Assembly: GCA_032718475.1 (NCBI GenBank)
Contig: JAUCBJ010004813.1
Location: forward strand, 37,016 to 101,015
From: Nemertoderma westbladi
Taxonomy: Eukaryota; Animalia; Xenacoelomorpha
Direction: 5' to 3'
DNA length: 64,000 nt
Part shown: one piece after another, positions 1-64,000 of the stretch
Position numbering within the stretch: position 1 is the first letter of the stretch
How the letters are laid out: every line of letters starts with the position of its first letter
Position numbers and translations under genes: made by a program
The notes under the pieces: generated by a model
Database searches by the model: none
Told to the model about the DNA's origin: nothing
Seen by the model: only the letters and a program-made list of their open reading frames with translations

Positions 1-1176
1 AGCTTTTGTGGGATAACTGATTCGTTTGCCTTGCTAACCAGTTCCCCCCAGTCGCTAGAATACTCTAAAAAGGGATCTATAACTCGAATAGCGCAAGCTA
101 CCGGCTGATTGGCTGATTCGCTGTGCGAAGGGATCTGGGCTACGTTTGATTGTCCAACCAGCTTGGGAAAGTATCTGCCAATAGAATTTGAGTTGATTTT
201 GATTTCGACCTATCACAGATCTACTGAACTGAATTTTCCTATCTGTATGCTCTTTCTCTGTGTTGGGTGGAAGCCTTTGTAAATAAGGTTATTCTTATCA
301 GTTTTCAGTGTTGTTGGTCTTTCTTTCCTGAGCCAGGAGAGAACGGCTTGTAAATATTTTGTGCTTTTCTGTTTTAGTCTAACACTAGTAGGCTTAATTA
401 TAAAGGGCATATATCCGTTATCAATCCATAACATAACAAAACAATCAATGCAAACCGCAAACTAATGAACTTAACGCACACTGAATCACTGTGCATACTT
501 TTATATTGTTATACTGCTATTTACTGTCAGTTCTTCATAATATGGTTGATGAATTATTATATTTGGAATAACGATAAATAACCCCGAAACCCAATATTCT
601 TGATATACCGAAGGTAAGAGAGAAAGGTTACATATAACGATTGTGACTTATGTTAAAGTGGTTTGAAGTGAATCTAATGTTATTTGATAGACCCTACATG
701 AGTCAGTCCGTGTTCCTTTTATATATAACTAAAATCAGTGAAGATCGGCAGATCAGTGTGCAGTATTGTGCAGCATTGTGTATGAGTGAGCCTGATAACG
801 AAGCATTTCCTAAAGAATGCGCCATATATGTGAATTATAACTAAGCCATATCGTTGTGAGTAGTTTAAGTCATAACTCTGTTTGTATAGATAAAGCGCCA
901 CGTCCTAAAGGAACTGTTAATATTCCCCGAAGGTGAATAATATTGTCAGAGATTATATAATACTGTCAGTCGAATAATACATTAGGCTTACATAGCAATA
1001 AAATTAAGCCGTCGAACCCAATCTCCCGGGTATATCCAGCGGGTGAATGATCGCGCACAGATTGGTTTCGACTAGTGTAGTGAATTAAATACTTGTCATA
1101 GACTAAAGGTGATTTATTATCTAGAAGACATCCTAATTTGGCGGGTTAAACTGCCAAAGGTCTGAAAGCGCGAACA
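1..1176 (+). repeat. 5' LTR of copy 1 (first ~6 nt outside window)
   Basis: Matches 16303-17470 apart from one substitution and one 8-nt indel (CAGATCAG) seen by eye. Ends ...GCGCGAACA. Confidence 0.96.
410..421 (+). promoter_or_regulatory. Putative self-primer / transcript 5' end (TATATCCGTTAT)
   Basis: Exact reverse complement of 1177-1188. The homologous site in copy 2 (38138-38148) covaries with its PBS. Confidence 0.75.
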
Positions 1177-1188
1177 ATAACGGATATA
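1177..1188 (+). promoter_or_regulatory. Non-tRNA primer-binding site ATAACGGATATA
   Basis: Directly follows the LTR terminal CA, lacks TGG, and is complementary to 410-421. Confidence 0.75.
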
Positions 1189-1244
1189 GCTTCTTTATTG
1201 CAGTAAGCAATAAAGTTGAAAGTACCGGTCAACCGGTAAACCTG

Positions 1245-1375
1245 AATGGTACTTCAGTAGGTCAGTAGGCCCAACCGCCAGAACCGGTACTGCCGTAGGT
1301 CAGTAGGCCCAACTGCCAGAACCGGTACTTCTGTAGGTCCGTAGGCCTAACTGTCCTAACCGGTACTCCCGTATA
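1245..1375 (+). repeat. 38-bp tandem repeat in the 5' leader (~3.5 units)
   Basis: Unit ACCGGTACTTCTGTAGGTCAGTAGGCCCAACTGCCAGA; about 2.5 units in copy 2 (~38960-39055). Confidence 0.85.
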
Positions 1376-1547
1376 AGTACACTAGTATTATTCGATTTGA
1401 TTGTTGCATACCGGTAGGCTATTTAAGGGATTAGGGATTGATCACCCCTTATTCCTTTATATGGTTTACTTATTTCTGTCAAGTTTTATTTATTTGTAGG
1501 CCAGTATTGAGCAGAAGGCGTGTAAGCCTGCTCAGATTGTACAGACA

Positions 1548-2123
1548 ATTTGTAGGCTGAGCTGTTGTCTGATTGCTGTTAAGTCCGAACGGATTGCAGT
1601 GTGTGTAGATCATCTGTCCGATAAAGAACGGTTAGGAAGTAGGGGCAGCGAATGCTGTAAGGTAAACCCCCAACTAAAGAATAAGTCGTACTACTGGGTT
1701 AGAACGCATACTACCTAATCATTTCGGAGTCTGCATGTCCTGTAGTTTATTTAGGCTTGAGAGTAGTCTGCCATCGTTTAGTCTGTACTTTGTTTGTGTA
1801 AGTCTGTACGGGTAGCGTATAATATTTATTTAGATAATTTGTAGGCTGGATAGTTGTCTGGTTGTTATTAGGTCTGAACGGATTGCAGTGTGTGTAGATC
1901 ACCTGTCCGATAAAGAACGGTTAGGAAGTAGGGGCAGCGAATGCTGTAAGGTAAACCCCCAACTAAAGAATAAGTCGTACTACTGGGTTAGAACGCATAC
2001 TACCTAATCATTTCGGAGTCTGCATGTCCTGTAGTTTATTTAGGCTTGATAGTAGTCTGTCAGTGTTTGGTCTGCATTTTGTTTGAGTAGTTTGTACGCG
2101 TAGCGTAATATTTATTATTCAGA
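1548..2123 (+). repeat. ~289-bp tandem duplication in the 5' leader
   Basis: Units start ~1548 and ~1837. The same duplication is present in copy 2 (~39229-39800). Confidence 0.9.
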
Positions 2124-3430
2124 GTTTATGTGATTATTCGCAACATTCATTCCCCAAGTTTGTTCCTACAGTAATTGTGCTTGTTATACATACCGCTATA
2201 GTTAAATTAACCCCGGTACTACACGGGCTGCTTGGCGTAGGTAAAGACTGGTGATTTTGTGCACCGGTTACTCCAGCAGATGCCGTGGTTCTTTTAGCTG
2301 TTCAAGTATATTTAACTACTGATTATCTGTTCTACAAGTACTCGTACCTAATTTAGGGTTTAGTGTACAGTGCTTTCCGAAAGTAATTAGTGTAGGCATT
2401 ATATTTGTGTTGTAAAGTGGTTGATAGGCACGTTCGATTAGCTCTATTAACTTCTAGGTAGGAACACTCCGTGATACATAACGTAGTACCTATAGCGATA
2501 CGGCTATAGGTCGTCAGGCGGTGGTATTTTCCTATCTGGACAACGCAGTGTATTTACTGCTACGTATTATTTTCAAATAACCGCAGTACCCTGTCCGTTG
2601 TAATAACCAGTTTTCTAACCCTTTGTTAGGCTGGTTTGTAGACTTCTTGTAAAATTACCCTAAAAATTCGTATTTTGTGTTTTTGTAAATTTTTGTGTTT
2701 ATTTAGAGATTGTAATCTCACCTGAATTGTACGTAATTTGTAGTATTAAGTAACTTAGGTAAATTAGAATCATTTGTTTTAGTGTACTATACGTAACACT
2801 TCACTGAAAGCGCACCGCTTTGTGTAGTGATTACTCCCCAGAAATAATAACATTTATTTCAAACATTGACAAAACCCATTAAAACGGGTATATATATGTT
2901 ATAAATCAACTCAAACGATTTATAAATAGTAGGCCTGCCATACAACCATTAGGTCTCAATATCAGTTGGATTACTGCTCAAATAACGGTAATAAAGTAAG
3001 TAAAGTAACTAAGTAACCCTAAAATTCAGAAATTCAATTATTTAAAATAATTGATATACCGGTATTTACGATAGGCCTATTATCTTTATTTCTATAAGTT
3101 TTGGCTGAAATTATACCGGTACTTGTAATTAATTCTATTCCAGAATTATAATTATATACTACAAAACTGTAAGCTGTATACCGGTATTCCGATAGGCCTA
3201 TTATATATTTATATATATTTGTGCTAAATTTATACCGGTATTCTGTGATAAACCTAGTCTGTAATAATAGTTATATATACTATAAGCATACCGGTATTCT
3301 AATATATTATATATCACGCTACACTGAGTAGCAGTACCGGTAATTAATTACTAGGCTATCAGTTAATACTGAGTTACTAGACTTGCCCAGACTGTAATAC
3401 AGCAGTAGACATTCAACTGTAAACATAAAC

Positions 3431-6400
3431 ATGTCTGATACTAAGCAGAACCTGTCGGACAGTTTATTAGATGTAACTATCTGCGACTCAGATAGAGACG
3501 TAGAACCGTCTGGTCGTAAGTTCAGTTCACCTCCCACTGTGAGGAAGGTCACCCCTCCAGTAGTAATAAGAGAACCTAGGCTGGTCCAACATCGTAGGTC
3601 TATCATAGGCACGCGAGCTCAGGTCAAGCGGAACCAAGAAGCAGCGGAACAGCAACAACCCGCGAGCCAAGAACTTACTTCTCAACGGCCCAACAGCTCC
3701 AGTAGTGAGGATACTGTAGAGCTGACACCCGAACGCGGAGCAAGGATGACGGATGAGGCTTATTCAGATCCCCTTCTCATCCTTCCTGCAGCCGTACTCA
3801 CTAGGTTATTGATCGCTGTGGAAGAACACCAGATCGATTGGGCGAGAAGCCAGCGTTCAACTAGAGATAGTTATGCTGGATACACAAGGGAAGAACTGAA
3901 GTCCATGGTCGAGTCGCAATGGAACTTCCCCGGACCCGGACTCCCGTTTGATTTATCAGAAGCTGCCTGGGAAGACATACACCGGATGGGAGTAGCCAAG
4001 GAAACCATCGATCCAGCTGTGTGGAAGAGGTCCGCAGCCGGATACGCACAGGGATTCTTCAGCTCTATAGAGCGATTAAAAGAACAACTGTTTCAACAAC
4101 CTCAAGGACCTCAAGAGCAGGGATTGCTGCTTTATCAAGTTAGAGAAAGAATTCTACGAATCAGGCTAATATTATCGTCCTTTGAGGAGGCTTCTAAACG
4201 AAGGCAAGACACGTCGTTGCAAGTTGCCATAAAGACTTGGTTTCAACGGGTGAGTCTCCAGGTTCAAGGAACAGCTCAGTGGAAAGCTCAGCTGGAGGAG
4301 CGCTCAACCCATGGAGAATCAACAGACGCTACTTTTTCCCAAGTGGAAAGTGAAGCAACGGCAGAGAAACCGCATAAGAGGGATGCCATTGACATCTATC
4401 TGTCAGACTATCAACGTTTTTTAGGTGATGACGAGTTGAGGAGAATGTTAGAGGGGCTTAGCCCTAATAGTGAAGGAACCAAGCTTGTGCTGGATGCTAT
4501 CGATGTGGAAATGAGAGCTGCGAACCAGGCTAAATTTGATGAACAACTCCGCATCACACGAGTCCAGGAGGAGCAAGTCAAGAAAAAACGTATAGAAGAC
4601 AGAAAGACAGCAGCAGTGGCAGCGGCAGAAGCAGAAAGAAAAGCGGCAGTGGCAGCGGCAGAGGCAGAGGCAGAAGCCGAAAGAAAGGCGGCAGAGGCAG
4701 AGGCAGAAGCCGAAAGAAAGGCGGCAGAGGCAGAGGCAGAAGCCGAAAGAAAAGTGGCAGCGGCAGCGGCCGAAGCAGAAAGAAAGGCGGCTGTAACAGC
4801 GGCCGAGGCAGTAGCAGAAGCAGAACGGAGAGCTTCCGAAGAAACCACCCAATTAGAATTGGAAAACATTCAGGAGAATCAAGACTGCATAAATAAACAG
4901 TTAACAGCTAGTAATATGCAGATGATGAATCGATCTACTCCCAAAAGACAGGGATATACATCATCTGAGGAAGGCGATACCACCGATACTGAAGGCAAAG
5001 GAAATAGATCTCGTCTAAGCAGACGTAAAAGAACATTCCACCGTCAGAAATTGCCTGATTTGCCTCCAGCTGTTAGAAGGCAACTAAATAACACCAACTT
5101 AGGTAGTACAGAGCCCACAGACCAAATAATTAAAATAGAAAGACTCCCTACTATAGTAGATGAGCCTGAAATAATTAGGCCTGTTCTTGAAATCACCCCT
5201 TCGGTGATAGACACACCTGTGCTCCCTGAAACTACCTCTAAATTCCCTCTGCATAGCACTAAGCTACCTGTGCCCCGTAGAACTGCCCAGGAGACAGTTC
5301 AGGTTCTGGACCCCGAGCGAAATATTCATAATTTGTCGCCCGTTGTCCCTCGTCCGCCCGCTACAACGTTGGCGACTCCCGCTTCGGCGGTCGAATGGGT
5401 GGACGAGAGACGGCGGGGGATGGATCTCCTGCTCGGGCAGATGCAGGAGACTGTCCAGCAATTCAAGGGCACAGTAAGGGAAAGTAGGCTAGAGTTGCAA
5501 GAAGTGCAACAAAGTATCGCGCTAGAACGCGATAAATTAGTAAATACTCAAAGGGGTATACCGCCACCCTCTGTAACAATGTGTCAACCTGTTAGGTCTG
5601 AAGTATCTCATGCGCAAGGTGTGGAGCCTACACGCATATATACTGCTAGCGAAGTAGAAACTCCTATAGTGAACCCTATTAAGGGTAATTATAGACCTGT
5701 TGATAATGACATTCCCTATAGAGCTGATCATAATCCGAGACATTTATATACCGATAACTCGATATTAAATAACACGATGGCCCAAGAAAGTTTTACGCGC
5801 CAAATGGCTAGAACCGAAGCCCGGCAAGCGGTAAAGGTGGGAGAGATCGTCAAGTTCAATGGAGATGAGATGAAATGGTTACCTTTTAATGAATATTACA
5901 AAGATAACATACAGAACTCTGTACTATCTAATGGAGAGAAACTTAGATTCCTCATAGAGTGCTTGGAAGGATCTCCCAAGTCAATGGCGTTAAAGTTTAT
6001 TGGACATCCAGACGGATTAAGACAAGTTTGGGACACACTAAACATCAGGTATGGTAATAGGAATAATATCGCTAAGTATTTATATGCAAAATTAGTAGCG
6101 CCCAGGAAGTTCATCAGCAGTGGGATAATAGAGTTTTCCGATGAGATTCAAGAGATCTGTAGACAATTAGATTGGTTAGGTAAGTCTCATGAATACCAAA
6201 GTTCTATGGTCATTGGAGCTGTGGCTTCTACTTTACCGAAAGGTGGGGTAGGCACACGCTGGGATAAGAAAGTACTATATATGATGGAACAACAACGACG
6301 AGACCCTACCATGGCTGATCTCATGTCATTCCTAGATGGAGAAGTGAAATTACAGCTCCTGAAACTGTCTAGGGAGAAGACACCGGAAAACAAGGTAAGT

Positions 6401-9400
6401 GAAAAACCCGTCTCTAGGAGAAAGGTAACACCAGTGTGTTATACAGACGACGGCGAAAGCCAGACTTCTCAAGGAGAAGATAGCGGGAAAGACACTGATA
6501 GATCTTATTACGTAAATAAAATGCCTAAAGATCAGGTAAGTAAATTCAAGTCTCGAACAAATGACAGGAGAGAACAGGTAAGAAAAACTCCTCCTACGTC
6601 TCCCAAGAGAATTCCGGTGAGAAAGCCCGAAGAAAAGGCAAGTGTACACAATGTGACTCAAAATAAGGTAAGTAACATCAAACCGAAATGTGCGCTGTGT
6701 GACGGGACCCACCGTTTGAATATGTGTGATGAATTCCTGAAGAAGTCATTAACGGAGAGACGCGAAGTCATGTGGGATAAGCGGTTATGTTATAATTGCC
6801 TCAGACAAGGACACCAACGGCGTACCTGTTTCTCTGACATAAGGTGTGCAAAGTGTGGTGCGAAACATCATATCTTGTTGCACGCTGAATTCGATCGAAA
6901 TAGTCCGAGTCAGGTAAGTGATTCCGAGCTACATGTCCAATTCAGTGATGTGAACGACACTGATCAATCTGAGATGGAAGGATTCTATACAGACGAGTTC
7001 TCCGACGAAAACGAATCCTGTTACATGATAAATACCGCAGTGTATCGAGCACTCACATATGAAAAGGATACAGACAGCGACTTCACTCTAACCACTTCTG
7101 AACGACAACCATCTTGGAAAGAGCCATCTTCCAATGTAGGGATCCGAGAGTTTCCTGTGGTGCAAGTAAGGGTTCACGGACCTAAGAGGAGTTATGTAGT
7201 GAACGCCCTCCTTGACTCCGGTAGTACAGGAACATTCATCGACAAAGAGCTAGCCGAAGATATATTTGCTGGACAACCCAAGTTCCAAACCAAGCTCAAC
7301 ATGTCCGGCATTATGCAAGTTTGGAAATCTACAATAACAGCTGATTATTATGTAGGCGCGTTGTCCACCCCACAAGACGAACTAGGAGAACATAGCATAA
7401 GGTCAGTGAAAATGGTAGCTATAAAGAACTTCGCTACTACTCAAGCAGACCTTTATAATTGGGACGAGGATGAGAGCATCCAACATCTTAACATACCTCG
7501 ATTCCAGACTGATTATCCTGGAGTGCAAATACTCATCGGCCAAAACGCGCATGAGGCGCTGGAGACATTAGAGAAACGGCCTGCTCAACCGCAGCCACTA
7601 CAGACCTATGCGGTAAGAACTAGAGTAGGTTGGTACTTTACTGGCCCTTCCCGTAGAACACTCAGAGAAAGACTACCTCAAGAGAACGTCTGCCAGGTGA
7701 GTGAATGGGAAGAGAGTACTAGTGAGGGAGACGATTCAACTGAGGGAATTCCATACTCCTCAGATAACGACGACGTTCACCAGCTTTTTGATGAGGAGAA
7801 TACCATCGACCTCCTTAAGGAAAACGAGGCTTGGCAAAACCAAGTGAACTTATGTCAACTTCTTTATCCATCTGAACAAGAAGCTTATAACGACGAGTTA
7901 AATGACGTCATTGAGCGTCATAATGCCAAGACTCGAGACGAACATGCCGTACGATTCTTTACGCAAGAGGCGGTAGAGCCCAATTCCTACGATAAAGCCT
8001 TGTCGGTGGAAGAGGAAAGGGCCAAGCAGATCCAAGAGACAACTACACGTTTCCTCAAAGATCAAGGTAGGTATGAAGTCGGTTTACCTTTCCGCAAGAA
8101 AGAACCGAAGTTCATCAATAACAGACCCTTGGCGGAAAAAAGAATCGCGCAACTCCATCGACGCCTTACGGCTAATTCTTCAGCTAAAGCAATGTATCAA
8201 ACACAGCTGGAAAAATTTATTAGTAAGGGATACGCGGAGAGAGTACCGGAAGAAACACCTGTGACTGAAAGAACGTATTACTTAACTCACCATTACGTTC
8301 CTAAACCCGGTAAGCCACATGAAGTGAGAGTAGTGTTTGATGGCTCCGCTCTTTACATGGGTCAATCCCTTAACTCTGAATTGTTACCCGGACCCAACTT
8401 GCTTCAATCTTTGTTGGGAATTCTTTTAAGATTGAGACAATATTCGATTGCTTTCGCCTCCGATATAGAAGGCATGTTCTTACAAGTCAAGGTGTTAGAT
8501 AGGGATCGAGATAGTCTACGATTTCTGTGGTGGCCCGAAGGAGACCTCAACCAGAAACCGGTGGAGTACTGGATGACCATCCAGGCCTTTGGGATAATCT
8601 CAAGCCCTTCCAACGCCTGTTCGGTAGTGCGTACCACCGCAGAGGACAACCGAGAGGCCTTCTCTAAGGAAGTGATCGACAACATCAAGAGAGACATATA
8701 CATGGACGACAATCTGAAGTCCCTTCCATCAGTTGAGGAAGCCATTGAGGTCGCTAAAGGAACGGTAGAGTGCTTAAAAAGAGGTGGGTTTCGATTAACC
8801 AAATTCACCAGCAACTCCCGTGAGTTTCTGGAGTCGATCCCTGCGGAAGATCGAGGAGCGAAAGATCTCGATTTGATCAAAGATGATCTGCCAGAAACCA
8901 AGACACTCGGCTTGAAATGGGACACAGAGCGAGATATCCTGTTTTTCCAGCTAAAACAGCGAGATAATCCAGTTCGAACCAAACGGATTTGCTTAAGTAT
9001 ACTGAGCACTTATTTCGATCCATTGGGATTTATTAGCCCAGTTATATTGATTGCTCGTAGTTTGGTACAACAAATGTGGCTTGAAAACCACTCATGGGAC
9101 GATCCACTTAAGGGAGAATTATTGAAGAAGTGGATGGAATGGGAAGATTCTCTGCCGGCTATCGAGGATTTTATAATTTCCCGTTCATATTTTGGTCATG
9201 TTCTCCCTACGTATTCCTATCAACTCCATGTGTTTGGAGACGCCAGCGATATGGGAATAGGTATAGTAGCCTACCTAAGAGTGGAAACTCCGGATGGAAT
9301 CAAAGTCGCCTTGGTTACTTCTAAGGCATTAATCAACAACAAGTTGAAAGTTCCTCGAGCGGAGTTAAAAGCGGCTCTATACGCTACAGCCATCGGCCGG

Positions 9401-11584
9401 AATGTAACAGAACAGATTGACTATCCATTAGAGAAAACGGTCTATTGGACCGACGCTTTACTCGTGTTAGAGTATATAACCAATGAAGTCTGTCAGTTCA
9501 GCGTCTTCGTTACCAACAGGGTAGCCATCATACTTAGTCGCACGACGATGGACCAATGGAGACATTGCCCCGGAACGATTAATCCAGCAGACATCGCTTC
9601 CCGAGGAGCGACTCCAAAGGAATTGGTAAATACTCCCGAATGGTTAGGAGGACCCGACTTTCTCTACAGAGAAGAAGAAGAATGGCCTCCCCATCTCACA
9701 ACAGCAGAGATCAGACAGGCCAAGGGAGCGGAGAAAGTTAAACCCAAAACTCGAGCGAGTAAATCGAAGTTGTTTAAACCTGCGGTTGATCTATCTGTAT
9801 TATTTACTTCCGGAGAGGATGCTTTGGATCAGAAACCCACCGCCACGGATAAAGAAGTCTTGGAAATTCGTGACAAGGATTGGAAATCTGGAATACCAGA
9901 TATCTCACAAGGACTCTCACCTCTCTTGCAGAGAGCGATACGTCACTACAGTTCCTGGAATCGGCTCTGTAAAGCCGTCACCTATTTAAAACGATGTTTT
10001 CATCATCGTTACTCCGGGACCAAGACCAATAGGGATGATGCTCCATCAACATCTGCACGAGTCCATGTTGTTAAAGATCTTCCCCAATACAAGGTATCCG
10101 ACAGGTTTCTAAAGGAGAAGATCAGTTACCAGGAGCATGATGAAACCAACAAACAGATGCTGAGACTTCTACAATGTTATGAGGATTCCGATAAGTATTT
10201 CCTGTTGTTAAGAAATCCACAGATGCGCTTAAGGGATCACTTCTCTAGTACCATGATAGATGGGTTAATACGTGTTGGAGGTAGACTGACCAACGCTCCA
10301 TTATCCTTTGACACTAAGTTTCCCATCCTCATTAGAAATCTTGACATACAAATCAAGATGATTGTAGATGTTCATAGCAAACTGTACCATGCTGGTAGAG
10401 AACGAGTTCTGAGCGAAATTCGCACTCGCTACTATTTTTATAAACCCCGTAGGGCTCTGAACCAAGTTCTTAGGAACTGCATGCCCTGTAGGAAAGCATT
10501 CAGTAGGCCTTTAACACAGCGAGAGGCAGAATTACCTAGGGAAAGAGTAAGCTTCTATGAACCACCCTTTACTAATACCGGTGTGGATTTATTTGGCCCT
10601 ATTGAAGTATATCGTGCCCGGACTATAGTCAAGAGATGGTGTGTCATCTTCATTTGTATGACTTGTAGAGCTATCCATCTCGATATGGTAAACGATCTAT
10701 CCACCAACAGCTTCGTGTTGAGTTTACGACGACAGATCGCTCGCTTCGGAACCAGTAACACGATGAGATCGGATAAGGGAACGAACTTCATTGGCGCCAA
10801 CAACGAAATTCAAGCTTACGTAAAGGACTGGAACAAAAGACAGGTGGACGATCAGCTAAGGATAACAGCGTCTAGCTGGACCTTCAACGCCGCCGACGCC
10901 CCTTGGTGGGGAGGAAGTTGGGAGAGATTGATTAGGAGCGTGAAGACTGCGTTCCACTTTATTGTGCCTTGTCGCGCTTATCTCACCGACGAACTATTGC
11001 GGACGTTAATGGAGGAAATCGCCGCCTATCTCAACGAAAGACCGCTTATGCCAGTCTCTTCAAGTCCGGATTCCCTGGAAGCGCTAACACCCGCGCACTT
11101 TCTACTGAAGAAACCCGTAGCCATGCTCCCACGATCGGAGATCACAGACGGAGACGAGTACTGCCGTCAAACCTGGCAACTTATGCAGTTGCTATCCCGT
11201 CGTTTCGCTGACCATTTCGAGAAACATTACCTGCCCACTCTACAACTTCGAACTAAGTGGTTTGCGCAGCAAGAAAACGTCAGCGCTGGAGACATGGTGC
11301 TTATTGTGGACCCCGATCTCCCACGTAAGCGATGGCAAACAGGACGTATCATCGAGACTCATATCTCGAGCGATGGTTTGGTGCGATCAGTAGAGCTCGT
11401 CGTCATGCGTCGTAACTTTAAGAAACCAGGGATAGTCTTTGAGACTCAACAGCTCAACCGCCCAGTGGGTCGTTTATGTTTACTGGAAAGAGACAGAGAG
11501 CTCTCCGGAAACTATGGAAGGCAAGAAACCCTTCCCACGACCACTTCCCTAATCCAACCGACATCTAGGGACTCCCCAACTTAA
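3431..11584 (+). CDS. BEL/Pao Gag-Pol polyprotein, 2717 aa, uninterrupted
   Basis: Knuckles CALCDGTHRLNMC / CYNCLRQGHQRRTC / CAKCGAKHHILLH; protease ALLDSGS; RT FASDIEGMF and IYMDDNL; RNase H VFGDAS, PRAEL, WTDA, NPADIASRG; integrase HSKLYH..CMPC, GVDLFGP, SDKGTNF, GGSWERLI. Confidence 0.97.
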   Translation: MSDTKQNLSDSLLDVTICDSDRDVEPSGRKFSSPPTVRKVTPPVVIREPRLVQHRRSIIGTRAQVKRNQEAAEQQQPASQELTSQRPNSSSSEDTVELTPERGARMTDEAYSDPLLILPAAVLTRLLIAVEEHQIDWARSQRSTRDSYAGYTREELKSMVESQWNFPGPGLPFDLSEAAWEDIHRMGVAKETIDPAVWKRSAAGYAQGFFSSIERLKEQLFQQPQGPQEQGLLLYQVRERILRIRLILSSFEEASKRRQDTSLQVAIKTWFQRVSLQVQGTAQWKAQLEERSTHGESTDATFSQVESEATAEKPHKRDAIDIYLSDYQRFLGDDELRRMLEGLSPNSEGTKLVLDAIDVEMRAANQAKFDEQLRITRVQEEQVKKKRIEDRKTAAVAAAEAERKAAVAAAEAEAEAERKAAEAEAEAERKAAEAEAEAERKVAAAAAEAERKAAVTAAEAVAEAERRASEETTQLELENIQENQDCINKQLTASNMQMMNRSTPKRQGYTSSEEGDTTDTEGKGNRSRLSRRKRTFHRQKLPDLPPAVRRQLNNTNLGSTEPTDQIIKIERLPTIVDEPEIIRPVLEITPSVIDTPVLPETTSKFPLHSTKLPVPRRTAQETVQVLDPERNIHNLSPVVPRPPATTLATPASAVEWVDERRRGMDLLLGQMQETVQQFKGTVRESRLELQEVQQSIALERDKLVNTQRGIPPPSVTMCQPVRSEVSHAQGVEPTRIYTASEVETPIVNPIKGNYRPVDNDIPYRADHNPRHLYTDNSILNNTMAQESFTRQMARTEARQAVKVGEIVKFNGDEMKWLPFNEYYKDNIQNSVLSNGEKLRFLIECLEGSPKSMALKFIGHPDGLRQVWDTLNIRYGNRNNIAKYLYAKLVAPRKFISSGIIEFSDEIQEICRQLDWLGKSHEYQSSMVIGAVASTLPKGGVGTRWDKKVLYMMEQQRRDPTMADLMSFLDGEVKLQLLKLSREKTPENKVSEKPVSRRKVTPVCYTDDGESQTSQGEDSGKDTDRSYYVNKMPKDQVSKFKSRTNDRREQVRKTPPTSPKRIPVRKPEEKASVHNVTQNKVSNIKPKCALCDGTHRLNMCDEFLKKSLTERREVMWDKRLCYNCLRQGHQRRTCFSDIRCAKCGAKHHILLHAEFDRNSPSQVSDSELHVQFSDVNDTDQSEMEGFYTDEFSDENESCYMINTAVYRALTYEKDTDSDFTLTTSERQPSWKEPSSNVGIREFPVVQVRVHGPKRSYVVNALLDSGSTGTFIDKELAEDIFAGQPKFQTKLNMSGIMQVWKSTITADYYVGALSTPQDELGEHSIRSVKMVAIKNFATTQADLYNWDEDESIQHLNIPRFQTDYPGVQILIGQNAHEALETLEKRPAQPQPLQTYAVRTRVGWYFTGPSRRTLRERLPQENVCQVSEWEESTSEGDDSTEGIPYSSDNDDVHQLFDEENTIDLLKENEAWQNQVNLCQLLYPSEQEAYNDELNDVIERHNAKTRDEHAVRFFTQEAVEPNSYDKALSVEEERAKQIQETTTRFLKDQGRYEVGLPFRKKEPKFINNRPLAEKRIAQLHRRLTANSSAKAMYQTQLEKFISKGYAERVPEETPVTERTYYLTHHYVPKPGKPHEVRVVFDGSALYMGQSLNSELLPGPNLLQSLLGILLRLRQYSIAFASDIEGMFLQVKVLDRDRDSLRFLWWPEGDLNQKPVEYWMTIQAFGIISSPSNACSVVRTTAEDNREAFSKEVIDNIKRDIYMDDNLKSLPSVEEAIEVAKGTVECLKRGGFRLTKFTSNSREFLESIPAEDRGAKDLDLIKDDLPETKTLGLKWDTERDILFFQLKQRDNPVRTKRICLSILSTYFDPLGFISPVILIARSLVQQMWLENHSWDDPLKGELLKKWMEWEDSLPAIEDFIISRSYFGHVLPTYSYQLHVFGDASDMGIGIVAYLRVETPDGIKVALVTSKALINNKLKVPRAELKAALYATAIGRNVTEQIDYPLEKTVYWTDALLVLEYITNEVCQFSVFVTNRVAIILSRTTMDQWRHCPGTINPADIASRGATPKELVNTPEWLGGPDFLYREEEEWPPHLTTAEIRQAKGAEKVKPKTRASKSKLFKPAVDLSVLFTSGEDALDQKPTATDKEVLEIRDKDWKSGIPDISQGLSPLLQRAIRHYSSWNRLCKAVTYLKRCFHHRYSGTKTNRDDAPSTSARVHVVKDLPQYKVSDRFLKEKISYQEHDETNKQMLRLLQCYEDSDKYFLLLRNPQMRLRDHFSSTMIDGLIRVGGRLTNAPLSFDTKFPILIRNLDIQIKMIVDVHSKLYHAGRERVLSEIRTRYYFYKPRRALNQVLRNCMPCRKAFSRPLTQREAELPRERVSFYEPPFTNTGVDLFGPIEVYRARTIVKRWCVIFICMTCRAIHLDMVNDLSTNSFVLSLRRQIARFGTSNTMRSDKGTNFIGANNEIQAYVKDWNKRQVDDQLRITASSWTFNAADAPWWGGSWERLIRSVKTAFHFIVPCRAYLTDELLRTLMEEIAAYLNERPLMPVSSSPDSLEALTPAHFLLKKPVAMLPRSEITDGDEYCRQTWQLMQLLSRRFADHFEKHYLPTLQLRTKWFAQQENVSAGDMVLIVDPDLPRKRWQTGRIIETHISSDGLVRSVELVVMRRNFKKPGIVFETQQLNRPVGRLCLLERDRELSGNYGRQETLPTTTSLIQPTSRDSPT
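4610..4835 (+). repeat. AEAEAERKAA coding repeats in the Gag N-terminal extension
   Basis: Repeated GCAGAAGCCGAAAGAAAGGCG-type units; fewer units in copy 2 (~42285-42425). Confidence 0.85.
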
Positions 11585-13234
11585 TATCGTTCGGAGTGGG
11601 CGTATGACTCTATTATTTTATATTATTTTATTATTTTTATAATTATGTGTGTATTACTATGTAATTTTATTATAATCGTTTTATTTAATTTAGTAGAATA
11701 TTATTTAGCGATTATTTTGTAGAATAGTGCAATATATTCGTGTTTATTACGTACGTAATTACTTATATTATATTTGGTGCGATGGCGAGAAATAATTCTT
11801 TTTCTCTTTCCTTACTGCCCGTATTCTATTATAAATACGTAACTACAGTAAGATGAAATGTCCGTACTTAGTAAAGTACAATAAAGCCACTACTATATTT
11901 AAGTATTATTGGTGGGCAGAGTAATAGGAATGCAAAGTTCAGATCCTCGTGTCTCGGCTAAACCAAGCTCTGGGTAGACCTTGGAAACGACTTGCCTCTT
12001 CACACTGACATTGCTTCGTGCGATATTGCTCTCATACCGTATATTAAATAATACATATAGTAGCGTGATGTCCCTTTAACAGTAGCGTATAACGCAAAAT
12101 AAATCTGTTAAACCCTTTGACCATCTGTAATTCTAGTCGATTAAGATATCGCGGCACCCACCGATATACTTGAAAGACAAATTTTAGAATCAGTGGTTAA
12201 CGTCCCCAGACAAGTTCTGGAATAAATTGGTGCCCATCTCAAATATTAATTATTTAATATTTGCAAATCTAATAAATCAAAATCTGTAAAATTCAGATCC
12301 TTCAACAATTCTAGTCAATTAAGATATCGTAGCATTTACCGATATTCTTAAAAAGACAATTGTCATAGAATTAAGGATCTTGCGTCCCCAGACATGTTCT
12401 AGAATCAAAATATGTCAATTTAATTATCAAATAATAAAATTTCAGGGAATAAATTTAAATTCATGTCGCTTAATGAATTTAATAAATTGCCATTTTTACG
12501 CAATTTATAACATTCCCAAAATTCCATTAATTAATAGATCAAGGGAGCGGAGATTTATCTTATTATGCGTATGAGTGTGCGAAAGTCTCCCAAACCTAGT
12601 CAATAGCCGATAAAATTCATAAAGTCATGTATAAAACAGAACATTGACTATTAAAGAATACTATTAAATAACATCCCAGATCTGTATGCATTGGAATTAC
12701 TCTAATTCTACCGCTAGCTTTGCATAATGTCACCATAGCAACAACCACGCTAGAATTAGAATTGAGTTAAAAGAACAATAGAAAGCTTGTCCCATTGAAT
12801 AGCATAGGGAATAAATAGCGCACTACTAGTATCCAAGGATACATAATAATACGGTGACATTCTGGAAGGCATTGACTAATGGACAAATGGCCCGAATGTG
12901 CGTAGTTGTGACCAGTTGTGTGGTATTTGTGAGTTTATAGGTGAATGTTACTGCTAAAGTGTGTTTACAGTAGCTAGTCGCAATCGTAAAAGTAACCTAA
13001 CTCTCCAAGGAAAACCTGAAGTACATCTAAGCCTTTGGGACGGACAGTTGAGTGACTTGTGCCGGTTATCGTTGTCGTTGTACGGCTACGTCGTTGGCGA
13101 AAGTATAGCGACAGCGGTACATCGGCGCTGAGAATCTCATACTGTCCGGGGGCAAGGGAGAAGTAGGCAGCGACGCCCGCTCGCCTAATACATATATAAA
13201 CTCATTATAATATTGGTGAACTCGTATAGCAGAT
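11585..13234 (+). other. 1.65-kb non-coding spacer between pol and ORF2 with conserved, apparently structured blocks
   Basis: Homologous to 49162-50782. Contains a >100-nt identical block, a duplicated ~100-nt motif and covarying stems. Confidence 0.75.
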
Positions 13235-13612
13235 ATGACTGAATTAATAGAAGATGATCTTGGTATCAGGGAGAGATATATTCTACCTTTACAAGCGTTT
13301 GTCGATAGCTTGATACGCGGCGACGCTGATCTAACTACTACGGAGGACGATGGTCGTTATATCGAACCGCCAATGTCCCAGGAGCAACTTACGCGTGAAT
13401 TGGACTATAGAAAATTCACTGCTCGCTATACGCATTGTAATGGTATGTATATGGACTTCTTAACTACCGGCCATCCTATTGATTTACACGACACCGACGA
13501 TGTCGACACCGAAAGGGAAATGGTTTTATTTAAATATCATACCCAGCGGAATCGAAGCGACAAATTGAGAATAGAACACGAGAACTCTATTCGAAATCAA
13601 CTCGAAGGATAG
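13235..13612 (+). pseudogene. 5' fragment of extra ORF2 (copy 1), truncated
   Basis: MTELIEDDLGIRERY... matches the start of 50783..53911. A premature TAG is followed by a foreign replacement sequence. Confidence 0.9.
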
Positions 13613-13624
13613 AACGTGGAAGAA

Positions 13625-14438
13625 GGTTGATGCGGACAAATAAAAGAGAACCACTGGAGAAGAGACATGGGTTAATGTCCAGGGTCCATAATGTGAATAG
13701 TTTTCCCCGGGGCACGGGTGCTCGCGGGCGGTCTCCTTCGGGAGGCTGTAACTTTCTCTTCCTTCATCGTTTTCCTGTAATTATTGTGATCAGTGTCACA
13801 ATTAAAAGGCAAGAATGAATGATGATGTGGCGGAAAACACATCCATTGTGGTATCTCATGGATACTATCGTATATCCTCCCTCCTCTCTACTCCTCTTAC
13901 CCTCTTATACGTTGTTACTAAAGATACGACATATTTCGTCCCACCTTCTCTTCCCAACGTGCTCGGAGCTTCGGGAAACGAGCACTAAACCTCCCATCCC
14001 TTACTGTTAATCTGGATGCTAATATTGGTGTCCGCACCTCCTGTCCATGTGCCATTCTGTTGATATTTATGATATCAACTTCCACCCTCTCGTTGTTGAT
14101 TAGATAATCAACCACCAAGGATTTCCTTAAATCCACAACCGTGATACAAGGACTGAAAGGACACGCAGTTAGTAGGTGAACAACTGGTACCATTGTGTGT
14201 CATAAATCTGGTTGTTCACCTCCCTCAATGATTGGAGATATAAATCTTATAATCTGTAGAACAACTGAGGCATTGAACTGGTTGTTCCCTCATCGCACTG
14301 GGGATAAATTCAGTTGGAGATAGTCCTCGAATGTAACAATCCTCCTACTGAGATCGTATTTCTGAATATTTAGAATGCGAAATAGTTTTTTCCTCTGCTC
14401 TACCATCGCTGTCGGAGAACATATTAGGCATACAACAG
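13625..14438. other. ~814-bp unrelated sequence replacing ~2.08 kb of ORF2
   Basis: Homology to copy 2 stops at GAAGAA (13624 = 51172) and resumes at GAATATGGA (14439 = 53257). The intervening DNA has no match elsewhere in the window. Confidence 0.85.
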
Positions 14439-14442
14439 GAAT

Positions 14443-16218
14443 ATGGAGAACATTCCATATCCCTTCGTTGATACTCAGCTGATTGCCCCTTGGGCCGAAG
14501 GCCGAGGTTTCTTTCGCACTATGTATGCCAATACACCCAGCGACATTACTAAGGTACAACGGACATCCATCGGACATCTTGCCTTTCAAGAATATGGGTG
14601 GAATTTCAAAGTTGGAAATCCTACCAATTACCAGCAAGTATATGGAGATCATTACTCTCGTTTATATTTTGATGGACCATTAACTGCGCCTGGTGCCGTA
14701 TATAGCTTTATGAGTGTTCCACTTCGCCCTTCCTTAGCTATATACACGATCTTTGAAAACGCTGCACTTGCCGGTTGGCTAGCCGATGTGTGCAGTCGTA
14801 CCATACGCGCTCATCCCTTAATACTTGGAACTAAACTCGCCAAGTTAGACGAACACAATAAGTTCATACGTTTCGAATGTTTCCGGCGCTTTCTGACTCC
14901 GTTCCGTAACGTCGATAGTCAGTTCAGGGACCGCGCGCTGACCAAACTCAGTCTGAGAGACTCGGCTGCGGAGAAACTGAGTAGCGCTGGATTTGCCGTG
15001 TTTCAAGACGTTTGTATACAGAACTCACATTCATCTGTTATACAAAGACCCCGAATACCTACAGGTTATTCTGTCGTGGAAATACAGACAGTGGATCCAC
15101 TTACTGAGACAGACGCACCCACTTCGTCTATACAACTGGAGGATGAACCAGTGTGCTTGGAATCAGAAGCGATTCAGCCTACAACTTCTCGGAGCAGTGA
15201 CAATGATTATGTCATAGAGTGGTATCAAGGTCCACAGCGTCTCACAGCGTACGATTATCGACACGCCAACTACGTTTCTCGAAAACGTTGTCGATTATGC
15301 GCATCGAGAGACCACTTCACTCCTCTAGACTCGAGCGTACCTTGTTCCTATTTCCTCGAACAACCGATGATGGAAATATATTGTGCTTATTGCCGGCTTA
15401 ATAACTCTCATATATTTGCCATCTGCCCACAATTTATGACTCAATGTCACTACTGTCAACTTAAAGGACATGAAAGTTACAATTGTCCCTTTAATCGCGA
15501 TTTAGAGAGCGTAGACGAGATGATCACCCTGCGATACATCCGAGCTTGGGAAGCGAACGCCGATTTACATTGCGAATCCCGACATCGCTATTACCCTGGA
15601 CGAGCTTACGAGGGAGTTTACGCGTTCCATCCTTATCTATTCGCGTCGATTGAACAGAAAACACGCGTACCAAGTTACGAGTTAATGAAGCGTGTTGGTG
15701 AGTGTATTTCCACCAAGTTTGTCAGGAAATACCTTAGAAACGTTAACCCTAATGATATAACCACATATCACCTGATCAATTTTATCCGTCAGGACCCTGA
15801 GTATGGCGACATCTTTGTGAACTCGCATCCTGAACTACAGGAAATATCTCGGCGACCATATGAATATCGAACCCGAGAACGCGAGCTGGAGAGAACCATT
15901 AAACCGAGAAAGTTCCTCACCACTCACGGTCCACCCACCGCTAGTGTCCAGACGACCCGTCAAGGACCCGTAGGAGCTGCTGTCCTGAGACGCGCTCTAA
16001 AGGTCGTTAGACCTCGCTCTACTGAGGTTGATATTAATCAACCAGGTACTTCGACCGGCGGGTATACCGATCGTAACCCTGCGCCTTCTGATGCAATTAT
16101 ATTGCACCCTTCGCCTAGGAGCTACAGCCCTCCTCGTAAAGTGGCTCGCCCCAAAGAGAAAAGGACTCTTGCTAGCTTTAAAAAACTGCGTAAACGCCGT
16201 TCGCGCAAGAAAGACTAA
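14443..16218 (+). CDS. C-terminal 591 aa of ORF2: end of the exonuclease-like fold, CCHC zinc knuckles, basic tail
   Basis: Open frame homologous to 53261-55035; contains CRLCASRDH, CAYCRLNNSHIFAIC, CHYCQLKGHESYNC and ends KKLRKRRSRKKD. Confidence 0.8.
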   Translation: MENIPYPFVDTQLIAPWAEGRGFFRTMYANTPSDITKVQRTSIGHLAFQEYGWNFKVGNPTNYQQVYGDHYSRLYFDGPLTAPGAVYSFMSVPLRPSLAIYTIFENAALAGWLADVCSRTIRAHPLILGTKLAKLDEHNKFIRFECFRRFLTPFRNVDSQFRDRALTKLSLRDSAAEKLSSAGFAVFQDVCIQNSHSSVIQRPRIPTGYSVVEIQTVDPLTETDAPTSSIQLEDEPVCLESEAIQPTTSRSSDNDYVIEWYQGPQRLTAYDYRHANYVSRKRCRLCASRDHFTPLDSSVPCSYFLEQPMMEIYCAYCRLNNSHIFAICPQFMTQCHYCQLKGHESYNCPFNRDLESVDEMITLRYIRAWEANADLHCESRHRYYPGRAYEGVYAFHPYLFASIEQKTRVPSYELMKRVGECISTKFVRKYLRNVNPNDITTYHLINFIRQDPEYGDIFVNSHPELQEISRRPYEYRTRERELERTIKPRKFLTTHGPPTASVQTTRQGPVGAAVLRRALKVVRPRSTEVDINQPGTSTGGYTDRNPAPSDAIILHPSPRSYSPPRKVARPKEKRTLASFKKLRKRRSRKKD

Positions 16219-16288
16219 CTGTTTAGAGTATTTATGTATATTAGAAATTGTGATTTTGTATATTTTATAGACTTAAATCCCATTTTCT

Positions 16289-16296
16289 GGGAGCGG
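16289..16296 (+). promoter_or_regulatory. Short polypurine tract GGGAGCGG
   Basis: Abuts the TG of the 3' LTR; identical in copy 2 (55106-55113). Confidence 0.75.
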
Positions 16297-17470
16297 TGTA
16301 AAAGCTTTTGTGGGATAACTGATTCGTTTGCCTTGCTAACCAGTTCCCCCCAGTCGCTAGAATACTCTAAAAAGGGATCTATAACTCGAATAGCGCAAGC
16401 TACCGGCTGATTGGCTGATTCGCTGTGCGAAGGGATCTGGGCTACGTTTGATTGTCCAACCAGCTTGGGAAAGTATCTGCCAATAGAATTTGAGTTGATT
16501 TTGATTTCGACCTATCACAGATGTACTGAACTGAATTTTCCTATCTGTATGCTCTTTCTCTGTGTTGGGTGGAAGCCTTTGTAAATAAGGTTATTCTTAT
16601 CAGTTTTCAGTGTTGTTGGTCTTTCTTTCCTGAGCCAGGAGAGAACGGCTTGTAAATATTTTGTGCTTTTCTGTTTTAGTCTAACACTAGTAGGCTTAAT
16701 TATAAAGGGCATATATCCGTTATCAATCCATAACATAACAAAACAATCAATGCAAACCGCAAACTAATGAACTTAACGCACACTGAATCACTGTGCATAC
16801 TTTTATATTGTTATACTGCTATTTACTGTCAGTTCTTCATAATATGGTTGATGAATTATTATATTTGGAATAACGATAAATAACCCCGAAACCCAATATT
16901 CTTGATATACCGAAGGTAAGAGAGAAAGGTTACATATAACGATTGTGACTTATGTTAAAGTGGTTTGAAGTGAATCTAATGTTATTTGATAGACCCTACA
17001 TGAGTCAGTCCGTGTTCCTTTTATATATAACTAAAATCAGTGAAGATCGGTGTGCAGTATTGTGCAGCATTGTGTATGAGTGAGCCTGATAACGAAGCAT
17101 TTCCTAAAGAATGCGCCATATATGTGAATTATAACTAAGCCATATCGTTGTGAGTAGTTTAAGTCATAACTCTGTTTGTATAGATAAAGCGCCACGTCCT
17201 AAAGGAACTGTTAATATTCCCCGAAGGTGAATAATATTGTCAGAGATTATATAATACTGTCAGTCGAATAATACATTAGGCTTACATAGCAATAAAATTA
17301 AGCCGTCGAACCCAATCTCCCGGGTATATCCAGCGGGTGAATGATCGCGCACAGATTGGTTTCGACTAGTGTAGTGAATTAAATACTTGTCATAGACTAA
17401 AGGTGATTTATTATCTAGAAGACATCCTAATTTGGCGGGTTAAACTGCCAAAGGTCTGAAAGCGCGAACA
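16297..17470 (+). repeat. 3' LTR of copy 1 (1174 bp, TG...CA)
   Basis: TGTAAAAGC...GCGCGAACA; matches the 5' LTR. Confidence 0.96.
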
Positions 17471-20400
17471 CGAATGCCAACTTGATGTTGCAAGACCTTC
17501 CACGAAACCTGGTTATAGGGGCTGGGTTTTCTAGCCTCCTCGTCTTCTATAGGAGCCTCGTGGGTAAGAGCCCGATAGATGGCTGCGTTGATCATATAAC
17601 ACGTTTCATTTTCATTGGAGAACTCATAAGTATAGAAGCCGTCCATTTCTGAGCTGTGATCGGTATCATTTACGTCACTGAATTGAACGTGTACATCTGG
17701 TTCACTTACCTAGTCGAATTCACTGTGCGGCAAAGAGTGGTGTTTAGCTCCATACTTAGCACACTTGGACTCTGAATAACAGGTCCTTCACTGATGTCCT
17801 GTCCTCAGGCAGTTGTAACATAACCTTTTCTCGAAAGCTACGTTATGTCTTCCCTTAAGATCTTTCCTTAAGAAGGCCTCACACTTACGCAGACAGTGGG
17901 ATTCCTCACACACTACGCATTTAGCTGGCTGAAGTTTTTCACCTTTAGATAATACAGACTTTTGTATGTTATCTTAATAATATTCATTAAACAGTATTCA
18001 CTTCATCTCATCTCCATTGAATTTTACTACCTCTCCCACTGATACCACTTGGCGGGCCTCTGTTCTGGCCATCTGATGGGTGAAACTCTCCTGAGCCATT
18101 GTATTATTAATATGGAATTATCTGAATACGTATTATGAGGATAATTTGAAGGAATATAAGGAGTATCATTACAAGTTTGTTTGTATATTGATGTTATTTT
18201 TGATAGGGGTTTCAACACCACTAGCAGTATATATGCATTTAGGATTTATATTATTATTACATGTATTTAGCAGTTTATATGCCTGTCTTCCTACCTCTCT
18301 CTGCCTTTTTTCGAACCGCCACTCCTCAGACTTCGCCGACGGTGCGACTCTGAGAGGTTGGGTCTGCTGAAAGACGGCAGCCACGGGGGACAATCCTCCC
18401 CCAAAGGTGACTCTCTGCCCCTGGGAATTAGCAGCATTCATCGTGAGTCAGCTGCTAGTCAGGTGTAGATTAGTTCTCTCTATGGGGAATTTCGAATTCG
18501 GTTCTAATATTAAGGGCGTTTCAGATATAGGGACAGTTCTAACGACATGCCTATTTAATTCTGGCTCATCTAAGATGGTAGGAACCCTACCGGGCGGGAT
18601 ATTTGCCTGTGCTATATCGCCAGACCTCAAGTCAGGATCAGCCAACTCTCTTTTGCACTGGTACTGTAGGAGCAAGTTAGGCACCTTGCGTCCCAACGGG
18701 GCTTGTCTGCGCCCATTTGAGCTAAATCGATAACTCCTGCAGTCGGATTCCATGGTAGTGCCTTCATCCGAATAGGTGATGAATCCCTATTTCTTAGGAG
18801 CCACTTTGTTCCTGATATTTGTTTTGGCTGCTTCTACCTGTTTTCTTTTTAATTCCTGCCATTCTTTAATTGCTTCTAGTTCTAATTCCACTAACTTTCT
18901 TGTCTGTTCCATGTGACCGGGTTTTGTCTAGGTTCGATACGCGTCGCCGTGTCCGCTTACTGTGGCTGAATGACTGAAGGTTGAAGGTTGAAGGCCGGTT
19001 ATGATAAAGGAGTTTGGTGTTAATGCTGTTAATCTCTCATAAGTATACAAGTACCGGTAGTAATCAGTACAACAGTAATCACAATGATAGCATACAACGA
19101 TGGCGATGGTTGAAAACCGTCCAACTTCTGCTCACCCAATATACCAACTAAAGTACGATTATAGTAACGGTTATATATTACATGGGACACATTAATTACC
19201 TAGGTTTGGCCAACCAGTGGACACGCTGCAATTGGACACATGCTGTCCATGGTTGATCTATCCCCTTGGCCACGACTTCCGGGTCAAATCCCATTGTCCG
19301 CGCTACCCTATCACCTACACTATCTCTCCCAGCATGGCCTATAGTATGTACAGTAAGACCTACAGTATGTCCTGCAGTCTGTACGTGTTCCTCGCGATCG
19401 AAGTTTAATCTTCTCGAATATTCCGAGAACTCCTCCCCACGACTAACATATTGTCGATTGGCAGCTACGTTCCGACGGGAAGTTTCCCTTCGATGTCTTC
19501 TTCTCTCAATCTCCTCGTCCCGGTACACTCTGTACCCCTCTCTCGGTGTATAATATACATCACCGGGCTGTGTTCCTCCGGGGCGATGGCAATCTCCCGA
19601 AGACAATCCCACCGGCGCTATCTCTCTACTTCAAGTATCGACAGTTCACTGTCCGTCCTATCTCGATATTTCCAGTTGCCCGTAGCAACATTTCCTCGCT
19701 CATCTCTTCCGAATGGGTTCGGCGCTCCCCCCCCCCCCCCCCCACTGTGGTTCTTCATAAAAACTCCCCGAACCAGCTTCGCTCTCTTATAAACCCAGTT
19801 TCACCATTCTAACCGGCGTTATTGCTTGGCCTGATACTGCATTAACCCCCTCAACCGGGCGTGCATATCATCCCACATTCTTCTACCAGCCATCTCCCTC
19901 TCCCTTTCCTCTCTAATACTCTGATCGACAAACTCAGCCTCCCTCACCTCCCGCTCTTTGCGCTCGTTCACCTCTCTCTCAATCCTCGCTGCCTCCCTCG
20001 CATCCCACTCTTTGCGCTCGTTCACCTCTCTCCCAACCCTCTCTGCCTCCCACGCAGCCCTCTCTCTATACTCTCTTGCCACCCTCTCAGCCCTCTCTTT
20101 ATACTCTCTCGCTAATTCCCTTTCCATCTCTAACAACGCAGTTCTTCATTCAACTGCCTCTCTAACTCCTTTTGGTCTAATGCTGCTATGTCTAGCTGAC
20201 ACGCCAGATCTATCTCTAACACTCTCCTTGCTTTCACAGAGGGTGTAGCGGACTTTTCGGTTGAGACGGACTCCCGTCGCCTGTTGGTTCCACTAATTTT
20301 ATCGTGTCTGCTAGCGGTTTCACTAACGGATGAAGCCTAATCTTCCGGGATAACCTCGAGTTCGGCGTCGTTCGAACCCGCCCATCCCACTAACTTAACC

Positions 20401-20998
20401 CCCTGTGCATCCACCAGATAAAGCCCTACGTACACTACACCATTCGGTATAATCTCGGATCACCACAATTCAAACAGTTCCGTGGCGACCCCCCTCGCCC
20501 TTTCACTTGCCAGTTCCCCCTGCCCAAGTCGGACTAGGTGGTGAAAATGTTTATTACATTCACCGAGTCTCCGAGTTAGTTTGGGTTCGTCTACCTTTCC
20601 TCCTGTTCTCTCCTCCTCGACTTCCTGACCTTGTTTCCTCATCCGGTGTCGCACCATTGGTCCCAACGTTGCTGTTCCGGTGGGCCATTCGCCGCCTGTA
20701 GCCACCGACTGGCTGGTGATCCCGGTGCTCCTCTCGCCGCTTCTTGTCGACTCGCGTCTCTCTTTTTCTCGTACCCTTCCGCTCTCCTCCTCTACCACCA
20801 AATCGTCTCTCCTCGGCAAATCCGGTGTGGCGGGCCAGTACCGCCTCGTCGTCGCCTCCCGAATTGTTTGATCTCTATCGCTCAGGATGCGCGGCGGAGT
20901 TCCTCCCCTCTCCGAACCCTGGGGTGTATGTTCGCTCATCTCGTTGGCATATCGTCGCCACAGCTAATCTCGTAATTTCGTTTCCAACTCGAAGTTAG

Positions 20999-21008
20999 GG
21001 TTTTCAAC
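20999..21008 (-). promoter_or_regulatory. Putative self-priming PBS of family B (GTTGAAAACC on the minus strand)
   Basis: Abuts the LTR end and is complementary to LTR-internal 21220-21229. Confidence 0.55.
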
Positions 21009-21598
21009 TGTGACGGGATCCCTGAGTTGGTGAGGGAATCCCGGCTGGGTTTTGTCTTGGTTCGATACGCGTTGCCGCGTCCGCTTACTGTGGCTGAATG
21101 ACTGAAGGCCGAAGGCCGGTTATAATAAAGGAGTTTGGTGTTAATGCTGTATGGTGCTAATGGTTTTAATGTAATCAGTACAACAGTAATCACAATGATA
21201 GCAGACAATGACGGCGACGGTTGAAAACCGTCCGACTTCTGCTCACCCAATATACCAACTAAAGTACAATTGACAGAGTAACGGTTATATATTACATGGG
21301 ACACATTAATTACCTAGGTGTGGCCAACCAGTGGATGCGCTGCAATTTGACACATGCTGTCCCTCCATTGGTTGATCTATCCCCTTGGCCAAACCTACCT
21401 TCCCCTTGTTCCTATGCTAGCTTATACCCTGAGATGAGCTGTGCGCTGGCATCTCTCCCTGTGGCTGGCAGTGTGTATTGTTAGGTGCCAATTGTTAGGT
21501 GACATTATATTGGTAATGTCACCTAATCAACTTTAATTGGTAAAACGCCACTTTCCCCATTTTCTGCTGGGTAGTGCAGAGAATTGGATACGCTAACA
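21009..21598 (-). repeat. 5' LTR of family B element (590 bp)
   Basis: TG...CA ends; colinear with the TSD-flanked solo LTR at 56893-58689. Confidence 0.9.
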
Positions 21599-22669
21599 TT
21601 CCACTTCTGCTGACTTTCTTGTCCTCTCGGCTTCTGCTTCCACTGACTTTCTTGTCCTTTCAGCTTCTATTAACTCTCTCTTTATTATATTAGTATCTTA
21701 AATGGCTTTGAGGTCATCATCATCCATCTTGGCTAGCTCGGCCTCTTCCATCTCGACATCCAGTCCTTCTAACACTCTATTTGCTCCCTCACGATCGGGG
21801 GGGGGGGGGGGGGGGGGGGGGGTGGGGGGGGGGGCAGCTAGGCGTCGTCTCAACTCCTTATCTCCTATGAATCTCTGATAATCCAATAGATAAATATTAA
21901 TAGAGTCTTTCATAGTCCAATTGGCTGGAGCGTCCTGTATGGGCCAGATCCACTAAATTTTCGACTATGGCTTCCAGTATCTGCGTCAGCAAACTACTAG
22001 GGAGAATCAATAGAGGGCCTAGAGTTGGATCATCAGGGTCACGTGTAGAGGCAGCAGTTGAGGCTATCACTTGATAGGGATGTACTATTACTTCCCTATC
22101 CTCAATACTGATGGGTACGGCAAAAGCCATCTCCTCTGTACTGCAGAAACTTCTAATGTCACAGTGGCAGTCATCAGCCGGGTGTACTAGCTGGCCTGAG
22201 TTAGCAGTTACTGCCTTCCATCTTGCCAAGCCCTCATCCAATGAAGCAGGTGATGATGAGGCTTCTTCCCTACTTGCAGGCTCAGTAGACAGTTCCTTGG
22301 TTACTTGATCTCTTTTAACTTGTGCCATAGTACCTATAATATACATATGATGATCAACCAAATTAGGTTCCCTAAGGATAATCCATTTTTCCTTAGGGGA
22401 CTTTCTTACAGTAGGGGGTTTTTTGGCTCGCTCATCATCACCCTTGACTGAGCCACTATCAGGGTCACATACAGTATGGTCTAATATACTGTCAGACAAA
22501 GGACGTTTAGGGACAGACATATTAATGACTTAGAAACTAGTTGCCTATTAATATTACAGGAATACAGCAGTATGCTTGATATTAATTAGTGTTGAAACTG
22601 TTAAGCCTATAGTATAATAATAATTACTTACTTTATACTGTGGTATTAATATATCACATATAGCTAATA

Positions 22670-23305
22670 AGCCAGCTTGGATATTGCGTATAGCTTACAA
22701 AATGATTGGCCGAGTACTTAATCATGATTCTTTCGAATAATTAGCTAAATAATTTCGTTTAAGCTATTGGCATGATAAATTAATATCTCAGTATCAATAA
22801 CATTAAGTTAAGTAAGTGGTATATTTCTTACAAATTGTGACACCTCCACGCCTAAAATATTTAATACTTTATGAGTTTAACATGTTACCAATAACATGAG
22901 TTTATTGATTTCTTTGTTGGTTACGGAAATTAAACAATATGCGATCTTTAATTATTTTTTCTAGAAATTTGTGCTGTTTGTATATTTTTGTGAATCGCTT
23001 CTATAGTAGTTGTATTTTGTGTTATATTAAAAATAAATATAACATATTAGTTTTAAAACTCAAATTTTATGTTAATAGGCCTACCTTTGCCTTTCATCAA
23101 TCCTGTATGCGCCTTTGGGTTGGGGTTGTGCTGATTAAGAGGGAAGTTAAGAGGGGGAGGGGGGGGGGGGCTTTTCCCTCTCTTTGATTTACTGGTGTTT
23201 GGTTAAATATCTTAGATACCGAGTTTTTGATACAGTAGAATCGCTCAGTATTAATCTGTTTCTCATAACTGAATCTCGTGCTGCGCGAATGCAACACGAA
23301 CGTGT
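22670..23305. repeat. Dispersed repeat ending in a GC hairpin; second copy ~58935-59352
   Basis: Colinear similarity (GATTCTTT.GAATAA, TAGCTAAATAATTT, CTTTCCC.TCT, CTCGTGCTGCGCGAA.GCA.CACGAACGTGT). Possibly Helitron-like. Confidence 0.6.
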
Positions 23306-24017
23306 ACTGCGTCAATATAATACTGTACTGCGTCAATATTATACTGTACTGTGTCAATATTATACTGTACTGCGTCAATATTATACTGTACTGCGTCACT
23401 ATTATACTGTACTGTGTCAATATAATACTGTACTGCGTCAATATTATACTGTACTGTGTCAATATAATACTGTACTGCGTCAATATTATCCTGTACTGTG
23501 TCAATATAATACTGTACTGTGTCAATATAATACTGTACTGTGTCAATATAATACTGTACTGCGTCAATATTATACTGTACTGTGTCAATATAATACTGTA
23601 CTGTGTCAATATTATACTGTACTGCGTCAATATTATACTATACTGTATCAATATAATACTGAACTGCGTCAATATTATACTGTACTGTGCCAATATAATA
23701 CTGTACTGTGTCAATATTATACTGTACTGCGTCAATATTATACTGTACTGTGTCAATATTATACTGTACTGCGTCAATATTATACTGTACTGTGTCAATA
23801 TTATACTGTACTGTGTCAATATAATACTGTACTGTGTCAATATAATACTGTACTGCGTCAATATTATACTGTACTGTGTCAATATAATACTGTACTGTGT
23901 CAATATTATACTGTACTGCGTCAATATTATACTATACTGTACTGTGTCAATATAATACTGAACTGCGTCAATATTATACTGTACTGTGCCAATATAATAC
24001 TGTACTGTGTCAATATT
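23303..24017. repeat. 21-bp minisatellite, ~34 units
   Basis: Unit TGTACTGYGTCAATATWATAC; explains the ILTQYSI / LRQYYTV / ILYCVNI ORFs. Confidence 0.95.
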
Positions 24018-24619
24018 TAATCTGAATTGTGTCAATATTTTGCAGTATTTTTAAATATTGCAACCCCACTTCAAATATTGAATTTTGAGCCAGATATGAT
24101 GCTACTGTACACTGCCTGTAGGCCTTGTTGGTATACTGTATACAGTACAAAAAGGTAGCCACTGAACCGTCAACTCGTATCAAAGTCCAATTAGATACGT
24201 CCAAGAATTCAATCAATGAATCGAATGAAAAACTCAGATTGAGTTCGTCTAGCCAATTGCATTCCGTTTTACAATAGTTTTTAACCAATAGATTCAGAGG
24301 TTGTATCACCATATTGTATTTTATAAGCGATAAAAACTTTGTTTTTCATCTGATCATTTCAGAAGCTCCGCGCCATAATATTGATACCGTTAGTTAGGCC
24401 TTTAATGTAAGTCCCTGGCACACAGGGCTTTAATATGGAGTTACTTTTTTGTATTATTTATGTAGCATTACTATTTACCAATGCCGCAACGCAGGACAAC
24501 ATAGGCACTGATGGAAACCTGGCTAGCGGAAACAACCCAATATACAGGAATATCGTAGCCATACCGGAGACCCAATGTACCGGGATTGTTATCACGTAAG
24601 TACAAGGGGGGGGGGGGGG

Positions 24620-24860
24620 GGTAAATCAGTTTAATCAGTGCACGGCCTGCAATCTTTTGGTTAGAGGTTCGATCCCGCCAGGGTCCACTATGGCTTTAAT
24701 CCCATGGGGTCGATAAATTGAGGAGCAATGGAATTACTCGAAGCAAAACCTGGGATCTGAGTCGCGGCGCCCACCCCTTTGAGTAGATTCTATCGAATCG
24801 AAAGAGGTGCCTTCGGGTCGCCCCTTTCGGCTTCGCCCGACTGTTTGCTTACATTCTTGT
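24620..24860 (+). mobile_element. tRNA-derived SINE with Nin/Deu-like central domain
   Basis: B-box GGTTCGATCCC at ~24666, followed by GGCTTTAATCCCATGGGGTCGATAAATTGAG, which resembles the Nin-domain core. Boundaries approximate. Confidence 0.6.
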
Positions 24861-25552
24861 ACTTCAACTAAACTAATACAGCTGCACATTCAGAACCGAT
24901 CAACTCTATAGTTGATTTTAAATTTTCAAATTAAAAAAATTTTTAAATTAAACAATTTGACTTTCTTTAACCGCTTACAGTATGTACATTAGACCTATGT
25001 ACCATGACCTGTAATGGTACAACCATGACCTACTATAACATATGTAACATTTAACATGTACTATAACACTATGACCTACTATACTATAACTCTGTTATAG
25101 TAGGTCATGGTACAACCCCCCCCCCCCCCCTCCCCCCCTAATTTTCTGAAATTTGTATCATATTGCTGGACTAATTTCTATAATTAGAAAGCTTGCGTTG
25201 AAAGGATTCCAAATACAGTATGTAACAATGTCCTGGTTTCATACCTAGAGAAACAGCTGAGATATAGGAGTTCAAAGATTGGAGGAATGGCTCATTCCAT
25301 GCAAATGTCAATCGCAGTGCCAAGTTTGAAAAATGTGAATTATTGCTTCTCATGTCAATTTTCAGAACCAATATATGATGCGACTTACAAATTTAACTCA
25401 AAAACCCGCATCAAAAGTGGTGAACTTTCTGAAATCTGGTGTTATTCGTCCTTAACTCTAAAACTACAAAAAAATAGTGAACATAGTATGACACCCGCGA
25501 TTTATAAGTAGCTTTAGGCAGAAGAAATATCAAAGGAAGTAAGCGTTTATTT

Positions 25553-26322
25553 GGATAGATCTTTTTACAGAACACAAGCGAACACAGTAGAACACACCTG
25601 AACACGGTCCAAAAACTGCAGAACACAATCGAACACAGTCGAAAATAGAAAGAGCATAAAAAATAACACCGGGTACCGGTACCAACTTTTAGATAAAATT
25701 AGCCAGGCTTGGCTTTTCTATAAGTAAATTCCCGAAATTATTGAACAAAATTGTCGCGAAATTAAATATTCATTTCTTATCAGATCAGGCCTAGCCTAAG
25801 CCTACATCTCAACTAATAATTTAACATACTGTAGTAGTAGGCCTAAGTTAAGTGTGGTTAGCACTGGGTTGTACCGACGTATTGTACCGTACGTCATGTA
25901 CAGTACGTACGGTAACGGGCCTAACTTCTTATTTCATATCCTCAGCAATCAGTCGCAACTCAAGCTATTGCAGTACACAGGCAAACAGGCCTATTAGCTA
26001 ACCCGCTATTACTATATATGTGACAGGTACGGTACCCGGTAGGCTTCCCTACATAGTTTGTTATACAGTACAGCAGTACAGAACAAATGATAGGCCTTCC
26101 TGATAAGAAATGAATATTTAATTTCGCGACAATTTTATTCAATAATTTCGGGAATTTACTTATAGAAAAGCAACGCGAGGCGAATTTTTACATAAAAGTT
26201 GGTACCTGGTGATATTTTTTGTGCTCTTTCTATCTTCGACTGTGTTCGATTGTGTTCGGCAGTTGGATTGTGTTCGGGTGTGTTCTTGTGTGTTCGCTTG
26301 TGTTCTGTAAAAAGATCTATCC
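25553..26322. mobile_element. MULE-like MITE with ~230-bp terminal inverted repeats
   Basis: TIRs GGATAGATCTTTTTACAG...CATTTCTTATCAG (25553-~25783) and its reverse (~26100-26322). Flanked by a 9-bp near-duplication CGTTTATTT / CGTGTATTT. Confidence 0.8.
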
Positions 26323-26428
26323 CGTGTATTTAGATAGAAGAACCTCAACTGGGATAATCATAACAGACATAATAACTTCATATCAATTTCTGATATATTA
26401 AGACACTTTGAAAAAATGCATGAAGATC

Positions 26429-26756
26429 ACTGTATAACATTGGAGGTGTCTCATTGGTTCCCCCAAGCTTGACACTAGAACAAAATCGCCTCCGCTTTGC
26501 AGGACATTGCTTTCGCCGTGAGGACCAGCCAGTGCATAATCTTGTACTTTGGCAGCCTCATGGAGTGAATAAGCATGGTGGACAGCCCATGACTTTCTTG
26601 AGACGCATCTTAAAGGACACTGGCCTTGAAGATGCGGATGATCTAGCAAATGTCATGGGTGATAGGGAGTTGTGGCGGTGCAATTTTGTTGACAAGCCGG
26701 CACAGCATTCTTAAAAATGCAGCTGCAATGCAGCATGCCGATCCTAGTAGTAGTAG
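26429..26756 (+). mobile_element. RTE-clade LINE 3' fragment with (TAG)n tail
   Basis: Near-identical to the 3' end of 31220-32229 (RLRFAGHCFRR). Confidence 0.9.
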
Positions 26757-27027
26757 TTTAATTACCTATAAACATTAAACGCTACCGATTTCAATGCTAG
26801 CTAGCGATTTTGCAAGTTAGCTAATTATTTTTTGAAAAAGCAACTTCAAGAACAAGCTACTACAAAAAAATAGCGTTTATGGGTACACATACTATCTAAT
26901 ATTTTTTTACTAGCTATTTTTAAGCAGTTTTTTTTTGCATATGACAATGTTCTAGAACATATCCCGCGGCAAAAAAATATATTAATTTTTTTATGGTATC
27001 TAGTATTTTTTGTCTAGCTAGATAATG

Positions 27028-27440
27028 TGTTTGGTACACACCTATTTCAATTTTTTGGCAAAAATTGTTAATAAAAAAAAATGAATGAATGAATTTCGCA
27101 GATATAGGTGTGTACCAAACGCAAAAGTGACTCACTTTAGTATTGCGTTTGGTACACACCAATTTATTAAGAAAAAAGACAATTTTGGGTATTTTTTATA
27201 AGAATGTAGAAAATTTAAGGAAAAGAAAAACATCAATTGTAATTGGATAAATATAAAAAAAAAATAACTAATTAAGAGAAAGTTGCATATAAAAGAATAA
27301 GAAATAAATAAATATTCTAAAATAATATTCTAGAATAAAAAATAATCGAGTATCTAAGCTACAATTAACTATAATAAATAGTACAATGTAATAAAAATTA
27401 AACTTTGAAAAAAATTGAAATAGGTGTGTACCAAACGCAA
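27028..27440. repeat. AT-rich element with inverted GTTTGGTACACACC repeats (possible MITE)
   Basis: GTTTGGTACACACCTATTTCAATTTTTT at the left, its reverse complement at ~27410-27437, plus an internal inverted pair at ~27105-27160. Confidence 0.5.
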
Positions 27441-27690
27441 TAGAGCCAGCTAGTTTTTTTAATAAAATTTACTAGCTATTTTTAAGCGCAGTTTTATTTT
27501 TTTCAAAAAATAAAAGATGCAGTATGACATTCTAGAATATTTTGTTACTTGCAAAGTAAAAAACTGACACTAAACAATAACTGGAATTGAAAAGAGTAAA
27601 TTAAAAGATGGAAGAAATCCATTCATGGAGATAATAAAGAAATAACAGCAACCTACCCTGTTGATTAAATCATACTGTTTAAATATTTAT

Positions 27691-28953
27691 ACTAGAAAGG
27701 CATTTCCTAAAGGAAATGCAACCACGAAGCTAAGGAAAATTAAACACTATTTGACTCATCACTTCATTGCTTTACAGAGTTAAGAGGCATATGCCTTAAA
27801 AACTCATATTACAATGGCAACCGGAATTTTCTAGAACTGCTGAGGATTACATTAAGATCCGGTTTGTGGTTCCAGGTGACACATACTTCAATTCAGTTTC
27901 ATTGAGTAGTTAATGTGTAAAACAAAGGATTTAATTGTTAAAACGTCTGTTTGTAGTGGTTGTCATGGAAACTGAAAAATGGAACAATTTAAATTGGATG
28001 CGGAATTAGTGATATAGTGGGGGTAGGGATTGGTCCCAAGTCGAATACCTTAAAGTTACGCTTCAAATAACCATTTTATAAATTTGAACATCTGTTTAGC
28101 ATGGTTGCCCTAGTAACTAGATTTTTTAATTAACCTCAATAAGCTCGACTATTGTCCTTATCATTGAGTTGAGAAACCCCAAGTTTATATCTATTGCGGT
28201 TATTCTATAAATAGAGTTATGAATATAGACTTGAATGATATAATCTGTAATAAACTCCAGTTACCACGGTAACTAGATATTTCTGGAATGTTTTTTAGTT
28301 TCACTAAAAGTTCCAACTAGTGGTCTAGTTAACACATAACCAGTTTCGTAAAATTTTATAGCGAAGTCTATGTCCAAATGAGTAATTTTTGTATAAAAAC
28401 ATCTGTTTACAGCGGTTGTCATGGTAACTGCAAAATAGAACAATCAAATTCGGACGCAGAATAAGTTATATAGTGGGGGTAGGGGTTGGTCCCAAGTCAT
28501 AACACCTTATCCTTAGGCTTCAAATTAACATTTTATAAATTTTAACATCTGTTTAGCCCGGTTGCCAAGGTAACTGGATTTTCTATTTAACCTCAATCGG
28601 CTCTGTTATGGACCTTATAGTTGAGTTGAGAAACCCCAAGTTTATATCTATTATAGTTTTCCTACAAATAGAGTTATAAATATTGACTTGAAATACATAG
28701 ACTTTTTTCTAAGTCCGTTGCCATGGAAACCAGATTTTTCCTGGATATGAGACCCAGTCCAAAAGATGCGCCTCGACGAGTAGTATATACATGCAAAATT
28801 TCAGGGTACTTTTAAAGGCTACATAGTTTTTTCACCTATCAAAAAAAAACTAATCTGCCCCATACAAGTAAAATAGCCCACTATGAATAGACCATCTCAG
28901 CTAAGGAAAATCTTTCTTAGCGAAAGTAGTTGATTTTCCTTAGCTTCGTGGAT
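27691..28953 (-). mobile_element. HINE/DINE-1-like (Helentron-associated) non-autonomous element, copy 1
   Basis: Subterminal inverted repeats CCACGAAGCTAAGGAAAA / TTTTCCTTAGCTTCGTGG, a partial internal IR, a terminal hairpin GCATTTCC-TAAA-GGAAATGC next to ACTAG, and an internal ~460-bp duplication. Confidence 0.7.
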
Positions 28954-28967
28954 AGTTAAATATAAAT

Positions 28968-30226
28968 ACTAGAAAGGCATTTCCTAAAGGAAATGCAACC
29001 ACGAAGCTAAGGAAAATTAAACACTCTTTGACTCATCACTTCATTGCTTTACAGAGTTAAGAGGCATATGCCTTTAAAACTCATATTACCATGGCAACCT
29101 GAGTTTTCTAGAAATGCTGAGGTTTACATTAAGATCCGGTTTGTGGTTCCAGGTGACACATACTTCAATTCAGTTACATTGAGTAGTTAATGTGTAAAAC
29201 AAAGGATTTAATTGTTAAAACGTCTGTTTGTAGTGGTTGTCATGGAAACTGAAAAATGCGACAATTTAAATTGGATGCGGAATTAGTGATATAGTGGGGG
29301 TAGGGATTGGTCCCAAGTCGTAATACCTTAAATTTATGCTTCAAATAACCATTTTATAAATTTGAACATCTGTTTAGCATGGTTGCCCTGGTAACTGGAT
29401 TTTCTAATTAACCTCAATCAGCTCGACTATTGTTCTTATCATTGAGTTGAGAAACCCCAAGTTTATATCTATTGCGGTTATTCTATAAATAGAGTTATGA
29501 ATATAGACTTGAATGATATAATCTGTAATAAACTCCAGTTACCATGGTAACTAGATATTTCTGGAATGTTTTGAGTTTTACTAAAAGTTCGAACTAGTGG
29601 TCCAGATAACACATAACCAGTTTCGTAAAATTTTATCGCGAAGTCTACGTCCAAATGAGTAATTTTTGTATTAAAACATCTGTTTTCAGCGGTTGTCATG
29701 GAAACTACAAAATAGAACAATGAAATTTGGACGCAGAATAAGTTATATAGTGGGGGTAGGGGTTGGTCCCAAGTCATAACACCTTAACCTTAGGCTTCAA
29801 ATTAACATTTTATAAATTTTAACATCTGTTTAGCCCGGTTGCCAAAGTAACTGGATTTTATATTTAGCCTCAATCGGATCTGCTATGGACATTATAGTTG
29901 AGTTGAGAAACCCCAAGTTTATATGTATTATAGTTTTCCTACAAATAGAGTTATAAATATTGACTTGAAATACATAGACTTTTTTCTAAGTCCGTTGGCA
30001 TGGAAACCAGATTTTTCCTGGATATGAGACCCGGCCCAAAAGATGCGCCTCGACGAGTAGTATATACATGCAAAATTTCAGGGTACTTTTAAAGGCTAGT
30101 TTTTTCCGGAATCAAAAAAAACCAAATCTGCCTCACACAAGTAAAATAGCCCACTATGAATAGACCATCTCAGCCAAGGAAAATCTTTCTTAGCGAAAGT
30201 AGTTGATTTTCCTTAGCTTCGTGGAT
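28968..30226 (-). mobile_element. HINE/DINE-1-like element, copy 2 (head-to-tail with copy 1)
   Basis: Highly similar to 27691-28953, separated from it by ~14 bp. Confidence 0.7.
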
Positions 30227-31219
30227 CTTGAAACATGGTAACAATGGTTTATGTTATAAAAATGTAGTGTTATACGGAACTGTGACCCAAAGTAGTACCC
30301 AACTCAAAATTTGGTATATATAAATATTATTATATCGTACTTTTGAAATATGGAACACAGGAACATGCAGTAAAATCCACACTCATATACTTTGCTAAGC
30401 TACTTCTGTACTTTTTCTGTACTATCCCTATTGTGTATCCTCTAACATGTTCTAGAACATGTTCATAAAAATAAATGGCAAAAACTAGCTCGTAAAAAAA
30501 ATTTGAGGGGGAGGTGTACCTATAACACACTAGTTGCCAATGTTATAATCGCTGAAATTTTTAATCTATAATAATTATGTTAACACTCAAACATGTCAGG
30601 TTTAGGATATAAATATCAGCCCAATTTCGATTCTTAACCTTGTCTAAAGTTACAGAAAGGCCACGCTAATAAAATAAACATAATTTATCTAACTTTCCTG
30701 CATATTCTTGTAACTAATGGTATAATTAAAGGCGATTGAAATCGCAACACTAAACTTTAATGCCGTCTCCATAGCAACAGGATCTAAAAATCAGTCGAAA
30801 AAGATTGTCATTATTTCGTAAATGAACTAAATTGACTTTGTAGAAGATTTTAATCCATTATGACATGCTGTATTGCAGTTGCTATGCCTTAAAGTAGGGT
30901 TATGTGGTCCTTAGCAACTGGGTTGTTATTTCAAAATGCCCAAAGTCAAAAATATTATAATCGCCATTTCCTCATTAAGTGGGACCTATAGAACTCAAAA
31001 CATCAAAAAAATTTAATCCGTCCAAAAAATTTTCGGTATACCATTGTGGCTGCCGGACTAGTTTGGTTATCTTACAAGTTAGAACAATGGAGAAATCTCA
31101 AGATGTGTTCTAGAAGTTTATTGTTTCTGTTATTGATTACTTTACAGCGTTAGGAGGATACCATCAGAGCGCCGATAAGTTGATATATAATGCAACAAAA
31201 TATGTTTTAGTAAAGAGAT

Positions 31220-32229
31220 TCTAGGATCGGCATGCTGCATTGCAGCTGCATTTTTAAGAATGCTGTGCCGGCTTGTCAACAAAATTGCACCGCCACAACT
31301 CCCTATCACCCATGACATTTGCTAGATCATCCGCATCTTTAAGGCCAGTGTCCTTTAAGATGCGTCTCAAGAAAGTCATGGGCTGTCCACCATGCTTATT
31401 CACTCCATGAGGCTGCCAAAGTACAAGATTATGCACTGGCTGGTCCTCACGGCGAAAGCAATGTCCTGCAAAGCGGAGGCGATTTTGTTCTAGTGTCAAG
31501 CTTGGGGGAACCAATGAGACACCTCCAATGTTATATAGTGTCTGGTTGGAGATGTGTGCATTGTACTTGACACAATGAACCCGGCGTAGCATTCTTGTGA
31601 ATGTGCCATCCAGAGATTTGGTGTCCTCAGCAGTTAGAGCCCAGCATGGACTCCCATAGAGGAGTACTGGAACTACTGCTGCTCTAAATAATCGGAACTT
31701 AAGTTTCCGATTAATTCTCGGTGACTTCCAAATCCTGGAAAGCCTATTCAAGGCTGCCCATGCCTTTCCCTTACGTATTCGAAGGTCCTCACCTGACTTC
31801 CGGATCCATGATCCCAGGTAACAGAAGTCGTCCACATGCTCAAGCATACCATCATTTGATCTTATGCTCATCCAATCAGAGACTTGCTGAGGACTTTCAA
31901 AGTTAACTGTCAGAATTTTGGTCTTTCTGGAGTTAATAAAAAGACCAACACTAGAAGCAGCATGTTCTAATGAGCTGAGGAGCCGTTGGGCTCCCTCTAA
32001 TGATTCTGAGAGTACTCCTAAGTCATCAGCAAAGTCTAGATCAGTTAGGTACTTGGCAGGATTTCCTCGACTTCTGGAGCCAGTAGGTGGAGTTATCATC
32101 ACCCCATCATCATTATGATGATCTAAGGACATGCGTAGAACATAGTCAACCACAATAATGAACAAGAATGGTGCAAGTGTGTCTCCTTGGAGGACGTCCC
32201 ATAACACTTCAAATGTTTCTGTGTCACCG
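31220..32229 (-). mobile_element. 5'-truncated RTE-clade LINE (RT C-terminal part, ORF 31254-32207)
   Basis: VLQGDTLAPFLF, LDFADDL, FCYLGS, RLRFAGH motifs; 12-bp TSD TAGTAAAGAGAT (31208-31219; 32230-32241). Confidence 0.92.
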
Positions 32230-32297
32230 TAGTAAAGAGATACAAACAGGTAATAGTTAGTTAGTTAAACCTAAAAGTATAAGTGGAGCTGATTGAG

Positions 32298-34718
32298 TTA
32301 GAATTTAATATAAACCAAACAGTTACGGACAGTTTCGTAAACAAATAATCCTTTATTGGTTCCAACAGCCAACCCACCGAACCCGTCTACCGGCACCGCA
32401 CCCAATCGGGATACTTTCCATCCATCATCAACCAGACGATAAACACCGACATATTGTTTATAATATTCTTCTAAAGGAACTAAGTGATACCATCCGCCTT
32501 GGTACAGCCACTCCACTCCCCCGATAGGGACGGATTTACCGCAATCTATAACTGATCGCGTTATACCCAATAGGAGGGTAACGTTGTTGGGGTTGGAGCC
32601 GCGAACGTTATAGTCGCAGACGGATATCTTCCGTTCGTCGGGTTGGAACAGAATGGCGGTTATTGAGTTGGAGCTGGAGCCGTACCAACCGGTACCAAGA
32701 AGTCTCCCGGGTTCATCGACACGGGAAATCCAAATAATCGAACAATCGTTTGGGTTAAATCGAATAATGTAATTATATTCAGTAATTACATATACATAAC
32801 GATCCCAATACCGTGACAACCCAGTTATAGATCCTAGAGGTTTACGACCGAGGTGTCTCTCGTTACCCAGACAACGATGTCGGACTTTCTCTCCAACCGC
32901 CTCTGTATCTATAAGAAACAGACAAACATCCGTCGCGGCGATCCAGAATGTATCGCTGCGACTCTCCAAGAATATAATCGGTTTCTTTGCGGCGTTGCAG
33001 TCGCTTTTGACCCCAAGTGGTTCTCCACGTGGAGATAAAGAATCGTCGGTGTTGACGTTATAGAAACAAATCCTGTCGGTTACGGAGTCGGTTATCCCCA
33101 GGATCCTCCCGCCACAACCAATCGGGCCGACTTTACCGATTCCCATTCTCCGACAATCGACCCGACAAGTTTCCTTTAGAGTTGGATTTTTTAGTAAAAC
33201 TTTCTCATATTGGAGGAGATCAAATCGCCTCTCCATTTCAACCCTCACTGGATCCCCCACATTCTTCAGCTTCCCTGCATCCTCCACTTGCTCTACCTCC
33301 ACTGGATCCCCCGCCTTCACCAGACCCACTGGATCCTCTACCTCCATTGGATCACCCACCTTCACCAGACCCACTGGATCCCCCGCCTTCATCAGACCCA
33401 CTGGATCCCCCGCCTTTACCAGACCCACTGGATCCTCTACTTCCACTGGATCACCCACCTTCACCAGACCCACTGGATCACGCACCTTCACCAGACGCAC
33501 TGGATCCCTCGCCTTCACCACACCCACTGGATCCTCCACCGGATCCCCCACCTTCCTAAGCCCCACTGGATCCCCCACCTTCCCCAGCCCCCCTGGATCC
33601 CCCACCTTTTCCATCTCCTCTGGATCCCTCCTCTTCTCTCCTAAATCCCCTTTATTTACAACACAAACACGACTGATAAACCCTCCCAACCCCTTTGGTA
33701 ACTCGACTGGAACGAAACGTACTTCCGGCACCGCAACAAGTTCAACCTCAGAGATCCGCTGCTCGATTTCTTTGTATTTCTTTAGGATCTTCTTGTCTTC
33801 CGGTATTTCTTTGATCAACTCGGAATTCTTTATCTTCTTATAATATTCGTTCTCTTCAGGAATTCCAATATAAGCGAGATTTTCTTTTGCTGCGGATATT
33901 TTACCCGCCGTTTCGGTTTTTAGATCCCCAATCTCCTTCATCATCGCATCTTCAGCCGCCTTTAATTCGTTGTATAAACATTGGAAGTGTTTGCGGACGT
34001 CGTCGGTGGAAACTTCAGTGACGTCGTCTAAATCCTCCAGAATTCCTTCCAACACTGTTAGTTTATTATCCAATCGCGACCTCAACTTCCACGGACCGTC
34101 TACTAAGTTTCCTCGGATTGTTTGACAGACTTCGTTTGAATACAAAATCTCGTGATCTTTAGAAACACCGTCAACTGAATGGCATTGACGGCATACAAGA
34201 GATTCGCATTTCTCGCAATAATGGCGTTTGTTTAGACCGTGGATACCACACAGATCCGGATCCGGTTCATTAGATCCACCAACTGCTCCTTGTTTTTCCA
34301 GGTCGATGTCGTCAAAGCTGCATCCCGCCTGTCCACCCGCTGGTGCCGAATCAGTTTGGTTAATATCACCACAGACATGGAAGAGTTCACACTGTCTGCA
34401 CAATTCTGTCCTGCAATCTTTACTGGGATTCGTTCCTTTATTTTTTCGACATCCCTCACATATTTTATCTTTGCGAATCAAATCGATCATTGAAGATATA
34501 ATATGATTGACGACCGGCAACGATTCGAGTTTCTTCACCTCGGTGGGATTCCGACACCGCGGACATTCTATCGACAGTCCATCACCGAGTTGTTTAGAAA
34601 CTTTAGCGATACATTTGAAGCAAAACGAGTGAGAACACTTCAACACTCGCGGCTTCTCCAATAATCGTAGACAAATAGAACATTCCAACTCTCGTTCCAG
34701 TAATTGTTCCTGTTCCAT
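32298..34718 (-). CDS. Intronless TRIM/RBCC protein (RING, B-boxes, coiled coil, 9-aa repeats, probable beta-propeller-like C-terminus), 806 aa
   Basis: RING CSICLRLLEKPRVLKCSHSFCFKC...CPRC; degenerate B-box1; B-box2 CGIH...YCEKCESLVCRQCH...H; helical region. The C-terminal fold is inferred from beta-rich pattern only. Confidence 0.88.
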   Translation of the reverse strand: MEQEQLLERELECSICLRLLEKPRVLKCSHSFCFKCIAKVSKQLGDGLSIECPRCRNPTEVKKLESLPVVNHIISSMIDLIRKDKICEGCRKNKGTNPSKDCRTELCRQCELFHVCGDINQTDSAPAGGQAGCSFDDIDLEKQGAVGGSNEPDPDLCGIHGLNKRHYCEKCESLVCRQCHSVDGVSKDHEILYSNEVCQTIRGNLVDGPWKLRSRLDNKLTVLEGILEDLDDVTEVSTDDVRKHFQCLYNELKAAEDAMMKEIGDLKTETAGKISAAKENLAYIGIPEENEYYKKIKNSELIKEIPEDKKILKKYKEIEQRISEVELVAVPEVRFVPVELPKGLGGFISRVCVVNKGDLGEKRRDPEEMEKVGDPGGLGKVGDPVGLRKVGDPVEDPVGVVKARDPVRLVKVRDPVGLVKVGDPVEVEDPVGLVKAGDPVGLMKAGDPVGLVKVGDPMEVEDPVGLVKAGDPVEVEQVEDAGKLKNVGDPVRVEMERRFDLLQYEKVLLKNPTLKETCRVDCRRMGIGKVGPIGCGGRILGITDSVTDRICFYNVNTDDSLSPRGEPLGVKSDCNAAKKPIIFLESRSDTFWIAATDVCLFLIDTEAVGEKVRHRCLGNERHLGRKPLGSITGLSRYWDRYVYVITEYNYIIRFNPNDCSIIWISRVDEPGRLLGTGWYGSSSNSITAILFQPDERKISVCDYNVRGSNPNNVTLLLGITRSVIDCGKSVPIGGVEWLYQGGWYHLVPLEEYYKQYVGVYRLVDDGWKVSRLGAVPVDGFGGLAVGTNKGLFVYETVRNCLVYIKF
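33245..33630 (-). repeat. 27-nt coding repeat (DPVGLVKVG) in the TRIM gene
   Basis: Repeated CACTGGATCCCCC.CCTTCACCAGACC on the + strand, with shorter DPVEVE units interspersed. Confidence 0.9.
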
Positions 34719-36859
34719 TATCAGACCAGATAGTAGGCCTACTGCTGAGTACTGATTTTGATTAGCTCACTGTCTGTGTTGTGTTGTACTGCTGTACTGA
34801 CTGTTGTGCTGTGTGGGTTGATTGATTGATTTTTATACATACTACACGCACATTACTGCTGTACTGCAGTAACTGCATTACTGAATAGGCCTATATATTA
34901 TTATTATTATTATTAGCGCTCTTTAATGGTAAATATACAACAATTTATACAAACAAATAAAACACGTTAGAGGGAGACCACCACTAGGCACTTACAGTGT
35001 AGGTTTAAAGTTCACTATACATACAGTAGATTTATGAGTATACATACAGTAGGATGGGTATATCTTTTGCGTAGAGGTATAGCCTACATAGAGGCTTCAT
35101 GTAGGTATGTGTAGCCTACATGTAGATGCACGTGTAGGGTGAATGTAGGTAGGTGTAGTCCCATAGATACAGTCCAGCTCACCAACAGAGTGCCATCGGA
35201 TCCGATCTGAACCGATCGGATCCAACAGCTTCAAACACTTTCAGACAAACTCCAACAGTCCAACAACTTCAAACAGATTCAGACAGTTTCAAACAGATTC
35301 AGACAGTTTCAAACAGAATCAGACAACTTCCAACAACCTGTCAATCACTCCACCCACACTCAACCGCAACCCCAACTCAACTCCCATCTTCTTGCGCGCA
35401 GATAGAATGAAAGCGTTTGAAACTACTAAAAGGAACTCCATTCATAAAGCCACAATAACGACAGAGTGGACTGGCCACTGGCGGCGCCCTTGAACATTCA
35501 CACTGTAACTTAAGCTGACCTGAAGGAACAGCCCATTAGTGAGGTCGGTCTCGGTATTACTCTTTATTCCTGCCGCTATCTTTGAATAACACAATAGCAG
35601 AAAGCTAACCAGTGGTCTACCCCCAATACAAGAAAGACAAGTTGGCTACCATTGAAATGAATGGGGAATATAATTCTGTGTTCACATACTAATGTTGCTT
35701 TGGGTTGGTCTAGAGCCATACAATAGAGCTTTACGGAAATACACTTCCAAAGAGCCAAGCAGTGGCGGTATAGGTCCAAAATGCCCATGTAGAATTTCTT
35801 CGAATAAGGCTCAATTTCTTTAAGTTACATTAATTAAAATACTGATAAATATATTTTGCTTTTCGCAGGAGGGACAGTATCCCCCTCTACAGTTAATATA
35901 GTGTACGTACATGTGTTAGTTATATCGTTGCGTTTATTTATATTTATACAGGTTTGGATGTGATCTCTACTAGTTTGATTTTTGTTTTTTCAATTAATTA
36001 ATTGTGCGGTTAATTTGTCAATCACAGCCTTAATTGGCTACATTGCTTATTGTATGAATGAATATAATTAGTTATTAAGACATTATTTTAAGTAGTATCT
36101 GGTGTGATTAGGTCTACAGTATTACAGTAAACATACTCAAGATTTTAATTCCCATTTTTATTAGTTTTTCATACTCTGAATAATATTTGTAGGCCTGCCA
36201 TTAACCCCTTCTTGGCTGGAGCGTACTAACAATCTCCCATATGCGCCACGACCTACAGTTTACCGTACATGGTACGCTACTATTTATTAATGGCTTTATG
36301 GGTGCGCTACAATTCCAGGTCTAATCTGGCTATCTAATCAGTATTACATTAGGCCTACAGCGTACCTAAATGGTAATGTGGGGCGAGACACGTAGTCGGC
36401 GAGCCTTTGGCATACGGTTCATATACTGTACATAACTGTATATAGGGTAAATATGGGGCATGACCGTCTGTTCGTCTGTCTGGTAAATGTTTGAACGCGA
36501 ATTTCTCTTCATCGCTGGTTCGGAATTGAACCATACTTAGTAGGTAAGTAGTAGAGGGAAGTTTAGAAAATTGTTTAGAAAAATCATGCAGTCTGACATC
36601 AGCTACGACAGATATTATGTGGTTTTTAGAAAATGTTAAATTTCTCGGGAACCCCTCATTTTCCAGAGCTAAAATTTTGGTTGCTTGTGGAAAATCATAA
36701 AGTCTATCTTTTACGAAATTGAAACGCTAAGACATGTAATTGGGGATCCGCTAGAGACTCCGAAGTAATGACGTAGGCCGACCTGTCAAGGTGGTTACGA
36801 ATCAACCGGCTATCACTGAACAAAAGAAAAACATATTATTTAATATTTAATGTATCAAA

Positions 36860-37693
36860 TAGATCAATCCAAATTGGCAATCAATCCCTTTTTATTGATT
36901 CAAAAACTATCGAAAGAGTTAAAGTGGCAAAAGTATTAGGAGTACTTATCGATGACCGATTGAATTGGAAACCTCACCTACTTAAAATTCACCATCAGCA
37001 TTAATAGCCTTATACAACACACTTGTCCTACCGTACTTAAATTACTGCATTGCTGTATGCGGGGTCACTCATCTTATAGTGCTAATGATACCACCTCTCC
37101 AACTAATTCGAATTCCTCAAGAAAGTTTAAAAGGAAAAATAGAAAGTCACATTGCAAAGATGAAAAAAGTTAAATAACAATAAATAATCTACAGAAAAAT
37201 CAAAGTAGCGTCCAAAAATTAATAAAAAAGCGATCGCCCGGGTTTTATCCATTAGAGTAAAATCACTTTACATCACTCAAGTTGCAACGCTCTCGCACAA
37301 ATATAAATATGGTACCCCCTAATATATTACCCTCACTTCTAACAGAAGCCGCTAGTGTGCATAGCCATGGAACTCGTTTTTCCCGACTTCAAAAATTCCG
37401 TCATCACTCATACGCGATTAAAGTTGAGACAACAATCAATTAGGTGCTCTAGGCCTACACAAGTAGTTTGGAACTCGATTCCCACGGAAGTTCGGCAAAC
37501 TTTCAGTCACATTGCTTTTAAAAATATTTTAATTATATGGCTAAAATCCAGCCCAATCAAATCATATCTTAAAATTGTGTATTGTAGGCTACTGTTGCAT
37601 GTAATAGTTTCAGTTTTACCATTTGCTATGGTGGCCATATTAATGTGATTACCTGTTTGGCCACCAACTATACAGGAAATGTGTTGTAAATAA
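36860..37693 (+). mobile_element. Degraded CR1/L2-group LINE 3' end
   Basis: Remnant peptides KVLGVLIDDRLNWKPH, LYNTLVLPYLNYC and VWNSIPTEVRQ. Frameshifted. Confidence 0.7.
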
Positions 37694-38891
37694 TGTAAAA
37701 GCTTTTGTGGGATAACTGATTCATTTGCTTTGCTAACCAGTTCCCCCCAGTCGCTGAATACTCTAAAAAGGGATATCCAGCTAGAATAATGCAAGCTACC
37801 GGCTGATTGGCTAATTTGCTGTGCGAAGGGATCTGGGTTCTGTTCGATCGGCCAACCAGCTTAGGGAGGTTGCCTCAGCCCTGCTGTCCGCATCGGCCAA
37901 TAGAATTTGAGTGGGCGTTGATTTTGACCTATCCCAGAGCTACTGAACTGAATTTTCCTATCTCACTGCTCATCCTCTGTGTTGGACGGGAGCTTCGGGG
38001 AATAAGGGTAGTTGGTATCCTCGTATAGTCAAGTAGTCATATGATTCTTTATATGATTCTGTTGTTGTGTTCCCATTTTTCGCCATAACACCGGCTTTTG
38101 GAACAACTCTAGTAAAACTGCTTAAATTATCGAAAGTATAACTGTTATCTAATCAATCAATCAACTAATCTAACTGATCTAATTAACTCACTATTAATCA
38201 TATTGTTTGTACTGTTATGTACCGTCAGTTATTAATTGTATCTATTTGTTGATGAAATATTGCCCTTTGGAGAATACTGATAAATCACCCAAAATTCCCA
38301 ATTTTCTTGATACACTACAGGTTAGAGAGACCGGCTATATATAACAATTGCGATTTATATCAATGTGGTGTGTATTGAATCTAATGTTATTTAGCAGACC
38401 CTACATGAGTCAATTGCTGCTCTCTTTATGTGTGATCAAATTTACTGACGGTCGGCAGAATAGTGTGCATGATTGTGATTGGTAATAAAGCATTTCCTAA
38501 AGAATGCGCCTTATACTTTAATCATAAGCAGTATCGTTGCGTTTAGTATAAGTCCTAGCTCTGTTTAAATAGATAGAGCGCCACGTCCTAAAGGAACTGT
38601 TAATATTTCCCGAAAGCCAATAATATCTGTCAGAAATTAATTATTAACGATCAATCGAATAATACAGTAGGTTTACACTGCAACCTTACACTGCAATAAT
38701 AATAATTTAAGCATCCGAATTCAGCCTCCCGGGTGTAGATCCATCGGGTGAATGATCGCGCATGGGCTGGCTTCGGTAATGTTTTGTTTATTAGCATAAA
38801 ATATTGTCGTATGCTAAAGGTGTTTTAATCAACTAAAAGACATATAAATTTTGGCAGGTTAAACTGCCAAAGGTCTTCAAAAGCGCGAACA
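37694..38891 (+). repeat. 5' LTR of copy 2 (1198 bp)
   Basis: TG...CA; differs from the 3' LTR by about 4 substitutions and 2 indels seen by eye. Confidence 0.96.
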
Positions 38892-38902
38892 ATAACAGTT
38901 AT
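38892..38902 (+). promoter_or_regulatory. Non-tRNA PBS ATAACAGTTAT
   Basis: Abuts the LTR end; complementary to ATAACTGTTAT at 38138-38148. Confidence 0.75.
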
Positions 38903-41108
38903 CTATCTTATTGCAGTAAGCAATAAGGTTGCAAAATACCGTAGTGACCGGTAAATCTGAACCGGTACTTCTGTAGGTCAGTAGGCCCAACTGCCAGAAC
39001 CGGTACTTCTGTAGGTCAGTAGGCCCAACTGCCAGAACCGGTACTGCTGTATAAGTACATTAGTGTTATTCGATTTTGATTATTGTATACCGGTAGGTCT
39101 TGGTACTTAATCAGGGAACGGCCGCCCTGATTTTTTATTTGAGATTCTACTTATTTCTGTCGGTTTTATTTACTAGTAGGCTAATATTGAGCAGAAGGCG
39201 TGTGACCCTGCTCAAATTGTACAAATAATTGTAGGCTTGACTGTTGTCTGGCTGTGTTGAGTCTGGAGAGACTGCGGCGTGTGTAGAGTTTGTCTGATAA
39301 AGTGCCGTTAGTAAGTTGGGGCAGCCATATGCTGTAAGGTCAATCCCCTCTTAAAGAATAAGTCGTACTACCGTGTTAGAACGCATACTAACTAACTGTT
39401 TCAGAATCTGCATATACTGTAGTTTATTTAGGCTTGATCGTAGTCTGCCAGCGTTTTAGCCTGTGTTTGTTTGTGTGGTCTGTTCAGGTACCGTAATAGT
39501 TATTACTCAGATATTTTGTAGGCTGGATTGTTGTCTAGCTATTATTAGGTCTGAAGAGATTGCTGTGTGTGTGGAGTTTGTCTGATAAAGTGCTGTTAGT
39601 AAGTTGGGGCAGCCATATGCTGTAAGGTCAATCCCCTCTTAAAGAATAAGTCGTACTACCGTGTTAGAACGCATACTAACTAACCATTTCAGAATCTACA
39701 CGTACGGTAGTTTATTTAGGCTTGGTGGTAGTCGGCCAGCGTTTGGTTTGTATTTTGTTTGAGTATTCTGTACGGGTAGCGTAATATTTATTATTCAGAG
39801 TTTATGCGATTATTCGCAACATTCATGTCCCCAAGTTTATCCCTACAGTAATTGTGCTTGTTATACATACCGTTATAGTTAAATTAACCCCGGTACTACA
39901 CGGGGGGCTTGGCGTAGGACAAGACTGGTGACATTGTGCCCTGGTCACTCCAGCAGATGCCGTGGTTCTTTTAACTGTTCAAGTATATTTAACTACTGAT
40001 TATTTGTTATACCGGTACTTGTACCTAATTTAGGGTTTAGTGTACAGTGCTTTCCGAAGTAATTAGTGTGTAGGCAGTATATTTGTGTTGTAAAGTGGTT
40101 GATAGGCACATTCGTTAGCTCTATTAACTTCTGGGTGGGAACAATCCGTGATACATAACGTAGTACCTATAGCGATACGGTTATAGGTCGTCAGGCGGTG
40201 GTATTTTTCCTATCTGGACAACGCAGTATATTTACTACTACTTATTATTTCAAATACCGTAGTACCCTGTCTGTTGTAATAACCAGAATTCTAACCCTTT
40301 GTTAGGCTGGTTTGTAGACTTCCTGTAAAATTACCCTAAAAATTCGTACGTAATATTTTTTGTTGTGTTTAATTAGAGAATTAATCTCACCCATATCGTA
40401 AGTAATTTGTAGTATTAAGTAACTTAGGTAAATTAGAATTATCAGTTTTAGTGTCAAATAAATAGCACTTCACTGAGAGCACACAGCTTCGGTGTAGTGA
40501 CCCCAGAAATAATAACATTTATTTCAAATATTGACAAAACCCTTTTAAACGGGTATATATCTATTATAAATCAACTCAAACGATTTATAAATAGTAGGCC
40601 TGCCATACAACAACTAGGTCTCAATATCAGTTGGACTACTGCTTAAATAACGGTAATAAAGTAAGTTAAAGTAACCAAGTAACCCTAAAATATTCAGAAA
40701 TTCAATTATTCTAAAAATAATTGACATACCGGTATTTACCATAGGCTTATTATATTTATTTCTATAAATTTGAGCTGAAATCATACCGGTACTCTGTAAT
40801 TAATTCTAGTTCATAATTATACTTATATATACTATAAGTGTAAGCTGTATACCGGTATTCACTATAGGCCTATTATATATTTATATATATTTGTGCTAAA
40901 ATTATATACCGGTACTCTGTGATAAATCTAGTCTGTAATAATACTTATATATATTATAAGCATACCGGTATTCTAATATATTATATATATATCACGTTAC
41001 GCCGAGTAACGGTATCGGTAATAAATCGCTAGGCTTGCGGTCATACTGAATTACCAGACTTGCTTTAACTGAAACTATAGTAGTAGACATTCAACTGTAT
41101 AGCTAAAC

Positions 41109-44100
41109 ATGTCTGACACTCAGCAAAACCTGTCAGACAGTCTGATCGATACAACTATCTGTGACTCAGATAGGAGTGTGGAGCGATTAAGAAAGGAGTT
41201 CAGCTCACCTCCTACTGCAAAAAAGGTCATCCCTCCAGTAGTATCAGACCCTAGGCTAATCCACCATAGGTCCATCATAGGCACTCGGGCACAGGTCAAA
41301 CGGAACCAAGAGGCAGTTGTCCCATCGCAGCAACATCTTGGTCAAGAACCTACTTCCCAGCGACCCGATAGCTCCAGCAGTTCGGATACTGTAGAGCTGA
41401 CCCCCGAACGCGGAGTGCAGATGGCTGTTACAGTCTACTCGGACCCCCTTCTTACCCTTCCTGCTGCAGTGCTAACTACTATATTCATTGCAGTGGAGGA
41501 ACATCAAGCCGACTGGGCGAGGAATAAGCGAGCGACCCAAGATAATTATGCGGGATACGCCAGGGAAGAATTAATGTCTATTGTCGAGTCACAATGGAAC
41601 TTTCCCGGACTCGGACTCCCGTTGGACCTGTCCGAGGCTACTTGGGAAGATATACACAGGATGGGAGTGGCAAAAGATACAATGGATCCAGCTGTTTGGA
41701 AGAGGTCGGCATCAGGATATGTGCAGGGATTCTTCGGCTCCTTGGAGCGATTGGAAGAACAACTGTTTCGACAACCTCAAGGACCTCAAGAGCAGGAAGA
41801 GCTGCTATACCAAATACGCGAAAGAACCCTACGCATACGACTAATCCTCTCAGCCTTTGAGGAAACTTCCAAAAGAAGACAAGACACGTCGCTGCAGGTT
41901 GCTGTCAAAACTTGGTTACATCGGGTAGATCTCAAAGTACAGGAAACGGCCCAGTGGAAATCCCAGCTAGCTGAGAGATCAACCTATGAAGAACCAACTG
42001 ATGTCACCCTTTCTCAAGCGGAAAGCGAAGAGACCGCCGAGAAACCGCGAACTAGAGACGCTATCGACATTTATTTGTCCGACTATCAGCGATTCCTAGG
42101 AGACGAAGAGTTGAGGAGACGGCTGTCTGGACTTTCCCCTAATAGTGAAGGAACCAAGCTTGTGTTGGACTCAATCGATGCCGAAATGTTAGCTGCAAAC
42201 CAAGCTGAATGTGATGAACAACTCCGCCTCACTAGAGTCCGAGAAGATCAAGTAAAGAAAGAACGGATAGAGAAAAGGAAGGTAGCAGCAGCAGCGGCGG
42301 CGGAAGCAGAAGCAGAAAGAAAAGAAGCAGAAGCCGAAAGAAAAGCGGCAGAAGCAGAAGCAGAAAGAAAAGCGGCGGAAGCCGAAAGAAAAGCAACAGT
42401 GGCAGAAGCAGAACGGAGAGCGTCTGAGGAGACTATCCAACTAGAGTTGGAAAATCTGCAAGAGACGCAAGACAGCATAAATAAACAGTTTACTGCTAAT
42501 CAAATGCAGATGATGAGAAAATCTACTCCCAAGCGCCAGGGATACACATCCTCGGAGGAAGGCGAGACTACCGATCCTGAAGGCGGAGGAAATAGATCTC
42601 ATCTAAGTAGGCGTAGAAAAACGCAAATTGCCTGATTTGCCCCCAGCTGTTAGAAGACAGCTAGCTAGCACAGACTTGAGTAGTATAGAACCTACAGCCC
42701 AAAGTATTAAGGTCCAAAGACTCTCTACAATAGTTGATGAGCCTGAGATAATTAGGCCTGTCGTTCCCAAAGTCACTTCTGTGTTAGAGACCCCTGTACT
42801 TCCAGAGCTTAACTCTAAATTCCCTTTACATAGTACTACATTGCCTGTACCCGGTGGAGCAGTCCAAGAGAATATCCCTGTCCAGATAGCAGAGAGAGAA
42901 ATCAAAAACTTGTCTCCCGTCGTCCCGCGTCAGCCCGCTACTATGTTGGCGACTCCCGCTTCGGCGGTTGAGTGGGTGGAAGAGGGACGGCGGGGGATGA
43001 ATCTCCTGCTAGGACAGATGCAGGAGACTGTCCACCAACTTAAGGGAACAGTGAGGGAAGGTAGAGCAGAGTTGCAAGAAGTGCAGCAAAGTATCGCACT
43101 AGAACGCGACAAATTAGTCAATATCAAAAAGGGCATACCAATACCCCCTGTAACATTGTGTCAACCTGTTAGGTCTGAAGTATTACATGCGCAAGGTGTG
43201 GAGCCTACACGCATCTATACTGCTAGTGAAGTTGAAACTCCTATAGCAAATCCTATTAAGGGTGATTATAGACCTGTTATTAATGATATTCCCTATAGAC
43301 CTGATAATGATCCGAGAAATTTATATACCGATAATTCTATATTAAATAACACGATGGCCCAAGAAAGCTTTACGCGTCAGATGGCTAGAACCGAAGCCCG
43401 CCAAGCGGTCAAAGTGGGAGAGATCGTCAAATTCAATGGAGATGAGATGAAATGGTTACCTTTCAACGAATATTACAAAGATAGCATACAGAACTCTGTA
43501 CTATCTAACGGAGAGAAACTTAGATTTCTCATCAAGTGCTTGGAAGGACCTCCCAAGTTAATGGCGTTAAAGTTTATTGGACATCCAGAAGGATTAAGAC
43601 AAGTTTGGGATACATTAAACATCAGGTATGGTAACAAGGATAACATAGCTAAGTATTTGTATGCAAAATTAGTAGCCCCCCGACACTTCCTTAGTAGTGG
43701 GATTATAGAGTTTTCCGATGAAATTCAAGAGATCTGTAGACAACTGGACTGGTTAGGTAAGTCGCATGAATATCAGAGTTCCATGGTTATTGGAGCCGTA
43801 GTCTCTACTTTACCAAAGGGTGGAGTATGTACACGCTGGGACAAGAAAGTGTTGTACATGAATGAACAACAACGACGAAGTCCTACCATGGCTGACCTCA
43901 TGTCTTTCTTAGATGGTGAAGTCAAACTACAACTCATCAAGCAGTCCAGAGAGAAAACATCGGAAAATAAGGTAAGTGAGAAACCCACTTCTAGGAGAAG
44001 AGTAACACCGGTGTGTTACACTGACGACGGCGAAAGCCAAGCTTCCCAAGAAGAGGACAGCGGGAAAGATACAGACTGATCTTACTATGTTGACAAAACC

Positions 44101-47100
44101 TCAAAGGACGTAAGTAAATACAAGGCTCGAAACAACGATAGGAGAGAACAGGTTGCCAAGACCCCTCCTCAGTCTCCTAACAGAATGCACCGAAGAAAAC
44201 CCGAAGAAAAAACGAGAGTGCATCAAGTTAACCAAGGTAAAGTGAGTAACATCAAACCTAACTGTGCGCTGTGCGACGGGACCCACCGTTTGAGTGCGTG
44301 TGCTGAATTTCTAAAGAAATCCCTTGTAGACAGACGTACAGTCGTGTGGGACAAGCGGTTATGCTATAATTGCCTCAGACCAGGACATCAACGGCGAACC
44401 TGTTACTCAGACATAAAGTGTGCAAAGTGTGGCGCGAAACATCACATCTTGTTACACAGTGAGTTCGAACGAGATAGACAGAGTCAGGTAAGTGAGCCCG
44501 AACTACATGTCCAATTTAGTGACGTAAACGACACTGATCAAGAGTCCGAAATGGAAGGATTCTATACTGACGAATTCTCCGACGCCAATGAATCCTGTTA
44601 TCTAATAAACACCACGGTGTATCGAGCACTTACTTACGAAAAGGACATCAACGATGAGTTTCCCCAAACTACTTTCGCCAAACAACCATCTTGGAAAGCT
44701 CCAACTTCCAACGTAGGAATCAGAGAATTTCCTGTAGTTCAGGTAAGAGTTCACGGTCTTAACAAAAGCTACATAGTGAACGCCCTCCTGGACTCCGGCA
44801 GCACAGGAACATTCATCGATCAAGAACTAGCCGAAGATATCTTTGCTGGACAACCCAAGTTCCGGACTAAATTGAATATGTCAGGAATTATGCAGGTTTG
44901 GAAATCTACCCTAACGGCAGATTACTATGTAGGTGTGTTGTCCACCCCCCAGGATAAGTTAGGAACACAAGGTATAAGGTCAGTAAAAATGGTGGCTATA
45001 AAGAACTTTGCTACTACTCAAGCAGACCTTTATAATTGGGACGAAGATGAGAGCGTCCAACATCTTAAGATACCTCGATTCCAGACAGATTATCCTGGAG
45101 TGCAAATACTTATCGGCCAAAACGCGCACGAGGCGCTCGAAACATTAGAGAAACGGCCTGCTCAACCACAACCACTGCAAACCTATGCGGTAAGAACTAG
45201 AGTAGGTTGGTACTTTACTGGCCCTTCCCGTAGAACTCTCGAAGAGAGAATGCCACACGAACAAATATATCAAGTAAACGATTGGGAAGTGGAAAGCAGT
45301 GAGGTGGACGAACTAACTGAAGGAACACCATACTCCTCGGATAATGACGACATCTACCAACTCTTCGAAGAAGAGAACACAATTGACCTACTTTCAGAGA
45401 ATCAAACTTGGAAAAACCAAGCGAACCTATGTCAACTGATTCGCCCAACGGAATCCATTATTTATAATGACGAACTTAATGACGAGGTAGAGCGCTACAA
45501 CGCTAGAACTTGGGACGAACTCGCCGTACGATTCTTTACCCAAGAATTAGTAGAACCTAATTCATACGACAAAGCCCTGTCGATAGAAGAAGAAAGAGCC
45601 CAGCAAATCCAGGAAACAACCACACGTTTTTTAAAAGATCAAGGTAGATATGAAATCGGACTACCCTTCCGAAAACGGGAACCTAGATTTATAAATAATA
45701 GACCCTTGGCTGAGAAAAGAATCAATCAATTACATCGACGTCTTACGGCAAACGCTTCAGCTAAGGAAATGTACCAAACTCAGTTGAAGAAATTTATCAC
45801 AAAGGGATATGCGGAGCGGGTACCGGAAGGAACTCCAATAACTGAAAGAACTTATTATCTAACACATCATTACGTTCCCAAACCCGGTAAACCCCATGAA
45901 GTACGAGTCGTATTCGATGGCTCTGCTCTATATATGGGCCAATCCCTTAATTCCGAGTTGTTACCAGGACCCAATTTACTCCAATCTTTGTTGGGAATAC
46001 TTTTGAGATTAAGACAATATTCCATCGCGTTCGCTTCCGATATTGAAGGAATATTCTTACAAGTCAAGGCGCTGGAGAGAGATAGAGACAGCCTGAGATT
46101 TCTGTGGTGGCCTGAAGGAGACCTCAACCAGAAACCGGTAGAGTACTGGATGACCATCCAGGCTTTTGGGATCATATCTAGCCCTTCCAACGCCTGCTCC
46201 GTAGTGCGAACCACTGCGAATGACAACAGAGACTCCTTCTCAAAGGAAGTGATAGACAATATAAAACGTAATATATACATGGACGACAATTTAAGGTCCC
46301 TTCCATCAGTAGAAGAAGCCATAGCTGTCGCGAAAGGAACGGTAGAGTGTTTGAAAAGAGGTGGATTTCGACTAACGAAATTCACTAGCAACTCCCGTGA
46401 GTTTCTGGAAGCCATACCGGTAGTAGACCGGGGATCAAAAGACGTCGACTTAATACATGACGATCTTCCGGAAACCAAGATGCTTGGCTTGAAGTGGGAC
46501 ACAGAAAGAGATATCCTGTTTTTTCAGCTAAAACAGCGAGATAATCCAGTTCGGACCAAACGGATTTGTTTAAGTATCCTGAGCACTTATTTCGACCCAT
46601 TGGGATTTATTAGCCCAGTTATATTGATTGCTCGGAGTTTAGTACAACAGATGTGGCTTGAAAACCACTCATGGGATGATCCGCTTAAGGGAGAACTGTT
46701 GAAGAAATGGATGAAATGGGAAGATTCTCTACCTGCCATTGAGAACTTTATAATTTCCCGCGCATATTTTGGACATGTTCTTCCGACGTATTCCTATCAA
46801 CTCCATGTGTTTGGAGACGCCAGCGACATGGGAATAGGTATAGTAGCATATCTGCGAGTCGAAACTCCGGATGGGATCAAAGTCGCCTTGGTTACCTCTA
46901 AGGCACTGATTAACAACAAGTTAAAGGTTCCTCGAGCGGAGTTAAAAGCGGCTTTATACGCTACAGCCATCGGCCGGAACGTAATGGAACAAATCGATTA
47001 CCCACTGGAGAAAACGGTTTATTGGACCGACGCTTTACTCGTGTTGGAATATCTAACCAATGAAGTCTGTCAGTTCAGCGTTTTTGTTACTAACAGGGTA

Positions 47101-49161
47101 GCTATTATTCTTAGTCGCACAAAGATAGATCAATGGAGACATTGCCCTGGTACGATTAATCCAGCCGATATCGCCTCCAGGGGAGCAACTCCACAGGAAC
47201 TGATAGATACTCCAGATTGGTTGGGTGGACCCGACTTCCTGAGCAAGGAAGAGGACGAATGGCCTCCTCACCTTACTACGGCGGAAATTCGACAAGCCAA
47301 GGGAGCGGAGACCGTCAAACCTAAAACCCGGGCGAGTAAATCGAAGTTATTTAAACCGACTATCGATCTATCTGTATTACATGTTTCCGGAAACGATGAT
47401 TTGGATCCACAATCCCTCGCTATAAATAAGTCTGTTGCGGAAATTCGAGATAGAGATTGGAAATCTGGAATACCAGACGTCTCGCAAGGAATCTCACCCC
47501 TGCTGCAGAGAGCGATGCATCATTACAGTTCCTGGAATCGTCTCTGTAAAGCCGTCACATACTTAAAGAGATGTTTTCACCATCACTACTCCAGGAAGCA
47601 GACCACTAGTGATCCTGCTCCAGTGACATCTGCGCAAGTTCATGTTATTAAAGATCTACCTAAGTACAAGATATCAGACCGGTTTCTAAAGGAGAAGATC
47701 AGTTACCAGGAGCATGAAGAAACTAATAAGCAGCTACTGAGACTCCTGCAATGCTATGAGGATTCCGATAGGTATTTTCTGCTATTAAGAAATCCGCAGA
47801 TGCGCTTAAGGGATCGATTCTCGAGCACAATGATAGATGGGTTAATACGTGTTGGAGGAAGACTCACCAACGCCCCATTATCCTTTGATACTAAATTCCC
47901 TATACTCATTAGTAATCTTGAAGTACAAATCAAGATGATTGTAGATGTTCACAGTAAGCTTTATCATGCTGGAAGAGAACGAGTTCTTAGCGAAATTCGA
48001 ACTCGCTATTATTTTGATAAACCCCGTAAGGCTCTGAACCAAGTTCTTAGGAACTGCATACCCTGTAGGAAAGCATTCAGTAGGCCTTTAACACAGCGAG
48101 AGGCAGAATTACCTAGGGAACGAGTAAGCTTCTATGAACCACCTTTTACTAATACTGGTGTAGATTTATTTGGCCCTATTGAAGTATATCGTGCGAGGAC
48201 TATAGTCAAGAGATGGTGTGTCATCTTCGTGTGCATGACTTGCAGAGCCATCCATCTCGATATGGTGAACGATCTATCTACCAACAGTTTCGTCTTAAGT
48301 CTACGACGACAGATCGCTCGCTTCGGTACGAGTAATACCATGAGATCGGACAAGGGAACGAATTTCATTGGTGCCAACAACGAAATACAGGCTTACGTAA
48401 AGGACTGGAACCAAAGACAGGTGGATGACCAGCTAAGGATAACAGCGTCTAGCTGGACCTTCAACGCCGCCAACGCCCCTTGGTGGGGAGGAAGTTGGGA
48501 GAGATTAATTAGAAGTGTTAAGACCGCATTTCACTTTATAGTGCCATGCCGTGCGTATCTCACCGACGAACTTTTGCGGACGTTAATGGAGGAAATAGCT
48601 GCCTATCTCAACGAGAGACCGCTTATGCCAGTCTCATCGAGTCCCGATTCCCTGGAAGCGCTAACACCTGCGCACTTCCTACTGAAGAAACCGGTAGCCA
48701 TGCTCCCACGATCGGAGATTGCCGACGGAGACGAATACTGCCGTCGAACTTGGCAACTTATGCAGTTGCTATCCCGTCGTTTCGCTGACCATTTCGAGAA
48801 ACATTACCTGCCCATGCTACAACTTCGAACTAAGTGGTTTGCGCAGCAGGAAAACGTCAGCACCGGAGATATGGTACTTATTGTAGATCCAGACCTCCCA
48901 CGTAAACGGTGGCAGACAGGTCGTATCATCGAGACCCATATCTCGGAGGATGGTTTAGTGCGTTCAGTAGAACTCATCGTTATGAGGCGTAACTTCAAGA
49001 AGCCCGGTATAATCTTTGAGACGCAACAACTCAATCGCCCAGTTGGTCGTTTATGTTTACTGGAAAGAGACAGAGAACTCTCTGGAAACTATGGAAGACA
49101 AGACACTCTTCCCACGACCACCTCCCTAATTCCTCAAACATCTAGGGACTCCCAAACGTGA
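41109..49161 (+). pseudogene. Gag-Pol of copy 2, with one frameshift (~42623, 11-nt deletion) and one in-frame TGA (44077-44079)
   Basis: ORFs 41109-42635, 42628-44079 and 44185-49161 are colinear with the 2717-aa protein; all catalytic motifs are retained. Confidence 0.95.
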
Positions 49162-50782
49162 TACGTCTGGAGTGGGTGTATGACTATGTTATTTATCTAT
49201 TTTATTACATTTTATATGCGAACTTTATTATGTACTTTATTATAATCGTTTTTATTCAATTTTTATTTAGTAGAATGTTATTTTAGGGATTATTTAGTAG
49301 ATTAGTGCAATATATTAGTGTTTATTACGTACATAATTACTATAATATATATTTAGTGCGACGGCGAGAAATAATTATTTTTCTCTTCCCTTACTGTCCG
49401 TATCATATTATAAATACGTGACTACAGTAAGATGAAATGTCCGTACTTCTTAAAGTACAATAAAGCCACTACTATATTTAAGTATTATTGGTAGGCAGAG
49501 TATTAGGAATGCAAAGTTCAGATCCTCGTGTCTCGGCTAAACCAAGCTCTGGGTAGACCTTGGAAACGACTTGCCTCTTCACACTGACATTGCTTCGTGC
49601 GATATTGCTCTTCTACCTTATAACAAATAATACATATAGTAGCGTGGTGTCCCTCTAACAGTAGCGTAAATCGCAAATAAATCTGTTAAACTTTTTGACC
49701 ATCTGTAATTCTAGTCGATTAAGATATCGTGGCACCCACCGATATACTTGAAAGACAAATTCTAGAATCAGTGGTTAACGTCCCCAGACAAGTTCTGGAA
49801 TAAATCGGTGCTCATCCTAAATATTAATTTAATATTTATTAAAATCTGTAAAATCCCGATCCTTTAAGATTTCTAGTCAATTAAGATATCGCAGTATTTA
49901 CCGATATTCTTAGAAGGACTATTTTATAGAATTAAGGATCCTGAGTTCCCAGACATGCTCTGGAATAAAATTTGTGTCAATTTAACATCAAATAATAAAA
50001 TTCACGGGAATAAATTTAAATTCATATTCAAATGAATTTCATAAATTGTCATTTTGTGCAATTTATAACATTCCCAAAATTCCAGTAATTAATAGATCAT
50101 GGGAGCGGAGATTCATATTGAGTGTACTAGAGTGTAAGAATCCCCAACATACAGTCAATAGCCGATAAAATTTATAAAATCATGCATAAAGAGGATATTG
50201 ACAATTAAAGAATTACTATTAAATAGCATCCCAGATCTGTATGCATGAGAATTACCCTAATTCTACCGCTAGTTTTCCATAATGTCACCATGGCAACACC
50301 CACGCTAGAATTAGAAGCAAGTTAAAGGAACAATAAAAAGCTTGCCCCATTGCGTAGCATAAGAGTATACATAGCGCACTATTAGTATCCAAGGATACAT
50401 AGTAATAACGTGACATTCTGGAAGACACTGACTAACGGACAAATGGCATGCATGTGTGCAGTAAGTAATGATTGTATGGAATTTGTGCGTTTATAGGTGA
50501 ATGATACTACTAAAGTGTGTTTACAGTAACTAATCGCAATTGTAAAGTAGCCCTAACTCTACCGAGATAACCTCAAGTGGATTCAAGCCTTTGGGACGGA
50601 CAATGGTGGGACTTGTGCCGGTTATCGTTGTCGTGCTGTTGCTACATGTTGGCGTAAACACTGCGACAGCGGTACATCGGCGCTGAGAAACCCACTGTCC
50701 GGGGGCAAAGCCTAGTAGGCAGCGACGCCCGCTTGCCTAAAATATTAACTCATATTGATATTAATAAACTCAGATAGCAGAT

Positions 50783-53700
50783 ATGACGGAATTGATAGAA
50801 GATGACCTTGGTATCAGGGAGCGATATACTCTACCTTTACAAGCGTTTGTGGATAGCTTGATACGCGGTGAAGCCGATCCGACTATTACGGAGGACGATG
50901 GTCGTTATATCGAACCGCCGATGTCCCAGGAACAACTTACGCGTGAATTGGACTATAGAAAATTCACCGCTCGCTATACGAATCGTAATGGTACGTATAT
51001 GGACTTCTTAACTACCGGCCATCCTACCGATTTACATGATACGGAAGATGTAGACACCGAAAGGGAAGTGGTTTTATTTAAATATCATGCCCAGCGGAAT
51101 CGTAATGATAAACCGAGAATAGAACACGAGAACTCTATTCGCAACCTACTCGACAGAGAAAACGTTGAAGAACCCGATAAGCGTATCAACTTCAACGACT
51201 ACTTGGAATTTTTGAGAGAAACCTATCTCAATATTGCCAGTCAACAGAACCTAGAGACTCGATATCCTCAAGGTATACATCACGATCCCATGGTAGAACT
51301 CAAACGACTCTATTTCACCATGATGTATCTTACCGCAGATCGTCCACTACCTGTTGTCCCGGACAGCTTTGAACAAATGGAAGAGTATTGCAAAACTGGA
51401 GAACGATCACCCGCGTTTCCTCTGCAGGACGTACGTCTTTGGTATTATTGTGACTCATGTCCTAGACCTAACCAGCAATCGGAAAGACATAAACATCCGC
51501 GGAGACGTTGTGCTAAACACAGTTTTACGCGTTATACTTACGGGAGTTTCGAACGAAACCTGTTCGACGTATCACCTACGATCGCCCATCTAAAACGATC
51601 GCTAAATAAACCCATGATCAGAGTTCCGGAATACTCGGTCAGGCCTCCTCATTTCCCAGTGAGACCTCAAACTCTTGATCCTAACAGTATCACTGATCCT
51701 CCCGAGTTATACTCACTGTTCAAAGATTTGGTGTTACCCGAGCAGTTAATCGGTGATGTTCCCGCGGTAGGTTCGTTAGATATTCGACCATCCTATTTAA
51801 CCGGATTGGGACGCGGGCATCTAACATCCCCATTTAATCCTTACAATCGGCCAGGATTAACTCCGATACAACCTGCCACGGAAGTCGAGGAGAGTGTCAT
51901 CAGAAACGCTTTAGACGCCATCCGACAGAAAATCGGAAAGGGAACACAGGATTTTCTAGAAAAACGTAAATTACAGCAGCAGGTCCAATCGGTGAAAGAG
52001 TTAGCCTTGCCGCAGTTTGATAGAGAAATCCAAAACCTCGAAGAGGACATCGAGCTTGGACGTACGTATTCTCTACAGGAGTTTCTAGAAGAACGCTTAC
52101 AGAAACAAGCGGAGGAAAATCAACTAGAGGAGAAACATACGGAAATGGATGAGAGAGAAGAAGCCGCTTTAGCCCAACCCGAAGCTCAGATACTCATAAC
52201 CGATCTCTACTCTAAAACCGTCCGTCATCCATCGATGGTTCCGCATTTCGGAGACAAACTCTTTGCAAAAATACAACCCCAACCGGTTGATATCAGCATA
52301 AGATCGCAAAATCTTATCACTGACGCTCCTATGTTACAGCGTCCGCCAATCGAGGCCGCTCGAGTTGACGGTATACTCGTTGAACCTCCGGACAATCGAG
52401 CGGATCTTGTCCGTCGTATGGTACACGATGTCAACATACGCGCTAGACCTTTACAGAACTCTTTTTATGGAATTAAAGACCACCCTTATTACGTTAATCT
52501 GACTCAATATTATATGGTAAAACCAGAAGATCCTACGCATAATTTAAAGTTTCTACCACTAATAAATCCTCTGGACATTGTCGAACTCGAACAATTGCAA
52601 AAACATCTGGATCAGTTAGTAAAGGTAAACTCATTTCGAAAACCATATAACGTTTCTCGAATAGAGAAGGATACAGAACCTCCTTATAATCTCGATGGAT
52701 TTATTAAAACTCGATTAGTCCATTGGAATCTAGACGTATTATTCGAGGAGGAGAAAATCCAAAGATATGGAAATGTGGAGACGTATACCACTCGATACAT
52801 GAAGTATAGTGATCTCCCTGACGCTAATCAATGCGCCACCTTGTGGCATCCGGTAGGGATGACCCTCGAGAACGCCACCAAAGAGTGGAATGAAACTCTT
52901 AATATTATTGAGATGTATGGCGTTGTTACTTACGATAACGAAGGTAGCGTTCCAATCGGAGAATTAGGAACTACGCGCATGATACACATACGCGGATTAG
53001 CTGGTTCCACTCACGTGTTTACGCGAGCGTGTTCCGACGTGATCGATTATTCCTTTGAAACTCTCACCGAAACGCAAAAGAATCTCCGACATGGACAATT
53101 CGAACTCGCACAGCATTACGTCATTGATACCGAACGCAAACCGGCCATGGGTATCGATGGATCGATGTTACCCCAGCCCGTTCTCGAGATGTTATTCAAC
53201 GAAAGAATCATTAAAATCGGCTCAGCTGTTTACGGAGATCTTCAAAACGACTTTCTGAATATGGAAAATATCCCCTATCCTTTCGTGGATACTCAGCTGA
53301 TAGCTCCTTGGGCCGAAGGCCGAGGTTTCTTTCGCACCATGTATGCTAATGCGTCTAGCAACATTACAAAGGTGCAACGAACTTCCATCGGACATCTTGC
53401 TTTTCAGGAATACGGATGGAATTTCAAGGTCGGAAATCCCATCAACTATCAACAAGTATACGGAGACCATTATTCTCGATTATACTTTGACGGACCGTTG
53501 ACCGCACCTGGTGCCGTGTATAGCTTCATGAGTGTTCCACTCCGCCCCTCCTTAGCTATCTACACGATCTTCGAAAATACCGCACTTTCCGGTTGGCTAG
53601 CCGATGTGTGCAGTCGTACTATACGCGCCCATCCATTAATCCTTGGGACCAAACTCGCTAAGCTAGATGAACATAATAAATTCATCCGCTTTGAATGTTT

Positions 53701-55035
53701 CCGACGATTTTTAACCCCGTTTCGCAACGTGGATAGCCAATTCAAAGACCGCGCTTTGACCAAGCTCAGCTTAAGAGACTCGGCTGCGGAGAAGTTAGAT
53801 AGCGCTGGATTTGCTATTTTCAAAGACATTTGTATAATAACCTACACTCCTCTGTTATCCAAAGACCTCGAATCCCCACCGGTTATTCTGTCGTGGAAAT
53901 TCAGACGGTAGGTCCACTTGAGGAGACGGCCATGCCTACCTCAACTATACAAGGGGAAGACGAACCCATATGTTTAGAATCTGAAGAGATTCAGCCCCCC
54001 ACGTCTCGGAGTAGCGATAGTGACTACATATTGGAATGATATCAAGGTCCACAGTGTCTTACTGTGTATGATTATCGCCATGCCAATTATGTTTCTCGAC
54101 AACGTTGTCGGCTGTGCGCATCGAGAGACCATATTACGTCTATGGACACCAACGATCTCTGTTCCTATTTCCACGAGCAACCGTCGATGGAAATCTATTG
54201 TGCATATTGTCGGCTTAATAATTTGCACATTTTTGCTGTCTGCCCCCAATTTATGACTCAATGCCATCATTGTCAATTAAAAGGACACGCCAGCTTTGAT
54301 TGTCCCTTTAATCATGATTTAGAGAGCGTAGATGAAATGATTGTACTACGTTATATCAGAGCTTGGGAAGCGAACGCTGATTTACATTGTGATTCACGCC
54401 ATCGCTATTACCCTGGACGCGCTTACGAAGGAGTTTATGCGTTCCATCCTTATTTGTTTGCCTCCGTCGAGCAGAAATCACGCATATCAAGTTATGAACT
54501 ACTGAAGCGCGTTGGAGAATGTATTTCAACCAAATATGTACGCAAATTTCTCAGGAGCATTAATCCGAGTGACATCTATTCTTACAACTTAATAAACTTT
54601 ATCCGTCAAGACCCTGCTTATGGAGACTTATTTGTCAACTCACACCCCGAGTTACAGGAAGTATATCAACGGCCTTACGAGTACCGAGCCCGCGAACGCG
54701 AGTTGGAAAGAACCATTAAACCAAGGAAGTTTTTAACTGCCTATGGTCCACCCACGGCCCTCGTTCTGACCACTCGTAAAGGACCCGTAAGAGCGGCTGT
54801 CTTGAAACGAGCTCTCAAAGCCGTTAGACCCCTCTCCCCGGACGTTGATGTCAATCAACCCGGTACTTCGACCGGCGGATACACCGATCGTAATCTCATA
54901 CCTTCTGATGCAATCATATTGCACCCTTCACCCAGGAGTTATAGCCCTCCTCGTAAAGTGGCTCGCCCCAAAGAGAAAAGGACTCTTGCTAGCTTTAAAA
55001 AACTGCGTAAACGCCGTCCGCGCAAGAAAGACTAA
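50783..55035 (+). pseudogene. Extra ORF2 (~1,417 aa reconstructed): DEDD/WRN-type exonuclease-like domain, CCHC knuckles, basic tail; 1-nt deletion at ~53836 and TGG>TGA at 54037
   Basis: ORFs 50783-53911, 53830-54039 and 54064-55035 join by comparison with copy 1. Motifs VVTYDNEG, LPQPVLEMLFNERIIKIGSAVYGDL, FVDTQLIA, SIGHLAFQEYG, PLTAPGAVY. Confidence 0.85.
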
Positions 55036-55113
55036 CTGTTTAGAGTATTTTTATATTTTAGAAACTGTGATTTTGTATATTTTATAGACTTAAATCCCAT
55101 TTTCTGGGAGCGG

Positions 55114-56306
55114 TGTAAAAGCTTTTGTGGGATAACTGATTCATTTGCTTTGCTAACCAGTTCCCCCCAGTCGCTGAATACTCTAAAAAGGGATATCCAG
55201 CTAGAATAATGCAAGCTACCGGCTGATTGGCTAATTTGCTGTGCGAAGGGATCTGGGTTCTGTTCGATCGGCCAACCAGCTTAGGGAGGTTGCCTCAGCC
55301 CTGCTGTCCGCATCGGCCAATAGAATTTGAGTGGGCGTTGATTTTGACCTATCCCAGAGCTACTGATCTGAATTTTCCTATCTCACTGCTCATCCTCTGT
55401 GTTGGACGGGAGCTTCGGGGAATAAGGGTAGTTGGTATCCTCGTATAGTCAAGTAGTCATATGATTCTTTATATGATTCTGTTGTTGTGTTCCCATTTTT
55501 CGCCATAACACCGGCTTTTGGAACAACTCTAGTAAAACTGCTTAAATTATCGAAAGTATAACTGTTATCTAATCAATCAATCAACTAATCTAACTGATCT
55601 AATTAACTCACTATTAATCATATTGTTTGTACTGTTATGTACCGTCAGTTATTAATTGTTTGTTGATGAAATATTGCCCTTTGGAGAATACTGATAAATC
55701 ACCCAAAATTCCCAATTTTCTTGATACACTACAGGTTAGAGAGACCGGCTATATATAACAATTGCGATTTATATCAATGTGGTGTGTATTGAATCTAATG
55801 TTATTTAGCAGACCCTACATGAGTCAATTGCTGCTCTCTTTATGTGTGATCAAATTTACTGACGGTCGGCAGAATAGTGTGCATGATTGTGATTGGTAAC
55901 AAAGCATTTCCTAAAGAATGCGCCTTATACTTTAATCATAAGCAGTATCGTTGCGTTTAGTATAAGTCCTAGCTCTGTTTAAATAGATAGAGCGCCACGT
56001 CCTAAAGGAACTGTTAATATTTCCCTAAAGCCAATAATATCTGTCAGAAATTAATTATTAACGATCAATCGAATAATACAGTAGGTTTACACTGCAACCT
56101 TACACTGCAATAATAATAATTTAAGCATCCGAATTCAGCCTCCCGGGTGTAGATCCATCGGGTGAATGATCGCGCATGGGCTGGCTTCGGTTAATGTTTT
56201 GTTTATTAGCATAAAATATTGTCGTATGCTAAAGGTGTTTTAATCAACTAAAAGACATATAAATTTTGGCAGGTTAAACTGCCAAAGGTCTTCATAAGCG
56301 CGAACA
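55114..56306 (+). repeat. 3' LTR of copy 2 (1193 bp)
   Basis: TG...CA; preceded by the PPT and followed by the TSD. Confidence 0.96.
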
Positions 56307-56892
56307 AATAAGATTGATCATTATACTGTATTATAGTTGAATTACATTTTTTACTTGCATGCAGTGCATACTTCACATTTACCATGTATAGGAATTGTTC
56401 AATATATCTTATCTATCTTATCTTATCATACCGGTACGGTACTGCTGTACAGTACATACTGTTCAAGTACGAAATTGCAGAATAATAATTTGACACCACC
56501 TAGCGGATTAATATATCATTGTATATCAAACGAATACATTTATAGCATTGGGTATGGGGTCCGAGCCACGAAGTTGGCGGAGTCTTTGCTAACTGACACT
56601 ATCTCTTAGGGGGGTAGGTCAATTATGGCAAATAGTTCATTCAATAATGGTAATGTATGTCATCATCGTCGCTACGATTTGGATTTACTATAACTTCGTC
56701 GGATTTAAAGCTGTCGAGTCGAAAATTAGTAGGAATCAATAAGAGCATAAGTTTAATTTCTTTTAGGGACTTTCAGATTCCATCAAATCATCAGTGTCTC
56801 GCTAGAGGGCTACATGTATAGAAATTAAATATCCTCACATTTCTTTGTTTTAAACCCGTTCTAGCTGAAACTTGGCATATTTGTACTAGACC

Positions 56893-58689
56893 TGTGATGG
56901 GATCCCCGAGTTGGCGAGGGAATCCCTCGTCTTTGTTTTGGTTAGTCTTGTTTTGTTTTTCTTTGCCTTGGTTCAATATGCGTCGCCGCGTCCGCTTGCT
57001 GTGGCTGAATGACTGAAGGCCGAAGGCCGGTTATAATAAAAGAGTGTGGTGTTAATGTTGTTTATCTCTGATAAGTATACAAGTACTGGTAGTATAGCAC
57101 AATCAGTAATCACAATGACCTCAGACAACGACGACGGTTGAAAACCGTTCGACTTCTGCTCACCCAATATACCAACTAAAGTACAATCGACAGAGTAAAC
57201 GGTTATATATTACATGGGACACATTAACTACCTAGGGTATTGGCTAACCAGTGAATGCGCTGTTATTGGACACATGCTGCCTCTCCATTGGTTGATATAT
57301 CCCCTTGGCCAAACCTCCCTTCCCCTGTTCCTATGCTAGCTTCTACCCTGAGATGAGCTGTGCGCTGGCATATCTCCCTGTAAAAGCTTTTGCGGATCTA
57401 GCTAGTTATTTTCCCTGCAAAGTACTCTGTAGGTGTTTTAGCGGACATAAAAAGCCGTTTCCTTACTTTACAGGTGTTTTAGTGGACATAAAAAGCCATT
57501 TCTTCTGTATGTGTACTTTAGCGGACATAACTAGCGATTTTATGTCGCAATACGCCAAAATACTCTTGATACAGTGCAGTTCAGATGACGACATCTATCA
57601 GCTGATATGTCCACGTATAGCTTTTCTTTGTTCTTTGTTTGGCTCGACCAATCAGAGCGATTTTCATTTTATTTGCACAGAGGCCTCCGGGAAATCGCGC
57701 AATGCATTATGGTCTTTGTTTACCTTTTTTCCTGAGCCCCGAACATCGACTGTGGAATTATTCTGTGTTTCAGACTTTAGCCAAACATTAGAACGGCTTT
57801 GATCATAGAAACGTATAACTGTTATTCTATCTATCTACCACTTATCATATCATAACTATACGTACCTTTCACCGCATTATTTTACTGCTATTTACTGTCG
57901 GTTATTAATTGTATCAGTTGATGGAATATTGTTATATTTGGAGAATATCGATAAATAATCAGAAAACCCCAATCTTCTTGATATACTGAAGGTTAGAGAG
58001 ACCGGTTACATATAGCAATTGCGACTTACATTATAGTGGTTTTGGAGTGAATTGAATGCTATTTCATAGACCCTACATGTGTCAGTTGCTGTTCTCCTTA
58101 TATATGATTAAAATTAGTGAAGGTCGGCAGATCAGTGTGCAGCAGTGTGCGGTAGTGTGCATGAGTGTGATAGATAACAAAGCATTTCCTAAAGAATGCG
58201 CTTTATACGTAAATCATTAGCCATCCCGTTGTGTTTAGTGTAAGTCATAACTCTGTTTACATACTTAGAGCGCCACGTCCTAAAGGAACTGTTAATATTT
58301 CCCGAAAGTGAATAATATTTGTCAGAGATTATATATTAACGATCAATCGAATAGTACAGTAGGCCTACACCGCAATAAGGTCAGAGCATCCGAATCCAGT
58401 CTCCCTTAACCGTGGGTGAATGATCGCGCATAGGCTGGCTTCGGCTAATGTGTATCAAATACTTGTTATAGGCTAAAGTCGATTTATAACCTAGAAGACA
58501 CCTAAATTTGGCAGGTTAAACTGCTAAAGGTCTAAAAGCGCGAACACTCCCTGTGGCTGACAATGTATATTGCCTTTGTTGGTGGTTAGGTGACATTATA
58601 TTCGTAATGTCACTTAATCAACTATAATTGGTAAAAAGCCACTTTCCCCATTTTCCGCTGGGTAGTGCAGCGAATTGGATCCGCTCACA
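56893..58689 (-). mobile_element. Solo LTR of family B, interrupted by a family A solo LTR
   Basis: TSD AGACC (56888-56892; 58690-58694); colinear with 21009-21598 on both sides of the insert. Confidence 0.9.
57379..58546 (+). mobile_element. Solo LTR of family A, third subfamily with a divergent U3
   Basis: TGTAAAAGCTTTTG...GCGCGAACA; TSD CTCCC (57374-57378; 58547-58551). The empty site with a single CTCCC is visible in the family B LTR at ~21455. Confidence 0.93.
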
Positions 58690-59364
58690 AGACCAGTAAC
58701 TGTGTCATTCAAAGGAGGCTCATCTTTCTGCAGTTCTCTAGTCTGCCTCTAGAGGGCGAAATATCTCAAAGTGCAATCATTGATTTAGCTGAAACGTACT
58801 TGTCAGATATGTGCTAGAACACGTCCGGTGTGTTTGCCGGGCTAGGAATCAGTCCAACCAGTTCCACCTCACCACTACTCCAGCAAAGTGTAATTCTATA
58901 GGACATGCAATAGTGTTAGGCACCAGACTAATGAGACAGCTTGCTTATTGTTTATCTTGCAAAATAATTTGATTAGAATTTAATAGAGATTCTTTAGAAT
59001 AAATATAGCTAAATAATTTTGTTGAGACATCGACATGGTAAATTAAGATTTCAGTATCAATACTAAAACGGCATAAGGTAAGTTATATTATTTCTTACAA
59101 ATTGGGTCGCCGTCATGCCTAAAATATATTACTTTTAAAACACCAAATTTCTGTGAATAACTGCCTGTCACCAATCCTCTGTGCGTCTTTGGTTTGGGGT
59201 GCAGATGAAGAGGGCGGGCAACTTTCCCCTCTATGATATATTTGCGGTTTGGTTAATAATTTCATAAATACCGATTTTGTGATAGAATTGCTCAATTTTG
59301 TTTTGTATCTAATAACTGAGCCTCGTGCTGCGCGAAGGCACCACGAACGTGTTACATAATTATG

Positions 59365-59622
59365 GTACATTATGGTACAATACCACCTGTATCAACCACC
59401 CTCCGTGAACGCAGATTAAGATTCAGTGGGCACTGCTGGCGAAGTAAAGACGAGGTCATATCAGATCTACTTTTCTGGCAACCAACTCATGGAAAGCGTA
59501 GTCGTGGACGACCGGCCAGAACATATATAGATCAACTTGAAAGGGATACAGAATTTGGGAGAAACGAAATTGCGACAACTCATTTCCACTGGCAGAGTTC
59601 GCTCGACCCAGTAGTAGTAGTA
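59365..59622 (+). mobile_element. RTE-like LINE 3' fragment (different family)
   Basis: RRLRFSGHCWRSKDEVISDLLFWQPTHGKRSRGRP, followed by a (GTA)n tail. Confidence 0.8.
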
Positions 59623-59818
59623 TGCAATCTGCGTAGGCCATAAGCCTTGGGGGGGGGGGGGGGGGGGGGGGGGTGGGGGGCATAATCAGGGGGTATGATA
59701 ACCCCCTGATATAATGTAATAGGGTTAAAAACACGGGTAGTAAATTTTACAGTCAATGGAGTTCTGAATGGCGCTATTTACAGTAAAGTATTATTATTAT
59801 TATATTATTATTTTCCAG

Positions 59819-59936
59819 TCCAATGAACATCATTACAGCAGCATCTTGCGTCCATAATGGTAATAAATTCCGAGATATCGGTAAATCTCTAATTGTATCT
59901 GATGGAGTCACTTTACGGAAGTATCGAATATATAAG
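59819..59936 (+). CDS. Exon of a trypsin-like serine protease homolog (His motif TAASC)
   Basis: TTTTCCAG acceptor and AAG|GTAAG donor; reads PMNIITAASCVHNGNKFRDIGKSLIVSDGVTLRKYRIYK. Confidence 0.7.
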
Positions 59937-60179
59937 GTAAGTTGGATAGTTGGAATATGTGCCAAAACCCAAAAACAGTGACAACACTCAGCCATAGCGA
60001 AACGTTTGGGGACAACACTCAAATGTCGGGACCTCACTCAAATCATGTAATTCAGTACTCTGCAATACAGCTCACCAGTTACCTGCCTACTTGTAGACCT
60101 GAACAGTGTTGTGTACTGTAATACTGTAGTACTGTTGTTTAATCTTGAAGTGTCCAGTGTCTCTCGCTCACGTAAGTTC

Positions 60180-61150
60180 TTTCATTATATGGGATTCCTG
60201 CTGAAATTATTGCAGCAATCAGATTAGTAAACAATGGTTCGATGACATTTGTGTCTGCTGTTGACGCAGAACAATTCGAAGTGTTATGGGGCGTCCTCCA
60301 GGGCGACACACTTGCGCCATTCTTATTCAGAATTGTGGTTGATTATGTTCTCCGCATGTCCTTAGCTCATCATAATGATGATGGGGTGATGATAACTCCA
60401 CATACTGGCTCCAGAATCAGAATCAGAATCACGAGAGGCAGCCCAACGGCTCATCAGCTTATTAGAACGGACTGCTTCTAGTTTGATCTTTTTATTAACT
60501 CTAAAGAGTACAAAATTTTGACAGTTAACTTTGAAAGTCCTCAAAAAATCTTAGATCGGATGAGCATAAGCTCAAAGGATGGTATGCTTGAGCATGTGGA
60601 CGACAACTGTTATCTGGGATCATTGATCCGGAAGTCAGACGACCTTCGAATACGTAAGGTGAAAGGCATGGGTAGCCTTGAATAGGCTTTCCAGGATTTG
60701 GAAGTCACCAAGAATAAAACGGAACCTTAAGGTCCGAATATTTAGAGCAGCAGTGGATAACTGCAAAGGACATCAAATCTGTGGATGCAATCTTTCACAA
60801 GAATGCTGCGCTGGGTTCATTGTATCAAGTCAAATGAACACATCTCAATCAGACTCTATACAACATTCGATGTGTTGTATTAGTCTCCCCTACATTGCTT
60901 TATCCGTGAGGACCAGTCAGTGCATAATGTTGTGCTTTGGCAGCCTCATGGAATGAATAAGAAAGGTGGACAGCCCATGACTTTCTTGAGACGCCTTTGA
61001 AGATGCGGATAATCTAGCAAATGTCATGGGTGATAGGGAGTTGTGTCAGCGCAATTTTGTCTATAAGCCGGCACAGCATCCTAATATAATATATGAAATA
61101 TATATATAATGCAGCTGCAATGCAGCATGTCGATCGTAGTTTAGTATTAG
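60180..61150 (+). mobile_element. Degenerate RTE LINE fragment (intronic)
   Basis: VLQGDTLAPFLF and NRLSRIWKSPRI; same 3' tail as 31220-32229. Confidence 0.85.
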
Positions 61151-61369
61151 TAGGGCTAGATAGGGTTAAACGTACTAATATTGAAAGGTCTTATCTGACC
61201 TATGACTTATTTGTTCCTTGTTGCAGAATGTCAATTACATGTACAAGCACACCACTTACTTGGAACTTAATCTTATACTTATATGATCACTCATTTCCTG
61301 AGGACTGTGCACATTTTGGTCTTCTCGGTGATAATAAAAAATAAATACAAACACAAGATGCATCCTGTA

Positions 61370-62010
61370 CTAATAACATGAGGAGTTTGTCATCAGCACA
61401 TTCTAGATCATAAAAGTAGTGCTTGGTTGAATTTCATTTTCTTCTGGAGCAAGTATGGGTTATTTCCATCAACCCATCATGATTATGGTGATCTAAGGAT
61501 ATGCATAGAACATAGTCAAACACAATTATGAATAAGAATGGTGCAAGTGTATCACCCTGGAGGACTCCCCATAACACTTCGAATAGTTGTGTCATAGTAG
61601 ACACAAATGTTGTCGAACCATCGTATACTGATATGATTGCTGCAATAATTTCATCCAGAATCCCATATAATGAATGTGTGCTGAACAAACTGTATGTAAG
61701 CGAAAGTCAAAGGCCTTGAAGAAGTCAACAACGATAACAGCCAGATGCCTTTCTTTCTTTTTTTGATAAATCTTCAATGATCCTTCTAAGTGCTAAAATG
61801 GGCTCCTCGTCCTACAACCTTTATGGACCCATTCTGATTTCCACGTAGTAATCTCTCAATAGGATCCCTGATGCGATTTGATAGAATTCTATTGTATAGC
61901 TTCGCAGCAATCGAGATCAATGAGATTCCCCGAAAAGAACCATAGAGTGTTAGGTTGCCCTTCTTGGAAACTGGCACCAACTTATTTGTTTTCATTTCTT
62001 GTGGGGTTCT
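61370..62010 (-). mobile_element. Degenerate RTE LINE fragment (intronic)
   Basis: FRGISLISIAAKLYNRIL, VDFFKAFD and VLQGDTLAPFLF on the minus strand. Confidence 0.85.
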
Positions 62011-62089
62011 TGTCGCTATGATAACAATGATGATGGGGATGATATTCTTTTCTACATTTGATTTCAATTGTTGCTATTGCGCTCCATAG

Positions 62090-62287
62090 GTGTTTGTAAC
62101 TCAGGAGTATATTGAGAAGCAGTCAACCAGAAAGAAAACACTTGTGACAGATATCGCAATGATCTCTCTTGTGGAATCGATATCGGGAAAGCGAGACTTC
62201 CCTAAACTAGTCAAGCCTTCCACCAACGAATTAAATCACGGAGACATCATTTTAGCTGCTGCTAGTGGAACTAATAAAGAAAACAAG
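62090..62287 (+). CDS. Exon of the trypsin-like homolog (Asp motif DIAMISL)
   Basis: CCATAG acceptor and AAG|GT donor; 198 nt, phase 0/0, in frame with both flanking exons. Confidence 0.68.
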
Positions 62288-62541
62288 GTTTTTATTATTT
62301 TGCGGGATTTAAAATCTAACTAACTAAATAAAATAATCGAATTAAATATCTATACTGTACATAACTAATGTATAATGTAGGCCTCACACTGTTATGGGTG
62401 TTATTTGGAAGGGGTAGGGGCCTAATGTACAAAGTATGTAGGAGTGAGGTGGTTGTAGATATTTAGAAGGTAGGTAAATATCGGTATTATTTTTGGTGAT
62501 ACAAAGTACAAACACGTATAAACTTTATCGTTACTTTATAG

Positions 62542-62913
62542 GAAGAAGATACTATTAAAACTTCAGTGATGAATGCTGATAGAATTGTCCTTCCCAGTCC
62601 TGCATACGGAGGCGAACCGAAGCTGTTAGCTGGTAAAGTGGACCCGACCGACCAACTACCACCCTATTTCAAAGGAGCAGGCGCGTTCACTAATAACAGT
62701 GAGGGGAAGGCCGAGCTAGTTGGAGTTTATGTTAGTCGTTTCCGGGATGACTTTACCGGCGTTGTGTACAATGTGGTGAGAGTCTTCGACAGTGAATCGA
62801 TGGATATCATTTGCGAGATGATAGAGAACCCCACCATTGCCGCGATATTCTTGCATTGCCCACGTGATCGGATAACAAAGAAAGCGATAAAAACCTCTGG
62901 TTCCGTAGTTTAG
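62542..62913 (+). CDS. Last coding exon of the trypsin-like homolog (Ser motif degenerate)
   Basis: CTTTATAG acceptor in frame. YFKGAGAF...ELVGVYVS...VVRVFDSESMDII aligns by eye to GDSGGPL...LVGIVS...YTRV..WI. Confidence 0.62.
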   Translation, partial: EEDTIKTSVMNADRIVLPSPAYGGEPKLLAGKVDPTDQLPPYFKGAGAFTNNSEGKAELVGVYVSRFRDDFTGVVYNVVRVFDSESMDIICEMIENPTIAAIFLHCPRDRITKKAIKTSGSVV

Positions 62914-62929
62914 TGTCTACTGTATTTAT

Positions 62930-63016
62930 TTTGTTGACAAGCCGGCACAGCATTCTTAAAAATGCAGCTGCAATGCAGCATGCCGATCATAGTAGTAGTA
63001 GTACAGTAGTAGTAGT
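62930..63016 (+). mobile_element. RTE LINE extreme 3' tail
   Basis: TTGTTGACAAGCCGGCACAGCATTCTTAAAAATGCAGCTGCAATGCAGCATGCCGATC plus (TAG)n. Confidence 0.85.
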
Positions 63017-64000
63017 ATGTATTCGCCAATACAGTACATATACACCCTAGGTTATTATAGATAAATATTAAAGGATATATTTTATAACTATAACAGAATA
63101 CCAGGACATAACTTTAAGAATACCACACAAACGATATTAAAGTAGGCCTAATTTGCGTTACTGCAGTACCGGTACATACTGTGCCTACAGTAGGCCCACA
63201 TGCATGTATTGCGAGTACCCAACCACCCAACCAGGGACTCAAAACAAAGTGAGGACATTTGTGAACCGGGGACGAAATCCTCGATTCGGCAGAAATCAGG
63301 TCGCAACCTAAAATTTATGGAAATGAAATTTTGACGCCATAAACTCGCAGTCCACATTTCACAAGAATTTGTCAAGTTGGTGTGTTAAATTCTGTTTCAA
63401 ATTATTTTCCATGTCTCCGAAAAGATAGTTTAAATTCTTCTGAAATGTCATCATGTTTGTCACAATTATGAGTTTCATGTATCCAGTATCATCTGTGACG
63501 TCATAAATTGTTTGTGCTAAATGTGCCAAAATGATATAAATTTCTACTGATTGAGATCCGCAAAAATATAACTTTCGTAGTTTCAATGACTGAGGACATA
63601 CTACAGTTCTACAAGTTACAGTACTGTAGTATATGGTGATGTGTTTATAACATTGGGTATGTACGGCATACATGGTAACAATAATGGAGAGGTACAGTAT
63701 GAGCAAACAAACAATATATGATATTTTATTGAATGGATAGGACTGTAGGAAGAGCAACAGATGATAAATGATTTTGCGCTACTGTAATAAACAAAAGACG
63801 AACAATGGGTGTACCAATAATGACGTACCACTAATACTTGATTCTTCAATATCACTTTTAATCAATTCAGCGGTCAAGAGAACCTATAAAATAGGTTGAC
63901 ATGAAAACCTTGTGGCCTGTGGTATTTTCTGAATATCGTAATTTTGAAAATTTGCAGTAAGCCGACAGTACTGCGTGCGGGTCGATTCACCCCAGGTCCA

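Follow-up and report, generated by a model that had tools for sequence, protein, structure and literature searches.

A Tf1-like self-priming signature in BEL/Pao retrotransposons of Nemertoderma westbladi and its putative intron-split form in related elements

The window, i.e. the whole 64-kb stretch of Nemertoderma westbladi DNA that was analysed, comprises two full-length BEL/Pao copies and one solo LTR of a third type, which are arranged as follows:

1-1176, forward strand: 5' LTR of copy 1, 99.2% identical to 16303-17470, with terminal CA; its first 6 nt precede the window
3398-11584, forward strand: gag-pol of copy 1, open over 2728 codons, with DUF1759, Peptidase_A17, Integrase_H2C2 and DUF5641 and the motif YMDD
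14428-16218, forward strand: C-terminal open part of the second ORF of copy 1, with zinc-knuckle-like motifs
16297-17470, forward strand: 3' LTR of copy 1, with a second copy of the candidate primer segment at 16713-16723
37694-38891, forward strand: 5' LTR of copy 2, preceded by the target duplication AATAA
41103-49161, forward strand: disrupted gag-pol of copy 2, spread over three frames (41103-42635, 42607-44079 and 44080-49161)
50768-55035, forward strand: second ORF of copy 2, divided into two parts (50768-53911 and 54040-55035)
55114-56306, forward strand: 3' LTR of copy 2, again with the candidate primer segment at 55558-55568; target duplication at 56307-56311
57379-58546, forward strand: solo LTR of the third type, with the target duplication CTCCC and the candidate primer segment of copy 2 at 57815-57825

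The LTR pairs are 99.2% identical in copy 1 and 99.1% identical in copy 2, which indicates young elements, while between the two copies the DNA is 82.5% and Pol 92-93% identical. PF03564, PF05380, PF17921 and PF18701 were matched in both copies by Pfam. The Pao-type gag-pol domains, in the order PR-RT-RH-IN, are those of BEL/Pao (Belpaoviridae) and confirm the family named in the initial annotation. Since no tRNA primer-binding site (PBS) is present in the window elements, their membership in BEL/Pao rests on the proteins. PF05380 was present in all of the best 120 homologues listed. Among these homologues the identity amounted to about 33-38% across the whole RT-to-integrase region and to 38-41% where only half of it aligns, and the named ones among the matches listed came from echinoderms, fish, cnidarians and other animals. 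No chromodomain was matched by Pfam in the window elements, and their proteins are not those of the Ty3/gypsy chromoviruses.

For Belpaoviridae, the ICTV describes an 18-nt PBS for tRNA-Arg or tRNA-Gly and a genome of 4-10 kb (PMC8742986). The window elements correspond to this description in their LTRs, gag-pol order, Pao domains and 5-bp target duplication, which was found together with TG...CA termini for copy 2 and the solo LTR (the left flank of copy 1 lies outside the window), and their LTR size lies at the top of the described range of 0.2-1.2 kb (PMC8742986). In contrast to it, they have no tRNA site, measure 17.5-18.6 kb and carry a second ORF without family match.

This second ORF is large and lies 3' of pol in both copies. 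By eye, motifs resembling 3'-5' exonucleases were read near 52820-53770 and zinc knuckles further on. The ORF of copy 2 gave no Pfam family at 0.001, and for the second ORF no PDB match was obtained and a single-sequence fold had a pLDDT of 29.7. Its sole relative among 1.84 billion representatives was P0124 (E 4.5e-6), whose sub-threshold matches to PF01612 (E 0.2, within the aligned stretch) and zf-CCHC provide a weak lead. Going by these motifs, an exonuclease-like enzyme encoded here could trim a primer. At about 613, 3' of the primer segment, lies a splice-donor-like site with homologues in the solo LTR and copy 2, from which a spliced RNA for this ORF could be made.

Further features of the window were observed besides these. 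The leader of copy 1 (1177-3397, 2.2 kb) contains direct repeats of 38 nt and 290 nt, and the N-terminal part of Gag (within 3398-5900) is several hundred residues longer than that of the homologues. Directly to the right of copy 1, inverted fragments on the reverse strand (17558-18243) are 68-80% like the gag-pol region. An uninterrupted TRIM-like frame of 822 codons, matched by RING and B-box, occupies 32298-34766 of the reverse strand, for which no homologue was found at E 1e-30. A scan of the window for tRNA genes found none, an Rfam scan gave just one match, which was sub-threshold, the viral contigs scanned contained no relatives, and a metagenome scan with a single protein as query yielded no matches.

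Neither 5' LTR of the window copies is followed by TGG, as the initial annotation had stated, nor by an 18-nt site for tRNA-Arg or tRNA-Gly. The bases found at this position are complementary to a short segment of the LTR itself:

410-421, forward strand: candidate self-primer of copy 1, with an 11-nt core at 411-421
1177-1188, forward strand: non-tRNA PBS of copy 1, 0 nt after the LTR
38138-38148, forward strand: candidate self-primer of copy 2
38892-38902, forward strand: non-tRNA PBS of copy 2, directly after the LTR

The two intervals are perfect reverse complements over 12 nt in copy 1 and over 11 nt in copy 2, at exactly those coordinates where both complements had been placed initially, and the copy-2 segment that had been noted in the solo LTR near 57815 was recovered as well. 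In both copies the match begins 0 nt past the terminal CA, with the LTR ends set by the 3' LTRs and the 5-bp target duplications (AATAA for copy 2, CTCCC for the solo LTR). The complement ends precisely at the LTR edge, where the 3' end of a primer must lie. An LTR-adjacent PBS that is complementary to an LTR segment of about 11 nt characterizes the Tf1 type and is present in both window copies. Moreover, both PBSs begin with ATAAC, the same five bases with which the Tf1 PBS begins according to the available part of PMC11042837. A reading of the segment as a TATA box was rejected, because the fit was poor and the PBS match was left unexplained. Contigs of uncertain kind from one run were compared with 1-1500; one of them differs at 1177 and 1181, and the comparison also showed a joint that follows 420 as well as loose ends located at 372.

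Shuffled LTRs reached the observed match length in 1 and 3 out of 5000 cases for the two copies, and internal positions treated as mock PBSs did so in 3 of 15,060 and 4 of 16,162 cases. Together, these controls give a chance of 2-6 in 10,000 per copy for a match at this fixed position. A coincidental match could be aided by A+T richness and by the near-palindromic site of copy 2, where 10 of the 11 bases of the PBS equally form a direct repeat of that site, and further perfect inverted pairs of 10-12 nt are present in these LTRs. Since the site of copy 1 is not near-palindromic, the argument from complementarity is carried by copy 1.

In pairwise and short multiple alignments, the segment sites of the three LTR types are in register, while in a whole-LTR alignment they were not. 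Between copy 1 and copy 2, two base pairs differ on both sides, as determined from one pairwise comparison. The initial annotation had regarded these as compensatory changes. The double differences themselves stand, but they need not represent two selected mutations. In Tf1 cDNA, the primer is the template from which the PBS is made during reverse transcription, as described in the available part of PMC11042837. By such copying one mutation could yield a double change, and the compensation is therefore weaker as a sign of selection. This explanation, however, already takes the segment to be the primer. The further claim that the similarity of the LTRs rises downstream of 410 turned out to be only loosely right, since the stretch directly downstream of the site is an A/C-rich linker of poor conservation. 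Similarity between the LTR types as detected by BLAST begins near 503, and similarity together with conserved pairing extends upstream of the segment to about 372.

The cognate duplexes of segment and PBS were calculated at -12.0 and -10.1 kcal/mol, compared to -2.4 and -5.5 kcal/mol for swapped partners. In RNAs of about 890 nt beginning at the segment, the duplex is part of the minimum-energy fold, with pair probabilities of 0.84-1.0 in copy 1 and of 0.38-0.55 in copy 2 (0.77-0.94 at 20 °C). For RNAs starting about 110 nt further upstream, the duplex probabilities decreased to 0.04-0.05 and 0 at 37 °C. In nested folding, the duplex of copy 1 was lost in a fold from 300 and retained from 372, and that of copy 2 was lost from the place that matches 372 of copy 1. 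The modelled folding of copy 2 favours an RNA start near the segment. Four further elements of secondary structure were predicted around the duplex:

373-390, forward strand: 5' arm of helix A, pairing with 1090-1107
391-402, forward strand: 5' arm of helix B, pairing with 999-1010 (in copy 2, 38119-38130 with 38702-38713)
1137-1158, forward strand: U5 hairpin, in all three LTR types (in copy 2, 38850-38871)
1193-1215, forward strand: post-PBS hairpin, retained in copy 2 with one pair fewer

Helices A and B pair the 40 nt that precede the segment with sequence near 1000 and 1100 and are kept with other letters in two to three LTR types. For helix A, a homologous pairing with other letters was found in the solo LTR (57773-57782 with 58471-58480), and no equivalent was found in copy 2. 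Both helices cross the primer-PBS duplex and are formed in the predicted fold of the 3' LTR RNA. According to these models they would agree with a start near the segment and would exert their effect at the 3' end of the RNA. A pseudoknot formed from an upstream start is possible, which a nested folding program cannot display. No conserved TATA box was found 30 nt upstream of 411. In a test for the three-duplex 'pretzel' of Tf1, in which PBS-adjacent sequence pairs with U5, the predicted pairings of the PBS-adjacent bases differed between the copies, and the two flanking duplexes of Tf1 were not reproduced in the folds of the window elements.

Relatives were collected from an alignment of Pol, giving 79 metagenome loci, which rank highest among at least 540 that were confirmed. 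Of these, 72 were screened for repeats and 27, picked for LTR-like repeats or rank, were read by hand. The identity to the window over RT-RNase H was 39-44% for the 13 relatives compared. No TGG was found at the LTR edge in 18 of the 27 loci, corresponding to 17 families as L001 duplicates L003. All 18 contain a complement of 10-15 nt within their own LTR, which begins 0-4 nt past the LTR end; in 10 of the 17 families this end was placed by means of a CA instead of being set by two LTRs. This spacing corresponds to the range of the spacers in the two loci of the tRNA type, L034 (TGG 5 nt after the LTR) and L049 (2 nt), which both have short LTRs in which no intron was seen. To the remaining seven loci neither a self-complement nor a tRNA site was assigned. 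For L029, which has a plausible LTR end, no matching complement was found; L002, L013, L018 and L041 showed no LTR end in the part read, and in L032 and L040 the repeat turned out to be an internal duplication. The LTR terminus is TA, not CA, in both copies at L038 (7537) and L020 (90).

The PBS starts with GT or AT in 16 of the 17 families and in both window copies, while its letters vary between the copies and the 17 families, each matching its own LTR. A PBS that differs per element and yet matches the element's own LTR would be left unexplained by a host primer. Priming by a host tRNA fragment or another small RNA is a known mode from the half-tRNA priming of some Ty1/copia lineages (available part of PMC6317226), and is considered very unlikely here.

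A contiguous 11-mer complement, as present in the window, occurs in three families (L033, L035 and L065). For L003, L007, L009, L026, L038 and L042, a search for contiguous matches found no full complement in the LTR, and for this reason an intron test was made. In 14 of the 17 families the complement exists only across an intron-like GT-AG gap. The length of the split complement is 10 nt in L012, 11 nt in L019, L020, L022, L026, L042, L047, L058 and L066, 12 nt in L001/L003, L009 and L038, 13 nt in L068 and 15 nt in L007. The gap is whole in 13 families, where it measures 76-186 nt with GT-AG ends and, in 12 of the 13, a GTAAG donor. With junction patterns that were composed after reading the sequences, shuffles gave 0 matches for 12 of the 13 patterns and 1 in 200 for L020. 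In L047, one LTR contains the intron acceptor, and its counterpart has the joined form without intron (327-337 and 6918-6928). The missing exon end was deduced from the PBS first (reasoned, unrecorded), and precisely these 11 bases are present in the second LTR. Two sub-families may be joined in this contig. Since the complement exists only across a GT-AG gap in 14 families, a role at the RNA level is indicated, and in these families splicing appears to put the segment together by removal of an LTR intron. A description of a primer made by splicing was not found for any retroelement in the literature searched.

Judged from these sequences, the signature occurs widely in BEL/Pao, for the most part split by an intron. 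The self-priming BEL/Pao lineage proposed by the initial annotation is partly supported, namely by the missing tRNA PBS, the complement reaching the LTR edge and the 17 families, but it is not a lone lineage. Mere coincidence, for which the low frequency per copy and the homologous sites already leave little room, is extremely improbable in view of the recurrence in 17 families and the shuffles, nearly all without matches, and was rejected.

A different explanation would be a structural function of the duplex, such as genome circularisation, packaging, dimerisation or translation control, with something else acting as primer. Several other conserved helices exist in these LTRs, so that pairing alone is unremarkable, and the support for priming comes from sequence and folding. 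However, the complement has its 3' end turned towards the LTR edge in all cases, at a distance of 0-4 nt, which is the place required for the end of a primer, and the complement replaces the tRNA site, while the two loci of the tRNA type have short LTRs with no such intron seen. A purely structural role is thus regarded as unlikely. It could also be imagined that the element encodes a primer which acts in trans, originating from a short LTR transcript (3' LTR, solo LTR or early termination) without a Tf1-like cut. The exact preservation of the copy-2 segment in the solo LTR would agree with this, as would the LTR intron kept by the relatives, which implies that spliced and unspliced RNAs must both exist. 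Nevertheless, the cis duplex forms unaided in folding, position 421 is without a terminator-like feature, and an 11-nt duplex would be held more easily in cis, so that we consider a supply in trans quite unlikely.

Altogether, it is likely that the BEL/Pao elements of the window are self-primed by their own RNA. Accordingly worded as a pathway, the 11-nt LTR segment (411-421) would anneal to the bases directly after the 5' LTR, as predicted by folding, and would then be cleaved at its 3' side. This cut, probably made by the RNase H of the element in analogy to Tf1 (available part of PMC7175516), would leave a 3' end exactly at the LTR edge, from which minus-strand DNA synthesis would be primed. 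We are evenly divided on whether the primer consists of the initial 11 bases of the RNA, as in Tf1; alternatively, the segment could be the 3' end of a longer leader. As identified by eye, a TATA-like box precedes the segment by 31 nt in L001/L003 and by about 50-175 nt in L035, L033, L047, L007 and L058. The spacing in L001/L003 fits a 5'-terminal primer, while the boxes of the other five of the six relatives favour an internal segment. With the segment about 50-175 nt below the box in these five, a start away from 410 would be compatible with self-priming.

In the intron-bearing families, the segment would be joined by splicing out the LTR intron. Minus-strand copying of the 5' end would halt at the cut, and the upstream part would be copied from the 3' LTR, so that an intron within the segment would survive replication. 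Splicing of the 3' LTR copy would result in intron-less LTRs like those of the window. Read jointly, only the spliced LTR copy would prime, while the unspliced copy would pass the intron on. In the intron-less form, the helices with upstream LTR sequence may keep the segment copy of the 3' LTR out of play. We lean cautiously towards the broader reading that much of BEL/Pao is self-primed and that host splicing builds the primer, with the window representing an intron-less branch in which helices would act as the switch.

Self-priming has been reported or predicted for Tf1/sushi, Tcn1 and the TAR lineage of copia (available parts of PMC6317226, PMC10085805, PMC4600332 and PMC7175516). Tf1/Tf2 and Tj1 from fission yeasts and the Tf1/sushi group and Tcn1 clade, which are Ty3/gypsy chromoviruses, likewise possess, in the passages available, an 11-nt LTR-adjacent PBS complementary to an LTR segment and no tRNA site. 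Contrary to this group, the window elements carry BEL/Pao proteins and a much longer loop of about 750 nt, the two flanking duplexes of Tf1 are not seen, and the 5'-terminal position of the segment is only a candidate. In addition, the segment of 14 relatives is split by an intron, which the available passages of the Tf1 literature do not describe. The window elements may work like Tf1 but are not members of Tf1/sushi. For the TAR lineage, the prediction of self-priming relied on a PBS whose complementarity to the 5' LTR extends over 10 nt or more (available part of PMC6317226), and the window elements show complementarity of this extent. This lineage (Houba, Osr-1) is plant Ty1/copia and differs from the window elements in superfamily. 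Cer7 of C. elegans has reportedly been proposed to encode its own tRNA-like primer, which, unlike the segment of the window, is said to sit near the 3' end and to mimic a tRNA.

In the available part of the main BEL/Pao survey (PMC3118150), the terms PBS, tRNA and self-priming are absent, the term PBS is absent from that of the Sinbad paper (PMC554778), and those of PMC3601003 and PMC13524379 contain no case of BEL self-priming. No BEL/Pao element primed by itself or by splicing emerged from the literature search; a precedent may exist in subscription papers, Repbase, GyDB and supplements.

The sequence signature described here is strong and real, and it likely reflects a mechanism that is known from elsewhere but not from this superfamily. 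BEL/Pao makes up the third large LTR superfamily, and the ICTV definition has it as tRNA-primed. The predictions are exact to the base and can be tested by RNA-end sequencing. If they are true, independence of tRNA would have been reached by all three LTR superfamilies, BEL elements without recognisable PBS would be explained, and such elements would lie beyond the reach of host defence by tRNA fragments. If the primer is indeed built by splicing, the start of reverse transcription would be tied to the spliceosome.

Follow-up and report, generated by a model that had tools for sequence, protein, structure and literature searches.

A BEL/Pao retrotransposon with a predicted RNase D/WRN-type exonuclease-like domain and zinc knuckles in its second open reading frame

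The element, its two copies and ORF2

The window, by which we mean the whole stretch of 64,000 nucleotides of Nemertoderma westbladi DNA that was analysed (contig JAUCBJ010004813.1, positions 37,016 to 101,015), contains two copies of one LTR retrotransposon, copy A (about 1-17470) and copy B (37694-56306). Their main features are as follows.

37694..38891, + strand: copy B, 5′ LTR (TG...CA); 1,189 of 1,193 aligned bases agree with its 3′ LTR
41103..49161, + strand: BEL/Pao gag-pol of copy B, from Pfam, broken near 42607-42635 and at 44077-44079
50783..53911, + strand: ORF2 of copy B from its first ATG (open frame 50768-53911)
54040..55035, + strand: ORF2, C-terminal part; carries a basic tail as well as three CCHC knuckles at 54106-54303
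55114..56306, + strand: 3′ LTR of copy B, from the LTR comparison
14428..16218, + strand: copy A, C-terminal half of the exonuclease-like domain plus knuckles, in a single 596-aa frame

Copy B spans 18.6 kb. Because its LTRs are nearly identical (99.7%) and a 5-bp target duplication, AATAA, lies on both flanks (37689-37693 and 56307-56311), it must have inserted recently. A Pfam search gave, in order and all above cut-off, DUF1759 in gag and Peptidase_A17, Integrase_H2C2 and DUF5641 in pol; this set of domains places the element in BEL/Pao and not in the Ty3/gypsy-type setting in which it had been discussed earlier. Copy A, which is 82.5% identical to copy B over 13 kb, has a gag-pol consisting of one 2,728-aa frame (3398-11584). 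Divergent contigs fall on the window in thousands among public runs (28,993 in run X1), which argues that the element family is abundant in the host organism. Two unusually long regions with internal repeats, a 5′ leader of 2.2 kb (38892-41100) and an intergenic region of 1.6 kb (49162-50782), are kept in both copies.

ORF2 of copy B is cut from its C-terminal part by a break in the frame near 53837. Since the corresponding frame of copy A runs through, and since contigs from all four of four runs show a length difference near 53837 that agrees with copy A, we infer that the natural ORF2 product is an unbroken protein of ~1,420 aa, made up of an N-terminal region, the exonuclease-like domain, the knuckles and the basic tail. 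A Pfam search of the 700-aa N-terminal region gave no match; a Cys/His cluster in it (C-x2-C...H...C...H; 51455-51520, about aa 230-251) may be a further zinc site. We agree with the original prediction that this reading frame is not env: its highest 19-residue hydropathy is 1.28, a TM-like stretch is absent and Pfam gives no match. The same prediction had spoken of both copies, which is correct for the C-terminal half of the domain only. Copy A has ~815 unrelated bases (about 13625-14438) in place of the 2.1 kb of ORF2 that match 51173-53256, and it is in this stretch that Exo I and Exo II lie.

The shared C-terminal half of the domain is under strong purifying selection. Over its 193 codons, copies A and B show 12.5 replacement and 80.5 silent differences (dN/dS 0.021), compared with dN/dS values of 0.087 in pol, 0.13-0.15 in gag, 0.082 in the knuckle region and 0.16 in the ORF2 N-terminus, all of them rough since silent sites are close to saturation. 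Of 302 differences 40 were listed; within 52933-53782 there are 17 of these 40, and all but three are synonymous (14 of 17).

Homology of the ORF2 domain to RNase D

52865..53647, + strand: RNase D/WRN-type exonuclease-like domain, about aa 700-960 of ORF2, from homology searches

All the motifs by which this domain had been recognised are present, in the order given and in the one ORF2 frame, starting at 52916 (YGVVTYDNEG), 52973 (TRMIHIRG), 53009 (THVF), 53168 (LPQPV...GDL), 53279 (PFVDTQLIA), 53384 (SIGHLAF...NFK) and 53492 (GPLTAPGAVYSFMS). A Pfam search for the exonuclease domain in the window gave no match. Support for an RNase D/WRN-type domain in the env position comes from NCBIfam, ESM features, a blind profile search and hhalign. 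Among the 18,950 NCBIfam models only two matched, both of them RNase D (E 0.0032 and 0.028). ESM features gave 0.91 for the window domain, with PF01612-bearing clusters making up 22 of 30 matches; in the best two clusters PF01612 is carried by 28-51% of members. The Exo II block goes far beyond chance: an RNase D position matrix gave it 33.7, while the runner-up among 1,002 positions had -10.1, and hhalign of the window domain against a 75-sequence RNase D/PolA alignment scored 40 over Exo II (maximum of 60 shuffles, 21.6; reversed sequence, 13.3).

A single homologue, P0001, was found among 1.84 billion proteins searched (E 5e-6). It is a singleton on a 9.4-kb contig and is about 30% identical to the window protein. 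Its domain gave 0.94 with ESM features, 25 of 30 matches lying in PF01612-bearing clusters, and its hhalign alignment to RNase D spans all three motifs and sets Y-x3-E on Y-x3-D. A blind search of 401 bacterial genomes with a profile of just two sequences, the window protein and P0001, gave at E 0.05 a total of 55 matches, of which 53 cover the Exo II segment. When the 30 best were examined, 29 proved to lie inside RNase D-like domains. Searches for further homologues found none among 1,661 candidates, only P0001 itself among 7,989, and none among 2,076 at E 10. Contig scans likewise found none, and a phage and plasmid search gave only matches at E 6-10. No significant match came from PDB sequence searches, whether the query was the window sequence by itself or had two or three rows; RNase D 1yt3 stood at E 0.67. 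A profile in which 66 of 69 rows were RNase D-like pieces was circular and is excluded from the evidence; it was only with this profile that TbRND, the RNase D of Trypanosoma brucei, came up. Judged from these sequence comparisons, the ORF2 domain is a real and selected homologue of the RNase D/WRN type, and we regard a fold of this type as very likely.

P0001 also carries three knuckles at its C-terminus, in the same order as in the window protein and with a score reached by none of 1,000 shuffles. Exonuclease-like domain and tandem CCHC knuckles are found in one chain both in copy A (14428-16218) and in P0001. At the level of sequence, the fusion to three knuckles, which had been overlooked before, is seen in both proteins.

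The candidate active site

52934..52942, + strand: Exo I, D723-x-E725, inferred; the best-supported register, with D760 as its rival
53237..53239, + strand: Exo II, D824, the Asp that follows the helix-strand-helix core, from profile, hhalign and matrix
53561..53575, + strand: Exo III, Y932-x3-E936, moved from YSFMS at 53519

Exo III had originally been read at YSFMS, with Ser in the place of the Asp, and a possible alteration of catalysis, or a role in RNA binding only, had been derived from this Ser. The alignment with P0001 favours Y932-x3-E936 and thereby a change of Asp to Glu; in this register four carboxylates and the Tyr are kept, and the argument from the Ser falls away. Exo III of P0001 reads YTIFEN (Y-x3-E-N), and the RNase D matrix ranks it first among 621 positions. 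In a significant pairwise alignment, PLCHDQLYYIYCEN of P0001 pairs with PLRPSLAIYTIFEN at +21 (9/31 identical), whereas its score against the segment chosen earlier, PLTAPGAVYSFMS, is -7 (4/31 identical). YSFMS itself occupies the place of the W-before-PL of RNase D, and the prolines after it stand at a place that should be helical. Y-x3-E is found in P0001 as well as in copies A and B, the alternative register is Y-x3-V, and the canonical Y-x3-D is absent; thus the domain is to be read as a variant and not as a canonical DEDDy nuclease. The Asp position of Exo III is probably Glu936.

The P0001-window alignment matches D723, E725, D824, Y932 and E936, all five. In Exo I scoring against P0001, D723 is joint best at 14 and D760 stands at 1; the two strands after D723 follow at a spacing that matches P0001, and alignment A5 and the long-gap mode both set Exo I at D723. 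With default MAFFT, on the other hand, D760 is taken as Exo I in 46 of the 48 settings, and when RNase D rows are included in the long-gap mode, Exo III falls on Y918, as in the original prediction. The Exo II block is the sole motif significant by itself in the window protein; neither Exo I (shuffle p 0.35 for D723/E725 alone) nor Exo III is significant alone. On balance, the likely site is D723/E725/D824/Y932/E936, a D-E-D-E-y variant, in which Glu in the place of the Exo III Asp may impair catalysis. Other placements were rejected. VIDTER (D787) lies 14 residues ahead of the LP helix, too few for two strands, and was dropped as Exo I; alignment A4 has a register at odds with the P0001 pairwise alignment, alignment A3 is misaligned, and free-floating RNase D blocks were placed at wrong positions.

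Structure prediction by AF2 gave a pLDDT of 28 from the single sequence and of 50.6 with P0001, copy A and 66 central RNase D-like pieces, the latter model being confident only in the aligned middle (a 52-residue alignment). Over aa 700-754 the aligned model has a helix and strands at low confidence, and it sets both candidate Exo III tyrosines in strands with pLDDT below 50. Foldseek on the AF2 model put EXD2 first (E 0.16, rmsd 21), which is below significance, and its EXD2 and WRN rows are partly circular because the model is confident just where the RNase D-like alignment lay. The best VIA match had a Z of 4.5, and the matches cover helix-plus-sheet only.

Expression, possible functions and related systems

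38138..38148, + strand: predicted self-primer, at the inferred 5′ end of the transcript, complementary to the primer-binding site
38892..38902, + strand: primer-binding site directly 3′ of the 5′ LTR, without a TGG tRNA-type start
38320..38327, + strand: predicted splice donor inside the LTR, GT in both copies, with the same sequence at 55734 in the 3′ LTR
50554..50566, + strand: predicted branch point (CTAAC) and AG acceptor upstream of ORF2, kept in copy A

The self-primer matches its binding site over 11 bp in copy B; at the homologous place copy A has a match of 12 bp and other sequence (410-421 with 1177-1188). These complements are exact, covary between A and B and are paired in the folded RNA, with chance expectations of about 1e-3 and 2e-4. 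They bear out the self-priming site to which the original prediction had alluded. A complement of at least 10 nt between the sequence after the 5′ LTR and an LTR-internal site is the criterion of self-priming in PMC6317226, and on this measure copies B (11 nt) and A (12 nt) belong with the self-priming elements. In this respect they resemble Tf1/sushi, Tcn1 and TAR copia, which are of gypsy and copia lineages; the portion of PMC6317226 at hand has no BEL/Pao case, and our literature search found no report of self-priming in BEL/Pao. Rfam and tRNA searches gave no matches. A short hairpin stands just after the self-priming site in both copies, and a third, partial LTR of the family with the self-primer sequence, along with inverted, decayed gag-pol fragments, occurs at 57789-58546 and 17564-18243.

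ORF2 is probably made from spliced RNA, as the predicted donor and acceptor suggest. A splice-like joined form is present in two contigs of run X5 (type guessed DNA; 80% likeness), that is in one of four runs, and the predicted spliced leader has four ATGs ahead of that of ORF2. Another contig of X5, of high depth, joins 51145 to 53954 and so connects the N-terminus of ORF2 to the knuckle region, skipping the exonuclease. As a splice this junction was rejected, canonical sites not being present in both copies, and we read it as a deletion. The existence of a high-depth form that lacks the domain fits an exonuclease supplied in trans. The loss in copy A is a separate one, which starts 20-30 bases further on.

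The reading we favour, at a probability of roughly 45%, is that ORF2 is a conserved accessory gene encoding an active 3′-to-5′ RNA trimmer, perhaps directed against host small silencing RNAs. The ~1,420-aa protein would be made apart from Gag-Pol, from the spliced RNA, and would act in trans. Its knuckles would grip single-stranded RNA and feed the 3′ end, as in trypanosome RNase D, to a putative two-metal site of D723, E725, D824 and E936 with Y932, and its main target would be host small silencing RNAs, trimmed from their 3′ ends. We consider catalytic activity somewhat more probable than not. That host small RNAs are the main substrate is a more doubtful proposal. TbRND serves as its model, being an Exo plus CCHC enzyme of which an excess depletes guide RNAs (PMC7797062); strong conservation, on the other hand, is not what one expects an arms race to leave behind. 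The fullest version of this reading we think unlikely to hold in all its parts: in it, an animal retrotransposon has its own D-E-D-E-y exoribonuclease, which destroys small RNAs, bears a zinc-knuckle clamp and is convergent with the RNase D of trypanosomes; a BEL/Pao element that primes itself produces the enzyme from a spliced RNA, and deleted copies make use of it in trans.

A nuclease fold that has lost activity and is kept for RNA binding, in the manner of EXD1, Maelstrom or Egalitarian, and which with the knuckles would escort, localise or shield the element's RNA, is a possible but rather doubtful alternative. Exo III has Glu rather than Asp in both known members, the site would be incomplete if Exo I were D760 or Exo III were YSFMS, the domain has long insertions relative to RNase D, and inactive DEDD derivatives that bind RNA are noted in PMC5408684. 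Two proteins only ~30% identical nevertheless both keep the four acidic positions and the Tyr, and the rotifer ORF3s, which also have an Asp-to-Glu change (DEED), are judged possibly active in their description. An active enzyme serving the element's own replication seems unlikely. In that case the transcript would be cut downstream of the 11-12 nt self-primer, its unpaired 3′ tail trimmed to the duplex, and reverse transcriptase would start from there. In its favour, the self-priming site is a real one that shows covariation between copies A and B, the C-half of the exonuclease is more conserved than pol, and RNase D-type enzymes are described as processing the 3′ ends of structured RNAs. Against these points, the co-occurrence of exonuclease and self-primer is known from one family, and a high-depth form lacks the domain, though complementation in trans is possible. 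Tf1-type elements self-prime and are not known to have an extra exonuclease, which also counts against primer trimming. A local or chance likeness, in which a 45-residue RNase D-like piece sits in some other fold or in a degenerate env, is very improbable: Exo II stands alone in significance and AF2, Foldseek and VIA gave no assembled model, but several independent methods converge on RNase D/PF01612, P0001 aligns across three motifs, and a hydrophobic segment is absent.

The favoured reading, of an active RNA trimmer, has to be set beside several known systems. In motif order and spacing the ORF2 domain resembles the PF01612 group (WRN-exo, EXD2, MUT-7, EXD1, Egalitarian, RNase D), from which it differs in its Y-x3-E-N Exo III, in insertions of about 25-35 residues and in lying below Pfam detection. 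Its K-[IV]-G strand before Exo II resembles the WRN/EXD2/MUT-7 pattern. Among retroelements, the original prediction named bdelloid rotifers and nematode Cer1 as precedents for DEDDy reading frames. The rotifer case stands, DEDDy ORF3s being described in the Juno and Vesta LTR elements and in Athena/Terminons (PMC5408684, PMC6431247 and PMC5718144); for Cer1 we found no such report in the literature. As described there, ORF3 is like ORF2 an extra post-pol frame with an RNase D-like exonuclease, no TM segment and one Asp changed to Glu. The LTR hosts in rotifers are, however, described as retrovirus-like lineages, in contrast to BEL/Pao here, and the motif is DEED as against a probable DEDE in ORF2. 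CCHC knuckles, of which ORF2 has three, have no mention in the available text of PMC5408684.

TbRND is a DEDD exonuclease that acts on small RNAs and, when overexpressed, depletes guide RNAs. It shares with ORF2 the order of an exonuclease-type domain and C-terminal CCHC knuckles, which in TbRND replace the HRDC domain. TbRND is, however, a cellular protein; it has four knuckles on a linker of 28 aa, and its Exo III has Asp (PMC7797062). ORF2, in contrast, belongs to a retrotransposon and has three knuckles ~150 aa downstream of its domain, Glu in Exo III and a 700-aa N-terminal region of no known family; the likeness is at the level of the fold. The Dada DNA transposons of Laccaria and Ectocarpus also have a transposon-borne DEDDy domain, and Dada transposases have a CCHC motif; there the domain lies inside a DDE transposase, is canonical DEDD, and is proposed to process DNA ends (PMC3706591).

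Our literature search found no report of an exonuclease in BEL/Pao, for which annotation may already exist in Repbase or in supplements, nor any earlier report on this genome or sequence. DEDDy reading frames in retroelements are thus already known; what appears new from sequence comparison is the BEL/Pao host, the probable D-E-D-E-y site and the knuckle fusion. When retroelement DEDDy genes were described in 2017, they had no demonstrated activity or role. With the present case their range comes to include another superfamily of LTR elements; new features are the strong purifying selection seen when diverged subfamilies are compared, the unusual site and the module for RNA binding. Because the element has a defined self-primer, it offers two separable candidate substrates, host small RNAs and its own primer. 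Should the enzyme prove to counter silencing by small RNAs, it would be relevant to the way in which transposons of animals survive and multiply under such silencing.

The remainder of the window contains, on the minus strand at 32298-34766, an intronless TRIM-like ORF of 822 aa with RING and B-box and an internal 27-bp repeat array. LINE reverse-transcriptase fragments lie at 31254-32264 (minus strand) and 60176-61674, a 21-bp tandem array at 23156-24064, and a tandem duplication of 1,277 bp at 27679-30226.
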